Source: Schmidtea polychroa (taxonomy: Eukaryota). From it: a DNA stretch of 64,000 bases. Location: the NCBI GenBank assembly GCA_044892525.1, contig CM097887.1:77850397-77914396 (forward strand). Direction: 5' to 3'. This document shows positions 1 through 64,000 of this stretch, piece by piece. Under the pieces are notes generated by a model. That model was not told where the DNA came from and made no database searches. It saw nothing but the letters and a program-made list of their open reading frames with translations. Positions within the stretch are counted from its first letter, which is position 1; each line of letters starts with the position of its first letter. A program made the position numbers and the translations under genes.

Positions 1-2539
1 ATATTTGATATCTTATAATAATAATGACAAACTATTAGCGATAACATGGAGAGATAAGAGGGATGTTACCTTAATTTCTTCATTTTATCATTTTGAGCAT
101 CAATAGAAATTAGAAAACAACGACAAGAATTACAACGTCAAGGTCAAGCAAAACAGCCAATTAGAGGCTGAGGTCGAAGCAGAGGAGCAGGAAGCCCAAA
201 TGTAAATCCGTGATTCATTAAAATAATGGTGTGCCTTTCCGACAAATTGATGTTCAAATAGTTCAAAAACTCTCAGTTATATGCAACTATGAGATATATG
301 GGAGTTGTTGACTGGGCGTACATCTTGCAAGACGGTCATAGGATAATATTAAAGTGTATCATCCAAGCTGTCTCGTTAAACAGGTATTTGCGTAATAAAA
401 ATTTTATAATATGTGTTAATATGCAATTCAAATTTAAAATTTAAAATTGTTTTTGAGTAGAGTAAAATATAATACATTTTAATATTAAAAATTAGTGAAC
501 ACGAATCCAAATCAAAGAAAGAAGTGGTTTTTGATGCATTTCAATTTCCTTCATCCAAAGTCTGTTTCTAGATTTTGAACCATTAAATTTTAAATAATTG
601 ATTATGTAAATTAAATAATATACATAAAAGAAACTTAGACGATTAACTAAATAAAATACCAGAATCAGAAAACTGAAGAAACTTATCAAAAGATGCTAAT
701 TAATTATATTAATTCTGATTTTAAATAATATAACAAGGAGTAAGAGTTTCATTTGTCTTACTAATATTAATTTTAAGGGATAAGGATGAATCAAAATATG
801 AAAGTATTGAAAAATGAAAATAAGGAATTGAAACATGAAATAATGAATGTATTGGAAAGTGACAAATTAATGAATTAGAAAATGAAAATATTAATCGAAT
901 CAAATAAAATTATAAAAAAGTCGGCCATCAGCTAATGAGATCGTGCTTTCAACTGATTAGTCAGAGAAAAGTATAAATAAGCTGATCCAACGGCCAAAAA
1001 ACATGTGATATACGACAAACAGCCATTCAAAAATTATATCCCTAAAATCAATACCAGGCTAAAATTTGATTTTTGCTTTTATGACAATTTGTATGAACAA
1101 CTTTTTATTTTTAGTTGTCTAGTACCACATGTTTTTGTATTGTGCGATTATCATATCAATTAATTTATTAAATAAAATTTCTTAACCGTATGTTAATCTA
1201 AAATGTGTTAAAATATATGTTAAGCTAAAAGAGGCCCAACCAGTAAGAATGTATAACCCGTGCGGGTAGAAAACCTGGATGACCGTCAGGTCGACCAGGT
1301 GGAGGAAACCCGATGTATGACCTCGCTAGGACATTTTCCGTTCACATGAGTGGTAGGAAAAGCTAAAATTGTAAGGCGCTACATTTTTTTATCTAACTTA
1401 GGTAAGATAAATCTGTTTCGGAGGACTCAATAGGATAAAGAACTGGAAATTGTTATAATTGCGATCAAGTTATAACGTTTCGGAATGATGATAGGCCGCA
1501 GCATTGAGAATTTATAGAAACACTTAGGAAAACACAAACAATACCTCTTTTAATCACCTTTCGTATTTAAGTTCAACCATCCAGACATACTAAACATGAC
1601 AGCTTTCACTTTCAGAAACCGATAGATAGTTAACATATTGAAGAATTGCCGTCGATAATACAACGACCACACAATGATCCTATTAGGAACCAGTCATCTT
1701 TCTATTTTTTTATCTTACGTTTCATACGTCTATAATTCCTGTAGCCGTGAGATGGTGATCGCTTACAAAATCGCATCCACCTGTCTACGTTCACAATGAC
1801 CGATTCTAACTAAATTGTTTACCTTATGAATCGACATGAAAATTTAGCGATAATTATCGACTATAACTAAATGTTTTATCTTCCCTTAAACTTAAAAATT
1901 CCCCCTTTTTAGAGTAGAACGTATATAACTCAGCAATACAAATTAAGTTTGCTATTGATTCCATTCCATTGGTCATTAATGGCATGTTTCAAATTTCATC
2001 TGAATAGACTGTCTGATCAGTTTCTTAAGTAATACTCTCGCCAAATCATTTCTGAATATTCTAACCGATACACACCGACAGCAAACCCCTATTTATCCTA
2101 TATCGAGAGTTAAATTTACATACCATTTTCCGGCTACCAGTTAATACCGAATATTCCCATCGATCAAAAATTATATCTAACAACTTAGTTAATTTAATCT
2201 AATTTAGCAAATGAAGGTCTAACAGTTGTATTAATTTAGTTTAAGGTTTCCCTAGCTCGGTTGTTAGGACCGTAGAAATCTAATTAATTTAATTTTTAAT
2301 GAATTAAAGTTAAATTCTCAGTTAATTAAATTTAAGGGTTCCTGTAGTGCAAGTATTTGAGGTTTAAGAAGTCATTTGAATCCCATTCAATTGACTCATT
2401 CTTGGGTGCAAAGCCTACTAATCACATTTATTAGTTAGTGTCCTCGTCGAAATTCGACAGAATACGAACCATCCCCTCAAAAACTATAAATTCACTCAAT
2501 AACCCAACTAGAATCCATTGACTTGGTCTTTATTAAGAT

Positions 2540-3153
2540 ATGGCAAAAACGAGTGCGTCAATAAAACCTCTTTCTCCTAAAGAGCTATAACTGGTGGAAG
2601 AAATACGTAAACTGCGGGAGCAACTAAGCCGGAAAAAGAAGAGACTAAATCAAGTCGAGGCCACATGGCACGCTCCTGAGAAAACCCACGAACTATATCA
2701 ACGCATTTTCCGGCTTGATAAAGCCAGTGAGGAGATCGTCACCGAGAGTCGGTCCCAGCGACTCGTGATCCGAAGACAACACGAACTCTTGTCAAAAATG
2801 TACACCGCGAAGAAACTCGAAGCACGAATCCCCTAGTCCACAGCCTCGGCGGAGCTGGACGTTATCGACAGCCATCATTTACCTGAAGGCCATAGCCTCG
2901 AGGAACCAGTCTTCACCCCTCAAACTCCCCTCACTCAACTAGCGTCTATCACGACAACAACGCCGGTCACCCAAACAGCGCCAACAGTCCCTCCCACCGT
3001 CAATCGTACACAAAGATGGCCACCGCCGCTTTGTTTCCTTCTCCACCACCAACCACTGCTTCTCAAACCGCCGTTACACAGGACCCTGTCCTTGCGAATT
3101 TTTTAAATGCCGATTTGGATGACCACGATTTTCGTCTTGACTGGATTTTCTAG
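2540..3153 (+). pseudogene. Orphan ORF (basic/coiled-coil N-terminus, Pro/Thr-rich linker, acidic-aromatic tail) with 2 stops and 1 frameshift
   Basis: MAKTSASIKPLSPKEL*LVEEIRKLREQLSRKKKRLNQVEATWHAP...RIP*STASAEL...; after a frameshift ...TQDPVLANFLNADLDDHDFRLDWIF*. Confidence 0.55.
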
Positions 3154-3250
3154 CTGGTAAACTATTTACTGTGTAATCTTCATAGTGTATTTAAAGTAAA
3201 TAAATGTCTCATTTAAACGTATTGGTTTTTATAAATTCACTTGGTCTTAA

Positions 3251-3730
3251 TTATTGTAGTACAAGGATAAAATCTATGAGTTGAGAGTTTAGATAGTCGT
3301 AAGTGAATTGTTTTATCACTTCGTTGACAACAAACGACTTAGAGGTTCTTGAGTCGTTCTGACATAATAGCGTAAGCGAAAGTAGCATAGAATGGATATA
3401 TATTGGACTTTGATTCTCAATCCTTGTAGAGCAACATGCATGGACGTAGTATTTCACCGATTTGGACGTCGGATAATCACCATCGACGTAAATCCTTCCA
3501 ACGGCAGTCCTGATCCTTAAGGGGCGTGTGAGTCGAGTAGCCGCCTCACCTTTACTCATCCATTCCGCCGAGGTATACAGTACCAACGCGTCTCACACAC
3601 GCGGGTAAACAGACAGTTTTCTGAAACAGTCGTGCTTGACATTCTAGACGTTACCCGAGTTACGTTAGCACCCCTAACGATAATACCATCTGAAAGCTTA
3701 GCTTCTTCGCCTGAGTCATGATTGGTAACT
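3251..3730 (-). pseudogene. Orphan ORF convergent on the 2540-3153 ORF
   Basis: 111-aa ORF in the track (3251-3586), with a coding-like upstream extension in another frame to ~3730. No recognisable motif. Confidence 0.35.
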
Positions 3731-4394
3731 TCCCCTAGATAGCAAACAACGACAGGATTTGTACACTAAAGTTATTATTAATATAATAACACGAAGGTTT
3801 CATAGAAAAAGGAACATGAAAAAAGGATACAGCTCTTCTTCCTATGATTTTGTAGGTAACTTTATTACCCAACGTATGATATATGACATATACACTATCT
3901 CGAAAATGAGAAATGTTATAAACTAATAGCTGTATATAGCAATAAAGTATCTTAATATGCTAGTATCAAATAGATTTTCCTTTCCAAGATCTTAACAATA
4001 GTTCTGAGTTAAATAGTTTTCAAGCTTCGAAGGATGATTTGTGATCTTCGAGTGATTTATTCGCTAATTATATACCTATTTTCCGTTAAGATTAACATTG
4101 AAAATCTCATAGATATTTTACAAATTTTTTGGACCAATCAGAAGGTCTACTTTTTATTTATTTTATTTATAAATGTGTTTTTGCTTATGTCTTTGTCTGT
4201 TTTATTCTTTATTATTTTATAAATTTTTTTTATTCTTAATTCATTTGGTGGTTTTCCTGTTTCTTTTGATGCCTTTCTATCTGTCTTTAATGCTTTAAAA
4301 TTGTTTATTATTATTCTATTTTTATTTAAATTTTTACGTTTCTGTTCTTATATTTTGTTTTATTAATGTGTTTATATGTTGTTTTTGATATTAC

Positions 4395-4550
4395 AGGCGA
4401 ACCCGGTTAATATCATGCTTACAGTTCCAAAAAAAATCATGATATTAAGCGGGTCGTGATAATAACCGAAACTCGCTTAATATCCACATATGTGACATTA
4501 ACCGAAAACTCGGTTATTATCATTATTCATGACAATAACCGAAATTTTAT
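4395..4550 (+). mobile_element. Isolated Tc1/pogo-type terminal inverted repeat fragment
   Basis: TA|CAGGCGAACCCGGTTAATATC followed by internal TAACCG/CGGTTA repeats. No partner end found. Confidence 0.35.
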
Positions 4551-5302
4551 TTCAATAGAGAATTTATTTATGTATTATTTATGAAAAAAGACATTATATT
4601 GACTACTTAGTAATAATTTAATTATTTTTAATATACATCCAATATATTGACTAGTAATAATTCATTTATTTATTTATAATAATATTTTTGGTTGTTCGCT
4701 GTTGTCTTCTTTTTTATTTACCTATTTTATTATTTAGATTATTTTACTTTTTCCCTAATTCTTAGCCCAACAGTGGTTTTATTTGAACCGGTTACAGCAC
4801 ATGGAAATTGAGCCAAATAAATAATATTCGATTTGCCATTGACGAAATATTTTGATGAATAATTTTCTTCATACTAGATGAAATAGTCGAAAACTTAATC
4901 TTAAGAATAGAATTTATGCATTATTTTATGAACTCTGACATTCAAGAAACCAGTGGTAATGTGCCACGCATTTATCGCTGGATCAGTAGAGATTTGTGGA
5001 GTAATAGTATTTTGGTATGGTTTCATAATTTATATAGTTGGGTAGTAGCGTGGGTCGAAATTTTCTGTAGTCAGTTGGTTGATGATCTGCGACTATAATA
5101 AACAATTCAAATCAGTTACTATTAACTCGTTGAATCGGATCGTCGTTCGTTAGTGGTATTCATAACCAAGACAATTATATACGACTTGGATGGCAGAGAA
5201 ATGTAAAATGTGAATTATTCGGATCACATTTTTTTATTATAAATAAATAGGTTATTCTTTAAAAAAATCATTTCAAAATCGGATTTTCAAATTAACCCTT
5301 CT

Positions 5303-6170
5303 ATGAATTTTGAAGAATTTGAAGAGAAATTCATTACAGACTTAGGAAGAAGTTATTAGTTTTCTAATGATAAGAGATTTAATTAAAATAAGAAAAATGT
5401 TCTGATTGCAATGAATATATGGTTTTGAGACATTCATTACAGTTGATGGATTTTGTTGGTGCTGTTCAAATTCAAAATGTATTGCATATCAGAAAAGAAA
5501 ATCTATCCGTATAGGCAGTTACTCTTTTGGTATTAAAAGTAATTTTAAAACTATTTTAAAAATTTTAATTAGGTATATTACTGAACAACAAAATTTTTCA
5601 ATTAGCCAGTATATGAATTGTGATATTTCTGTTGTTAGTAGAGTAGTTAACAAAATAATTGACTTGTTACTTTTACAAAATTTTGCAAATGACAAATTTG
5701 GAGGCTTTTGTTCAGGTGGGCGAAACCATGCTCAATTACAAATGTAAGAGCCACGGGTGTCGTTCAACTGAAATTAAAACAGATGCCCTAGTTATTGTTG
5801 AAAGCAATGATAAAATCAGCTGAGCATTTGCTAAAATAACTCATAATAAAGAGGCCACAACAATATTACCAATTATTTGTGGAAATGTTTTATCAGGCAC
5901 AACAATTTATACGGATGAACATAAAAGCTATTCTTCTTTAGCAAGAAAAGGATTCATTCATAATACTGTTTGTCATAAATATAAATTTGTGAATAAAAAT
6001 AATGGAGCATATATTAAATTCGTTGAATCTTTCAATAATAACATTACATATGAAATTAAAAAGAGAAAAGGAAATATTACCAATAAAAGACAGATTTTCA
6101 AATGAAATTTGCTGGAAGTTTAACAATAAAGTTGATAGGTTCGAAAAAAATTTAGAATTAATTAAATGTT
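5303..6170 (+). mobile_element. Merlin (IS1016/IS1595-like) transposase pseudogene
   Basis: Motifs across frames: VQV(G)ETMLNYKCKSH, TDALVIVE, TILPIICGNVLSGTTIYTDEHKSY, TVCHKYKFV, VESFNN, EIKKRKG. Many stops and frameshifts. Confidence 0.85.
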
Positions 6171-6294
6171 AGAATAAGAGAGGCTGACCCCTCATTCCAT
6201 CTGACTTACGAGCATGCAAGACGTAAAAAATTGAATTTTTCTAACATTTAATTTCATTGATTGATTTTATATATAAATTCTAAATATTACTATT

Positions 6295-6600
6295 ATGAGT
6301 AAGAAACGTAAAGTGGATGGCGAAAGAGTCTTTGTTATCGTTTTTCTGTTACAAAATAAGTATTTCCATCCATTTGTCATTAAAAAGTATAGTACTTAGT
6401 TTGTTTACAAAAATAACGGTTTTGAAGGAATATAACATAAAAAGACATTATGAATCGCAACATTCAAATTTAAATGATATTTATAATTGCAATCAGAAGA
6501 AAAAATTTGATTCTTTGTTTAAGACTTATAATAAAACTTATAATAGAAACCAATTTTCAAAAAAATATCACATGAAAAGAAGCCTCGATTTTAGTTAGTT
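6295..6600 (+). mobile_element. hAT transposase N-terminal fragment (SPIN/GTF2IRD2-like)
   Basis: MSKKRKVDGERVF... and TVLKEYNIKRHYESQH (degenerate BED-type finger tail). Confidence 0.75.
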
Positions 6601-7010
6601 ATATGACAACTTTTAAAATGTTTTTTAAAAAATAATAGTAATTAAATAGGGGAAGGTAAATGATTAGCTGAGACTACAGCACACAACACTAAAAAGTAAA
6701 AGGTTATTTAAAATAATTATACACACCAATTAAAACAAAAGTAAAGAAAACAACGAATAATAAATATTTACTCTTTACCACATTCACCATACATACTACA
6801 GAACTGGACCAGGAACTATAGGTGAACGTATATGCACAGGAGCGACGATAAAAGAAGGGCAATTCTCCAGCAAATCAATTATCAATTCCTCTCGGTTGAC
6901 CAATATCTTATATATGATTTATTGACCTTTAACTTATTGTGAAAGTAATTAGTATTTAATTTCCAGTTTTAAATATATTTAAATAATATAATAAAAGTAG
7001 ATAATAAAAT

Positions 7011-8911
7011 CAGGGCCGGCCCTAGGGCGTGCGGGGCCTAAAGCAGCAAACGATAAGCGGGGCCCATTCCCGAGGCAGCAGACGAGGAGCGAGACCTATT
7101 CAAAAAATAGCATTTCTACATATATTAAAATAATGTGAAATAAAAAATTAAATTACTTAAATTTTTAATCTATAACAACATCGATAGATCAATAATTACA
7201 GTTTTATTCATTTAACTGAAGATCAAAAACTCAAAAAAAAATAATAATTAAAATGCTTTGTTTTTGTTTGACAGTTCATATATAACTCTACATTATAAAC
7301 TATATACACTATAGCGTTGGTTTGGTTGTATCTTCTACTTCCACCTTGTTTATACAACTTACAAGCAAATCTTGCGAGCTTTGGCGACTGCAAAATCTGT
7401 AATAAGTTCATTATTGTCAAGATCCTTAGCAACATTATTCTCAATTGACAAAATAGCCAAGTTACTGAGCCGATCTTGAATCATTGTTGATCGCATATAG
7501 GTTTTAATAAGTTTAAGTTTCGAAAAGCTTTTTTCTCCGGAACCAACAGTGACAGGAATAGTTAGAAGTATTCGAAGTGCAATGTGTGTGTTAGGAAAGT
7601 CACTATAACTGCAAAATCTTAACAGGATCGTTGTAGGTGGCTGCAGGAATTATGGAACTCAATGATTGCAAATTTTCAGCAAGCATGAAACCATCAAGAT
7701 CATTATTTTCGCAGCCTGTGAGCCTTTTCTCCAGATTCATACTGCAATTCAGTAGATCATTTTGATCAAATTTATAAAGAAATCCAAACGAGTTATGATG
7801 CATTCGTAGTTGTTCAAATCGACATGATCGCAGCATCAACAATCTGGTTAAAAAATCATTGCGAAACTTTTCTTGTGGATTTACAAATCCTTCATCTTCT
7901 ACTTCATATGTAAATTGTTTTTTTTCTTTTTTGCACTCTCGTCTCTTTAAAAATTGGTTCAACTTCTAAGTCCTTGGCAATTTCTTTTGCAATTGATATT
8001 GCTGTTTCAAAACCGCCATCTTTGTAAGATTTCAACTATTTATAAGTATGTTTCATGCTGTCAATTGCAGTTGGTAGATCGACAGAAATCTTTTGTAATT
8101 CTTTGCTGATGTAATTAAACTAGAACAATATGTCATATCAAAAAACATTTGAAACAATTAAATTGAAGTTCTTAAGTTGGATCACTAAAATCATCATTAA
8201 CATTTATCAAACCAACCAACTTTGCTGTTTCTTTATTTGCATTTGCAGATATTTGTGTCCCTGTAATCTGAGAAGTATCAATTATTCCAACATCAGAAGT
8301 ATCGATACTTGACTCTGTTATTTTCATAAGTTGCTGCATCTTTGTATTCTTCAGAAGTTGACGATGTTGACGAACTTTGATGTGTTGTACAAGAAATTTA
8401 TTGAGATTGTGTTAATTCCTTAATTTGGCTTTCTTGTGTTGCTTTTTGTTTTTTCTTTTCATTGCCACTTATATTTTCTGCCAAAATCGCGATCTCGTTT
8501 TGGTGGTATATCCGCTCAACTAAAAAATCAATTAATGGAAATTTTTAAATTCAAATAGCAATTCTTATTTAAATCATTTGAACAATTCTTATTTAAAGCT
8601 AAATAAAGTTAATTAATGTAAAGTTTACATTTTCAATTATGTGCCATAAATTGCCATTGGACCATACTGAAGGCCTATTATGCTACTGAAGCAAAAAACT
8701 TTTTTTGGTTTCTAGAGCTGTTAAAAAGATAAAAAAAAGTCAGATTTTATAGTTTCAATTTGTTTGGAAATTTTTTGTAGATGTTTTCAGATGGTTCAGT
8801 TTTTTTATACAAAAAAGTGAAATTTTCGGTTTTTTATACAATAAAAATAATGTTAAGTCAAAACGCGGAGCCCAAGGTGGTTGCCATTGTTCGCCTTGCC
8901 CTAGGGCCCTG
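7011..8911 (-). mobile_element. hAT element (Tip100/Blackjack, ZMYM-like), internally deleted
   Basis: TIRs CAGGGCCGGCCCTAG / CCCTAGGGCCCTG with a perfect 8-bp TSD AATAAAAT (7003-7010, 8912-8919). The minus strand encodes the dimerization domain (RILLTIPVTVGSGEKSFSKLKLIKTYMRSTM...RLSNLAILSIE) and an N-terminal remnant joined at ~8140. Confidence 0.92.
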
Positions 8912-9398
8912 AATAAAATTATAAATTAAATATAAATATCGAAGTTATTAATTGGTTTGACGGTAAATTAAATATATTCAAGAATGATTGAAAATTAAAA
9001 TATAAAATATTTATTGAATGAATATTCCTCATTTAATTATTAACTCATGCGTGTGAAAATATCCTCAAAGCTAAAAACAGAGATTGTTTAATTAAGACAG
9101 ATTTTGTGTTGTGTTTAAAATATATATATTTCTTTTGTTTTGAAATATTATGGATGTTATTAATTCAAGAAATTAGACATCTAATACTTATCTTTATTTG
9201 TTCGGAACTTTATCTTTATTGCAAATAATTTTATAATTGAGCTTTATAATTTAACAATAAAACAAAGAATTTAAACAAAAAATGAAATTAGCCAATCAAA
9301 TTGATTGGAATTTGAAATTTAAATTACAATAAAAACGATCAAAAATACATATGATCGATTCTAATTGGTTGAATCTGTCAACAGAATAGTATATAAGG

Positions 9399-12300
9399 TA
9401 GTGATTCTCAAACTTTTTTTAGCTTATGGCACATTGAGCTTATCTGAAATTTTTCGCGGCACTCCCTCTCGTTCCATACAATAAAAATATTTTTCAGTTT
9501 CTTTTTATTTTCCATTTAAAGTTTTTAAAAATTCGATATATTTTTGTTAACACGTTGGCTGCCCATTGCAGGTTCTTCATAACAATTATGGCGTGTCTGA
9601 GTTAACAACTGTTTTTTTCAATAATGACTGGAAAACGAAAATGTATCAGTGTCTAATTAGGTGCGGGGGTGGGTGGATGTCTCTCTCTATTATTTTATTG
9701 TAAGTGATCACCCATGATACAATGGCATATGGTGAATAAATTATATTCAATGGGCCAATGTATCACTGGTAATCACTATTTTTTTTGCTATAGCCTATTT
9801 GCTATATGTCGATCTATCTTCTTTCATTTTCAGAATTTTTATACATAGTCTATAAAGTTATAAATTATAAGGTATCTGAATTTCAAATTGAATTTGCATT
9901 TCAAAATGAGTTCAATACAGCCTAATATGTTTTATGGAAATCGTCAAACGAATTATGATTCTGATGCAAGTGAACAATCTGAATTACATTTTGATGGCGA
10001 TAGTGAAGAATATTATTCACCTTCAAGAAGTCAGTCTTCCTCCAGCGTTAGTACTGCATCCAGTGATGAATCTGATAGTAATGTCAATATTTCCCGGCCA
10101 TTGTCATCCATCTCATTTGACGTGGATTGGAAAGCGCCAGCAGATAGAAACTCCCTAATAAATTTTGTAGCACCTCCACAAGAAAATTGCATGTTTTTGT
10201 AGCATGACAAGAGCCCTTCGGATTAATATTATTTGTTTCTAACATATGAAATTCTTCAGCTAATTATAGAAGCGACAAATCGTAATGCCATCCAAACGAT
10301 GGCTGCCGTTCGAAGGAGCAAAGGATGCAGACTAAAAAGATGGAAAGACACGCATAAAGAGGAAATTAAAAAATTCATTGGTTTGGTATTAGCAATGGGT
10401 ATTGGTAAAAAACCAAAAATTTCTGATTATTGGAGCAATAATGCGATTTTCAAGAATGATTTTTCCCAAGTGTCATGTCTCAAAATAGGTTCCAACTTTT
10501 ACTACGCTACATTCATTTTGAAAACAATGAAACACCTACTCGAAATTCAAGACATTACAAAGTTGAAAGACTCTTAGAAAAAACGGTAAGAAATTTTAAA
10601 AATTCCAAAATTCCAGGTGAACATCTTGTAATTGATGAGTCCATGATTGCATTCAGAGGAAGGCTAATAGTTCGCCAATACATTCCAGGGAAGGCTAATA
10701 GTTCGCCAATACATTCCAGGGAAGGCGCACAAGTATGGCATAAAGATATTCAAGCTAACAGATCCTAGTGGTTACACATATGATTTAAATGTTTATAATG
10801 GACGAACTGACCTGCAGGATGGTCATTCACGCATATCAACAACCATTTGTATTAAATTGACAGAAGAATACCTTGGCCGAGGAAGAACACTAACTGTTGA
10901 TAACTATTATACTTCAATTGAACTTGCTAACAAATGTCTTGAAAAACAAACACATTTACAAGGAACACTAAGAAAAAGCTATAAAGGAGCACCAAAACTG
11001 GGACTAACAATTTGAAAAAAGGAGAATGCAAAACAATAGAAAAAGATGGCATTGTAATTGGTGTGTGGAAGGATAAAAGAGTGGTAACCTTATCAACAAA
11101 AGAGGATGGATCTTTGAAAACAGCAAACAAAAAAATCGCAAAGGTGAATATATAATGAAACCAAATGTCATTTAATGCTACAACAAATGTAAACAAGGCA
11201 TCGATCTTTCTGACCAGTTAGCAAGTTACTTCTGTCGTCTGAGGAAAACAGTGCGGTGGTATCATAAAGTTGCCTTTGAAGTCTTGCTAAATACTGCCAT
11301 TGTAAATGCTTATACACTGTACAATTCACATGAGAACAATGATAAAATGCAGATTGCTGAATTTCGAGTCTAACTTCTACAAATCAAGATCAAGTAGCTA
11401 GGCCTACCCGGAAACAAAATCCTGCCAATAGACATATTTTTCTCCAAGTTGAAGATAAAACCACCTTAAATCGTAAAAAGCTATTCCGTTGCGTTACTTG
11501 CTATGCAAACTTATCTAAAGAGCAAGGTCCAGCAGCAGCTAGGAAAAAAGCCAAACTTGTGAGTACTAAATGCTCAGTGTGCCCCAACAATCAGTTTTTC
11601 TGTTTAGAACATTTTCAAATATTTCATGAAAACAAATAAAGATTTTCGGACACCACGAAGCTAAATTACATGTTTTTTTTAAATTTATAATGAACTTAGA
11701 AATTGTTTAGTTTATTATAGAATGTGGTTTTGCTTTATTGTTACCAAAAGGCTTTAAAATATTTTTTGTTTTACATTCTATGTATATCATAACGATTTTT
11801 TGAATAATTTTTTGGTGAAAATCAATACGTGAAAACTGTAATACAGTAGTTTTGTACCTTTTTATTACTTCCTCTTTTTATAATTGCATGAAATATCGAA
11901 ATAAAAAGCAAAAGTTAAACTTATTTTTTCATTTAGTCCTTAAAAATATGTACCAATTGTTAATGGATTCTAATTAATTTATTATCGCCAGAATAGCTGG
12001 CCATGTTAACGTAAAATTTTTATCCTTCCTGAGAGGCCAAATACCGTAAAAATGACCATTTGCTGCAAGCCTATGAAATAGTTTATCATTATATTTACAG
12101 AGCTCAAGTGCTATTGTAAATTTTATATTATTGGTAGTGCTATTGTCTAACAATGTATCGCCGGTGATACAGTTGCAGCCAACGTGTTAAAAATATTTTT
12201 CCGAAGGTTTTATTTTTCCTGTTCGGATTTTACATTTTTAGTGAGAAGTCTGAGTCTGCTTTCGAGAGCAAATCAGGCAAAATCGAGGTTATAATGTTAA

Positions 12301-12960
12301 TATGTAAGCATGTATTTCGTCGACGATATTAAGAAGTCGCTTTCTTTTTGGGTTTGACTTCAGTTAGAGCAGAAAATACAAATTCACAAAACCATGAAAA
12401 CGCAAATGGCAGAGGGATTTTAATTGTGTTTGAACTTGTCAAAGGATAACATTTTAAGAGAGAGCCAAAATTCGTCCAAGCTCTTTCCAGGAAATGCTAA
12501 TTGATGGGATTTGTCATTCTTGAAGTCGATGAGCTCTTCTTCCTCAGTTGAAAGATTTGTTGTTTCAAGCATCCCAAATGGATTGATCAACAGCCATATT
12601 CATCGACGACTGAAAGCGATAGGAAATAATGATGAAATTACGAATGGAGACCTGTCAGTGAGATGACAATGTCAGCAGCAAGTTTATTCTGAATGTGATT
12701 AAATGACAGAAGGAAAGCAGTCAAAGATACCCTTCGAGATTTTGCTCTTCCACAACATCAGCTTTTCATAAAATGACTTCAGTTTTGATGTTGATGTTAT
12801 AATATTTTCCGATGATACTTGAAGAATTCAATTTGTCGAACAAATCTGAGAGAAATTGAACTTTCAGCCACCAGATTTCGTCATGAAGAGGAAATTCTAA
12901 ATCTGCTTCCTCGGCCTCCAAAAACGAATAAGACGCATCAAAACTTTTCCTTTCAATAAA
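9399..12960 (-). mobile_element. hAT element (Buster/Charlie clade), 3' portion, interrupted by piggyBac
   Basis: TIR-like TAGTGATTCTCAAACT at 9399. Minus-strand transposase C-terminus at 12240-12960 (GKVLMRL, WWLKVQFLSDLFDKLN, NPFG, SLDEFWLSL, CEFVFSALTEVK), truncated 5' by the LTR-like unit. Confidence 0.8.
9551..12186 (+). mobile_element. Full-length piggyBac with degraded PGBD4-like transposase (~9907-11640)
   Basis: TTAA|CACGTTGGCTGC ... GCAGCCAACGTG|TTAA. Motifs MSQNRFQLLLRYIHF, VIDESMIAFRGR, QYIPGK, VDNYYTS, GTLRK and a C-terminal Cys-rich finger. Stops, frameshifts and a 31-bp tandem duplication at 10658-10719. Confidence 0.95.
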
Positions 12961-12987
12961 TATATTAACGAATCGCTCGAATTCGAT

Positions 12988-14600
12988 TGTTAACCGCAGG
13001 AACTAATAAGAGTTATTGACTAGAATTAATACTTAACCTAATAAGAGAGGCAGGAAAAGGAGCAATTTCAGGATTGAATTTTGAGTTTTCTACAAACATC
13101 TGACAAGCTTGGCCCTAGTAACAGTGGTTAAGGCGAACCAGCGATGAATCGGATAATTGGAAATTATCACCTAAAATCAGGACACCGAGAGGAAAATCAC
13201 CTAAGAAGGCGCAAAGCGAGAGCCGACTCAATGGCTAATTAAATTTTTGATGGAACGAGATGGTAACTATAAGTTGATGTACCTTATTCAGGAAATGCCA
13301 AACTCCACGAGATCCGAACGAGAATACGAAACAGGCCCAGGGGTAGCAGGCCCTAGCTTAAACACCCAAGGCGAGTCAGGGACGGCCCCAGTCAAATTGC
13401 TCACGAGACTAAGAACTGAGTGGATCATGTACAAGATCCACCCGTGGAACGAGGTTATCATCAGGTGCGCGCCAACCTCGCCAGTGGGAGAACCGTCCAG
13501 GCCATTCCAAAACAGAGGGCCTTCCAAATCCGGCCTTGGAACCCAATGGGAAAGCCTTCCTAACTGTCCAGGACGCAATCAGAGGCCTGCGCACGAACCA
13601 AGAGATCCGATTCGGTGCTCTGGAGAATCCCGGTGAAAAATCTCGGGTCCGCTTAGATCCAGCCTTTCTCGCCGAACTGAATGCCTGGCTTGCTCGGTTC
13701 GACCTCGAAAACTGCCAAACGCGACCAAAATTCAATCTTGTAACCCGAAATGGGACTTGAACATTTAGTTATTTCGTGCCCGTAAATGTTGTAATAGACT
13801 TAGCCATTATGCACTTTGTGTTTATTTCCTTTTTATTTATTTTTCTGTAATCCTAACGTCCTGTGAGTAACAGGCGGAACGAATAATATATATTTTTGTT
13901 TTGCTCTATTACTGTTGTTACGAGAGTGAAAGGAAGCTAATTGACGAGTGAAGTGTAGTAAAGGTAGTGGGGAATTAGACCTTGACAGCATAAATAAGTC
14001 GTGCCGTTTGACAGTAGACTTTCGTGTAAATTTATAAATTAAATACTTGAGGCCCCTGCATATGGCTTATAGTTTTGTTTTACAGTGATCGAACTCTTCT
14101 CAAAATGCGGGGAGATCGGGAGAAAGCAGAGCGTCAAGTGGAGACTCCAAAGCAGTCACAAAATTCAAGGAGCGGTACCGGGAATTAGAGGGCACCTGGT
14201 TCAGCCCCAGCGAAATGCAGAAACGAATGCAACTTATGTAACAGTTGCAATTGCAGGAGACCAGGCGGAGATCCGAGTCCTCAGGTTACAAGTCCGCAGG
14301 ATGGAGACGGAACGGCACCAGCAGGAGCTAAATCACGACGTGGTCTAACGGATCCGCCCCATGGTGGTGGAACTTGCGGAGCTCCACCCGCCAACTGCGT
14401 CTACAAGCCAAAATAAAAAAACGCCCCAGCCGGAATCCGCGGAACCGACTGAAAGTACTCGGTCGAGCATCACAGGTAACGACAGAGATAACTCGTCGCG
14501 AGGATGATACTCGGCCCACGGAAGCCAAGGTCGACCGAACGGTTGATATTAACTAGTCCATTAACAAAGTGACCCTTGTTGTAAATATTTGTAATGATTC
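12988..14600 (+). mobile_element. Second LTR-like/retroelement accessory segment with two decayed orphan ORFs (~13250-13760, ~14090-14550)
   Basis: Begins near TGTTAAC and contains GC-rich ORF remnants separated by AT-rich spacers, as in 1218-3997. It truncates the Buster hAT. The right end was not identified. Confidence 0.4.
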
Positions 14601-16146
14601 AGTTAAAATGTGTCAAGGCTCTATTATAAATCCGTAGTTGTATTAATTAGAATTGTTTTGTCTATTCTTAAATATATTTTTCTTTCATTATTATTCTACT
14701 ATTAAGTCAGATGAGTTAGAATAGATTGACTTGTGGATAAGGATGATTGTTACGCATGATTAGTAAACTGACACAGTGGGAGAAGGCAAGGTACGATGCA
14801 AGTTATCGGAAGCATAATCTGATTACAGGGACCATGTAAAGCGGAAACAAAACTTTTAACGGTAGTCCATGGACCCAAGGGAGTGCTTGCCAATTATAGT
14901 GCTGAAATTTTGCGCTCACATTTTGCTGACACTCACCTTCTTGACACATCACCAACGTTGATCACTTAACGGGTGTCAAGCGATCGAAAACCATTGTATT
15001 TTGGGTTACGCCTGAGACAGCACAAGGTGGAATGTTTGGTTACCTGTAACCCACCAAACATATTGTTGTTTCATTTGTTCAAAATCAAACATTTATGTGC
15101 AAAAAACAAGTTCAAAATCTCCTTAATCTGAAAATTATTCATAATTTGGTTATTATGTATGTAATCCTAGATTATTGCCTAGCAATGATTTTTTTTGGAC
15201 ATTTCTAGTTCCTAAGCAGATTCGTTAAAATAATTTTACAACAATTCAAGTTATAATGGAAGTAAATGTTTATGTTTATGTGTAAAAATGTTTATGCGAC
15301 TGAAAACACATATTGGAGCTATTTAGTTTATCTCAGATATACAGAAAACATGTTTCATAATCTTTCCTTCTATTGTTAAGTCTCATTTTAGGGATTCCAA
15401 AATGATTGATTCATTACAATTATTTGAAATCCAAAATGGTTGAAAAATAATTAAGTTAATGATTTTTTAATATTAAATATCCATTACGATTATTTAAAAT
15501 CCAAAATGGTTGAAAAATAATTAAGTTAATTAATTATTAATATATTCAATTCCAATATGATCGGAAAAAAATCCAATAAGATTGTAAAGCCCTATAATAA
15601 AAAATTGATTGATTGACATAATAATGTATTTTATATAATAAATGATTTAAATTATTTTTTATGAATGCTTTTGCTCATACATACTTTTTAATATGCAATG
15701 AAAAGAAAATTCTTTAATATTCAAAAATAGGTTTTAAAATTTTACAATATTCATGTTTTATAATTTCTCAAAAATATTCAACTCTTATATCAAAGAAATC
15801 CAAACGAATTTGACGGAAAATCAGAAATTAAATAAAAATTTGATTGAAATTTTTCTAAATGATAACGCAAATAACGAAGAAAAAATCAGAAACGTAATTC
15901 CCGAAGAACGCATTTCAATTCTATTTTTATGACTCTATATTAACTTCGATGATGTATGTTTGTATGTGCCACCTAAATTTTTAAGGCCAAATTTAAATAT
16001 ATAATTTATATAAAGGCTTGGTTTCATTTAAATTTTAAGTGTGTGCATGTTTTATTTAACACTCCTTGGTTTTTCGTAATTTACCAAGAATTTTATAATT
16101 TCATTTTACGTAATTTTTAGCATTTTAAATTCTACATCAGCCCTCC

Positions 16147-18003
16147 ATGTCAAAAGCCTGGAAATACTTTGTCAAAGAAAACAAGGACGAAGCAAAATGC
16201 AAGAACTGCTTCAAAAAAATTAACAAGAAAGGTGGATCCACCAAAGGCCTCTTAACTCATCTTAGAACCATTCACCAAATTGACTTGAAAACGAACGTAG
16301 GCACACATTCTCAACGCGAGGTTTCGGAGGAGCCCGACTGCAAGAAGCGAAAACTATCAGTAATCACTGAATATTTTTCAGTTTCCAAGCCGTCCCTTGA
16401 TAAAATTCTAGCACACATGAAGCTAAAGACGGACTCCCATTTAAAGTTTTCATAACCTCGAAGGATATTCGGGCCGGACTAGCAGCAAGAGGATTGGACG
16501 TTCCCCTATCGGCTGTGATGATTAGACAGAAGGTAATGGACTACGCTTCGAAAATTGAACTGCAAATAAATGAGGATTTGCATCGACGATGTCAGCAAGG
16601 TGAAAAATTCTCTCTTACAGTAGATGAATGGACTGGTGTCAACAACAAGCGATATGCAAACATCAATGTTCACATGTCGGACAGAACAGTCCATCATCTA
16701 GGGCTCACTCGTATCAAAGGATCGATGACTGCTGAAATGGTTGTTCAAAGAGCATCTGAATTTGGTCTGGACATTAAAACAGATGTTATCTGCTGTACAA
16801 CTGATGCTGCTTCAGTCATGGCAAAATTTGGAAAGTTGATGAACTGCGAACACTAGCTTTGTTATGCCCATAGAGTCCATTTAGCAGTTTGCGATGTTCT
16901 ATACCTCAAAAAAACATCATTCGTCTCGGCACCAGAACTAGAGCAGAGTGAAAGTAGCCAGTCTAATGACGACTGGAATTCTACCGATGACGTTGAAGAA
17001 GCCGGTTTTGATGTGTGCAGTGACGTTGAAGTCACCAATGAATTTGATATTGGCTCTTTAAATTCTGTCATAAAAAAGTACGTAACATAGTAGAAGTCCA
17101 GTGAAGAATGATTTGTTGCAAAGATTTGCCAAAGAAGAACTTGGGAAAGAGCTATGCCTTGTTTTGGACGTCAAAAAAAGATGGAATTCCCTAATTGCAA
17201 TGCTGGAGAGATTTCTAGAGATTAAAGAGCCGGTGAGAAAGACGTTGGCCTGCTTAGGCCTGGAGATTCAACTTACAAACGATGAAATTCGAACGGTGCA
17301 GGAAATCACGACTGCCCTGAAACCACTGGAGCTGGTTGTGAAAACCCTTTCTGGACAGAGATGTACCTTAGTTATGGCCGAAACTGCTGTGAAGTTTGCA
17401 ATCGAAGAGCTTCAATCGCAAAACAGTACCCCGGGGTTCCAACTTGAATTGAGTTTGAAGGAACGCATGAAGGAGAGACATAGTTTGCTTTCCTCTGCAG
17501 CTATATGCCTTTCCAATGGTGGCAATATGGATTCTGTTAGCGAAGTCAACATGATGAAAGTAACATTGCTCAACTTGGCGCAAAGACTTAATGTCACAGT
17601 AGTTAGAGCTGAAACCGATTTTTTGCCACCTATAGTGCCTCTGGATTCGCCACCATTAACAATCCAAAACAGCATGGTAGAACGTCTGCGCATTGCTTTG
17701 GAAAAGAGCACAGATTACCATGTTGTTCATCAAAAGATGTCATCAAACAGTGCGAATCTTATGAATTTAACAATTCAAAGGGAGCTCGAGTTACTTAGAA
17801 CTGTTGGCCAACGTGGAAAAGTTCTCGAAATTCTTCACAAAGCATTGATGAGTGTTCCTCCCAACAGTGTAGAGGCCGAGAGAGCGTTTTCTGCTGGAGG
17901 TTCATTCCTCACAAAAATCAAATCACGCCTCGGAGATGATACATTATCAAAACTGTGTTTATTGAAGACTTATTTTAGATACTATAGAATTTCTAAGGAA
18001 TAA
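16147..18003 (+). mobile_element. hAT transposase pseudogene (Ac/ZBED1/ZBED4-like, with BED finger)
   Basis: AWKYF...AKCKNC...GSTKGLLTHLRTIH (BED); FSLTVDEWT; CCTTDAASVM; CEH*LCYAHRVHLAV; LDVKKRWNS; SVPPNSVEAERAFSAGG...SRLGD. Three disablements. TIRs not located. Confidence 0.92.
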
Positions 18004-18154
18004 TATAAAAATTATAATTAAAAAATCAATAACAGAATAATGAATTTTGGAATGGAGTTTAAGCTAAACAAAATGCAGAAATCCGATAAATTACTTGCGA
18101 ATAAACTTTTAACAGGTGAATAAATATTGTTTTATTATTTTATCTAAATTAAGC

Positions 18155-18793
18155 ATTACATCAATCTCTCGAAGAATGCGCTCTCATTGAACACGATCTA
18201 TCTAATACGCGGTTCCTAAAAAAATTACAGAAAATCCAATAAAAAGGCTTGGGTAACTGCTGAATTATTTTAAGAATGGTTTCACAAGTGTTTCGTCCCA
18301 GAGGTCCAGATTCACCTTGAAAAAAAGGCATGCCATTTAAAGTTTTGATAACACTCGACAATAATTGAACCATGCACAATTACTGCTTGCTGGAAAAATA
18401 TATGAAGTGAATGCGCTATAGATTTTCAAGGATTTCCAACTTCTGAAAATGATATTGAAAATATTGTTGCAATTAGCTATTAGGTTGATGGTGATGGTTT
18501 TGAAGATCTCCACCAAGAAGAAATTGAAGAAAAATTTAGGAGGAATGCGGAGACACTTACGAATGAAGAGTTGGTTTAACTTGTTGGTTCAGTTCCTGGT
18601 TCCAAAGATGACGATGAAGAAAATGACATAGTTAATGATTGGGATTTAAATAAATTAGGTGAATTGTTTCTTATGGTGAAACAAATAATTTCATTGTGGA
18701 AAATGATCCTTGAAAAGAACGAAGCCTCAATATTAAAAGAAAAGTTGAAAACGATTTTTTACCCTATCAAGAACTATTTAGCGAGATGATAAG
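18155..18793 (+). mobile_element. pogo/Tigger (TIGD1-like) transposase fragment, left of the Polinton insertion
   Basis: NKKAWVTAELF*EWFHKCFVPEV...KVLITLDNN; DGDGFEDLHQEEIEE...ETLTNEEL; ends ...QELFSEMIR at the TSD. Confidence 0.8.
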
Positions 18794-18899
18794 AGTAGAT
18801 GGATTGGGCACCGCTGGCACAGGGCACCGCTAGCACAGTACCCCCCTCCCCCCGTCGGTAAGATTTTCAAAAATATTCTAAGTCTAAAAGTACATTTTT

Positions 18900-19550
18900 T
18901 TTTCAAGGTCAAATTTAAACAAAGACATATGACTCATCAAGGTCATTGAAACAAAGACCATGAGTCATCCTATGACTCATCAAATTTTTCAAGGTCATTT
19001 AAACAAAGACCATGACTCATCCGATGACTCATCAAGGTCATTTTCAAGGTCATATGACTCATAATATGACTCATCAAGGTCCAAAAAATTTTCTCTGGGC
19101 CATTTAAACAAAGACCATGACTCATCAAGGTCATTTTCAAGGTTATATGACTCATAGTATGACTCATATTACCTTGAAAAATTTTTTCAAGGTCATATGA
19201 CTCATCCTATGACTCATCACGGTCATCGAAACAAAGGCCATGATTCATAGTATGACTCATATGACCTTGAAAATTTTTTTCAAGGTCATATGACTCATCC
19301 TATGACTCACCAAGGTCATTTTCAAGGTCATATGACTCATAGTATGACTCATTTGACCCTGAAAAATTTTTTCGAGGTCATATGACTCATCCTATGCCTC
19401 ATCAAGGTCATTCTCAAGGTCATATGACTCATCCGATGACTCATCAAAATTTTCCATGACTCATCAAGGTCATTTTCAAGGTCACATGACTCATCCAAGG
19501 TCATTCCCAAGGTCATATGAGTCATCGCGATGACTCATCAAGGTCATATT
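18900..19550. repeat. Subterminal array of ATGA(C/G)TCAT and TCAAGGTCA motifs (left arm)
   Basis: By manual count, ~23 ATGASTCAT and ~15 TCAAGGTCA in ~650 bp. Confidence 0.9.
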
Positions 19551-19702
19551 ATTATTTTTAAAAAATATTATTATTTTTATTATTATTTTTAAAAATATTA
19601 TTATTTTATTTTTAATTTTTTCAAAGTTCCCGCCAACGAAAATTAATAATCGATAGCTCATTTTAAAGCTCAATCCAAGACCTTTCGAATGAGCCATATA
19701 TC

Positions 19703-19756
<54 letters not shown>

Positions 19757-20299
19757 GTATTAATCTATATACACCGAGTCTATGTACTCTGAGTCTATCC
19801 GACAAAATATTTTGTCCCCCTATGGGTAATGCTCACAAGGGTACTGGTCACGCTCAACAAATCAACAAAACATACATTTATTTAAACAATAAAATAATGT
19901 AAAATTAACAAAGGTAAACTAAATATTGATGTACTACTATTCGCAGCAATATTGTTTGAAAACAAACGGCAATACAAAAGTACTCATAGATGACTCATTT
20001 ATTTTTTGAAGAAAGACAATGACGCACCCATGGGATATATTATTTATTACTATCAATAGTATTAATATTATTATTATTAATATTATTATTATTATTATTA
20101 TTATTATCATCAAGTTTTAATTACCAAGGTAATTTAAACAAAGACCATGACTCAGTCGCTGAATCATCAAGGTCGTTCTATTTTTAGTAACAAAGACATC
20201 TATTTTTAGTAACATTTTGAATATATTTTTAGTAACATTTTTGATCCGATCATTGATCCGATGACTCGCCAAGGTCATTCTATTTTTAGTAACAAAGAC

Positions 20300-21730
20300 A
20301 TCTATTTATGTTCCAGCGGTTTATTTTTGTTTTAATTATCGAATACGTAATAATTTAATTTTTTTTAAATTGTTAATTATATAATAATATTTTTATTTTT
20401 TGTTTTAATTATCGAATACGTAATAATTTAATTTTGTTTAAATCGTTGATTATATAATAATATTTTTATTTTTTGTTTTAATTATCGAATACGTAATAAT
20501 TTAATTTTGTTTAAATCGTTGATTATGTAATAATAACATGTTTTGTTTTAATTATCGATTACTCAATAATTTAATTTTGTTTAAATCGTTGATTATGAAA
20601 TATTTTTGGATTTAATTGTCGATTACGTAATAATTTAATTTATCATTATTATTGGGAAAGATATTACCGCTCGCGCGGAAAATGTTATTTTCAAAATTAG
20701 TATTTTCGAAGTTTTAATCAATATTATTATTATTATTATTATTATTATTAGTATTAATCTATATAGTCCGAGTTTATCCGACAAAATATTGTGTCCCCCT
20801 ATGTGTATTTGTAGAAAGGGTACTGGTCACATTCAACATGTCGCAAGGGTATTAATATTATTATTATTATTATTATTATAACATTAATATAACTTCATTA
20901 TTTTCAAGGTCATATTATTATTTTTCAAAATATTATTATTTTCAAGGTCATATTATTATTTTTCAAAATATTATTATTTTCAAGGTCATATTATTATTTT
21001 TCAAAATATTATTATATTTTTCAAGGTCATATTATTATTTTTCAAAATATTATTATATTTTTCAAGATCATATTATTATTTTTCAAAATATTATTATATT
21101 TTTCAAGATCATATTATTATTTTTCAAAATATTATTATTTTCAAGGTCATATTATTATTTTTCAAAATATTATTATTTTCAAGGTCATATTATTATTTTT
21201 CAAAATATTATTATATTTTTCAAGGTCATATTATTATTTTTCAAAATATTATTATTTTCAAGGTCATATTATTATTTTCAAGGTCATATTATTATTTTTC
21301 AAAATATTATTATTTCAAGGTCATATTATTATTTTATTTTAGTTTTGTTTAAATCGTTGATTATATGATAATATTTTTATTTTGGTTTTAATTATCGATT
21401 ACTTAATAATTTTTTATTTTTTTTTAATTATCGATTACTTAATAATTTAATATTGTTTAAATCGTTAATTATATAATAATATTTTTTTGTTTTAATTATC
21501 AATTATGTAATAATTTAATTTTGTTTAAATTGTTGATTGTATGATAATATTTTTATTTTTGTTTTAATTATCGATTACTTAATACCTTAATTTTGTTTAA
21601 ATCGTTGATTATGCAATAATAATTTTTGTTTAAATTATCAATTATGTAATAATTTAATTTTGTTTAAATCGTTGATTATATTATTTTTTTTGGTTTAATT
21701 ATCGATTACGCAATAATTTAATTTATCATT
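20300..21730. repeat. Minisatellite blocks in the left arm: ~73-bp unit (20300-20640, 21340-21730) and ~38-41-bp TCAAGGTCA-containing unit (20900-21330); mirrored at ~32770-34200
   Basis: GAATACG recurs at 20341, 20414 and 20487 (period 73). TCAAGGTCA recurs at 20942, 20980, 21021 and onward. Confidence 0.9.
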
Positions 21731-22272
21731 ATTATTGGGAAAGATATTAATGCCCGCGCGGAAGATGTTATTTTCAAAATTATTATTTNNNNNNNNNNNN
21801 NNNNNNNNNNNNNNNNNNNNNNNNNNNNNNNNNNNNNNNNNNNNNNNNNNNNNNNNNNNNNNNNNNNNNNNNNNNNNNNNNNNNNNNNNNNNNNNNNNNN
21901 NNNNNNNNNNNNNNNNNNNNNNNNNNGAACATTTTCATCAAATATTTTTCAAAGTATTATTTTCAAAGAATTATTTTCAAAGAATTATTATTATTATTTT
22001 TATTATTATTTGCAAAGTTCTAATTATTATTTTAATTTAGAAGTTTCATTATTATTATTTACTTAAATATTCATAAAACTTAATTTCTACGTCAATTACA
22101 TGATTTTCAACATTTTCATCATTTGCATGATTATTTTAATAATTTTCTACATTTTCAATATTTTCACGATTTTCAACATTTTCATGATTATTTCAGGAAC
22201 TTTTCATCGAATATTTTTCAAAGTATTATTTTCAAAGATTCATTTTCAAATTATTTTCAAAGTTTTTATCAA

Positions 22273-22327
<55 letters not shown>

Positions 22328-22804
22328 GTATAAAATGATGATTGCTTGGTAGCAGCATTTATTATTTAAAACAATAAAATGATAATTTAAGCCTTTTGCT
22401 GCAAATAATGTATTTAATGAAAGAATTTTCGACTATACGATAGTCCTTGTCAATCTATTATTATTATTATTATTATTATTGGTAAAGAAAAATCTAAAAT
22501 ATGGTTTACACGCACAACCCATCAACCATTATTATTATTATTATCAATATTAAAAACATAAAATATTTTTACACACACACACATGCACAATCCATTAAAC
22601 ATTATTATTATTAACGCAAATATTAGTGAAAAACCTAAAATATTTTTTACACGACCCATTAAACTTTATTATTATTATTATTATTATTGCAAATATTAGT
22701 CAAAAACATAAAATATTTTTACACACACACAACCCATTAACAATTATTATCAATATTAGTGAAAACCTAAAATATTTTCTACACACATATACAACCCTTT
22801 GAAC

Positions 22805-22843
<39 letters not shown>

Positions 22844-25800
22844 ATTAGTCAAAAACTTAAAATAATTTTTACACACTAAGTTATGGGGTAGAGAATTATT
22901 ATATGTTTGCAGTATTCTGTGTTTGCCTTTACAGGAAATTGTCAATAAGGAGTGATAATTTTATACATACATTCTATATACACATACCTTTTTAAAATGG
23001 ATGTATATACTCCTAGTCTATCCGACAAGATATTCTGTCCCCCTATGGGTATTACCAGCAAGGGTACTGGTCACATTCAACATGTCGCAAGGGTAAATTA
23101 ATTAAGGTTAGTAAATAAAACCTATCACACATACTATTTTTAATAATTATTTAAACTATAAAAATCAAGACAAGAGAGGACAAGGCAAAGTTTATGCATT
23201 TAGTATTGCCAGGTCTAATGAGCAGTGACCAAATATCTGTGCCTGAAAGACACGGTGGATATTTGTTCGCGTCCACAAGGGTCGTCTGTGCATCCCCCAA
23301 GTGGGGTCAAAAGAACCTGGGCATTATAGCTTTCCGTACGGAACATTACGCCTAGCATGGGTAGTCAACTACCAGCACATTCGAAACGTATAATTTCAAA
23401 ATACATGCGTCATTGGCACTATAACCAAATTAATTAATGTTTTCACTAACAACAATATATATTTACAGAGGCCTCCCACTAGTTGGATTACAACCGCCTA
23501 CCACGACGATCAGCTTGTAAATATATATTAATTAAGGGATAAAGAGGACCCACCCAACCCTTTTATATTTAATTTACAAATTTTTCTCGCTCTTCTGCTG
23601 GTAATCTATCTCAAAATTATCATCTCCATCGGGCCATTTGAAATACATCTTGCAAATTGGACGTATTTCTTAGTTTCTGATGCGGCGTCAACTATCATTG
23701 CTAAAATTTATATTGATTTAAAAGCAATTAACTTACATTATCTAACATTTTATCGTCACAGGCTTGATAAATTAGTCAACTGTTATTTGTGGTATACTTT
23801 TTCCATGTCATTTCCCACCATAAAACACAGATACCTAAATATAATATATATATTTTAAAGAATTAATTCATGTCTTACATTAATAATAATATTCTTCAGG
23901 TATGACGAGTACTTTACTTAATTGCTAAAACATCGATTTTTCCCATTTTTTTTGACATTCGTTGAAAGTTTACATAATTTAAGTCTGATAAGTAAACATT
24001 CATGTTGAAGGACACCCACAATCAGCTAATTCATTTAAGAAATCCGGAACTATAACTCCTTTAGTGTTTCACCATTTTGTCTGGTCATCTTCCCCATAAT
24101 CCAATAATTCATGTTTTAATAAGAAATCTCTAAATCCAGAACATAAGTCTTTTAGTGTTTCACTATTTTTTCTGGTTTATCTTCTTCATAATTATATAAT
24201 TCATTTATATAATTATATAATTCATTATATAATAATTAAAATATTGTAGTAAATTCTTTATATACTTACTTTATGGATACTAAAACGAAAGAAATAAAGT
24301 TATATGAAAAGTTTATTTAAATAATTTAAATTTAGTTATTTAAAAATATTTAAACAATTTAGTTATTTAAGCATATTTAAACATTAATATTATTATATAG
24401 TATAATTTTATATAATATTTAATATTATAATTTTATGTATTCTAAATTTATTAATAAATACAGTATAATTTTATATAATATTATAATTTTATGTACACTT
24501 ATATATCCTTCATTTAATTTTTTAAATTCAAAAATTTATAATGAAGATTCTTTGAATTAAAAAGTATTCTGTTAGTATTTCCAGGCAGAAAACAACGAAT
24601 TCAATAATTAAATCTTAATTTTCATGTTGTTAGGGTTGTGGCCAGAAGTTAATCGCCATCTAATCGTTTGTTCTCAATTTCGATCATTTTTGTTCAAAAC
24701 ATTCAGGTGAGTTGTTATCTGGAAAGTTTCTTTTAGCTCAGTTTTGTTAAAACACTCACGGTATTTTTGAGGGACGTGACACTGGAAATAAATTAACAAT
24801 GGGTGGTCATCCATACATGTTGTTGGTCTGAGCTGTCGATTTACTTTAGAAATAGGTATATTAAAAACATTTAAGTTATCATTCAGTAAAATAATATAGT
24901 ATTTTTTAGTTAATTTATAAATAACAGTATTTTGATATATCAATAAAGACCATATACTTCGAGTTCATCCGACAAAATATTCTGTCCCCCTATGGGTATT
25001 ACCAGCAAGGGTACTGGTCACATTCAACATGTCGCAAGGGTATAATAATCATTTAGAAATTCTTAGGTAATTTAGTGAGATGATCAGAAATTCGTGAATA
25101 TTTTAAATGTAACTTTACACTTATGTCGAGCGACTAATTTATTGGTTAACCTTTTAGACATTTAAAGCAAAAGGTAATTTATTCATCTAATGTTCGTTAC
25201 AATAGTTATTAATATGAGAAAAACATGGTCATTATTCATTGATAATTTTAAATTCTTTATCATTTGGAGTAAATTTGTTCGAGGCAAAAATATTTAAAGG
25301 AGTCATAATAGAAATATGGTTATCATTTAACCAAATAAGGTGCTTATTAGTTAAAAATACATGTTCATATAGGGTTATATTTCTTTTCTAATTTAATTAG
25401 ATGATCATTAGACGTAGTATATCTTTGCGAGAAATTTAAGATGTTTGAGTAACCAAAACATGGATATTTTGTGCGATAAATTTATGAATATTGGTTAATT
25501 TTGTTATTTTTAGTCATTTAAAATAATATTTAGCAAAGGTAATTTAGCAAAATATCATTTATCCATCCGATAACAATATTCCTTCAATAGATTAACTGAT
25601 ATTTAACCGATTTAATTTCTAGAAATCTAATTAAAATCATAAATTTCCTTCACTGATATCCTCACAATGAATAAAATAACTTCTTAAATAAACTAATTTA
25701 AAGAAATAACCTTTGATATCATTTATCTCTAAAGATTTCAAATATTTCATTGTCAAAACCAAGTAAATAGATTATTAACCCTAAACGACTTAATAAAACA

Positions 25801-28800
25801 GTGGATAATTAATAAAAACTTGTTCTAAAACATAAATCTAAATTACTGTGCAATAACATTCATCACGACCTAATAAACCTCTAAGACGATATAAGTTCAC
25901 TGGAATTATTATTAATTCATAGCTAAATACTGACTATTTCCTTTGAAAATTTGATATTTTACCAATAAGAACATTGTCGATTTAAATAGAGATTTAATTG
26001 TTAAAAACATTCTTCCATTGAAATAATTTAGTAGCTAAATTCAAAGAGTTCACTAAAAGATCAAAATTCATTAAAATAAATATTTAATCACATGTATCAT
26101 CAAATACCTAACTAGAGATGATAATATTTCATTGATTGATCATAATTCTTCATCGATTCAACTAATTATAACCATTATAACATGATATATCTTTCAAACT
26201 AAATTTCGGTATATTTTACAATAATTTTCAAGTAAATTTCAAATATATCATCATCGTGAAAACATTATCTGGTTTCAACTTTAGATTTTCAATATTTTAA
26301 AGTTCATCAATGTGTAAATATTCTTAGAAAAATATATGAAAAAAATTATATAGTCAAATTCAATATCATTACAAAGTCATCATCGTCAAATTTATCCTAT
26401 CACTTGATTATTAACATTAAAAATTAATTTTTATTTAAAATTTAAAAACAAGTCAATAAAATATAGCAAATTATCAAGAAATTAATTAAATTTATCTTAG
26501 AATTAACACTAAACCTTAAATTTTTAAATATTCTTTCAATTAACATGAAATTCACAAAAAATGTTAGTAAAATCCCGCTAACTCTAAAAAATTACCAATG
26601 AATTTAATGCCAAATAATAACCAAAAATTTGCCTAAATAAAATCATTAAAACACAACAGTACCTTTACGACCAGTACCCTTACGACCAATACCCTTACAA
26701 GCAGTACCCATAGAGGGAGAAAATATGTTGTCGGATAAACTCAGAGTATATATAATAAAACGAATTAACAATAACTCTATCAAATTGAATCAGTCAAATT
26801 ATCACAAATTTGATAAAAAATCTTATTCTAAAATGGTAAGCAGCGTAAAATCGAAAGATAATTTTAATAACACAGAGATAAAAATTAACAATATTATTCT
26901 CAGGTGGTAAGAACCATCATTATTCTATGATTAATTAATAATGAAATTCAAAAAAGTGAAAATAAGTGTTCAAATTATTCATTAATGGAAAGTAAATGTA
27001 AATATAGCGAGAAGTGGCATGTATAAGATTGAAATATATTAATTGAATTTATTTAAAATTATTTCATGAAATTCATAAAAATTTATAAAAATGATCACTT
27101 TTATAAAAAATATTTAATAAAATTTTCAAAGAAATATTTGTTGAGAGGATTAGTGGAAAATCTTGGGGCTATAAGTGATGAGGATATATAAAATTATTTC
27201 TAATATATGAGTTACTAACGAATTAAAATATTTTAATAATGTGATAAAAATTTATTTTGATAAAGTATTTAATCCACAAATGAAAACATACATAACAATT
27301 GGTATTTGACTGAGCAATTATGATAAATTCATATTTTAAATTTTGATTAACTCCTTTAATATTGAATTAATAATTATTATATTTACTATTTTACATTAAA
27401 TATTTCAAAAACAAATATTCTAAAAGATAATTTAAGATACATTACTCTTTTCAAACAACATGATCTCTCAAAGTTAAGAAGGAAACAAAGTGTGTCAGAT
27501 CACATACCTAGCATTAACTTTACTTAAATATATGAAAACACCAAGTAAGCAATGATAATAGAGTGATAACAGACTCAAAAATAAAATATTCTTACCACCT
27601 GAGAATAATATTGTTAATTTTTATCTCTGTGTTATTAAAATTATCTTTCGATTTTACGCTGCTTACCATTTTAGAATAAGATTTTTTATCAAATTTGTGA
27701 TAATTTGACTGATTCAATTTGATAGAGTTATTGTTAATTCGTTTTATTATATATACTCTGAGTTTATCCGACAACATATTTTCTCCCTCTATGGGTACTG
27801 CTTGTAAGGGTATTGGTCGTAAGGGTACTGGTCGTAAAGGTACTGTTGTGTTTTAATGATTTTATTTAGGCAAATTTTTGGTTATTATTTGGCATTAAAT
27901 TCATTGGTAATTTTTTAGAGTTAGCGGGATTTTGCTAACATTTTTTGTGAATTTCATGTTAATTGAAAGAATATTTAAAAATTTAAGGTTTAGTGTTAAT
28001 TCTAAGATAAATTTAATTAATTTCTTGATAATTTGCTATATTTTATTGACTTGTTTTTAAATTTTAAATAAAAATTAATTTTTAATGTTAATAATCAAGT
28101 GATAGGATAAATTTGATGATGATGACTTTGTAATGATATTGAATTTGACTATATAATTTTTTTCATATATTTTTCTAAGAATATTTACACATTGATGAAC
28201 TTTAAAATATTGAAAATCTAAAGTTGAAACCAGGTAATGTTTTCACGATGATGATATATTTGAAATTTACTTGAAAATTATTGTAAAATATACCGAAATT
28301 TAGTTTGAAAGATATATCATGTTATAATGGTTATAATTAGTTGAATCGATGAAGAATTATGATCAATCAATGAAATATTATCATCTCTAGTTAGGTATTT
28401 GATGATACATGTGATTAAATATTTATTTTAATGAATTTTGATCTTTTAGTGAACTCTTTGAATTTAGCTACTAAATTATTTCAATGGAAGAATGTTTTTA
28501 ACAATTAAATCTCTATTTAAATCGACAATGTTCTTATTGGTAAAATATCAAATTTTCAAAGGAAATAGTCAGTATTTAGCTATGAATTAATAATAATTCC
28601 AGTGAACTTATATCGTCTTAGAGGTTTATTAGGTCGTGATGAATGTTATTGCACAGTAATTTAGATTTATGTTTTAGAACAAGTTTTTATTAATTATCCA
28701 CTGTTTTATTAAGTCGTTTAGGGTTAATAATCTATTTACTTGGTTTTGACAATGAAATATTTGAAATCTTTAGAGATAAATGATATCAAAGGTTATTTCT

Positions 28801-31659
28801 TTAAATTAGTTTATTTAAGAAGTTATTTTATTCATTGTGAGGATATCAGTGAAGGAAATTTATGATTTTAATTAGATTTCTAGAAATTAAATCGGTTAAA
28901 TATCAGTTAATCTATTGAAGGAATATTGTTATCGGATGGATAAATGATATTTTGCTAAATTACCTTTGCTAAATATTATTTTAAATGACTAAAAATAACA
29001 AAATTAACCAATATTCATAAATTTATCGCACAAAATATCCATGTTTTGGTTACTCAAACATCTTAAATTTCTCGCAAAGATATACTACGTCTAATGATCA
29101 TCTAATTAAATTAGAAAAGAAATATAACCCTATATGAACATGTATTTTTAACTAATAAGCACCTTATTTGGTTAAATGATAACCATATTTCTATTATGAC
29201 TCCTTTAAATATTTTTGCCTCGAACAAATTTACTCCAAATGATAAAGAATTTAAAATTATCAATGAATAATGACCATGTTTTTCTCATATTAATAACTAT
29301 TGTAACGAACATTAGATGAATAAATTACCTTTTGCTTTAAATGTCTAAAAGGTTAACCAATAAATTAGTCGCTCGACATAAGTGTAAAGTTACATTTAAA
29401 ATATTCACGAATTTCTGATCATCTCACTAAATTACCTAAGAATTTCTAAATGATTATTATACCCTTGCGACATGTTGAATGTGACCAGTACCCTTGCTGG
29501 TAATACCCATAGGGGGACAGAATATTTTGTCGGATGAACTCGAAGTATATGGTCTTTATTGATATATCAAAATACTGTTATTTATAAATTAACTAAAAAA
29601 TACTATATTATTTTACTGAATGATAACTTAAATGTTTTTAATATACCTATTTCTAAAGTAAATCGACAGCTCAGACCAACAACATGTATGGATGACCACC
29701 CATTGTTAATTTATTTCCAGTGTCACGTCCCTCAAAAATACCGTGAGTGTTTTAACAAAACTGAGCTAAAAGAAACTTTCCAGATAACAACTCACCTGAA
29801 TGTTTTGAACAAAAATGATCGAAATTGAGAACAAACGATTAGATGGCGATTAACTTCTGGCCACAACCCTAACAACATGAAAATTAAGATTTAATTATTG
29901 AATTCGTTGTTTTCTGCCTGGAAATACTAACAGAATACTTTTTAATTCAAAGAATCTTCATTATAAATTTTTGAATTTAAAAAATTAAATGAAGGATATA
30001 TAAGTGTACATAAAATTATAATATTATATAAAATTATACTGTATTTATTAATAAATTTAGAATACATAAAATTATAATATTATAATATTATATAAAATTA
30101 TACTATATAATAATATTAATGTTTAAATATGCTTAAATAACTAAATTGTTTAAATATTTTTAAATAACTAAATTTAAATTATTTAAATAAACTTTTCATA
30201 TAACTTTATTTCTTTTGTTTTAGTATCCATAAAGTAAGTATATAAAGAATTTACTACAATATTTTAATTATTATATAATGAATTATATAATTATATAAAT
30301 GAATTATATAATTATGAAGAAGATAAACCAGAAAAAATAGTGAAACACTAAAAGACTTATGTTCTGGATTTAGAGATTTCTTATTAAAACATGAATTATT
30401 GGATTATGGGGAAGATGACCAGACAAAATGGTGAAACACTAAAGGAGTTATAGTTCCGGATTTCTTAAATGAATTAGCTGATTGTGGGTGTCCTTCAACA
30501 TGAATGTTTACTTATCAGACTTAAATTATGTAAACTTTCAACGAATGTCAAAAAAAATGGGAAAAATCGATGTTTTAGCAATTAAGTAAAGTACTCGTCA
30601 TACCTGAAGAATATTATTATTAATGTAAGACATGAATTAATTCTTTAAAATATATATATTATATTTAGGTATCTGTGTTTTATGGTGGGAAATGACATGG
30701 AAAAAGTATACCACAAATAACAGTTGACTAATTTATCAAGCCTGTGACGATAAAATGTTAGATAATGTAAGTTAATTGCTTTTAAATCAATATAAATTTT
30801 AGCAATGATAGTTGACGCCGCATCAGAAACTAAGAAATACGTCCAATTTGCAAGATGTATTTCAAATGGCCCGATGGAGATGATAATTTTGAGATAGATT
30901 ACCAGCAGAAGAGCGAGAAAAATTTGTAAATTAAATATAAAAGGGTTGGGTGGGTCCTCTTTATCCCTTAATTAATATATATTTACAAGCTGATCGTCGT
31001 GGTAGGCGGTTGTAATCCAACTAGTGGGAGGCCTCTGTAAATATATATTGTTGTTAGTGAAAACATTAATTAATTTGGTTATAGTGCCAATGACGCATGT
31101 ATTTTGAAATTATACGTTTCGAATGTGCTGGTAGTTGACTACCCATGCTAGGCGTAATGTTCCGTACGGAAAGCTATAATGCCCAGGTTCTTTTGACCCC
31201 ACTTGGGGGATGCACAGACGACCCTTGTGGACGCGAACAAATATCCACCGTGTCTTTCAGGCACAGATATTTGGTCACTGCTCATTAGACCTGGCAATAC
31301 TAAATGCATAAACTTTGCCTTGTCCTCTCTTGTCTTGATTTTTATAGTTTAAATAATTATTAAAAATAGTATGTGTGATAGGTTTTATTTACTAACCTTA
31401 ATTAATTTACCCTTGCGACATGTTGAATGTGACCAGTACCCTTGCTGGTAATACCCATAGGGGGACAGAATATCTTGTCGGATAGACTAGGAGTATATAC
31501 ATCCATTTTAAAAAGGTATGTGTATATAGAATGTATGTATAAAATTATCACTCCTTATTGACAATTTCCTGTAAAGGCAAACACAGAATACTGCAAACAT
31601 ATAATAATTCTCTACCCCATAACTTAGTGTGTAAAAATTATTTTAAGTTTTTGACTAAT

Positions 31660-31701
<42 letters not shown>

Positions 31702-32178
31702 GTTCAAAGGGTTGTATATGTGTGTAGAAAATATTTTAGGTTTTCACTAATATTGATAATAATTGTTAATGGGTTGTGTGTGTGTAAAAATATTTTATGT
31801 TTTTGACTAATATTTGCAATAATAATAATAATAATAATAAAGTTTAATGGGTCGTGTAAAAAATATTTTAGGTTTTTCACTAATATTTGCGTTAATAATA
31901 ATAATGTTTAATGGATTGTGCATGTGTGTGTGTGTAAAAATATTTTATGTTTTTAATATTGATAATAATAATAATAATGGTTGATGGGTTGTGCGTGTAA
32001 ACCATATTTTAGATTTTTCTTTACCAATAATAATAATAATAATAATAATAGATTGACAAGGACTATCGTATAGTCGAAAATTCTTTCATTAAATACATTA
32101 TTTGCAGCAAAAGGCTTAAATTATCATTTTATTGTTTTAAATAATAAATGCTGCTACCAAGCAATCATCATTTTATAC

Positions 32179-32230
<52 letters not shown>

Positions 32231-33767
32231 TTGATAAAAACTTTGAAAATAATTTGAAAATGAATCTTTGAAAATAATACTTTGAAAAATATTCGATGAA
32301 AAGTTCCTGAAATAATCATGAAAATGTTGAAAATCGTGAAAATATTGAAAATGTAGAAAATTATTAAAATAATCATGCAAATGATGAAAATGTTGAAAAT
32401 CATGTAATTGACGTAGAAATTAAGTTTTATGAATATTTAAGTAAATAATAATAATGAAACTTCTAAATTAAAATAATAATTAGAACTTTGCAAATAATAA
32501 TAAAAATAATAATAATAATTCTTTGAAAATAATTCTTTGAAAATAATACTTTGAAAAATATTTGATGAAAATGTTCNNNNNNNNNNNNNNNNNNNNNNNN
32601 NNNNNNNNNNNNNNNNNNNNNNNNNNNNNNNNNNNNNNNNNNNNNNNNNNNNNNNNNNNNNNNNNNNNNNNNNNNNNNNNNNNNNNNNNNNNNNNNNNNN
32701 NNNNNNNNNNNNNNNNNNNNNNNNNNNNNAAATAATAATTTTGAAAATAACATCTTCCGCGCGGGCATTAATATCTTTCCCAATAATAATGATAAATTAA
32801 ATTATTGCGTAATCGATAATTAAACCAAAAAAAATAATATAATCAACGATTTAAACAAAATTAAATTATTACATAATTGATAATTTAAACAAAAATTATT
32901 ATTGCATAATCAACGATTTAAACAAAATTAAGGTATTAAGTAATCGATAATTAAAACAAAAATAAAAATATTATCATACAATCAACAATTTAAACAAAAT
33001 TAAATTATTACATAATTGATAATTAAAACAAAAAAATATTATTATATAATTAACGATTTAAACAATATTAAATTATTAAGTAATCGATAATTAAAAAAAA
33101 ATAAAAAATTATTAAGTAATCGATAATTAAAACCAAAATAAAAATATTATCATATAATCAACGATTTAAACAAAACTAAAATAAAATAATAATATGACCT
33201 TGAAATAATAATATTTTGAAAAATAATAATATGACCTTGAAAATAATAATATGACCTTGAAAATAATAATATTTTGAAAAATAATAATATGACCTTGAAA
33301 AATATAATAATATTTTGAAAAATAATAATATGACCTTGAAAATAATAATATTTTGAAAAAAAATAATATGACCTTGAAAATAATAATATTTTGAAAAATA
33401 ATAATATGATCTTGAAAAATATAATAATATTTTGAAAAATAATAATATGATCTTGAAAAATATAATAATATTTTGAAAAATAATAATATGACCTTGAAAA
33501 ATATAATAATATTTTGAAAAATAATAATATGACCTTGAAAATAATAATATTTTGAAAAATAATAATATGACCTTGAAAATAATAATATTTTGAAAAATAA
33601 TAATATGACCTTGAAAATAATGAAGTTATATTAATGTTATAATAATAATAATAATAATAATATTAATACCCTTGCGACATGTTGAATGTGACCAGTACCC
33701 TTTCTACAAATACACATAGGGGGACACAATATTTTGTCGGATAAACTCGGACTATATAGATTAATAC

Positions 33768-33811
<44 letters not shown>

Positions 33812-35039
33812 TTGATTAAAACTTCGAAAATACTAATTTTGAAAATAACATTTTCCGCGCGAGCGGTAATATCTTTCCCAATAATAATGATAAATTAAAT
33901 TATTACGTAATCGACAATTAAATCCAAAAATATTTCATAATCAACGATTTAAACAAAATTAAATTATTGAGTAATCGATAATTAAAACAAAACATGTTAT
34001 TATTACATAATCAACGATTTAAACAAAATTAAATTATTACGTATTCGATAATTAAAACAAAAAATAAAAATATTATTATATAATCAACGATTTAAACAAA
34101 ATTAAATTATTACGTATTCGATAATTAAAACAAAAAATAAAAATATTATTATATAATTAACAATTTAAACAAAATTAAATTATTACGTATTCGATAATTA
34201 AAACAAAAATAAACCGCTGGAACAAAAATAGATGTCTTTGTTACTAAAAATAGAATGACCTTGGCGAGTCATCGGATCAATGATCGGATCAAAAATGTTA
34301 CTAAAAATATATTCAAAATGTTACTAAAAATAGATGTCTTTGTTACTAAAAATAGAACGACCTTGATGATTCAGCGACTGAGTCATGGTCTTTGTTTAAA
34401 TTACCTTGGTAATTAAAACTTGATGATAATAATAATAATAATAATAATATTAATAATAATAATATTAATACTATTGATAGTAATAAATAATATATCCCAT
34501 GGGTGCGTCATTGTCTTTCTTCAAAAAATAAATGAGTCATCTATGAGTACTTTTGTATTGCCGTTTGTTTTCAAACAATATTGCTGCGAATAGTAGTACA
34601 TCAATATTTAGTTTACCTTTGTTAATTTTACATTATTTTATTGTTTAAATAAATGTATGTTTTGTTGATTTGTTGAGCGTGACCAGTACCCTTGTGAGCA
34701 TTACCCATAGGGGGACAAAATATTTTGTCGGATAGACTCAGAGTATATAGACTNNNNNNNNNNNNNNNNNNNNNNNNNNNNNNNNNNNNNNNNNNNNNNN
34801 NNNNNNNNNNNNNNNNNNNNNNNNNNNNNNNNNNNNNNNNNNNNNNNNNNNNNNNNNNNNNNNNNNNNNNNNNNNNNNNNNNNNNNNNNNNNNNNNNNNN
34901 NTCGAAAGGTCTTGGATTGAGCTTTAAAATGAGCTATCAATTATTAATTTTCGTTGGCGGGAACTTTGAAAAAATTAAAAATAAAATAATAATATTTTTA
35001 AAAATAATAATAAAAATAATAATATTTTTTAAAAATAAT

Positions 35040-35585
35040 AATATGACCTTGATGAGTCATCGCGATGACTCATATGACCTTGGGAATGACCTTGGATGAG
35101 TCATGTGACCTTGAAAATGACCTTGATGAGTCATAGGATGACTCAGATGACCTTGAAAATGACCTTGAAAATTTTGATGAGTCATCGGGTGAGTCATATG
35201 ACCTTGAAAAAATTTTTCAAGGTCAAATGAGTCATACTATGAGTCATGGTCTTTGTTTCAATGACCTTGATGAGGCATAGGATGAGTCATATGACCTTGA
35301 AAAAATTTTCAAGGCCATATGAGTCATACTATGAGTCATATGACCTTGAAAATGACCTTGATGAGTCATGGTCTTTGTTTAAATGACCTTGAGAAAATTT
35401 TTTTGCCCTGGATGAGTCATATTATGAGTCATATGACCTTGAAAATGACCTTGATGAGTCATCGGATGAGTCATGGTCTTTGTTTAAATGACCTTGAAAA
35501 TTTGATGAGTCATAGGATGACTCATGGTCTTTGTTTCAATGACCTTGATGAGTCATATGTCTTTGTTTAAATTTGACCTTGAAAA
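35040..35585. repeat. Subterminal array of ATGA(C/G)TCAT and TGACCTTGA motifs (right arm)
   Basis: Mirror of 18900-19550 with a different unit order and count. Confidence 0.9.
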
Positions 35586-35701
35586 AAAATGTACTTTTAG
35601 ACTTAGAATATTTTTGAAAATCTTACCGACGGGGGGAGGGGGGGGGGGTACTGTGCTAGCGGTGCCCTGTGCCAGCGGTGCCCAATCCATCTACTGATAA
35701 G

Positions 35702-36665
35702 GCAAAAGAGTCAATAGCCAATAACAATGTATTTTTCTAAGAAGCAGCCTATCCAATCTGCTGTTTTGGAATTGCCTTCATCATTTTCAACTCCTTTAAC
35801 TTCCAAAGCAACTGCTGGGCCTCCGTCCCCAACTCAATCTGATCCTGATTATCATTCAATTATAATTTTTTTCTCGTAAAACTATATTTTTTTTATTTGG
35901 AAGAAACTTTTTTTGTTCAATGGAAAATGATGTGATAAGCAATTTACATATTAACTAGCTAGTCACTAAGATAACTTCATATAAATTACTTTAAGTACGT
36001 ATATTATATATTTTTTTTATTTGGAAACCTTTTTTTCAATAGTAGATGTGATAAATAATTTACTAATTAACTAGTCAATACAAATGTTTATAGAAATGAC
36101 TTTATTATTAAAGATATAAAAAAATACTGATTCTGTTTTATTCACCCTTTATATGTAGCCAATGAGTACGTACAGTAAATAATTTTATTATGTACACTAG
36201 AACATCGTTAAATTAAAATTGCTGCGTATAAACATAATTTTATTTTGTTAAATTCCTTTGTCTTTCATCTGTTTTAGAAAGCGGAAATAACCAATTAAAA
36301 TCTCGGCTTCGGATTACAATTCTTCAAATTGGATGGTGGAATTTATCATTTAATAGTTTTAGCGACATTTTATACTGTATTTTATATCGCATAAATACTC
36401 GTATAAATACTCGTTTTAAAAAGTCAAAATTTAAGTTAAGAGAGTGAATTTTTTTTATCTTTCGATTTCTTTTATTTAATATATTTATTTACTATAGGCT
36501 TCAAGTTAATATATTCTTAATATATTATAGCGCAAACGGTATTAAACAATGTTTTAGGCACTCGCAACTGACTTATTTTTTTCAGGTTGATTTAAGATAT
36601 ACGCGGTCTCGCCAATAACGTGGTGGGTCAGGAACGTAACCTCCGCGTTATAGGAGAGACTGCTG
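35702..36665 (+). mobile_element. pogo/Tigger 3' portion and right TIR, right of the Polinton insertion
   Basis: The reading frame resumes across the TSD (EMIR|QKSQ*PITMYFSKK). Tigger-type TIR ...CCGCGTTATAGGAGAGACTGCTG|TA ends at 36665. Confidence 0.75.
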
Positions 36666-37155
36666 TATTTGATAACGACAAACATGCATCCTAGTTGTCC
36701 CAGAATCCCAGTTTAAAGAGGACTGCTGGGTTCAACAGATTTTTTAAACATTACAATCTACAACATAGATAAAAATTACATGAATATTTCAACATAAATA
36801 TTGCATAATATAACACTGTAAAACTCATTTCAATTTTTAAACAAATTTCTGAAACATTAATATTAAAATTAGGGGTCTCGAAATTTTGATTTATATTGAC
36901 AAGAGCTCAAAAATTACTAGAACAATTTCGAAAAATTCAGATTGGTATGAAAAAATGTACTTAGAGAACAAACCTAAAACAATCTAGTCAACTTAAGAAT
37001 ATATTCTGGTCAGAAGAACAGCAACAGAAAAATATGGAATTACAATCAGGTTCAGAATTATTTGTTTGTTTTTAATTGTTGAAAAGATAAATGAATTCCT
37101 TATTTTGTGTTATAAAGGACATAAGTATTAATATAATTAATAAAATATGTAAATA

Positions 37156-38552
37156 CAGGGTTTTTCAATTGAAATCAGATTTTTTTCAAATGAAATCAGA
37201 ATATTTTCAAATGAAATCAGAATTTTTTCAAATGAAATCAGAATTTTTTTCAAATGAAATAAAATTCAAATATGTATATATAATATCCATAAAATATTAA
37301 TATTTTTCAAAATCAATGAACCATAAGACACCTCCAACAAAAAAATCACAATTGAGCAATGCTGCGAGAAAACCTATATGTATCAAATTTGATTCCGGCC
37401 AAAGCGTAAAAAAAATTGCTGCAGATCTCGTTATGAACTATAAAACTGTTTATAGTATTATTAGCATTTACAAGACAACAGGAAGGATTGATAAAATGGA
37501 AGATAGAGGGTGCAAGTCCAAAAAATTGAGCGAAGAGCATTTAGTTTTTCTAAAAGAAAAAATTTCCGATGATTGTTCTACTCCGTTGAGAGGTATGAAA
37601 AGAAGTTTGAGTGAGTCTATGAATGTTAACGTATCGTTGGCCACAATTCATAGGTCAATCAAAGACTTTAATTTCTCTTTTAAACGAGTAGGCTTAATTC
37701 CCGCTGCCCGCAAAACTGCGGAAGCTATTGAGCGCAGGTATGAGTATGCCAATGAATATTTGGCATTAAACTAGGACCATGTCTTTTTCCTTGATGAAAG
37801 CGGTTTCAATTGCTCGATGAGATTGGGATATGGACGAAGCGAAGTAGGGTCTCCTGCTCGCAAAGAAGTGAGAAGTATACGAAGTAAAAACTATTCAGTG
37901 TGCGCAGCAATCAGCAAAATGTCGATTTTGAATTTTGAAGTTGTAGAAGGTGGATACAATGCAGAGAAGTTTACAAATTTTGTCTCCCAATTTATAGGAA
38001 ATCTACGATCACAAGGAATATCGACAGGTACGATTATAATGGATAATTGTACAATAAATAAAAGTGTTGGCGTACGCGATTTGATCAACAATTCTGGATT
38101 TACGTTACGCTTTTACCACCTTATTCGCCGCAGTTAAATCCGATTGAAGAGTGTTTCTCGAAATGGAAATCAATTGTCAAATCGGCTAACGTTCTAAATG
38201 TAATCGAGTTGAAAAACGCTATTGAAATGGGACACAATTCGATAACCACGGAGGATTGTATCGGATTTTTCAACGACACGAGAAGGTTTGCATTAAAGGC
38301 GGTAAGAAGAGAAGAATTCTGATTAAAAGTTTTAACTACCAATTTTTACTCTATCATGATTTCATTTAAAGTGTATATAATATTTTATTACCCATAAAAA
38401 TTATGAATTCAATTTAAAACAGTTCTGATTTCTATTAAAGAAATTTTGATTTCATTTGAAAAAATTCTGATTTTATTTGAAAAAAATCTGATTTCATTTG
38501 AAAAAATTCTGATTTCATTTGAAAAAATTCTGAATTCATTTGAAAAACCCTG
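37156..38552 (+). mobile_element. Tc1/IS630-like DD34E element, full length, transposase (37316-~38325) with one stop and one frameshift
   Basis: TA|CAGGGTTTTTCAA ... TTGAAAAACCCTG|TA, with ~21-bp subterminal repeats (TTTTTCAAATGAAATCAGAA). FLDESGFN, IIMDNC and, after restoring one T, LPPYSPQLNPIEECFSKWK, giving 34 residues between D2 and E. Confidence 0.93.
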
Positions 38553-39899
38553 TATATACATATACACATCAAACATTAATTGCATTTTAAACATTCCCAT
38601 AACTAAAATAAACTTTTTTCAGAATTAAAACCCTTTTTAACGAAATCAATTATTTTTTGTATGGTAGAACTTTTTCAGAACCTTTTATGGATGAAAAGTG
38701 AATTATTTGTATGTTAATCTCATTGCATGACAAAACTACTAAATAATCACCCGAACTAATGAACTAATAATAATTTAATCAAGAATAAGGTGTGGCTAGC
38801 TTTATATTAACTTTTCAGCATTGACAAATCAAGTAATTTTTAATTAAAATAGAAAATTGTGTGTAGCAATTAATTACAATTAATTATATACAGATTTTAA
38901 TTTATTTTGATACCCTTGTTACGAAAATACACAATTTCAATGTTATTAAGGACATAAGTATAACTGATTAGTCTCAAATCATAAAAATCAAGGATACATG
39001 ACAACAATAAAATGGTTTTGGGGACATCTAAATACTTATCTGTAACAACATGAAAACACAGTCTAATTTAAGTTTGTAAAAAAATCTAAAGATACTATAT
39101 TTATTATATATTTATTGTATAATTATTAAAAATTGTAAACCACAAAAATATTATCATACATTTAATAACAATATTTACAGAATAAATAATTCAAAACTAA
39201 ACTCACCATATCCTCCATGATTTTTTTACAGTCGAAAAATTATTATAAATTAGATAATTTATCAATTTATTTTGATGATCATTTTTATTTTTGAACTAAA
39301 TCAAATTAAAATGGCTTCAAAAATATTTCTTTTATTGATGAGTTAAAACTTTCTCTTTTTTGATGTGAAATAAAACTTTATTAATTTTTGCAAAATAGTA
39401 GTAAAATGATATCATAATACTATTTTTGTTAATATAACCGAATGACATTAGATGAGAAAATTAAAACTAGAACACTTGTATATATTTAGTTTTCCACTAT
39501 TAAAAAGCAGTTTCGAAAATTTGTGATAACCAGAAAGAGGTGATCCATACTCTAAAACTAAAAAAAAAGAATTATATCGTAAAGGAAAGCAGGTCAAAGA
39601 TGATTAAGACAAAGGCGAATGATGTTATTGAGAGTATGTGTCTAATAAACTTTTGCTAAGTAAAGAGGCCTGATTCCTCGAATAACGACTAATAATCTTA
39701 CACACATATAAATGAAATATTGTACTATATGGAATTCGTGGTTATCTTTAAAATGGAACTATACAAGTGAAACTGTTAAATTCCGGACAATCATAAAGTT
39801 CATAGACCAAGTTCTTTTATTAAGGTCCTCGTACCTAGATCCGTCTTGCTTTAGCGACTTGTTGGGTCAAAAGTTAAAGGACATCTAAATCCTGGTGGA

Positions 39900-40080
39900 A
39901 CCTCCTCGATAAACAGACATCTCCAACAATGTCAACCAACAGAAAAAATATTTCATTAGAAATCATAGCTAATGGAAACATTCAAAAGAAAAATGTCAGA
40001 CTCAAAGAACCAATTCTCATCATAAACAGACAGCCAAAAATCAACACTAAAGAAGAAATCATGAATTTGATCTGTTCTTA
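39900..40080 (+). mobile_element. Penelope-like GIY-YIG C-terminal remnant
   Basis: SINRHLQQC...LEIIANG...RLKEPILIINRQPKINTKEE resembles the PLE endonuclease tail. Confidence 0.45.
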
Positions 40081-40729
40081 TTGACCTTGAGAATAACTGA
40101 CAATATATAAAAAATATTATAAATAAAAAAGTAATAATTAAAATAATATAGAAAATTTTAGGAAATATGTTTTCAAAAAATTGGATTTAAAAATCAAAAT
40201 TGACACATTTATTGAAATATTTAAATAGCGTATATAAATAAAATTCCCGGTTCCAAAAATATAGCGTCGGTACTTTCCGGTTCTTGAAATTCGGTACGGG
40301 ATTTCACCCTAGTGTATATAAAGTTTCAAATTTTTTTGGCTCTTGTTTACTAAAGAATGTGATTTATTAGACTTTCAAATGTTGAAAACATTTTAATGAA
40401 TTTCAATAAAAAATGCACTTCTAATTGATATAAATTTGTGTATTGAAATAAATATTGATCTGGAANNNNNNNNNNNNNNNNNNNNNNNNNNNNNNNNNNN
40501 NNNNNNNNNNNNNNNNNNNNNNNNNNNNNNNNNNNNNNNNNNNNNNNNNNNNNNNNNNNNNNNNNNNNNNNNNNNNNNNNNNNNNNNNNNNNNNNNNNNN
40601 NNNNNNNNNNNNNNNNNNNNNNNNNAAAGATGTTCAATATTTTATTCTCATTATCAGAAAGTGATAATAAAAATCTGAATAACAAAATTAGCCAAGAGAA
40701 TTTTATTGTTTTGTTTCAAATTGAATATT

Positions 40730-41028
40730 TTATTTTGTTAAATTCAATTGATAAATAGAAAATTCTCTGATTGATCCGACCTTTAATATGAACGGACCTT
40801 CCTGTTTTGGCGAATATGTTGACACTCGAATATTATAGATGCCGCCAGACATTTTACTCAATTCAAGGACCACAAATCCACGGCTGTAATTATTATTGAA
40901 TCAATTTCATCCTTTAATCATTTTTACTATATTACCGATAATCTCCAACTGATTTTTTTGTGAAATTATTAGGATTTGATGTGTTGTATTGGTCGATAGC
41001 TTCTATATCGAATCCTATGGCAAACTCT
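40730..41028 (-). CDS. CAPN7: Calpain-7 exons 14-15 (C-terminus)
   Basis: REFAIGFD...KKSVGDYR | RGFVVLEL...[21 protein letters not shown]...TK*, with a 52-nt intron at 40884-40935. Confidence 0.92.
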
Positions 41029-41361
41029 CTGAAGCAAAAAAAAATTGTCCAAAATCAGTTAAATATAAAAACCACTATAATCTGTCACGTAAAGATCAAG
41101 AAGAAATTCAGAATTTACAAATTTATTTATTTAAAAATCAATTAATTAATTATTTTTATCAGTTTCCTTTATCTTCACTTCAAACCAGTGCTCGAAGTGA
41201 GGCGGGATAGCCGGGATATTATCCCGGCATTGATTATGTAGGCGGAATTGCATCCCGGCACTTCATTTCATATAATCTATAGGTTTATCCCGGTACTTAT
41301 TTCATTTTATAGGCACACAAATACTGCAATTAAGGTCACACATAGTACATCCATATATGTA

Positions 41362-41398
<37 letters not shown>

Positions 41399-44300
41399 TT
41401 TATTCTCTATTCTCTATTCAATTAAGAATTTCCCAAGCAGCAGTAATGGATAGGTAGGTATTTGTTGGACACCCCCAACTGAAAATTTCTGCATAAAAGC
41501 CTGGAATCCCGGGTGCCACAGCATGCCTATCCCGGCACATATTTTGTTCCACTTCGAGCACTGCTTCAAACTATAAATCAATATTTATATCTTTTAACTA
41601 AATACTACTAATAGATCAATGCTGTATATTTATGATAAATTTCTTTGGCGATCTCCGGTTTAATATAGAAATTATAGATAATATAGATAGATAATAATTA
41701 TAGATAGATAACTTATACCAGTAATTTCTGTATATTTGCAAGCAGTTAAATTGTTAAATAGATCACGTGCTTGTTAGAAAAGTTTAAGAATATTTTCAAT
41801 CATAAACGCATGTACATAAATGTTTTCATGTATATTTTAATGTTCTAGCAACTTAACACTAGATTTACTGACATTAGAAGACAATTTGACGGGTGTCCGT
41901 AAAAATAGATATATACAACACATTTCCCCTAAGCGAAAATGGCGACAAAGAAAAGGATAGTGATATATTCGCGTATCATTGTGTCATTAATAATCAGCAT
42001 AAAAAAAATTCGAAAAAATAATATTTCTTTTGTATATTTAATTTTAAAAAGTGAATCCGTCAAATTGACGGGTTCCGTAAATCTAGTGTTAAAAATACAT
42101 TTCATATACAAGATTGTAAATATGTGTTATTTCAACATAGTTTATTCATTTTCACCAAAATATAATAATTTTATCACGTGCTCCAAACTAATATGACCCG
42201 AGGGTTTCATGATTTTAAGCTTGAACTCATTAGAGTATTTTTGAGAAATAGGAACATAAAACGCGTGTTAATTGGATTTTCTAACCATGGTGAAATTTGA
42301 GAATATTTATCCTATTTCAATATTACTTAACATTCTGAAGCTTTATTCCCATAAAATTGGAAAAAATATATATTGTAGATATAAAATTCAAATAATTTTG
42401 GACGGCGGAAAGCTGATTGAATAGCCCTGAAATATTGTATAAGTATATAGCAGTGTTGTCCAACTGAAAATCGCACACGGCACACTAAATAAACATAAAA
42501 TCGCTCACAGCACTTTCAAAAAGAAACTAAAATATTTTATAAGAAAAAAACAATACACTTGAAAAATCGTTCACTTTGAATATTTATTAATGAGATACTT
42601 GAACGTTTTATTTTGCGGATACAAGCTCAGAACGCGGCTCGTTGCTTGATAGGCATACTCTTAATTCACTGTCAATCATCTTTAATCTTTCACGATTTTT
42701 TGATTTTATTTCTGTGAGGGGAGAAAATCCTAATTCGCAGAGGTATGATGATCCAACTGGCATCAACAAATGAACTGCATATTTTGTCAGTTGAGGAAAT
42801 TCGGAAATCGCACTTATAATCAAAAAAATTGCGTCGTAAAACAAGAAAATTGCATTTTAAACAAAAATAAATTGCATTTATTAAAAGTTTTAAAATAATT
42901 ATTATAATTTTTAATTTCTAATTATAGGCAAACTCTTATTAGAAATTTTCGATTACAATTCATTTCTAGCTACCATCACGAAGAAAAAAAAACAAGTGAT
43001 GCATTTATTTTTATATACAATTCAAAAGTACTAAAACCTTAATAATTTTAAATTTTTACATATTTTTTCGAGGCACACAATGGACAACAATGGTATATAG
43101 TATAAGAGATTTCAATACACAATTATATTTGATAGGTTATTACTAAGTTATTAAATTCGTGAGATTTTAAAGCTAGGAATGCTCCCGGCTTAGAGATTTG
43201 ACCGAATTATAATTTATAAGACAAAACATAAATGGTACAATTAGAAATAGCAAAACCTAGCCAATTGTTTGAGTCCATTACTTACATTATTAAATAAGGT
43301 GCTAAAAACACTTTTTTTATAAATGAATTACAAAATTTTTATTAATTTACAAGTTTTTCTTTTAATTAAAATAATTAATTAATTTTCAAACTCAACGTTT
43401 TTCATACAAATAGTTGAATTTGTTTTAAAAAAATCACTTTAATTGTATTGGAAAACTCCTGAAATATATTTTTTGAAAAGTAATTGATTATTTATAATTA
43501 AATTAGGAAAAATGTGTAATTTGTTTATTAAATCTAATACGTTTATAATTTTTTCTATAATTTTTTAATTAAAATTATTTTTTATGAATAAAATATTTAA
43601 ATTTGAAACGATATTGATCATAAACAATATCTTTTCATATTTAAATATGGTACCATACAAAAATAGCAGCCTGTGACATTATTGGTTGGCTCTCTCCATA
43701 TCATATGAACAGTAAAGGCACCTGTAGTGATTTGCCAGGTATTGTATTTTTTTATTTCTTAAAAATAAAAAAAATGTATTAAAACATTTGTTTTAATATT
43801 TAGTTTTTGTTTGAATGATATTTTAAATTTAACTCATTGTTAAATTGTTTGGATTAAATTTTTTAAGATCGTTCATTTTATTAACTGTATTAACTGTTAC
43901 AATAATATACCAGGCATTTCATCTACTTCTATTAGGAATTGTTGGATTTTGCAGTTGTGTGCCAATGCAATGATAATATAATTCATTTAATTATCGGTAT
44001 AAGTTTAATGATTGTTATTATCATGTTATTGGCCTCATTGTTCGTCTGCTTCATTATTAAAGAAACTTCTCCAGACAAGATAGTTTGTGATGGAAAAAAA
44101 AAGTTGAAAAAGATGGAAAAAAAGATGATATCCGTAAAAGTTCAATCGAATTCGCTGAAGATAAAAATGAATCAAACGAACTTTTGACAATAATACTTCA
44201 ATATTCATTCAATCAGATCCCATTAATAATTATCCGAATAATGAAAATATCACTCGTCTATCTCGAACTAATTCCCACGAACATTTAATGTTGTTAGCTG

Positions 44301-47300
44301 CAACTGCAGTTATCTCTAGTTTTTCCAATAACGATAATTTCTCGTCAGCAAACGAGGAACTAAACACAACAGTATGGAACGACCTTTTTGATTAAGCCAG
44401 TTCCGGTGGTTAGAAGCATAAGTATTGCAACAAATATGAGGCTCCCAGGTTCTATTTTGGTATTTAATATTGCACACAAAATAACAGTGATAAGCATAAA
44501 TAATCACTGGATACACAGAACATTTCTGTATGGAAAATGTCGCTTTACCACACACATAACAAAAGTTATCAGCACTATTTATACACTTTCGAGGCATTTC
44601 GAGGTAATGAATGCTGAAACGAAAAACTCAAAAGCTTGCCTGTGCCTGATTCATAACAGAAGATATCTAATCAGTAAATGTGATGACTCAGCACAAAATT
44701 GTGGTAAATGTGATGATACAGCACAGAATTTGTTCAAGTACGACTGAAACGAAGATATACACAATGTTTAACCACTTAACTCTTTTTAAAAATGAAAATT
44801 TGTGGTAAAAAAAACTATAATTTTTATATTGCATTTTCTGATAGATTATGATGCATATAGATGGAATATTTCCCAAAATGAAAAAACATGTTTATTTGAA
44901 AAATTATAACATATTTAATTTTTTTTTTAAATCATCAGAGAATAGACGTAAATATTATAGACGCAGAGTTACGGTATTCCCCATAGACTCAATGGTATAA
45001 AGTGCGTAAAATTACGTCACAAATTCTATTTCAACCACATTTTTTGACGTAAATTTACGTCGATTCTCGTTAAGTGGTTAAGAAAAAAGCAGTTTCTAAA
45101 ACTTACTGTATTATTAAAACTAGAGCTAAACAAAATTTTTAGTGTCATTCTTTTTCAGCACAGCAAAAATAGTTATAATTTACTGATTTCATCATAGATA
45201 TATTTTGGCTGTTTACCAGTGAAATTATTGAAAATAAATGCTAAGTTTTTTAAATTATAAAAATAGTGTAATTTATTTATTAGATCGATCATATAAAATT
45301 AATTTTTCAGCCTACCTGCTTATGCCAATATGATTTTTGAGTGTCGCTTTTTAGATCATAATGAATTTTAGATAATATTTATTATTAAATCAACAATGAA
45401 ATTTTTTAATTTATTTTACATCTCAGCTTTTTCGATAAAATAAATAAATTTTATTCACAAAAACTATTCTGACTATTTCTTATTTCCCCACTTGTAAATT
45501 TTGTTTATTATTTATTAATATTATTTACCGAGGTGCTTTCAATTCAATCATAATACGATTGTCCACTTGACTGTTTGGAATTTTAATTTGATAAAGTGGA
45601 TTGTTGTAATAAGTTTCCTTGTTATTTTGACATCCTCCAGCTGTCAAACTGGTCCAATTTCCTGAAACCTAATAATAGCGAAATGACATTACGTAAAGCG
45701 AATAAGATCTCAACTGTTTTATAGTGTTTATAAGGATCGGTTAATTTTACCAAGGAAACAGGACATGAGCAAAATACTCTCAATGTAAAGCAAATACTGT
45801 TGTTTTTCTCGTATTGGGTAACAACAAGTATATATTCACTGTTGTCATTTTCAGATGGTTTGTGGATAATTTTGACAAGATAATGAGGAGTATTGATGCG
45901 GATTCCGTCGATAATTGGCGGTGGATCGTTAGGATAAAATATCTTCGATTTTTCTCTCTCGATTCCTTTATAGACAATCAGTGCAATAAATTCTTTATTG
46001 TTTGCAAAATCATCCTGGAAAAGAAATGTTAAAAGAAAATTTAAAAGAAAGTTTCAAATCAAATTGAAAGCGGATGAAAATTAGATAAGAAAATGTGACC
46101 CCAGGTAAAAAACAGATGATATTAAAGAAAAAGCTTACTTTGTCTGTGATATGTCTAGTTAGAAGAATCCATAATGAAGCTTCATTTCGAGGATTTTGTA
46201 ACTTCAATCGATACTGGGGGTTCTCAGAAATTGAGAATATATCTTTTTTAGGCCCTTCTGCAGCAATCCAATCATCGTGGACACAAGTAGTATAGGGAAA
46301 TAATTTCGGATTCCAATTCACATAGATAACATCAAAGAAATGTTGCAAAGAATCATAATCAATCCAAAATACACCGTTGTCAACTGCTTGTGCAGTGGAC
46401 AAATCGAAATTTAAAGCTTTCTGTAATGCCGGAGTCCAATTTTGTGAGTCATTATCAGAAAACTTTCCTTTCCAACGTAGATGACTCCAGGGATTTTTAA
46501 GTAGGAAAAGTCTTTGATTCTGAAAGTATCTTTTTTATAACAAAAGATTTTCAATTATATCATAATTTCCGACAGTTTTTATAAAATATGATTATTATTT
46601 ATAGAGCAAATTAATTCCTCCAAAAAGTTATTATTATATAAAAATATTAAAAAATTTAATTATGTAGAAAATTATTTCAACTTGAAATGATTTCATTGAA
46701 AAGGTTTATTTTTCAGCTATAAATTTATCAAAAATTACATTGATTTCTCTGATATCGAGCATTGCATATGCATGAGTTTGAACCAATCCGGCCCGGTCGG
46801 CTTCTGCTTCATCTAAATTACCCGTGGCCACCGTAATCAAGCAATTTCCTTTGTGGAAATGATCGTAAAGCTTTTTAAATTCTTTATCCGCTTTAAACTT
46901 TATAGGATCGTTTCTAATTATTGGAATCCTTTCTGGAATCCAACCCGTAAGTGCATGGAGATCAATATTCTAAAAATTTTATTATTATTAATATCGTTCA
47001 ATTTCGGTTTGTGTGTGGTAGTTATTTGGCTTTATCTGTTGGGTGCACATGTTTTGGTGCTGTCGAGATCATTTTGTATTTGAGTAAATTCAATTAGTGG
47101 CTGAAAAAAACGTTTTGATGAGTGTATTTATTTTCCTTAATTTTCGAAGTATTACTTAAACCCAAATGACTCAAATAATGTTTGAAAAATCCAATGTTAC
47201 TGTTATGTATGACGCTATCCAAAATGGAATGTCGCTTCAGGATTCCGGAGATGGTATACCGCACACTGCCAAAATATGAAGGATATCCTCTACCTCATGT

Positions 47301-50300
47301 TATTTGTAGAATTGATTCGATCGGAAGACTTAACTGATTATCTAATGAAAATTATGACAGACAAAGGATACAGTTTTACAACAACTGCCGAAAGAGAAAT
47401 TGTTCGAGATATCAAAGAAAAACTGTGTTACATTGCTCTTGATTTTGCTACCAACTACTGGTATTCGTGAGGCCACTTAGAACAGCATGATGAAATGCGA
47501 TGTGAATTTTCGTAAATATTTATATAGCCATACAGTTTTATCAGCGGGTTCCTTAATGTATCCTGGTACTGGCCCATTGGTATTCGGTCCATCATCAACG
47601 GCAATCAACCAATTATTATTTTTATTATTATAAATATTATAAATAGTAGTAGAATAAAATGATAAATTCTTAGTAGGTACATTAATTAAAACTAAGAAGC
47701 AAATGATAATATTATAATATAATATTATATTTAATGTATACTTTGCACAAAAGGCTTATATATTATCATTTATATATGTTGCATTTACAGAGTAGTATTG
47801 ATCATTCGATGTAATCAAAGAATGTCGTCGACAGAAAATAAGTGCAAAATTCAAAGATGAAATATAAAAAAATAACTTCCTCGATGATTATAAAAGAAGC
47901 ATACTAATGGAATATTATCAATGGAATATTTGACTTGAAATTTTTTTAGACCCAATCATTAAATTTTTAGAGCTGGAGGGGGGTTAAATTTTTTAAAATT
48001 TTGTTTTAATGGAGTATTTTTTGCTTTAATTATTTGTTTAAATTAATATTTATTTTTAAATTTTATTATTATTTGTTTGAATGTCAATCTGAAACTCACA
48101 CTATAGCCAGAGGGCTTTTTTATTCTCGGTTAAAAACCCTAAAAATAAATAAATTCACTTTAAGAAAGCCTAAATATTTTTCTCATAAAAAACCATAAGT
48201 ATTATGTCTCGATAAAAAACAATATAATTTATTTTTAATTTAAAAATCTCAGTTAATTTTTAAAAAAAATATTATTTTTTAAAACTTTAACATTTAAAAT
48301 TTAATTTAATAATTTAAAAATTTAAAAAATTTTTTATTAATTATTTAATTTAACACAACAATCAATACATACAATACACAAAAGCTTATTTAAAAACACT
48401 CAACACACAAGTATTTACAGCATTCTGCACATTAATTTTCGGATTCAATGATTTTATCAACAACGCCTCACAAATCACACGTTCCCAATAACTATCAAAG
48501 TTTTTTAATAAAATTTTGAAATCAGACATACCTATTTTAATCTTACAGCCCTTATTGTGCTCACCAATATGGGTCAAAGACTTCGGTCTACAATGTTCTC
48601 GAGCTCGAATACAGAGATGACGGGAAGTCTCTCCAATGTATGTGGCATTACACCCATTACATGTAAACTGATAAACGAGATCGGAGCACAATTCAACCGG
48701 AGTCTTTGACTTATTAATAAACATATTGCGTACTTTCCATGAAGTTGACACTATCCTATAGTTTAAATTCCCTAACTGCTTTCTTATCTTCACTTTATAA
48801 TCCTTAAAACTTTCTGAGTACGGCAATATTAACACAAATTTAGGCCCATCGTCCTTGCTCACACTATTTAATTTATTTAACTCATCAGACTCATTCACCT
48901 CAACAAAATCACAAACAGATTTTAACTCATCAGACTCACACATCTCAACAAGATCACACCCAGATTTTCTCAAACATGGATCCTTAGGATTTTTAATAAA
49001 TTTGTCAACAGTCTCTTTCACCATAATTACTAAAAAGGATTTTGAATAACCATTCTTCATCAACAGTTCAACCAACACGTCAACACTCTTTACCGAATTT
49101 TTAAAAGTAGAAGACAAAGACCATGCACGATAAATCAACATTTTCACCATATTTCTTTTATACTTGAATTCACAAAAACTTTCGGAAGAAGTATAGTACT
49201 TCTCATGCTAATTAAAAAATCCCACAAACCAATGACAAATTAACACTCGGTTAAGAAATTTCAAGTCTCTTGACAAACAGATTTTAGCACATTTCCAGAA
49301 ATTCGTTTTTTATCGTTGAACTGATGAACGTTTGCAGTTTTCGAAAACAGTTTTAAGATTATCCTTAATGTTATTGATCTTCCTTAAAGCTGAGTTTTGT
49401 TTTTTAATTTCAAATAAATTGCAACTATCAAAAACGAAACTTCTTTTTAATTACAAGATGAGGAAAATGTGTATATATGTTTTGGGTTATTCAAAAAGTA
49501 TAAATTGATATGTTAATATATTTCCTCCGGATACTGGATATGAGCAAATAATAAAAGACAAAATTACAGTTCTTTACCGAATTAGAACCGGGAAAGTCGT
49601 AGCCTCCCATCACTTTCATATACGCTTTTTCGAGCAATGACACCCAGAGTTCACTACGATTGCTGGAAAATGAGCATAGTAACTTGTTGTTTCTCCCCAT
49701 AGGCAGAAAATCATCGATTATAATCTGTAAAAACAAAATAAAAAATTTGGTAATTGACATATGTAAGCGTTTCAAACTACTGATATCGGATAATTATTAA
49801 TTACTACTAGAAAGGGTAAAATAATAAAGTTGTGATATACATGAAAGACACTAATTAAAACCTTATTTGTTACTTAGTTTTCGAATTACAAGAAATTTTT
49901 CTTTCAACATATTTTTAGCAATTTATTAATTAATAAAAATATTGATAATAAAAAACAATAGTAAAATTACAAAAAAATTTCGGATTATAAAATCAAGACA
50001 ATTTCAAATGCGAAAATGTTGATTTATTGTTAAATGGCAATAGCATATAATAAATTAGTAACTCATCATAAACTTGTTTGGTTTAATACTGAAGATATTT
50101 TACTAACAATGCAAAGCAATAATAAGAGGGAAAAAATGACATTATTGGTAGTATTTGACACTCACTAAGATCAGTCCTTTAATTATAATGTAAATGAAAC
50201 GACGAATTCATTTCTTCAAGCCCATTTCATTCTTCTGAAATGGCATTCATATCTGATAAATGATAAGTAGACTAATTTTATTGATAATTCCGCCTGAAAA

Positions 50301-53300
50301 CTGCTAGAATGTAAGTTCTAACAGAATATAACAAAAAACTGTAATAAAGGCCAGNNNNNNNNNNNNNNNNNNNNNNNNNNNNNNNNNNNNNNNNNNNNNN
50401 NNNNNNNNNNNNNNNNNNNNNNNNNNNNNNNNNNNNNNNNNNNNNNNNNNNNNNNNNNNNNNNNNNNNNNNNNNNNNNNNNNNNNNNNNNNNNNNNNNNN
50501 NNNNNNNNNNNNNNNNNNNNNNNNNNNNNNNNNNNNNNNNNNNNNNNNNNNNNNNNNNNNNNNNNNNNNNNNNNNNNNNNNNNNNNNNNNNNNNNNNNNN
50601 NNNNNNNNNNNNNNNGCGCACGTTATACGCATTTTTACAAACCGGGCACCCCCATGCGCGGTATCTGTGGGTGCGCGCTTTATGATTTATATTTTACACG
50701 TGGCGGCATTGCCAGTGGAAATATTTTTATGATGTGACAGTAACCCTACCATCGGTTTTATTGTTTATTGTAATCAGATACCGTGCGCGTTATATGCGCT
50801 AAAATACGGTATATATATAAAATAAGAAAATATATTAACCTTTCTCGGAACTCCATTGATGTTCAGTTTCACCATATATTTGCCACAAGGGTTATACACG
50901 CACCGTTGTAATCGATCTTGTGGATAAATAATACTGAAATAAACCAAAGTTTAGAGACATTAGAATTTTTGATGGACAATAAGAATAGATTCCTTTCTAA
51001 GAATTTCAGTAATAGAACTTAGGTGTCAACCAACATCAAGGAAATTATTAATAATAATAATTAATAAAGGTAATCGTATTAATATAATTATAACATAATG
51101 AAGGAAATAATAACAATTTTTATAAAAATAATTTCTATTCCCGATGTCCCTAGTATAACGAAATTTATCACAGTATAAAGAGAGCTGAAAATAAAACAGG
51201 GAAATTCATTAATTCAAAGGGATTAATTCTAACTTATAATTTTCTAGGGTGCCCAAAAAATGTAGAGATGTTTGAAATCAAATTTGAAGTAAATTAATTT
51301 TATTTTCGAATAGATTTATAGTATTTGATTGAGAATATGATTAAACTCAGTTAAAAAGCAAATAATTTTTTTTTAATAAATAATACAAATGTGAGTTTAC
51401 GTTCATTTTGGAAGATTTTTCCTCATTAGGATATATTGATTAATCGGTTTTCGAAAAATACTTTAAGAGGTATTCAAAATTTATTCAAAGGGTTTGCCCG
51501 TAAAAAGTATATTAGTGATGTTCGTAATTTTGTCACAAACAAACACGCAGCACTGAAACATCTTTCTGACTCAACAGATGGTGGAATGATCAATATATGA
51601 ATTATATAATTTATCTAATAAATCCGTGCGAATTTTGTTGTGTTCGAAAAGCATCATTTACCCTTTTATATAAGCTGAATTGTTCGTTGAAATTGTAGTT
51701 GAATATGTTAGTTTTTGGACTTCTTATACTTCTTGAAATTCATCGGCTTTGGAGTATTTAATTTTTATTTTCTGCCTTATCAATATCGTCGAAGTCAGTT
51801 TCGTCTTGTACGCCAGAGTCAGATGAACACTTTAAGATTAATCGATCCGATATTTCTTTAGCGGTATTTTCCAGTTCTTTCTTTGTTTGCCGTTTGAAAA
51901 TTGAGTTTGGTTTAGACAACGATTCAATATAAGAAATTATATTTTTTTATATATATTTTTTATTATATTTCGCATTTTAGTTATTGAATTATAGAAGAGT
52001 TGTCATAATACACTTGATTGTTCCTTTAATTTATGCATTAAAAATTCAAAAATTTCGGTTATCTGTACAATCTTTCCAACAAAACACCAAACCACTGACT
52101 TCTATTACGTCTAAAGCTTCAAATAATTCTGAAATTATAATGAGCTCATCTTCATTGAGAAATATATCCTCAAAGGTTAGGTCAGTTAAAACTTTTTAAT
52201 TAACCGTTTTTATTTCAAAAAATCTTTTATTCATAGCTAGCATAGAGTTCCAACTTGTAGAGGTGTCAATGATTTTAGTTGGAGATTATCGGTAATATAG
52301 TAAAAATGATTAAAGGATGAAATTGATTCAATAATAATTACAGCCGTGGATTTGTGGTCCTTGAATTGAGTAAAATGTCTGGCGGCATCTATAATATTCG
52401 AGTGTCAACATATTCGCCAAAACAGGAAGGTCCGTTCATTTTAGTTTGACATTCTTTTTGTAGGATATCATTTTTAACAGAAGATTTTCGAATTATTTTG
52501 GCAATGTTCACACTTTTTTGTACAACCACGGACAGCTCTGTAACTATATCTAACTCAATAATTTTTGAGCAGTTGACTTCTTCAATCCAGGTCTAAATTT
52601 CATTCGATGTGTTATCTTCGTATTCACCTGACTGATATTCTTCATTTGATTTCTGAATAGTTTGTTGGCTTTCAATTTCCAAAAACCTAGGCCTACTGAA
52701 TGCAGTGGCAAAAATAACTACTGCCTACTAAAAACTAAGGTTCAGTATAAAATTTTATAAAACATATTACAAGGTTAAAGAGTTCCAATGAATTAGTTTT
52801 TGATTGTATAACTTTTTTCCGAGAACAAAAACTTGGACTTATGAATCAGCATATCTAATGAGTTATTTGAGAAGAAAAATACATAAATTTAGTTAGAAAT
52901 TTCCGTTTATAAAATTTTTAGACTCGGCAAAAAGTTATTTTGATTTTGTAATTTATATTAAGACATTCTTTTGAATTTTCTATAAAATCTGTGAAAGTTA
53001 TAATTTCGTAACTTTTATGCTCACAATAGATTTACAAATTGAATCTACTATAAGCAAATAAAATATGAGTCATATTCGCCTGACACATTTTAGGTAATTG
53101 AATTATTTGGGAAAAAATTAGATGAAACTGTTGAAAATAAATTTGTAATTATTGCCGGATATATTTTTTCTTGTATTGCCTCTTTCGCTGCTACTAGCGT
53201 CTATAGGCACTCATCAATACTGTCAATATCTTGCTTATATATAATTTAAATAGCAACATTTAAATAGGCCATACAGATAAGTGTAAAAGAAACGCGTCTA

Positions 53301-56300
53301 GCAAACGAAATAGTTCAAGTACATATATTGACAAGTGTCTATAACAGTGTTCTCCAAACTGGGTGTCGTTAGATTTCTTAAGATTATATGAAAAATTTAT
53401 TGAGTGTAACCGATTTTAAAACAAATTCAAAAATTTCAGCTAAAAAATCTTAGGAATTTCCACTGAGATTGTTTTTTTATTAATCTTAATGTTCATTTTA
53501 TTTTCAAAAAGTGATCTTAAGTGATTGAAGGCGACTAGAAAAATATTTTCTTTCTCTAAGTTGTTTAACTTGTATTTTGGAAAAACAATTTTGTGATAAA
53601 TGTAAATTGTCATTTTAAACACTACATAAACAGAAGAAACAATAAATTAGATTAAAAAGTGCAAAAAAACATTATTTCCATAAGGTAAAGAAGTAACCTC
53701 CAATTTGTGTTATTTATCAAGTGAAAATTTGCATGTTTTAAGTAAGTTTTATTCGATAAATTGTAAATAATAATATAATCGAGTTTATTTTTTATTAGGA
53801 TGGATAAATTTTTGTTGAATAAATCAGTTAAAGCACCAAATTCAGTGACCAAAAAATCGAAAAGAAAAGAAAATATGCTGAAGACTTTATCGAATTTGGA
53901 TTCATTGTGACTGAGAAAATGGACAGGAGTTTCCCTTTTGTCTGGTGTGTAATAAGACATTGTCAAAGGCGTCAGTGGTTCCCAACAAATTGATTAGACA
54001 CAAGGAGGCTAAGCATCCAGAGCTCTCTTCAAAATCAAAAAATATTTTGAAACTCTGCGAGCACAAAACGAAAAACAAGTGTTTAAGATGAAAAACTTTT
54101 GCAAAATTTCTGAAAAGGCTCAGATTGCAAGCATCCAAGTAGCTTATTTACTCGCGAAAAAAAGAAAACCACACACAGAAGCTGAAAGTATTATTGCTCC
54201 TGCAGTTTCGATTATTGTTAGCATAATGCTGGGATGTGAAGCTACTGCGAAAGTGAAGAGTGTGCCATTGTCAGCAAACACAATTTCAAGAAGGATTCAA
54301 GACCTATCAAACGACATTTAATCTCAAATCATCGAGAATTTTCAGAGCTCAGAGGAATTTTCCAAATTGTGGTCGCTGCAAGCTGAGGAAACCACCGACG
54401 TCAGCGGAAAAGCACAGCTCATTACATTCATCAGATTCGTTCACGGTACAAGTAATTAACCAATATTTGTTTTGCCAGGAGTTGATTAAAACGACCACAG
54501 GAAGTGATATTTTCAACTTGATCGATGACTATGTGAAGAAATATCAACTTCAATGGCAGAAATATGTCGGAGTTTGTACAGATGGCGCTCCAAGTATGCA
54601 ATGAAAATTTAAAGGACTCGCGACCTTGGTTAGTCTTGTTAGGCCTTCAGTCACCATCACACACTGTATGATTCACCGAGAAGCTTTAGTTTCAAAGTCA
54701 ATTCCTTCGCAGCTCCTTATTGTCATTGTAGTGAATTAAAAATTTCAAAAATTAAAAACTTAAAGTGAATCTGAAATTTGAAAAAAAAAATTACTTTATT
54801 TCTATAAAATAGAATTCTTTATGTCTATAAAACAGAATGCTTTATTTAATTGTGTAAAAAAAAACTTTGTTTAAAATATAATAAATTTTGAATTTCTTGA
54901 CTATAATTATCAATTGGTTTATTCTTAAATATCAATATCCAGAAAGATGTTAACTAGAAGCATTATAGAATTTTACGATAATAAAGCAATTTTTATAACT
55001 GGTGCTACGGGATTATTAGGTAAATCAGTTATTGAGAAATTATTAAGATCAGAAGGCGCATCAGTAGCCGAAGGATTAGCCAAGCTTATATCATCAGACT
55101 TTCCCGATTTAGTCAGAATAGAAAATCCCGAAGCACTTAATAAAATTACAGCATTTGCTGAAAATGTAACTGATGTTAATTTCGGTTTAAATTATAACGG
55201 TTTAAATGAATTATTAAACAATGTATCTGTTATCATGCATGCTGCTGCCACTGTCAGATTTAATGAGCCGTTAAAATTGACGACAGAAATGAATGTAATA
55301 CCCGTTATTAAGCCGATGGAAACGTGTCATCAAATGAAGAATCTTGGAATTTTAATCCATATTTCAACTGCGCATGTAAATTATGATATGGAATTTGTGC
55401 ATGAATACGTTTATCCGCCATCATTAGATCCTTATAAGGTTTTCGATATCGTCCAGTACTTGATTGAGGATCTGATCAATCTGATCACTCCAAATATGTT
55501 GAAAAACAAACCAAATACTTATACATTCACGAAGCAATTGGCTGAATATACTATTCAGCAAAACATTGATAAATTACCATTAGTGATCGTTCGGCAATCA
55601 ATTATTGGAGCTACATTCATTGAACCGTTTCCGGGTTGGACGGATAATTTTAATGCAGCTACTGGACTTATCGCCGCTATCAGCAAAGGTATGCTGAGAT
55701 CAATGATGGGAGATTATATCAAATCCACCAATATCATCCCTTGTTGACACAAACGCCAATTTTATAATTGCCGCTGGCTGGTATTCTGCTGGTACATATG
55801 GTACTAAAGTAACAAATGAAAATGTCCAAGAAAGCCCGCCACCAAACAAGAAGAAGCCGACTACGACAGTCATGAATCAAGACGTCTCGATCATCAACAT
55901 TATCAAATCAAAGCCTTTGAACTCCAGAATTTTCAGCCTTCTTTGCGATGCGATGGATTCTGATATCAAAACCCCTCTCTACCACACAGAAGTTCGACGG
56001 CTGTCCAAAGGAAAAGTTCTTCAAAACTGAGCTTTTAGTTTTATTTCACTCAAAACTCTTGAAGTTGAGGATATCACACTAGATTTTGATTTTCGAGACA
56101 GTGACTGGTGTTTGAAGGTATCATTTCTTAATGATCTTTTCAACACACTCAATGTTCTTAATAAGAGTTTTCAGGGATCAGCTGAAAGTATTATGACGGC
56201 AACATCAAAGTTTCTTTCATTCAAAGAAAAACTTCACTTGTTCATCAGAAAAATTAAGGAAAAAAGCTTAGATTTCCTCCCCACCATTGATAAATTCGCT

Positions 56301-59300
56301 AATAAGGATGAAATTTCTGAGTTTGCTCTCCAAACCAAGGAAATGTTTTTGAAAGTATTCGACAATTATTTCTCCTCCTTAAACCTCAACCTTTATCAGT
56401 GGATTTTGAATCCATTTGGAACAAATGAATATCTTGAATTTTCCACGAAAGAAGAACAGTTTATTGATTTGAAAAACGACATGGTCAACAAAATTAATTT
56501 TGAACAAAAAGGTCTGAAAGGGTTTTGGATTTCTCTAGGCAAGGATTATCCCGAGTTGAGCATCAAAGCGTTCAAATTATTGCTTCCGTTTTCTACATCA
56601 TACTTATGTGAACTTGGATTTTTGGCACTGGTTGAGATAAAATCAAAGAAACGTGAAAGACTGCAAACAGTTGATGAAGAAATGCGAGTTAGTTTGTCGT
56701 CGGTCTTGCCTCGCTTCGATGTTGTTTGCTCGGAACATCAATCACATCCATCACATTGACGTTTGAGAAGTAAAAAATAAATAAAAAAACATAAAATAAA
56801 TATAATTTGTGTTAATTTTAAACGGCATTAAACTTTCATAAAATTTTTGTTGAAAATAATTGTCAGAGGTGTCGCGAATTTTTTTTTAAGTGAATGGGGT
56901 GTCGCCATCGAAACAACGTGCTTCTGTCAACAACAAATGTGTATACATGCCTCGGGCACTATAGTACTTTGTCAAGAAATGGCGTAGGTTCTTTTTTTCG
57001 ACATCGATTTATGAATAATTTAAAACAATTTTACATAATTCATTTCCGGGTATAATAAACATATTATGTAAATCATTCACATGTATAATAAATGAATTTC
57101 TATTTCATTCCAATATTCTAATAAATAAAATTCTAAGTGAAGCTAAAAAATATGAAACATAAAAATAAATTTTACTTAATATTTTACTTATAATTTGTCA
57201 GTAAAATATTAACTGAAATTTTTTCAATATTTATTTGAATTATAGTTTATTAATTTATATTGCAAAATATCAATAAAAACTTGTGGCTAACTGGTTCTTA
57301 CATGTCATTATTAAATTATTATATCAATTTACTTTGTGATTAATTTATTTTGAAATCTCCTTTCATATTGCGCGGCAACAGCCATTGACGCAACAAAAGA
57401 GCAATCAGAAACCACAGTTTGCTGAATCGAGAAACAAGACACTGCCATAATCATTTTAGGCTCCTCCAAATATTCAGAAGGCCGTATCCATTTTTTCAAT
57501 GAAGAAATCTGTTTTTGTGATAATGCCAGTAGACCATCTTTATCACTGAAGAATTGGTGTGAATTCAGAAAGCTGAAAATCAAAACTCTTACGTGAACGG
57601 AATAGTAAATGAAAATCGTTCTTTATAATCTAAGGCATCAATAAATGGAAGATACTGACGTGAGTTGATCGTAGATGTTGATCTAAGCACGGAAATTTCT
57701 TTCCCGCTGAAAGAAGAACCTTGTTGGGGTTGAGGAACTGGTAAAGATAAAATTAATATTTTAAAAGAAATGTTAATATAAATTGAGATGTACGGTGTAT
57801 GTGCGAATGAATTTATCCCGATGAAATGATGAAGTTAGTGAGAAGAACAAATAAAATTTTGAACAAGAACTTGAAGTAGTGTCGAATTTATAAGCAACTA
57901 TAATTACTATAAATATCATAGTAAATTAAGATTGGATCAAACTACATTTAACGAGTAAGCAAATTACAGTTATTGGTGTTTATATCCTGGTCCGTTCACA
58001 AATATTTCAGATTTCCGTGAAAATTCTAAAATACTTAAGTGTTATTTTCCTTTACTATGTGCTATGACTAAAGGATCATTATAAATATGAAAATATACTG
58101 CAAATTTGTTTCAATAGGAAACATAGGTTAGATAAATAAAACATTACACATACAGTAAATATAATAATTTATAAATTTAATCAATTAGTAATTTTTGTCT
58201 AATAGGTGGAAAATTATCTAAATTAACCCGTATTTTGTATATTGTAATATTGCAGACTGTTTGTGCTATTTTAATACTTAAAAGAACCAAAAAATATATC
58301 AGAATACGGAAGATTTTTTGTCATATTCTACGCTTTCTGTGAAAATTATCCAAATAAATAGAAAACCTAAATTTTAGGTCTTGATTGTAGACCACGCACT
58401 GAAAAGCCCTAATCTATTATATTCTTAAATTCAGGATAATGCAGGAATACGCTTAAGTGAAAATAAAAAAACCTTAATAGTTATATTACAGATTGCGTCT
58501 TTGCCATTATAAATAAACTTTATTAATATATTTTTACTGGGCATAAATATAGATTTTAATAGACTTCTTTATAGAGAGCTAAGTGAAATTGTTGAAACGT
58601 GTAATAATATGCATTATAAAAGACGTAGTCATAATTTGACCTGTTACTTTATTTCAGTGATTCCCAAATGGATTTCCACGGAACCATTATAGGTTCTGTG
58701 GGGTAATGAGCTCTAAGATATTGCTAATTTTAAAATTTCTGCAACGAATATTTTCTAATGTAGTTCAAATTTTAGCCCATTCGCCAAGTTTCGTCAAATA
58801 AATCATATTTATGTGAATTAGGATTATCAGCACTGGCCGAAATTAAATCTAAGAAGCGCGAACGATTACTGGTGTTTGGCCAAGAAATTAGAGTTTGCTT
58901 TAAACATTAGCCTCGAATTGAAAGGTTAAGCTTTGAAAATCAGGGCCATTACTCGCGCTAATAGTCTTAAAATAAATTTATTCCCAATCTTTAAATTTTG
59001 AGATTTTTAATTGTTTGAGTTCCGCCGAAGAAAAATGAAATTTTAGGGTTGCCCGAACAGAAATAGCTTGAGAAACACTGCTTTATTTGATAAAAAACGA
59101 ATTAGAAATAAATCAAAAAAAATTTTTTTTTACTTCAACTTATACATCTTAACTGTTTAATATCATGAAAAATAAAGAAAAATTTTCGCTGAAATAAATT
59201 CAAAAATGCTAATTTACTTGTAATTAAAATTAATATATTTATTGAATTTTATAAAGTTAATGTTTAACCGTTATTATTGATTTATCAAAAAATTTTCTAT

Positions 59301-60634
59301 TAACTAGCAGATTTTATAAAATTGAACTACGAGATAATTTAATTTCACATATATTTTCTGTAGAAAATATTAAAAATATCAAATACAAAAATCAATAAAA
59401 TTAAAAAATCAATTGCAAATTTAAGAACAATCGATATTAATTGTGAAAAGTTATATTACTAGCAAACAATATTGTTTTGAATAAATTAATAAAATATGAA
59501 AATATAATTCAAACGATTTTTTCAAAAAATTCATTTTTTAAAGCAGGGGTGCTCTGTGAGACATTGTTCAAATTAAAAGAATATTTATTATTAAAATCCG
59601 TAATATATCAAAAACATCGGTATATTAGCACTTTATCTTCAAGCTCTTTTTAATAAATACAATGGAAAAAAATCAGTGGTGAAATTGGAAAAAAAGTAAT
59701 AAATGAAGAGTTAAAATTAATAATTGAAGCGAACATTGCATTTCTGTTATTTTGGGTCGAAATAAAAATAAAGATTTAAAAAAATTAAAATTATTAAGTT
59801 ACTTAATTTTTCTAAAATATGGTAAAATAATTCAATAATAACACAAACGCTGGATAAATTTGATACGCAACTAAGAATTAAATCTATTAAATTACGATCG
59901 ATAAATATTGCAATATAAAATAAATACTAACAATATTGTTTAATTTATTTCAAAACATTTAACACTCAAATGAATTTTACACCTTATTTATGAAATCATA
60001 CGCGGAAAAATCATTTTTCTTTAATTAAATATTCAAACGAACGAATAGGTTTCATTTTTTCCTTAGGAAAATTTTAATTTTCAGATGAATCTTGTTTAAT
60101 CTATACAATAAAAAGTTAAAAATACATGGCAATGATTTAATTATAAGAAAGCTCCAATCAAACATTCGTTTCACGATATATTTCGGCAGTTATTATTAAT
60201 TAAGGCTGGCAAAAAGTTGGAAAAAGTGCGCCAGTTATCCGCCCACTCGACATGCGGGTAACCGAATACCCGCTCACACCACAATCTTGATATGAAGTAG
60301 CATTGACCTGTAACATCATGTACTTTGTTATTGCAGTATAACATAGATAACAGCAAGCGATTAGCGTGCATAGTGCAGAACAACAGTAGCCAACAACTGA
60401 TACACAAATCTAATAAACTTTGTTTCTTTGGATAATTGCTAATTGTTACCATTTTGGCTACTATTTTCACTGTTTTGATTAAAATGTTTTATTATTTCGA
60501 ATTTGAATCATAAACAGAACGAACGGGTAGTCGATTTCTGATTTAGATACCCGAGTAAGATCCGACGGTCGGTAACCCGGGTTACCGTTGACAGCCTTAT
60601 TATCAATTACTTTATTATTATTATTATTATTATG

Positions 60635-60684
<50 letters not shown>

Positions 60685-62737
60685 CTAATATATAAAAATG
60701 AAACGAGTGTTTGTATGTCCGGATATATATACTTCAAATTATGAGTAAAATAGTAGACAACTGTATTCAATTTTTCAAGTTAAAAACGTACAAGACCGAA
60801 TGAACTTCTAATTCGTTCTGTTTACTATATACTAATGGGAAAAAAGTCAATATTTTTATCCGAAAAAATAACGTGAAATTTCGCATTTTTAGACGATTTT
60901 AGACCGTTTATCTGAATGGGTGTTGTATGGCTGAATATGGTGGGGTAAGGGGTTGTGATTTTGTAATTTGTGAACAGAAATTTTAACCAAAGTTGATCTC
61001 TTTATGCTTACGATCAGCAATATCAAGATGAAACTGTATTGCCATATAAATCTTTTTAGAATGTCCACTGTTATAAATTTTCTCATGAATACCAACAAAA
61101 CCTCTGGAAATCTGAATTTTTTCTCAAGTGATGAAGAAGAGGCAGCAGTTTGTATTTCTTTCTCAAAATCAAGAGCAATGTAACTCTTTCGGTACTAGTT
61201 GTAAAACTGCATCCTCTGTCTGTCATAATTTTCATCAAATAATCTGTCAAATCTCTCCAGGACAACACCTCATCCCCAACATAACTAAGAATCATATTCA
61301 AAAAACAAAACTGAAGAAGTTCCGGGAAAATCTATTTTTAATAACGTTGACAATTCGATTCAATTCATTCGACCAAACAAACTAAATTCAGAATTCAAAA
61401 ACCATCGATTTAAAACTCGACAACTCGCGTCTGCACACAGACAAGAAGAAATGTGCGCATGTAGACGCGAGTAGTCAGAATTAACTGATTAATATTTCCT
61501 ATTAACATTTTCTTAACGACTATAAATCGATTTTTTCTCCAATGTAACACAAATTTTCAGTACTGGCTTTTAATCAAGTGTAATTTTAATCAAAATCATG
61601 GAATATGTAATCCGCATAACCAATAAATGAGAGACCATGTTACAAATAAATTTATTCTAATTGATTAAAGCGTCCTATTATTCATCTGCTTTATATCCAT
61701 AAACCGAATTAGTTCTGATCAATCATTTAATTTACCAAATATGAATTATGTTTTTATCTAAATTGAAAATCGATTTTTTATTTTCGATTTCATCATCAAA
61801 CAAAATAGCTTTTGCATATTTAATCCGTTATTTAATGAAAATTGATTAATAATCAGTTGAAAATCTAAAAACAGATGTACCAAATTTTGATTGGTAGAAT
61901 GCTTCAGCGAATCAGGTGCAAATATTCAAGCCCATATTAAAATAATTTTAATTCAATTTTTTAATAATTTTATATGATATTCAATCACAAACGGACGACG
62001 GGAATTTATTAATTCATTCACCTGAATTCGGTTTTCTATTATCAATTTCTTCCAGTTTAGCTTTTAGGATTTCAGCTCTATAAATAATTTCTATTACAAA
62101 TGCTAACTCGCATAAAAAGTTTAACCTTCCAAGCGCATTTTTAACTGAATTTCTAATTTCAATTTTCTCTTTCTCATTTGAAGAATTAGACTGAGATAGA
62201 TAATTTGTCATTAATTTAGCAATAAAATTGTATTCACAATTTCCAATAAAAGGCTAATAGAGTCTTGGTATAATTTTAAGGCTTCGTCGAAATTTCCTTC
62301 TTCGTCTTCTTTCATTGCTTCGGTTAACATGTAAATCGCTTGTGATTTACTTTTCTGAATATATTATTTATTGTAATGGTTAATTAATTGATAATTTATA
62401 AAAATATTCATTTGAAAATTAAGAACCTTACCGAATTTTCTGATATATGAATACCATTTGAATTAGTTTCAGTTGCTTCACTGGATTTATTTTTAAGGTC
62501 TTCTGCGCGTTTTAAATATGTATAAGCTCTTTCTTTAATGACCGAATTTTGAGATCCTAACTTCACAGCATTAAGAATAGAGTGAACTGCTTCCTGTATT
62601 GATAAAAATAATTGTTATTACAATGAAATTACTGAATAATAGAAAATCGCAGCTTCATAATTGTTATTTTTATCATTTTCTACAGCTAGATTTGAAAACG
62701 ATTTTGCTTCGTTTTCAAAGAAAACTATATCTCCCAT
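40730..62737 (-). CDS. CAPN7: Calpain-7 (PalB-type atypical calpain), complete spliced gene, 15 exons, 800 aa
   Basis: Manual minus-strand translation. Exons: 62633-62737, 62432-62593, 62238-62354, 62126-62190, 62022-62077, 57593-57737, 57333-57545, 50840-50933, 49578-49724, 46739-46969, 46139-46519, 45715-46014, 45529-45668, 40936-41028, 40730-40883. All introns are GT-AG, phases are consistent, and the total is 2403 nt. Two N-terminal MIT domains, catalytic Cys ([12 protein letters not shown]), His (THAY) and Asn ([12 protein letters not shown]), and C-terminal C2-like domains ending ...[11 protein letters not shown]...NLTK*. Confidence 0.96.
41186..41563. mobile_element. hAT MITE in calpain-7 intron 13
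   Basis: 14-bp TIR CAGTGCTCGAAGTG with a perfect 8-bp TSD CTTCAAAC. Contains an (AT)n tract. Confidence 0.92.
41857..42088. mobile_element. piggyBac-type MITE
   Basis: TTAA|CACTAGATTTAC ... GTAAATCTAGTG|TTAA. Confidence 0.88.
42451..43092 (-). mobile_element. hAT (Buster clade) deletion derivative
   Basis: TIRs CAGTGTTGTCCA / TGGACAACAATG with a perfect 8-bp TSD GTATATAG. Retains the transposase C-terminus ([23 protein letters not shown]). Confidence 0.92.
44310..45221 (-). mobile_element. Chapaev3-like (CMC) DNA transposon, 5' fragment
   Basis: [17 protein letters not shown]...AYHCYF...WEPHICC...NWLN is the Cys-rich N-terminus recalled for Chapaev3 transposases. End CACTGGTAAACA on the minus strand at 45221. 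The family assignment is from memory. Confidence 0.6.
44772..45077. mobile_element. TTAA-flanked piggyBac-type MITE nested in the Chapaev-like element
   Basis: TTAA|CCACTTAAC ... GTTAAGTGG|TTAA. Confidence 0.7.
45529..46969 (-). CDS. CAPN7: Calpain-7 exons 10-13 (catalytic His/Asn, domain III)
   Basis: [15 protein letters not shown]...[11 protein letters not shown] | ...[13 protein letters not shown]...[11 protein letters not shown] | [10 protein letters not shown]...[11 protein letters not shown]... | [15 protein letters not shown]...IELKAPR. Confidence 0.95.
47148..47575 (+). pseudogene. Actin pseudogene fragment with internal deletions (calpain-7 intron 9)
   Basis: [85 protein letters not shown]. 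Confidence 0.92.
48386..49210 (-). mobile_element. Penelope-like element, 5'-truncated (RT thumb/C-terminus plus GIY-YIG endonuclease)
   Basis: [16 protein letters not shown]; LPY; [29 protein letters not shown]; [15 protein letters not shown]. Confidence 0.92.
49578..49724 (-). CDS. CAPN7: Calpain-7 exon 9
   Basis: [49 protein letters not shown], flanked by AG/GT. Confidence 0.95.
50616..50809. mobile_element. Tc1/pogo-type MITE right end (left end hidden in the N gap)
   Basis: ...GCGCGTTATATGCGCTAAAATACGG|TA, a CCGTATTTT-type TIR. Confidence 0.6.
50840..50933 (-). CDS. CAPN7: Calpain-7 exon 8
   Basis: [31 protein letters not shown], flanked by AG/GT. Confidence 0.93.
51430..52680 (-). 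mobile_element. Degraded Ac/ZBED-like hAT transposase (calpain-7 intron 7), interrupted at 52277-52439
   Basis: [19 protein letters not shown] ... [24 protein letters not shown] ... [23 protein letters not shown]. Homologous motifs to 16147-18003. Confidence 0.8.
52277..52439 (+). other. 163-bp exact inverted copy of calpain-7 40788-40950 (end of exon 14, all of intron 14, most of exon 15)
   Basis: Base-by-base comparison with the reverse complement of 40788-40950 shows identity. The intron is included. Confidence 0.95.
54727..55868 (+). mobile_element. 1142-bp insertion with TG...CA ends and a 5-bp flanking duplication GTCAT, carrying the FAR gene
   Basis: GTCAT(54722-54726)|TGTAGTG ... 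CTACGACA|GTCAT(55869-55873). Removing it restores the transposase frame [28 protein letters not shown]. Confidence 0.8.
54947..55800 (+). pseudogene. Fatty acyl-CoA reductase (FAR, extended SDR), N-terminal NAD-binding domain only, intronless
   Basis: [27 protein letters not shown] (Rossmann), [30 protein letters not shown] (YxxxK), [12 protein letters not shown] +1 frameshift at ~55741 continues as [16 protein letters not shown]. The C-terminal sterile domain is absent. Confidence 0.93.
57333..57737 (-). CDS. CAPN7: Calpain-7 exons 6-7 (start of protease core, catalytic Cys)
   Basis: [19 protein letters not shown]...PFT|[12 protein letters not shown]...KWIRP...[27 protein letters not shown], with a 47-nt intron at 57546-57592. 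Confidence 0.95.
58655..59080 (+). mobile_element. hAT (Buster clade) short deletion derivative
   Basis: TIRs CAGTGATTCCCAAA / AGCTTGAGAAACACTG with a perfect 8-bp TSD CTTTATTT. Retains [15 protein letters not shown]. Confidence 0.9.
60201..60599. mobile_element. hAT-type MITE
   Basis: TIRs TAAGGCTGGCAA / TTGACAGCCTTA with TSD TTATTAAT vs TTATCAAT (7/8). Internal 16-bp palindrome GGTAACCCGGGTTACC. Confidence 0.8.
60611..60683. repeat. (TAT)n microsatellite
   Basis: Seen directly. Confidence 0.95.
60684..60880 (+). mobile_element. Helitron-like 5' end
   Basis: A|TCTAATATATAAAAATGAAACGAGTGTTTGTATGTCCG is typical of non-autonomous Helitron 5' termini. No hairpin+CTAG 3' end found. Confidence 0.5.
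60950..61300 (-). pseudogene. Second actin pseudogene, collapsed by multiple deletions (calpain-7 intron 5)
   Basis: SYVGDE / [24 protein letters not shown] / [22 protein letters not shown] / GIHEKIYNS / [11 protein letters not shown] / IADR.HKEI, in the actin order. Confidence 0.88.
62022..62737 (-). CDS. CAPN7: Calpain-7 exons 1-5 (tandem MIT domains)
   Basis: [35 protein letters not shown]|EAVHSIL...YLKRAEDLK...|[30 protein letters not shown]...|...NALGR|AEILK. Introns are 39, 77, 47 and 48 nt. Confidence 0.9.
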
Positions 62738-63373
62738 TAAACGGAAAATAAAAATAAAAATAGAAGTTTAATATTTTAAATTATGTTGATGTTTAATTAT
62801 TATTAAAACACTCATTAATTATATCAAAATAAGAAATTTAAATTTAAAAATACTTTTGTTATTAAAAGTTACAAATAAAAAGTAATTGAACATTTCAAAA
62901 ATTATTTAATAAGGTAAAAACATTTAATAAGGATGAATAATATTGAATTTTATGTGAATTAAAAAGTAATCAAGCATCAATTAAGAAAACTATTTATACA
63001 ATCGTCAAATTATTCATAGTTAGAGGTTCCTTTGGGTTATATTTGTATAAAATTGAGTCAATTTTTATGTGCCCTAGGCTACTTTGTAAAATTGCTTTAT
63101 ATTTTTGATAAGAATTTTTTATTTAGTTTCGTTTATTGATTTTATGCCACTTTCCCTTTCCTGATCTAAAATACTATGACAATATTTTATACAGTGTCCA
63201 TATGTAGCACATTGTCTGTTACAGTTCAACATAGTTAACAGTCGTCTCACATTTTCAACTATACCACATTTCAATCATTCGTTTTCTTTACGCGGTCATT
63301 TTTAAATTTTTTTTTAAAAAATTTTCGAACACATTATATTGTTTTTGGAAATCGATATTTTAATATATATATC

Positions 63374-64000
63374 CAGTGGTGGCTCTACCACATAGGTGAA
63401 CTAGACAACCGATTAGGGCTCCAAAATCCATTTTACAATTTTCTATGCAGACAAGAATAAAAGAAAATTTTAAAACTTTTTAGTACTTTTGGAATTTTTT
63501 TAATTCAGCAATTTAAATATTATTGTTGAATAACATTAAAATTTGAAAAATGTATTTATTTTGAAGTTTCTTTAATGTATTTTATTAAAAAATGCACCAA
63601 ATATTTATTAAAAAAATTAATTTGCTTTAGTAAAATAGTTATTTGTGAATGCAAATTGAGTGAGTTTCCTATGGCCATTAAATTTTATGTTTTTTAACTA
63701 TAAAATTATTATTTTTTTTGTCATGGAAGAATATAAAAAGAAAAAATTATCTGATTGTGAAAATCGGAAAAGAAGGTATGAGAAAGTAAACGAAATTGCA
63801 AAGCAAAGCGGCACTCTTTTAAAATATATTTCAAATTAAAATCAAAGCGAAGCTGATCACTATAATACATGGTTACACCAAAACAATAATATTGTTAATG
63901 AAAATATATACATTCAAAGAATTGGTGCTGAATGTCCTGGTACATGGCCAACAAAATGCAGTGGCACAGTACGCTGCATGATTATTCAAAATTTGTCGCA
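63374..64000 (+). mobile_element. hAT element 5' end (Tip100/ZMYM-like), running off the window
   Basis: CAGTGGTGGCTC TIR-like end. ATG at 63723 gives MEEYKKKKLSDCENRKRRYEKVNEIAKQSGTLLKYIS, a typical N-terminus for this clade. Confidence 0.6.

Follow-up and report, generated by a model that had tools for sequence, protein, structure and literature searches.

How did an insertion of almost 17 kb come to consist nearly entirely of one palindrome, and which kind of mobile element delivered it into the genome of Schmidtea polychroa? A perfect 16.9-kb hairpin endangers replication as well as assembly and may give rise to dsRNA. In this study, the structure, composition and possible origin of such an insertion were analysed in a 64-kb stretch of contig CM097887.1 (GCA_044892525.1; hereafter the window), in which an earlier note had seen a candidate defective Polinton (Maverick) genome.

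Structure of the insertion and its target site

The element occupies positions 18794-35695 of the window (16,902 bp including 439 N), starting with AGTAGATGG at 18794 and finishing with CCATCTACT at 35695. The AGTAG...CTACT ends and the perfect target site duplication (TSD) described earlier are both present, with the direct 6-bp repeat GATAAG at 18788-18793 and 35696-35701. A T stands 5' of both GATAAG copies, and a 7-bp TSD is formally possible, only with inverted repeats unequal by one base. The terminal 30-mer was found at two sites in the window, namely the two element ends, against an expectation of zero. The palindrome makes up 96% of the element and comprises two inverted arms and a unique centre, whose previously reported sizes were reproduced: a left arm of 8,120 bp (18794-26913, + strand), a spacer of 675 bp (26914-27588) and a right arm of 8,107 bp (27589-35695, - strand). 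Microhomology was absent at both arm/spacer junctions. The limits of the palindrome are the exact tips of the element, and neither flank is an inverted copy of the other. Their direct continuation excludes that a chromosomal segment with flanking DNA was duplicated in inverted orientation in situ. The element is confirmed to be present in the assembly as a discrete, almost wholly palindromic and gene-free insertion.

The left flank (18140-18793, + strand) contains a decayed frame that by eye resembles a pogo/Tigger transposase in its C-terminal part and goes on in 35696-35876. Several stops and one or more frameshifts disrupt this frame, and Pfam searches on stop-free pieces of the flank gave no support for the Tigger label. 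The claim of an insertion into a Tigger ORF is thus not confirmed. One frame does continue across the TSD, as expected from any simple insertion, and it is rich in stops. The flanks are best read as a decayed transposon-rich region in which the element landed as a single unit.

Composition and coding content

Tandem arrays account for about half of each arm (~4 kb per arm). The terminal block (18794-18858, + strand) consists of AGTAG, two 16-bp direct repeats GGGCACCGCTRGCACA and a C-rich tract, and is mirrored at 35629-35695 with a longer C/G run. A subterminal array at 18900-19550 (+ strand; mirror 35040-35590) has periods of 31/52/93, its units being built from TCAAGGTCAT and ATGACTCAT. These two reiterated 9-10-mers are scattered to 2.5 kb from the end and occur 47 and 43 times, respectively, in the element, compared with 0 and 1 times in the remaining 47 kb of the window. 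Internal arrays at 20320-21788 (+ strand; mirror 32730-34213) are formed by units of 73 bp (4.6 copies), 38 bp (11 copies, containing TCAAGGTCAT) and 34/67 bp (11 copies), and further short-period arrays with TAT/TTA microsatellites lie at 21946-22870 (+ strand; mirror 31656-32572). The arrays contain local hairpin-forming units, with weak miRNA-like matches only. The arm core at 22871-26913 (+ strand; mirror 27589-31640) is non-repetitive, with a GC content of 12-39% in 300-bp windows. A block of ~90 nt occurs three times in this core (23005-23102, 24952-25049 and, inverted, 26657-26751); each copy adjoins TA, and the block is possibly a nested element. Because this putative TA-flanked unit is identical in both arms, the copied molecule would already have carried foreign DNA.

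No recognisable gene was found, in agreement with the lack of coding capacity reported earlier: the longest N-free ORF of the element has 104 aa, and one of 124 aa passes through an assembly gap. The longest ORFs and the 32 longest stop-free frames of the core and spacer had no Pfam match, and neither Rfam nor tRNA signals were detected in the arms or spacer. The ORF and Pfam searches revealed no trace of pPolB, integrase, ATPase, protease or capsid genes in the element, and no Maverick gene, integrase included, anywhere in the 64-kb window.

Arm identity and assembly gaps

Arm identity was ~99.9% (a difference of ~0.1%). Leaving aside 380 bp of tandem array, nine substitutions separate the arms over ~7.3 kb: one in the outer 287 bp, together with homopolymer-length differences; four in the 2.0 kb inward of the array stretch, with two microsatellite indels; and four in the inner 4.99 kb, with three small indels. 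The array stretch itself (about 19076-19450, in the subterminal array) is the sole part with a marked arm difference, namely ~22 substitutions and an indel of a ~100-bp unit. Both mismatches that had been cited as examples of near but not full identity, 26268/28234 and 26568/27934, were recovered. Such near-identity indicates a young duplication, too recent for gene decay since, and with no remnant of a gene in such young arms, the 8.8-kb end that was duplicated would already have been non-coding and array-rich. The tips are identical apart from homopolymer lengths, which argues against an older, more diverged original terminal inverted repeat (TIR) at the tips.

Three gaps interrupt the element; as they were left unfilled, its actual length could deviate by as much as a few hundred bp. 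Gap 1 (21789-21926) and gap 2 (32577-32729, in the right arm) are mirror images of each other; gap 3 (34754-34901, estimated at 148, also in the right arm) faces 88 read bases that include a TTA microsatellite in the left arm (19689-19776). The arms align up to all edges of gaps 1 and 2 (21788 with 32730, 21927 with 32576), so collinearity is kept and ~140-150 nt are unread per arm. Apart from the 124-aa ORF, no genes or reading frames crossing any of the three gaps were found. Contig 21927-32576 in the centre forms a palindrome of its own and breaks at mirror-image points; one arm may have been used twice by the assembler, which would inflate arm identity and weaken the argument for a young duplication. 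Given the mirror-image gaps and the palindromic central contig, the structure stands at the assembly level and needs read confirmation. Inverted ends of at least about 3 kb each lie on the same contig as their unique flanking sequence.

Relationship to known mobile elements

Mavericks are characterised by a 6-bp TSD and by ends of the type (AGT)2//(ACT)2 or (AG)3//(CT)3 (PMC8097293). The first six bases of the element, AGTAGA, agree with (AGT)2 at 5 of 6 positions, the motif being derived from vertebrates and possibly not that of this host; by simple arithmetic, ~1% of random hexamers match either end motif at 5/6 positions or better. The total length is also shared, since 16.9 kb falls on the mean of intact vertebrate Mavericks (16,862 +/- 1,678 bp; PMC8097293), as the earlier remark on a normal Polinton size implied. 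The packaging constraint argued from this size is not supported, being based on a single length that includes 439 estimated N. Unlike Polintons, the element lacks every defining gene, and its arms are array-filled and 8,120 and 8,107 bp long, in contrast to Polinton TIRs of 46-1,447 bp. To our knowledge, array-filled arms have not been described for Mavericks. The termini had no matches in viral and metagenome collections, and no related copies, autonomous or not, were retrieved beside this single one, so the Maverick link comes down to 6 + 5 nucleotides (TSD and terminal bases). By its ends and TSD the element appears Maverick-like; its membership is not established, and descent from a gene-carrying Maverick is without support. 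Another superfamily with 6-bp TSDs, IS3EU/GingerRoot, has TA..TA or TG..CA ends (PMC10045372); its TSD length fits, but AG..CT ends do not. Among the described eukaryotic superfamilies, the Polinton/Maverick integrase would be the best fit for the putative integrating enzyme.

Three known systems resemble the layout of the palindrome. Foldback transposons (FB, Galileo, Tetris) are likewise non-coding; they have very long arms built largely of arrays in which short motifs recur, a short unique middle section and array content that differs between arms (PMC4079207, PMC4168063). Their described TSDs are 7-10 bp long (8-10 bp in Mutator-type and 7 bp in Galileo/P-type elements; PMC4079207), whereas the present element has 6 bp and AG...CT ends, and its arms are several times longer, half of each being unique sequence. 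In butterfly polintons, one end is also duplicated in inverted orientation far past the normal TIR, but hexon and adenain genes lie within their 2-kb TIRs and these polintons have remained coding (bioRxiv 10.1101/2025.02.07.637071), whereas nothing is coding in the 8.1 kb duplicated here. The arms are complementary out to their last bases, on either side of an asymmetric turn-back point, as in snap-back/copy-back genomes. The adenovirus 12 "symmetric recombinant" SYREC has a palindromic layout. Such defective genomes, including the subgenomic molecules of phi29 and SYREC, hold one genome end in two inverted copies (PMC13506859, PMC4974454, PMC2396429), have two identical origins or ends and depend on a helper. 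They are extrachromosomal products of a known parent, whereas the present element is integrated with a TSD and has no similarity to genes that such a parent would carry. Near full-length complementarity corresponds to the snap-back form (PMC13506859), and the term copy-back used before is replaced accordingly.

Origin of the palindrome

We consider the element to be one copy of a non-autonomous, non-coding element of foldback architecture, whose snap-back palindrome predated its integration as a unit, and we give this explanation about an even chance of being correct. The palindrome would have formed in one event before integration, in which the nascent strand covered ~8.8 kb of an already non-coding molecule, reversed at 27588/26913 and was extended to run-off at the terminus, yielding two identical ends. 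Either a protein-primed polymerase with strand displacement or repair synthesis of the host could account for the turn-back, one copy being compatible with both. An enzyme making 6-bp staggered cuts and recognising AG...CT ends would then have integrated the molecule in trans, and the reiterated TCAAGGTCAT and ATGACTCAT may be cis-acting protein-binding sites. Several observations count against this explanation: the single copy, the small basis of a 6-bp repeat and five terminal bases, the possible 7-bp TSD, the array-filled arms undescribed for Mavericks, the 7-10-bp TSDs of known foldback elements and the palindromic central contig. A more specific form would make the element the integrated snap-back product of a Polinton-type linear replicon: a strand-displacing, protein-primed polymerase turned back on the displaced strand of a Maverick satellite that had already lost its genes, and the genome-length palindrome was inserted by a helper integrase; it is tentative and distinctly unlikely.

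Alternatively, the element may be a foldback transposon from a cut-and-paste superfamily without relation to Mavericks, its TIRs having lengthened as arrays expanded and as repair synthesis switched template from one TIR to the other. This is unlikely: the architecture is that of the FB, Galileo and Tetris types (PMC4079207, PMC4168063) and hairpin-forming units occur within the arrays (weak miRNA-like matches only), but the known families have TSDs of 7-10 rather than 6 bp (PMC4079207), the AG...CT ends would have to be coincidental although so few random hexamers match as well, and arms of 8 kb far exceed the 1-2 kb usual for such families. It is improbable that the central palindrome is wholly or partly a product of assembly, the real locus having long inverted ends and a different or single-armed interior. 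The self-contained palindromic contig, the interruption of both arms at the same sequence positions by gaps 1 and 2 and the many arm differences that are homopolymer or microsatellite lengths would fit such an artefact; a non-palindromic centre of 675 bp with two distinct junctions is unlike a fold-back chimeric read, the substitutions and indels of the inner arms show that these are not simple copies, and an unassemblable array truly present in both arms would also give mirror-image breaks.

The earlier note had taken the element for the defective genome of an autonomous Maverick, in which the protein-primed polymerase of the element changed template to the displaced strand ~8.8 kb in and copied back to the end, the genome-length product being packaged and integrated by a helper; we regard this as quite improbable. 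Run-off on the displaced strand would yield a palindrome exactly to the tips, and the ends, TSD (PMC8097293) and length agree with a Maverick, although the length contains the estimated N. AGTAG has the terminal reiteration needed for sliding-back or jumping-back initiation (PMC4974454), phi29 accumulates subgenomic molecules derived from one genome end by template switching of its polymerase (PMC4974454, citing Murthy 1998), and butterfly polintons have gene-containing 2-kb TIRs (bioRxiv 10.1101/2025.02.07.637071). However, a switch at this point would have duplicated several genes, and 8.8 kb without any Maverick gene relic despite ~0.1% arm difference imply that the copied end was non-coding before the event, which is evidence against an autonomous Maverick as the template of a copy-back. 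The arrays in half of each arm, the turn-back point lacking microhomology and the absence of Maverick genes from the whole window also speak against it. Arm-to-arm conversion can preserve the identity of large palindromes. An ordinary long-TIR element could therefore have become palindromic after insertion by gene conversion or replication template switching in its interior, with high identity that does not imply youth; this is highly improbable, as the tips are no more diverged than the interior, the event must have been bounded exactly by pre-existing TIRs and the second, different interior left no remnant.

Implications

Either reading of the element, as a Maverick derivative or as a member of an unknown cut-and-paste family, depends on other copies in the same genome. 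In the latter case, foldback architecture would be extended to a group with 6-bp TSDs and to arms of 8 kb. Were the element transcribed, its RNA would form an 8-kb hairpin from which small RNAs that silence the element's own family could be derived. Should the structure prove real and the ends be of Maverick type, it would be a gene-less, foldback-style derivative in a superfamily whose non-autonomous forms are hardly described, and the run-off palindrome would show indirectly, at the sequence level, how Mavericks are copied outside the chromosome. A true Polinton snap-back would thereby be a natural fossil of an extrachromosomal replication step that has so far just been postulated for Mavericks.

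Structure of the palindromic insertion

The window was AT-rich (GC about 28.5%) and contained five N runs. The element at 18794-35695 started with AGTAGATGG and ended with CCATCTACT, and was directly abutted on both sides by direct copies of the target-site duplication (TSD) GATAAG (18788-18793 and 35696-35701). Its first 30 bases were found in the 64-kb window only at its two ends, against a chance expectation of none. An inverted-repeat search and BLAST of the two halves, one reverse-complemented, delimited a left arm of 8,120 bp (18794-26913) and a right arm of 8,107 bp (27589-35695) around a centre of 675 bp that had no partner sequence by either approach; 96% of the 16,902 bp was palindromic. 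Complementarity of the arms ended precisely at the tips, and the flanks ran on direct, not inverted. An in-situ chromosomal inverted (fold-back) duplication was ruled out because the flanks are direct, and two head-to-head insertions were ruled out because the arms have no element terminus on their inner side.

Divergence between the arms was unevenly distributed. In the outer 287 bp there was one substitution; a C run and two T runs differed in length, and an indel of 3 nt fell at the boundary of the segment. At about 19076-19450, part of the subterminal array, the arms differed by some 22 substitutions and by a unit indel of roughly 100 bp, and inward from about 19454 they were near-identical again. 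The following 2.0 kb contained 4 substitutions and 2 microsatellite indels, and the inner 4.99 kb contained 4 substitutions, all of them transitions, along with three indels 1 to 3 nt long. With the array left aside, the arms therefore differed by 9 substitutions in about 7.3 kb (~0.1%). Nearly all arm divergence was concentrated in this 380-bp array part (19076-19450 versus 35126-35410), with sequence identical between the arms to either side of it, and unit shuffling or misassembly is the simplest cause of the excess.

Assembly gaps within the element

Three N runs of 138, 153 and 148 nt (21789-21926, 32577-32729 and 34754-34901) lay inside the element; they were left as N with nothing filled, and no gene or reading frame crossed any of them. 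The first two are mirror images, with inner edges 5,325 and 5,326 nt off centre; the same 140-150 nt went unread in both arms. The arm alignment reached both edges of each of these two gaps, and order and orientation are thus consistent across them. Opposite the third gap, the other arm had 88 read bases including a TTA microsatellite. The contig at 21927-32576 was a palindrome on its own and contained the unique centre, and the element ends with their flanks lay on separate contigs, one ending at 21788 and one starting at 34902.

Sequence content of the element

GC content per 300-bp window of the element ranged from 12 to 39%. In the left arm, Tandem Repeats Finder arrays spanned window coordinates of roughly 18.8-22.9 kb, mirrored in the right arm. 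Their periods were 16, 31/52/93, 73, 38, 34/67, 14/27 and about 70, besides TAT/TTA microsatellites; the non-array part (about 4 kb per arm plus the centre) was unique sequence. All 47 occurrences of TCAAGGTCAT in the window fell within the element; they were shared between the subterminal array and another that lies 2.1 kb into the element, and nearly always had one orientation per arm. ATGACTCAT occurred 43 times within the element and once elsewhere in the window, and the two motifs frequently adjoined. The motif-bearing arrays were located at 18900-19550 and 20897-21335, with mirrors at 35040-35590 and 33183-33621. Dozens of perfect copies of both motifs are present near either end of a mobile element. 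In sequence, one motif is identical to an extended half-site for nuclear receptors of the FTZ-F1/SF-1/ERR type (TCAAGGTCA), the other to the AP-1/GCN4 site (TGACTCA). Adenovirus origins likewise employ host transcription-factor sites.

The longest N-free start-to-stop ORF in the element was 104 aa and of low complexity. Nothing above noise was detected by Pfam in the longest ORFs or in the 32 longest stop-free frames of the centre and the core (22871-26913 of the left arm). The tRNA and Rfam scans of the element returned no tRNA and no family; the arrays yielded just miRNA-like hairpins that stayed below threshold. A block of ~90 nt was present at 23005-23102, 24952-25049 and 26657-26751 and at the mirror positions, two copies direct and one inverted in each arm, each adjoining TA. 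The last two copies are mutually inverted and 1.8 kb apart, and the blocks may delimit a TIR element, flanked by TA, that is nested in each arm. The block is identical in both arms and is therefore older than the palindrome.

The earlier note had described a TSD-bounded, AG...CT-ended insertion, ~96% palindromic, without coding capacity, and the ends, TSD, arms and ORF scan confirmed this description, including the statement that no ORF exceeds ~125 aa; the note's interpretation found support in part.

Relatives and surroundings

Relatives were sought in several directions. Viral and metagenome contigs contained no match to the terminal 22- and 25-mers, a composite 19-mer taken from the array gave only single, non-arrayed, chance-like database matches, and blastn yielded no match of the core to phages or of the element tip to plasmids. 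The remainder of the 64-kb window had no match to the element, and no paralogous empty site was found in the window when either flank was queried separately. Across the window, viral, metagenome, phage and plasmid searches, one copy was found.

The window as a whole amounts to a graveyard of transposons. A hAT-type transposase (16147-18003; three ORFs with BED finger, DUF659 and hAT dimerisation domain) lay upstream of the element, and a piggyBac transposase fragment (10233-10577), a GIY-YIG (Penelope-like) ORF (48386-49150) and an uninterrupted fatty-acyl-CoA reductase exon of 266 aa (54947-55747) were also recognised. The best identities in homology searches with this exon and the hAT ORF were 43% (the best named match of the exon, a flatworm), 76% over half length, and 65% (the nearest database relative of the hAT ORF, on a metagenome contig). 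The host is probably a metazoan of about 28% GC, and its genome seems to be missing from the protein collections; exact look-ups of three proteins of the window against a contig index likewise gave no record. A Tc1-like transposase (37091-38628; two ORFs, HTH and DDE_3) had ~21-nt tandem arrays on either side, inverted relative to each other, and forms a second array-ended element in the window. No Maverick genes were found anywhere in the 64 kb. The 650 bp directly left of the insertion resembled, by eye, the decayed C-terminal part of a pogo/Tigger transposase, its frame broken by several stops and one or more frameshifts. One frame ran on across the TSD, as the earlier note had described; the flank pieces matched no Pfam family, and the Tigger label is tentative.

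Discussion

By published signature, 6-bp TSDs characterise two superfamilies, IS3EU/GingerRoot and Polinton/Maverick. Ends of TA..TA or TG..CA mark the former (PMC10045372), which was ruled out, since the element ends in AGTAGA...TCTACT. Vertebrate Mavericks have (AGT)2//(ACT)2 or (AG)3//(CT)3 ends, TIRs of 46-1,447 bp and a size of 16,862 +/- 1,678 bp (PMC8097293). The ends and TSD of the element fit this signature as described for vertebrates; by our own arithmetic, about 1% of random hexamers match either end motif at >=5/6 positions. Repbase likewise classes non-autonomous DNA transposons by terminal and TSD features (PMC4455052). However, the element shows none of the gene-based Maverick characters. 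Its long arms of arrays reiterating short motifs and its small non-coding middle recall foldback elements, whose families have TSDs of 7-10 bp rather than 6 bp. Membership, as a foldback element, in a cut-and-paste family unrelated to Mavericks is the leading alternative, though an unlikely one. The length agreement with Polintons, taken in the earlier note as a sign of packaging, is a weak coincidence because the element length includes 439 estimated N.

The direct 6-bp repeat, the palindrome ending at the tips and the non-inverted flanks show that a ready-made unit was inserted. Formation of the palindrome in place, after insertion, is very improbable. It is distinctly doubtful that the palindrome is partly an assembly product. 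One arm sequence may have been used twice by the assembler, thereby overstating identity, and the central palindrome rests on one self-palindromic contig; the junction of each inverted end with unique flank sequence was read within a contig, as was the TSD. A single inverted duplication, running off at the terminus, would have generated the palindrome before integration. Such an event carries both arms to the very tips and leaves the tips no more diverged than the interior; no terminal repeat of greater age and divergence emerged there from the arm-to-arm comparison. A symmetric recombinant of adenovirus 12 is reportedly palindromic in layout. That recombinant arose as a helper-dependent form (PMC2396429), subgenomic molecules from one genome end of phi29 accumulate via polymerase template switching (PMC4974454), snap-back forms are defective genomes complementary over almost their entire length (PMC13506859), and butterfly polintons have 2-kb TIRs duplicating two genes (bioRxiv 10.1101/2025.02.07.637071). 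Run-off and snap-back products are thus known for protein-primed linear replicons, and the copying mechanism of the earlier note is plausible in kind, by analogy. No microhomology was found at the turn-back point, a result that does not separate copying by a viral-type polymerase from repair synthesis by the host. The sequence argues against the autonomous Maverick parent proposed with that mechanism: arms only ~0.1% diverged are too young to have decayed, and still the copied 8.8 kb of 'one end' contains no gene relic, is half arrays and apparently includes a foreign element nested in it, so the copied molecule was already non-coding. A defective genome of an autonomous Maverick is slightly more doubtful still than an assembly product. 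With about even confidence, we regard the element as non-autonomous and of foldback type, bearing an insertion signature of the Maverick kind; it would have become palindromic by one snap-back event before integration.

Follow-up and report, generated by a model that had tools for sequence, protein, structure and literature searches.

According to the accessible part of one survey, Mavericks/Polintons are marked by a 6-bp target-site duplication and AGT/ACT-type ends (PMC8097293); in vertebrates they measure 12.7-24.6 kb, carry terminal inverted repeats (TIRs) of 46-1,447 bp, and end in the terminal motif (AGT)2//(ACT)2 or (AG)3//(CT)3 (PMC8097293). Cis-regions of viruses and transposons that carry arrays of host-factor sites are already known. 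To our knowledge, there is essentially no test of how Polintons/Mavericks are switched on or of which host factors act at their ends. Baculovirus homologous regions (hrs) act as enhancers and replication origins (excerpts of PMC13513840 and PMC3230853), and the strength of an hr enhancer correlates with its CRE/TRE count (PMC13513840, in the part consulted, citing Landais 2006). Adenovirus, a relative with a linear, protein-primed replicon, has packaging repeats at nt 220-400, which overlap the E1A enhancer, and the same left-end region is bound by viral proteins together with host factors including COUP-TF and Oct-1 (PMC5033970, in its accessible sections). In flatworms, the promoter of the schistosome gene meg-8.3 harbors an FTZ-F1 response element that lies in a repeat and is bound in ChIP (PMC8673669, in the portion available). 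It resembles the arrays described below in being a flatworm NR5A site within repeated DNA, and differs from them in being a single site serving a host gene rather than an array at the end of an element.

The window, i.e. the whole stretch of 64,000 nucleotides analysed here, contains a foldback element of 16,902 bp, made up of two inverted arms (~8.1 kb each) around a 675-bp spacer (Table 1). The element is of the Polinton/Maverick type by its ends and its 6-bp duplication, and is known here without any intact gene. Its likeness to this class consists of a perfect 6-bp target duplication (GATAAG on both sides), an AGT-type start and ACT-type end, long terminal inverted repeats, and a length of 16.9 kb, which is within the range of vertebrate Mavericks. 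It departs from the class in that it lacks the core genes, in that its 8.1-kb arms far exceed TIRs of 46-1,447 bp, in that its ends AGTAGA...TCTACT agree with (AGT)2 at 5 of 6 bases, and in its dense arrays of host-factor sites. Such arrays were not found described for Polintons in the literature searched, and no case of AP-1 and NR5A sites packed together at the ends of a Polinton-type element was found in the open full-text literature, a scope that excludes subscription journals and Repbase.

Table 1. Position, strand and main characteristics of the features identified in the window.
Feature	Positions	Strand	Content or basis
Gene-less foldback element, Polinton/Maverick-type ends AGTAG...CTACT	18794..35695	.	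Self-BLAST and end alignment
Target-site duplication GATAAG, left copy	18788..18793	+	Sequence
Target-site duplication GATAAG, right copy	35696..35701	+	Sequence
Left arm of inverted repeat	18794..26913	+	~8.1 kb, one assembly gap
Right arm of inverted repeat	27589..35695	-	Two assembly gaps
Central spacer	26914..27588	.	Unique, 675 bp
GC-rich terminal tip	18794..18837	+	16-bp direct repeat; contig depth, joints
Left subterminal array	18903..19546	+	26 AP-1-type slots (23 perfect), 24 NR5A-type slots with at most 1 mismatch (15 perfect), 5 AAACAAAGA
Right subterminal array	35044..35582	-	21 AP-1-type slots (18 perfect), 21 NR5A-type (17 perfect), 5 AAACAAAGA
Degenerate relic of array modules	20125..20300	+	Mirror near 34240-34400
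Inner satellite	20897..21335	+	38-41-bp AT-rich units, 12 TCAAGGTCA slots (10 perfect)
Mirror copy of inner satellite	33183..33621	-	10 of 12 slots perfect
Host calpain-7 gene (context)	40750..62737	-	3' end at about 40750

No intact ORF was found in the foldback element, and none of the six frames of one arm plus spacer (26900-31500, with X at stops) matched Pfam. Genes of autonomous Polintons (pPolB, integrase, ATPase, protease, capsid) were likewise absent among the ORFs and Pfam frames of the element. A 55-aa decayed ORF-like piece had no relatives among 1.84 billion representatives, and a further homologue search with decayed ORF-like pieces retained 0 of 1759 candidates. No RNA data set was listed as containing the interior of the element. 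Decayed ORF-like stretches are seen in the arms at 30310-30960 (+) and 27850-29300 (+), and are mirrored on the left arm; the former is apparently split, as judged by eye, by two short GT-AG introns of ~36-45 bp, while the latter has a leucine-rich look.

The insertion is young, the inner arms being 99.9% identical and arm-to-arm substitutions outside the array amounting to 0.08-0.7%. Excision of the element in silico yields one continuous reading frame across the insertion site, so that the element sits within a decayed transposon frame, one that we take to resemble a pogo/Tigger-type remnant. The possibility that the whole palindrome is an assembly artefact is countered by the target-site duplication at both ends, by the restored frame of the flanks, and by a public contig of run X1 that spans the left junction (18408-18818). 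The assembly gaps sit at mirrored positions, and arm identity could therefore be partly an assembly effect.

The subterminal arrays are positioned 110-750 bp inside both ends of the element. An earlier note on this DNA had reported about 23 ATGA(C/G)TCAT and about 15 TCAAGGTCA in ~650 bp, and a recount of 18900-19550 gave 23 of the former, and 14 plus 1 inverted of the latter; the mirror array that it had described at 35040-35585 proved to hold 18 ATGA(C/G)TCAT and 16 plus 1 inverted TCAAGGTCA, the right array being ~105 bp shorter than the left one. The enrichment is borne out by 2000 dinucleotide shuffles of the left array, in which ATGA(C/G)TCAT and TCAAGGTCA occurred with means of 0.04 and 0.03 and a maximum of 2, and the shorter TGA(C/G)TCA is itself clustered far above chance (24 in 650 bp). 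Within the window, ATGASTCAT occurs 43 times in the element versus once in the other 47 kb, and TCAAGGTCA, on either strand, 52 times versus twice. A third module, AAACAAAGA, absent from the earlier note, is present five times in each array. Together the three modules (AP-1, NR5A, AAACAAAGA) span 486 of 658 bp of array and form 8 kinds of junction whose spacing is almost constant, among them doublets of AP-1 and doublets of NR5A, both with a 12-bp period, and AP-1/NR5A pairs with a one-base overlap; this variety of junctions at fixed spacing argues against simple amplification of one unit.

The AP-1 consensus is TGA(C/G)TCA, and the NR5A-type consensus is YCAAGGYCR, which allows a last-base A-to-G; the AAACAAAGA module may resemble a TCF/Sox site. 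By exact matches, the ends of the element carry putative AP-1-type and NR5A/FTZ-F1-type sites, in agreement with the motif identity proposed previously. Among the NR5A variants that are one base off, only CCAAGGTCA was found more than once in each arm. ERR prefers T at the base where CCAAGGTCA differs, and ERR is less likely to be the sole reader of the arrays because CCAAGGTCA is the repeated variant. The flatworm FTZ-F1 of S. mansoni binds TCAAGGTCA, CCAAGGTCA and TCAAGGTTA in EMSA, within other flanks (PMC8673669, S4 Table); that the variant repeated in both arms is bound by the Schistosoma protein like TCAAGGTCA itself speaks for constraint. An NR5A2 transcript is listed for a planarian (PMC12312329, in the part seen). 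One AP-1 variant that breaks the site, ATGCCTCAT, occurs once in each arm.

Public contigs aligned to 18300-19130 covered 228 of the 644 bp of the left array, and their summed depth is used for order of magnitude only and is not a copy number. In run X1, this depth is ~194 over the flank and 10^5-10^6 as soon as the element begins; similar depth steps mark the start of the element in runs X5 and X14, the step spans three to four orders of magnitude in X1 and X14, and it was put at ~2,800-fold at one place. Run X11, which may be RNA, was left out of the analysis, as contigs do not show expression. In run X1, 41+15 contigs exit the tip into unrelated flanks (agreement 0.42-0.45), and low-agreement loose ends are seen at 18793/18794 in runs X1 and X14. 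The element belongs to a dispersed mobile family with many copies in different flanks, and, from the depth step at its start, this family probably has hundreds to thousands of ends. The terminal tip is common to many family members and to a second species label, run X14, for which the summed depth is 1.5 million over the tip and up to 0.48 million over the array but drops to 4-6 thousand over the spacer between them. Many contig joints link the terminal 20-45 bp straight to the array (they run from tip positions 18813-18838), the spacer between being skipped or replaced. One 393-letter contig of run X5 fits the flank up to 18793 and continues with 37 letters unlike the element, which may hint at an empty insertion site in another sample.

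We consider that the arrays are a candidate host-factor enhancer or origin helper that would serve the element, comparable to baculovirus hrs or adenovirus ends, and we assign this reading a probability of roughly 0.55. It is built on the position of the arrays, the identity of their motifs, the high copy number of the family, and the contrast between family and private variation that is detailed below; a point against it is that this element has no genes to enhance. The arrays might also be a neutral minisatellite, in which slippage and template switching close to the end of the element have multiplied and rearranged two 9-mers, one of them quasi-palindromic, that have GTCAT in common. Any likeness to AP-1 and NR5A sites would then be incidental, and the apparent conservation of cores would reflect homogenisation. 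We regard this alternative as unlikely, and the variation within the arrays bears on it in both directions.

The earlier note had stated that cores are preserved while flanks vary. This holds among paralogous units and among the displayed family variants, but fails between the two arms and in the inner satellite. Between the arms, the array shows 23 substitutions over 539 aligned bases (4.3%, versus the 0.08-0.7% found elsewhere in the arms) in addition to indels of whole units, as the neutral alternative would have it, and the substitutions are equally frequent in cores (17/416) and linkers (6/123; Fisher p = 0.8). Thirteen of the 23 differences break a site, where neutrality predicts 55%: this copy's own cores mutate at the neutral rate. 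The picture among family members is different. Variants were scored when displayed at 5% or more of the depth in run X1 or X5, the four places at which this copy itself departs being excluded. Of the eight retained, six fall in linkers, one is a C/G flip at the symmetric centre of the AP-1 site, and one is a last-base A-to-G of the NR5A site, i.e. they spare the cores or fall on degenerate positions of known motifs, contrary to what a neutral repeat would show. None of the eight breaks a site, versus 55% expected (p = 0.002, or p = 0.017 if the A-to-G is scored as a break), a count that refers to the best-supported rows only within 228 bp of one array (29 rows, including 22 of 36 places for X1, lie outside the displayed set) and to events that are not independent, as 1353 of 17335 X1 contigs fit two places and paralogous units are thereby mixed. 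Compared with the private differences between arms (13/23), the absence of breaks among family variants (0/8) yields a Fisher p of 0.01. Moreover, the broken NR5A sites of this copy at 19082 and 19096-19100 (four places) are intact in 84-99% of the family depth.

That common variants spare the sites and private ones do not fits selection during multiplication of the element, and is unlike the prediction from host selection at this locus. Our reading is one of probable constraint on the sites at the level of the family, followed by neutral decay once a copy is inserted. Two further observations are difficult for the neutral alternative, namely that the 3-bp linkers of the AP-1 doublets vary in sequence (four sequences) and not in length, and that the array is kept where the neighbouring spacer has been lost.

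The inner satellite weighs on the neutral side. As the earlier note had indicated, it holds more TCAAGGTCA, with 10 perfect sites in 12 slots in each arm. Since its unit corresponds to the sequence at the inner edge of the main array, the satellite derives from amplification of that edge rather than from an independent origin and lends no independent support for constraint. The sole substitution among its 12 units falls in the core (TCAAGATCA, in 2 of 12 units and in both arms), and a satellite drawn from the array edge thus tolerates a broken core; this break, together with ATGCCTCAT in both arms, argues against constraint. The element also has several other satellites without AP-1 or NR5A motifs. 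AT-rich satellites with units of 67-73 bp, located at 20320-20641, 21338-21724 and 22500-22860 and at their mirrors, lack both AP-1 and NR5A sites and share a core, ATCGAT/TACGTA, that recurs in them.

A conserved module of ~95 bp, with the core ATCCGACAA...CCCCCTATG...AAGGGTACTGGTC, is present five times per arm (10 matches versus 0 expected), at 19775-19865, 20760-20855, 23005-23097, 24955-25045 and 26655-26750 and at the right-arm mirrors. It adjoins the ORF-like stretches that have decayed, and might serve as an internal promoter or terminator or else mark where a small nested element ends.

If the arrays do serve the element, they would be modular, fast-turning-over cis parts of its ends, composed of putative host bZIP (AP-1/ATF type) and NR5A (FTZ-F1) sites and perhaps of a third, TCF/Sox-type module. 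Host factors would load on the arrays and open chromatin at the ends of the element; the early genes of autonomous helper Polintons might thereby be switched on, or the ends be made accessible for excision and protein-primed replication, or both. Gene-less foldback copies would retain their arrays by riding on the enzymes of the helper, selection would keep the sites intact as family members are copied, and the sites of an inserted copy would decay neutrally.

The family-level constraint would fit equally well if the repeats were recognised by proteins that the autonomous helper encodes, such as its integrase, its terminal protein/polymerase complex or its packaging machinery. Such a role would agree with the position of the arrays, which recalls that of the adenovirus packaging repeats near the left end (PMC5033970, in its accessible sections), and with their retention in a gene-less copy. 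We nevertheless hold it to be quite unlikely, as there are two 9-mers, each of which is the site of a known eukaryotic factor, with variants placed where those factors tolerate them, and as this gene-less copy yielded no bZIP or nuclear-receptor-like protein of its own, the helper genes lying outside this scope.

As regards the two viral systems to which a host-factor role would relate the arrays, the comparison shows both likenesses and differences. Hrs share with them, as far as the consulted parts of the sources describe hrs, a tandem, non-coding organisation in which bZIP (CRE/TRE) sites are clustered; they differ in being internal to a circular genome and in having a 30-bp imperfect palindrome bound by the viral IE1, whereas the arrays are subterminal in a linear element integrated in an animal chromosome and have no 30-bp IE1-type palindrome. 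The adenovirus left end is alike in belonging to a related linear, protein-primed replicon with host-factor-bound repeats 100-700 bp from the end. According to the portions of the literature available, it is unlike in that its A-repeats are AT-rich and restricted to one end, and in that COUP-TF binding did not track packaging, while the element has AP-1 plus NR5A consensus sites at both ends and at a far higher density.

A scan of viral contigs for the mixed motif pattern returned 11 loci, ten of which had a single match and one of which, L138, had repeated matches. The latter array consists of 17 ATGACTCA(T/C) and 18 (G/C)CAAGGTCA in intergenic tandem units of 29-31 bp, each of which combines one AP-1 site and one CAAGGTCA site of receptor type (L138:3001-3650). 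By gene content, the contig is a baculovirus (Pfam LEF-11, PP31, ubiquitin, FGF and SOD around the array), and the array is hr-like by position and form, with no hr annotation seen. It has no BLAST similarity to the element, and the first base of its receptor-like motif is G, not T/C, in 17 of 18 copies. The same motif pair thus recurs in an unrelated class of viral cis-elements, which the neutral alternative would not lead one to expect; the baculovirus parallel rests on this one case. No literature linking FTZ-F1 to baculovirus homologous regions was found in the open full texts searched. We tentatively raise the idea, which we regard as doubtful, that a flatworm Polinton-type family has converged with a baculovirus on an AP-1 plus FTZ-F1 array, and that this array serves the family as a switch, gated by injury and by nuclear receptors, that sets off its excision or replication.

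In metagenome contigs, the mixed pattern was found at at least 120 loci, and among the matches listed none had BLAST similarity to the element and 3 had four or more copies of both motifs within 700 bp. Tandem repeats rich in CAAGGTCA are frequent in these contigs, as the neutral alternative would predict, and clusters of receptor half-sites alone are accordingly weak evidence. Three metagenome repeats (L114, L122 and L092), whose source is probably invertebrate, mix CAAGGTCA with TGA(C/G)TCA at a density far below that of the array in the window. A 20-base word of the array gave 0 matches in metagenome contigs, and a 19-base word gave 4 single matches and 0 arrays in viral contigs. The triple AP-1 pattern was present at 8 viral loci, in short repeats of 3-11 sites with no NR5A motif. 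In a giant-virus MAG (L007:651-683 and 1584-1616; L010:3001-3033), triplets of ATGA(C/G)TCAT at 12-bp spacing, the period of the AP-1 doublets in the window, are located at the starts of repeated genes; they may be coding Met-Thr-His repeats.

The arrays point to two factor families as candidates and indicate where to look for them, in animals for which RNAi and wounding are standard experimental tools. Loading of host factors on the arrays, if it occurs, would couple gene-less satellites and their helpers to the stress signalling of the host, and would imply a large, hidden stock of AP-1/NR5A sites in repeats, a kind of DNA that is usually set aside in chromatin studies. If the gated switch exists, gene-less satellites would be mobilised on wounding of the host, and the ~40 AP-1 and ~50 NR5A perfect sites per copy, amounting to tens of thousands across the family, could titrate AP-1/NR5A factors or seed wound-responsive chromatin genome-wide. 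Should the arrays be neutral, they would be a warning against reading motif-dense repeats as enhancers.

The 3' end of calpain-7 lies at about 40750, 5 kb from the element and its right array, as the earlier note had observed. Its suggestion of an action on this gene, by which the arrays would be a host-co-opted wound/nuclear-receptor enhancer for calpain-7 or other neighbours at this locus, is very improbable, for although the sites at this distance are dense and perfect, some fish regeneration enhancers need AP-1 motifs (PMC8019671, part seen) and one co-option of Polinton TIRs is on record from C. elegans (PMC11414722, part seen), the gene runs from 62737 to about 40750 (-), which places its promoter at least 27 kb from the nearer array, and the insertion is not old, fixed and constrained, but young (by the identity of its arms), located in a transposon remnant, possibly absent from another sample (the X5 contig), and without constraint on the cores of this copy. 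In a quick tree of 52 rows picked from 120 homologues, the calpain-7 of this DNA is sister to that of 8 parasitic flatworms (SH-aLRT 99), which makes the host a flatworm that falls outside the parasitic clade.

An inverted copy of the last exon of calpain-7 (167 bp, 99% identical; 52277-52443 versus 40784-40950) sits in the gene's own intron, within a transposon remnant. Such remnants are dense at 1-18000, 37300-38320, 48389-49200 and 53900-56760, and include hAT (BED finger and dimerisation domain, by Pfam), Tc1-like (DDE_3), a GIY-YIG ORF and, by eye, piggyBac-like types. An intron-less fragment resembling fatty acyl-CoA reductase (54947-55747) lies in a transposon inside a calpain-7 intron.

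Follow-up and report, generated by a model that had tools for sequence, protein, structure and literature searches.

We found that a fragment of a fatty acyl-CoA reductase (FAR) gene sits, as a discrete insert of 1142 bp, inside a dead hAT transposon in an intron of the calpain-7 gene of Schmidtea polychroa. It is bounded by an exact 5 bp target duplication and by TG...CA ends, it is truncated on its 3' side and it is decaying. The FAR part is very probably a retrocopy of a spliced mRNA, and the machinery of an LTR retrotransposon is the likely agent of its insertion, if one counts under this heading the primer-binding-site variant discussed below. The window, i.e. the whole stretch of 64,000 nucleotides that was analysed, is AT-rich (about 27% GC), transposon-laden animal sequence. 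The features of the locus are the following (TSD, target-site duplication; TIR, terminal inverted repeat):

50936..57340, minus strand: intron of the host calpain-7 gene containing the hAT element (tblastn, approximate limits; Pfam PF00648)
53337..53344, plus strand: left target site of the host hAT, 8 bp, GTCTATAA, with central TA (no matching copy 3' of the element)
53345..56917, plus strand: decayed hAT element, left TIR at 53345 (the sequence ends in a subterminal motif near 56917)
53800..56759, plus strand: broken hAT transposase gene, split by the insert (tblastn with the homologue P0259, 46-60% identity by block)
54722..54726, plus strand: left copy of the TSD, 5 bp (direct sequence comparison)
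54727..54917, no strand assigned: left end of the insert, putative LTR part and/or FAR 5' UTR, with the TGTAG terminus (composition and repeat scan)
54918..54946, plus strand: putative end of the upstream (5' UTR) exon of FAR, abutting the ATG (match to residues 45-54 of P0142)
54947..55829, plus strand: spliced FAR coding fragment, codons 1 to about 308 of about 544 (Pfam and homologue alignment)
55830..55868, no strand assigned: non-FAR tail, 39 bp, candidate LTR terminus (limit of FAR homology at 55829)
55869..55873, plus strand: right copy of the TSD, 5 bp (direct sequence comparison)

The two copies of the direct repeat GTCAT, at 54722-54726 and 55869-55873, cannot be extended on either side, and the insert between them (54727-55868) starts with TGTAGT and finishes with ACGACA. 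All these coordinates had been given by the first-pass annotation, which, in one of its two alternatives, had also read the ends as integrase-type ends with a target duplication; both points are reproduced here. When the insert is excised and a single GTCAT is left behind, the transposase frame is open across the junction, and the spacing from the motif H-C-x-I-H-R to the motif x-S-R-x-F becomes 31 residues; of the 151 proteins of the transposase search that were examined, 47 homologues could be matched at the two motifs, and 46 of these have the same spacing. This means that exactly one GTCAT belongs to the target and that the repeat is a true target duplication; the target sequence neither lost nor gained anything. 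The earlier statement that removing the insert restores the transposase frame is right locally, across the junction, but not for the gene as a whole, which is broken by stop codons at 54319, 54602 and 56028 and whose 5' half changes frame three times. Calculated post hoc from the composition of the window, the chance of the 5-mer match is 0.0015-0.003, that of TG...CA ends is 0.003, and that of the pattern TGTNR at both ends is about 7e-5.

The insert does not have the terminal direct repeats with internal primer-binding site and polypurine tract by which TRIMs and other non-autonomous LTR elements are recognized: no direct repeat exists between its two ends, so that there is no pair of 5' and 3' LTRs, and no polypurine tract was found in it. 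Within the 64-kb window neither end has a second copy. As inverted repeats the termini match at 12 of 64 terminal positions, in runs no longer than 6 bp. Neither end carries poly(A), the only such runs being an internal A10 and an internal A9; the search for structured RNA in the insert returned only two chance-level Rfam matches, and the window holds no tRNA gene.

The open reading frame of the insert is the N-domain of FAR (Pfam PF07993, E 7.6e-48). It carries, as had been noticed before, a short deletion, which we place after position 55048, behind KLLR, and which takes out 42 bp in frame (14 codons), and a single +1 frameshift, late in the frame, near 55742. Homology to FAR stops at 55829, at about codon 308 of about 544, which is a 3' truncation. 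Among the matches listed, the closest full-length protein is P0002 (544 aa, 69%), while two fragmentary records are nearer still: P0142 (UPI00060FC181), 84% over 134 sites, and P0290 (UPI0006089D03), 91% over 65 sites. These two read like partial gene models: in P0142 the FAR homology stops after MKNLE and is followed by V, in P0290 it begins at GWIDNF and is preceded by K, and these residues would be compatible with read-through of a GT donor and of an AG acceptor. The insert is unbroken across the three break points of these models. One of them, EPFP|GW (positions 243-245 of P0002), is common to 10 of 229 other FAR proteins, among which are those of Varanus, of two Ixodes and of Didymodactylos; at MKNLE, the model of the coral Stylophora opens a 31-residue gap at 148. 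As the insert is contiguous at three model breaks, two of which are exon boundaries in other animals, the FAR part appears to be a processed retrocopy. The lost introns would have stood at 55348|55349 and 55633|55634, judging from the breaks in the gene models of relatives.

The start of the coding fragment points the same way: residues 45-54 of P0142, 18 residues ahead of its FAR start, match the approximately 30 nt directly before the ATG of the insert, with 2 base changes in the best 8 codons. None of 2000 shuffles matched as well beside the ATG, and 1 in 150 did so anywhere in the leader. We read these 30 nt as coming from an upstream exon that splicing has joined to the exon with the start codon. 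The case for the absence of introns is strong but indirect, the exon structure of the parental gene being deduced from protein records. Between the two routes that had been suggested, retroposition is borne out by a copy which is spliced, 3'-truncated and devoid of poly(A), while DNA-level capture from an intron-containing FAR gene is disfavoured. Other near-identical FAR fragments of at least 146 residues are absent from the best 120 of 190 hits and from the best 120 of 989. One can also notice that P0002 carries, after the N-domain (residues ~300-335), an acidic, Asn-rich insertion of about 30 residues, which belongs to the host FAR lineage and which other animal FARs lack; the cut of the retrocopy falls at the start of this insertion.

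We built a FAR tree of 49 rows, made of the insert and of 48 sequences chosen from 240 hits, all of them animal or unnamed, with no bacterial or plant rows. The insert joins P0142 and P0002 at 100/100 within animal FARs, and the deeper nodes do not resolve the position of this group of three. A horizontal origin, which the first-pass annotation had raised, is not supported by this placement with two FARs of host-lineage type inside animal FARs. The insert is best read as having arisen by duplication of a FAR gene of the host lineage itself.

The flanks of the FAR fragment are of two very different kinds. The leader (54727..54917) has about 17% GC and contains a 23-bp tandem repeat in 2.8 copies, in which the plus strand gives TATAAA and the minus strand AATAAA; hence the repeat does not fix an orientation. 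No match to this leader was found in phages. An AT-rich leader of about 220 bp had been described: the AT-rich left end is there, but its last 30 nt or so belong to FAR, as indicated by the match to P0142. FAR 5' UTR may even account for the whole of the left 190 bp of the insert, leaving a single end that would come from an element. On the right, the non-FAR tail that had been reported exists, but it is 39 bp long instead of about 65 bp, since FAR homology reaches 55829. This tail (55830..55868) has 54% GC and ends in CGACA, that is TGTCG on the minus strand.

What is known of LTR retrotransposons fits this structure, apart from the missing LTR pair, polypurine tract and primer site. Template switching by the reverse transcriptase of LTR elements is described as the source of animal retrocopies that are partial, truncated more in 3' than in 5', devoid of poly(A) and flanked by element sequence (Tan 2016, PMC5131818). 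LTR elements mostly have TG...CA ends and 4-6-bp TSDs (PMC12440569, PMC10045372), the ends of Gypsy elements follow TGTNR (PMC2836005), and Gypsy-type elements are reported as abundant and active in planarians (PMC6431247, PMC8532177). The insert is likewise a partial mRNA copy without poly(A), with TG...CA ends and a TSD in the 4-6-bp range. Because both of its ends fit the Gypsy pattern TGTNR, which by chance would happen so rarely, we regard the reverse transcriptase and integrase of an LTR element as the best mechanism. A FAR mRNA would have been reverse-transcribed together with the RNA of such an element: the reverse transcriptase would jump from the element to the FAR mRNA at about codon 308, copy it back through its 5' UTR and then return to element sequence. 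The integrase would then have joined this product to a pre-existing hAT copy and so generated the 5-bp duplication. As there is one TG end and one CA end without any internal feature of an element, the simplest form of this process would be a capture inside the LTR itself, giving a part of U3, the FAR cDNA and the last 39 nt of U5. This FAR-bearing unit would either have remained behind as a solo LTR or have entered the genome as a product with one LTR, and would since have decayed by roughly 6-7%. Taken as a whole, from the template switch to the decay, this account seems to us somewhat more probable than the sum of what speaks for other origins; its solo-LTR form is a tentative proposal, which may well be wrong.

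One may go further and imagine a chimeric LTR: an error in the first strand transfer would have put the spliced mRNA in place of the R region, and the cargo, then present in both LTRs downstream of the U3 promoter, would have spread as FAR-bearing elements and solo LTRs forming a small family; or else an integrase that accepts a cDNA with only about 40 bp of element (or a primer-binding site) at one end. Both ideas are speculative and, we believe, rather unlikely. If either were true, there would exist a route to dispersed retrocopies that bear integrase footprints and have no recognisable retrotransposon body.

The alternative which survives best, though we consider it improbable, is target-primed reverse transcription by a LINE or Penelope element: synthesis would start on the 3' end of another RNA (the 39-bp tail), jump to the FAR mRNA and run to its 5' end, and the TG...CA ends would be a coincidence. 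In a single step it would cover the splicing, the sense orientation, the foreign 3' tail and the short TSD. Chimeric retrogenes with a tail from another RNA's 3' end and an mRNA body are indeed made by non-LTR reverse transcription, and a Penelope-type GIY-YIG remnant is present in the window. However, this explanation leaves TGTNR at both ends to a chance of about 7e-5, and the insert has neither a poly(A) nor a simple-repeat tail.

Somewhat less probable still is a one-off repair event, in which a FAR cDNA or an RNA-templated patch was inserted at a staggered break, the tail being filler. The insert is single-copy within the window, and the same intron holds another dead hAT in which a 167-bp piece of a calpain exon is flanked by short repeats; this suggests that templated, non-integrase insertions of gene pieces occur in the host genome. 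But that calpain piece has no TG...CA ends, whereas both ends of the FAR insert are integrase-type; moreover a repair patch sits poorly with a target that lost and gained nothing, and with a filler of 39 bp and 54% GC, unlike its 27%-GC surroundings.

Alternatively, the right end could be a primer-binding site. The minus strand would then read primer-binding site, 26 nt, antisense FAR and R/U5, and the unit would be an intermediate that was integrated by its primer-binding-site end ahead of second-strand transfer. The last 13 nt of the insert (55856-55868) agree at 12 of 13 positions with the 3' terminus of mammalian tRNA-Ser(AGA/TGA), CCA included (PMC10359600, PMC3299991), and three AATAAA and a stretch rich in T lie ahead of the CA end of the minus strand. 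Against this, the annotated tRNAs of Schmidtea mediterranea, taken as a proxy for the host, gave 0 hits for the 10-mer and for the 7-nt core (PMC7962491), and an antisense spliced mRNA requires an additional step. We gave the tRNA-Ser match a low weight because no S. mediterranea tRNA with such an end was found, and this reading is quite improbable. Less probable again is a Ginger-like or other DNA transposon that picked up DNA from a FAR copy already devoid of introns and carried it along in non-autonomous form: Ginger termini are likewise TGTNR and TDD elements produce 5-bp TSDs, but Ginger TIRs are described as about 40 bp or more (PMC2836005), to be compared with the 6 bp at most of inverted repeat in the insert.

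The FAR copy has the marks of a pseudogene. We counted lineage-specific changes over 199 sites, comparing the insert with P0142/P0290 and taking P0002 as the outgroup: 22 changes occur in the insert alone, 0 in P0142/P0290 alone and 25 in P0002 alone, all differing at 6 sites. All the changes assignable between the insert and its nearest relatives (22 versus 0) thus fall on the insert, which shows that the copy is decaying as a pseudogene. The mean BLOSUM scores of the changes in the insert are -0.1 and -0.8, as against +0.7 for those in P0002. The protein difference of 14% corresponds to about 6-7% of neutral DNA change. The lack of any in-frame stop in 294 codons has a probability of 0.08-0.13 under neutrality, which is mildly unexpected and not significant. 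The motifs TGxTGxxGK and YxxxK are intact and there is no premature stop ahead of the late frameshift. On the other hand, the second Rossmann strand, which follows the glycine-rich loop, is lost with the 14-residue deletion, and some 240 residues are missing at the C-terminus. An intact NAD-binding domain followed by PF03015, as in a functional FAR, is not what is found here: PF03015 is absent and the first domain has both a deletion and a frameshift. The insert would make no working enzyme.

The hAT element which received the insert lies between calpain-7 exon matches at 57550-57341 and 50935-50837 (tblastn). For one calpain exon, identity to named proteins is at most 70%, the top values being mostly from trematodes (best 120 of 433 hits). 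From its TIR and its TA-centred 8-bp target, we take this hAT to be of Buster type. Neither its right TIR nor its right TSD is present anywhere downstream in the window. With three stops, three frameshifts and no right TIR, this copy cannot move now, which removes for it the idea of a Pack-type spread that had been put forward; an earlier mobile phase of the element may have existed. The sequence thus presents the hAT as an incidental target and not as a Pack-type carrier. In Pack-type DNA transposons (Pack-MULE, Pack-hAT, Pack-TIR), a gene fragment is found inside a TIR element. The FAR insert is similar in being a gene fragment within a TIR element, but it differs in that the cargo is spliced and has its own ends and TSD, that the hAT is deprived of one TIR and that no second copy lies in the window. 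The in-frame reading from FAR through the tail into the transposase, which had been pointed out, is best taken as a coincidence: it needs the frameshift to be undone, it has one chance in three of occurring, and it meets a stop 53 codons past the junction. When the junction frame was searched against proteins, its best 150 of 570 hits included no FAR-tail-transposase chimera. It is scarcely credible, in spite of the intact motifs, that the hAT spread a working FAR or a FAR-transposase fusion, given the lost C-terminus and Rossmann strand, the frameshift, radical changes that are one-sided and on the insert, and a host element with a stop in its transposase and no right TIR. Three more Buster-type hAT remnants occur in the window (12341-12927, 42451-42805 and 58700-59080), none of them with FAR sequence.

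The solo LTR of a Gypsy-type element is a single unit with TG...CA ends and a 5-bp TSD and without terminal repeat. The FAR insert resembles it in all these respects, its TSD being exact, but about 80% of its length is host cDNA. Like an L1-type processed pseudogene, it is spliced, flanked by a TSD and decaying; unlike it, it has kept its 5' end and lost its 3' end, it has no poly(A) and it bears a foreign tail. The LTR-mediated retrocopies described by Tan 2016 (PMC5131818), and maize Bs1 as presented there, are likewise partial spliced mRNAs, truncated in 3', with no poly(A), with non-gene flanks and integrase-type ends, inside a gene. In those cases, internal ORFs were partly replaced and both LTRs were kept wherever both ends were seen, whereas the FAR insert has no LTR pair, primer-binding site or polypurine tract, and its putative element flanks amount to about 190 bp at most and 39 bp. 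The word "solo" does not occur in that article. In bees, FAR duplication has been tied to transposable elements, with functional genes near them (Tupec 2019, PMC6361591); both cases are linked to transposable elements, but ours is one dead retrocopy. The gene-copying route is a known one; the FAR insert most likely departs only modestly in structure from other products of LTR-mediated retroposition, and it retains unusually little of a retrotransposon. In the literature searched (titles and beginnings of abstracts, few subscription papers), we found no mRNA capture within LTRs and no flatworm retrocopy built in this way, nor any paper on retrocopies in flatworms. The insert does not demonstrate a new mobile metabolic gene; it is a clear and datable case of integrase-type retroposition acting on a metabolic gene in a flatworm. 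If its ends are the two halves of one LTR, mRNA capture inside an LTR would be established, in a form that pipelines relying on LTR pairs or on poly(A) miss. A simple genome-wide screen would follow if the ends are one LTR, for intronless fragments with TG...CA ends and a 5-bp TSD.

Several other elements are visible in the window. A GC-rich region (13000-15050, 44% GC), whose short ORFs match nothing in Pfam and in which LTR-like starts (TGTTGT) occur, is a possible retroelement remnant; considered as a source of the insert ends, it was rejected, as it shares no sequence with the insert. A Penelope-like GIY-YIG ORF fragment lies at 48386-49207, within a calpain-7 intron. The calpain piece mentioned above (52277-52443) comes from a late calpain-7 exon, is 99% identical to its source at 40784-40950 and stands in inverted orientation in a decayed hAT within an intron of the same gene; the repeats on its two sides are of about 9 bp and have microhomology to the source, and its appearance is that of a recent insertion by templated repair, or of a mis-join. 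Positions 18794-35695 form a fold-back unit of 16,902 bp, with arms of about 8 kb which are 99-100% identical, a 675-bp spacer, AGTAG...CTACT ends, a 6-bp duplication GATAAG and no recognisable ORF. Its ends and TSD resemble those of Polintons, and it is possibly a non-autonomous Polinton derivative with giant inverted repeats; it may also be an assembly artefact, given the N gaps at mirrored places. Transposase remnants are ISXO2/Merlin-like at 5415-6102, piggyBac-like at 9864-11636 and of a BED-finger hAT at 16129-18000. Finally, a Tc1/IS630-like element at 37145-38563 has 122-bp inverted repeats and a nearly intact transposase.
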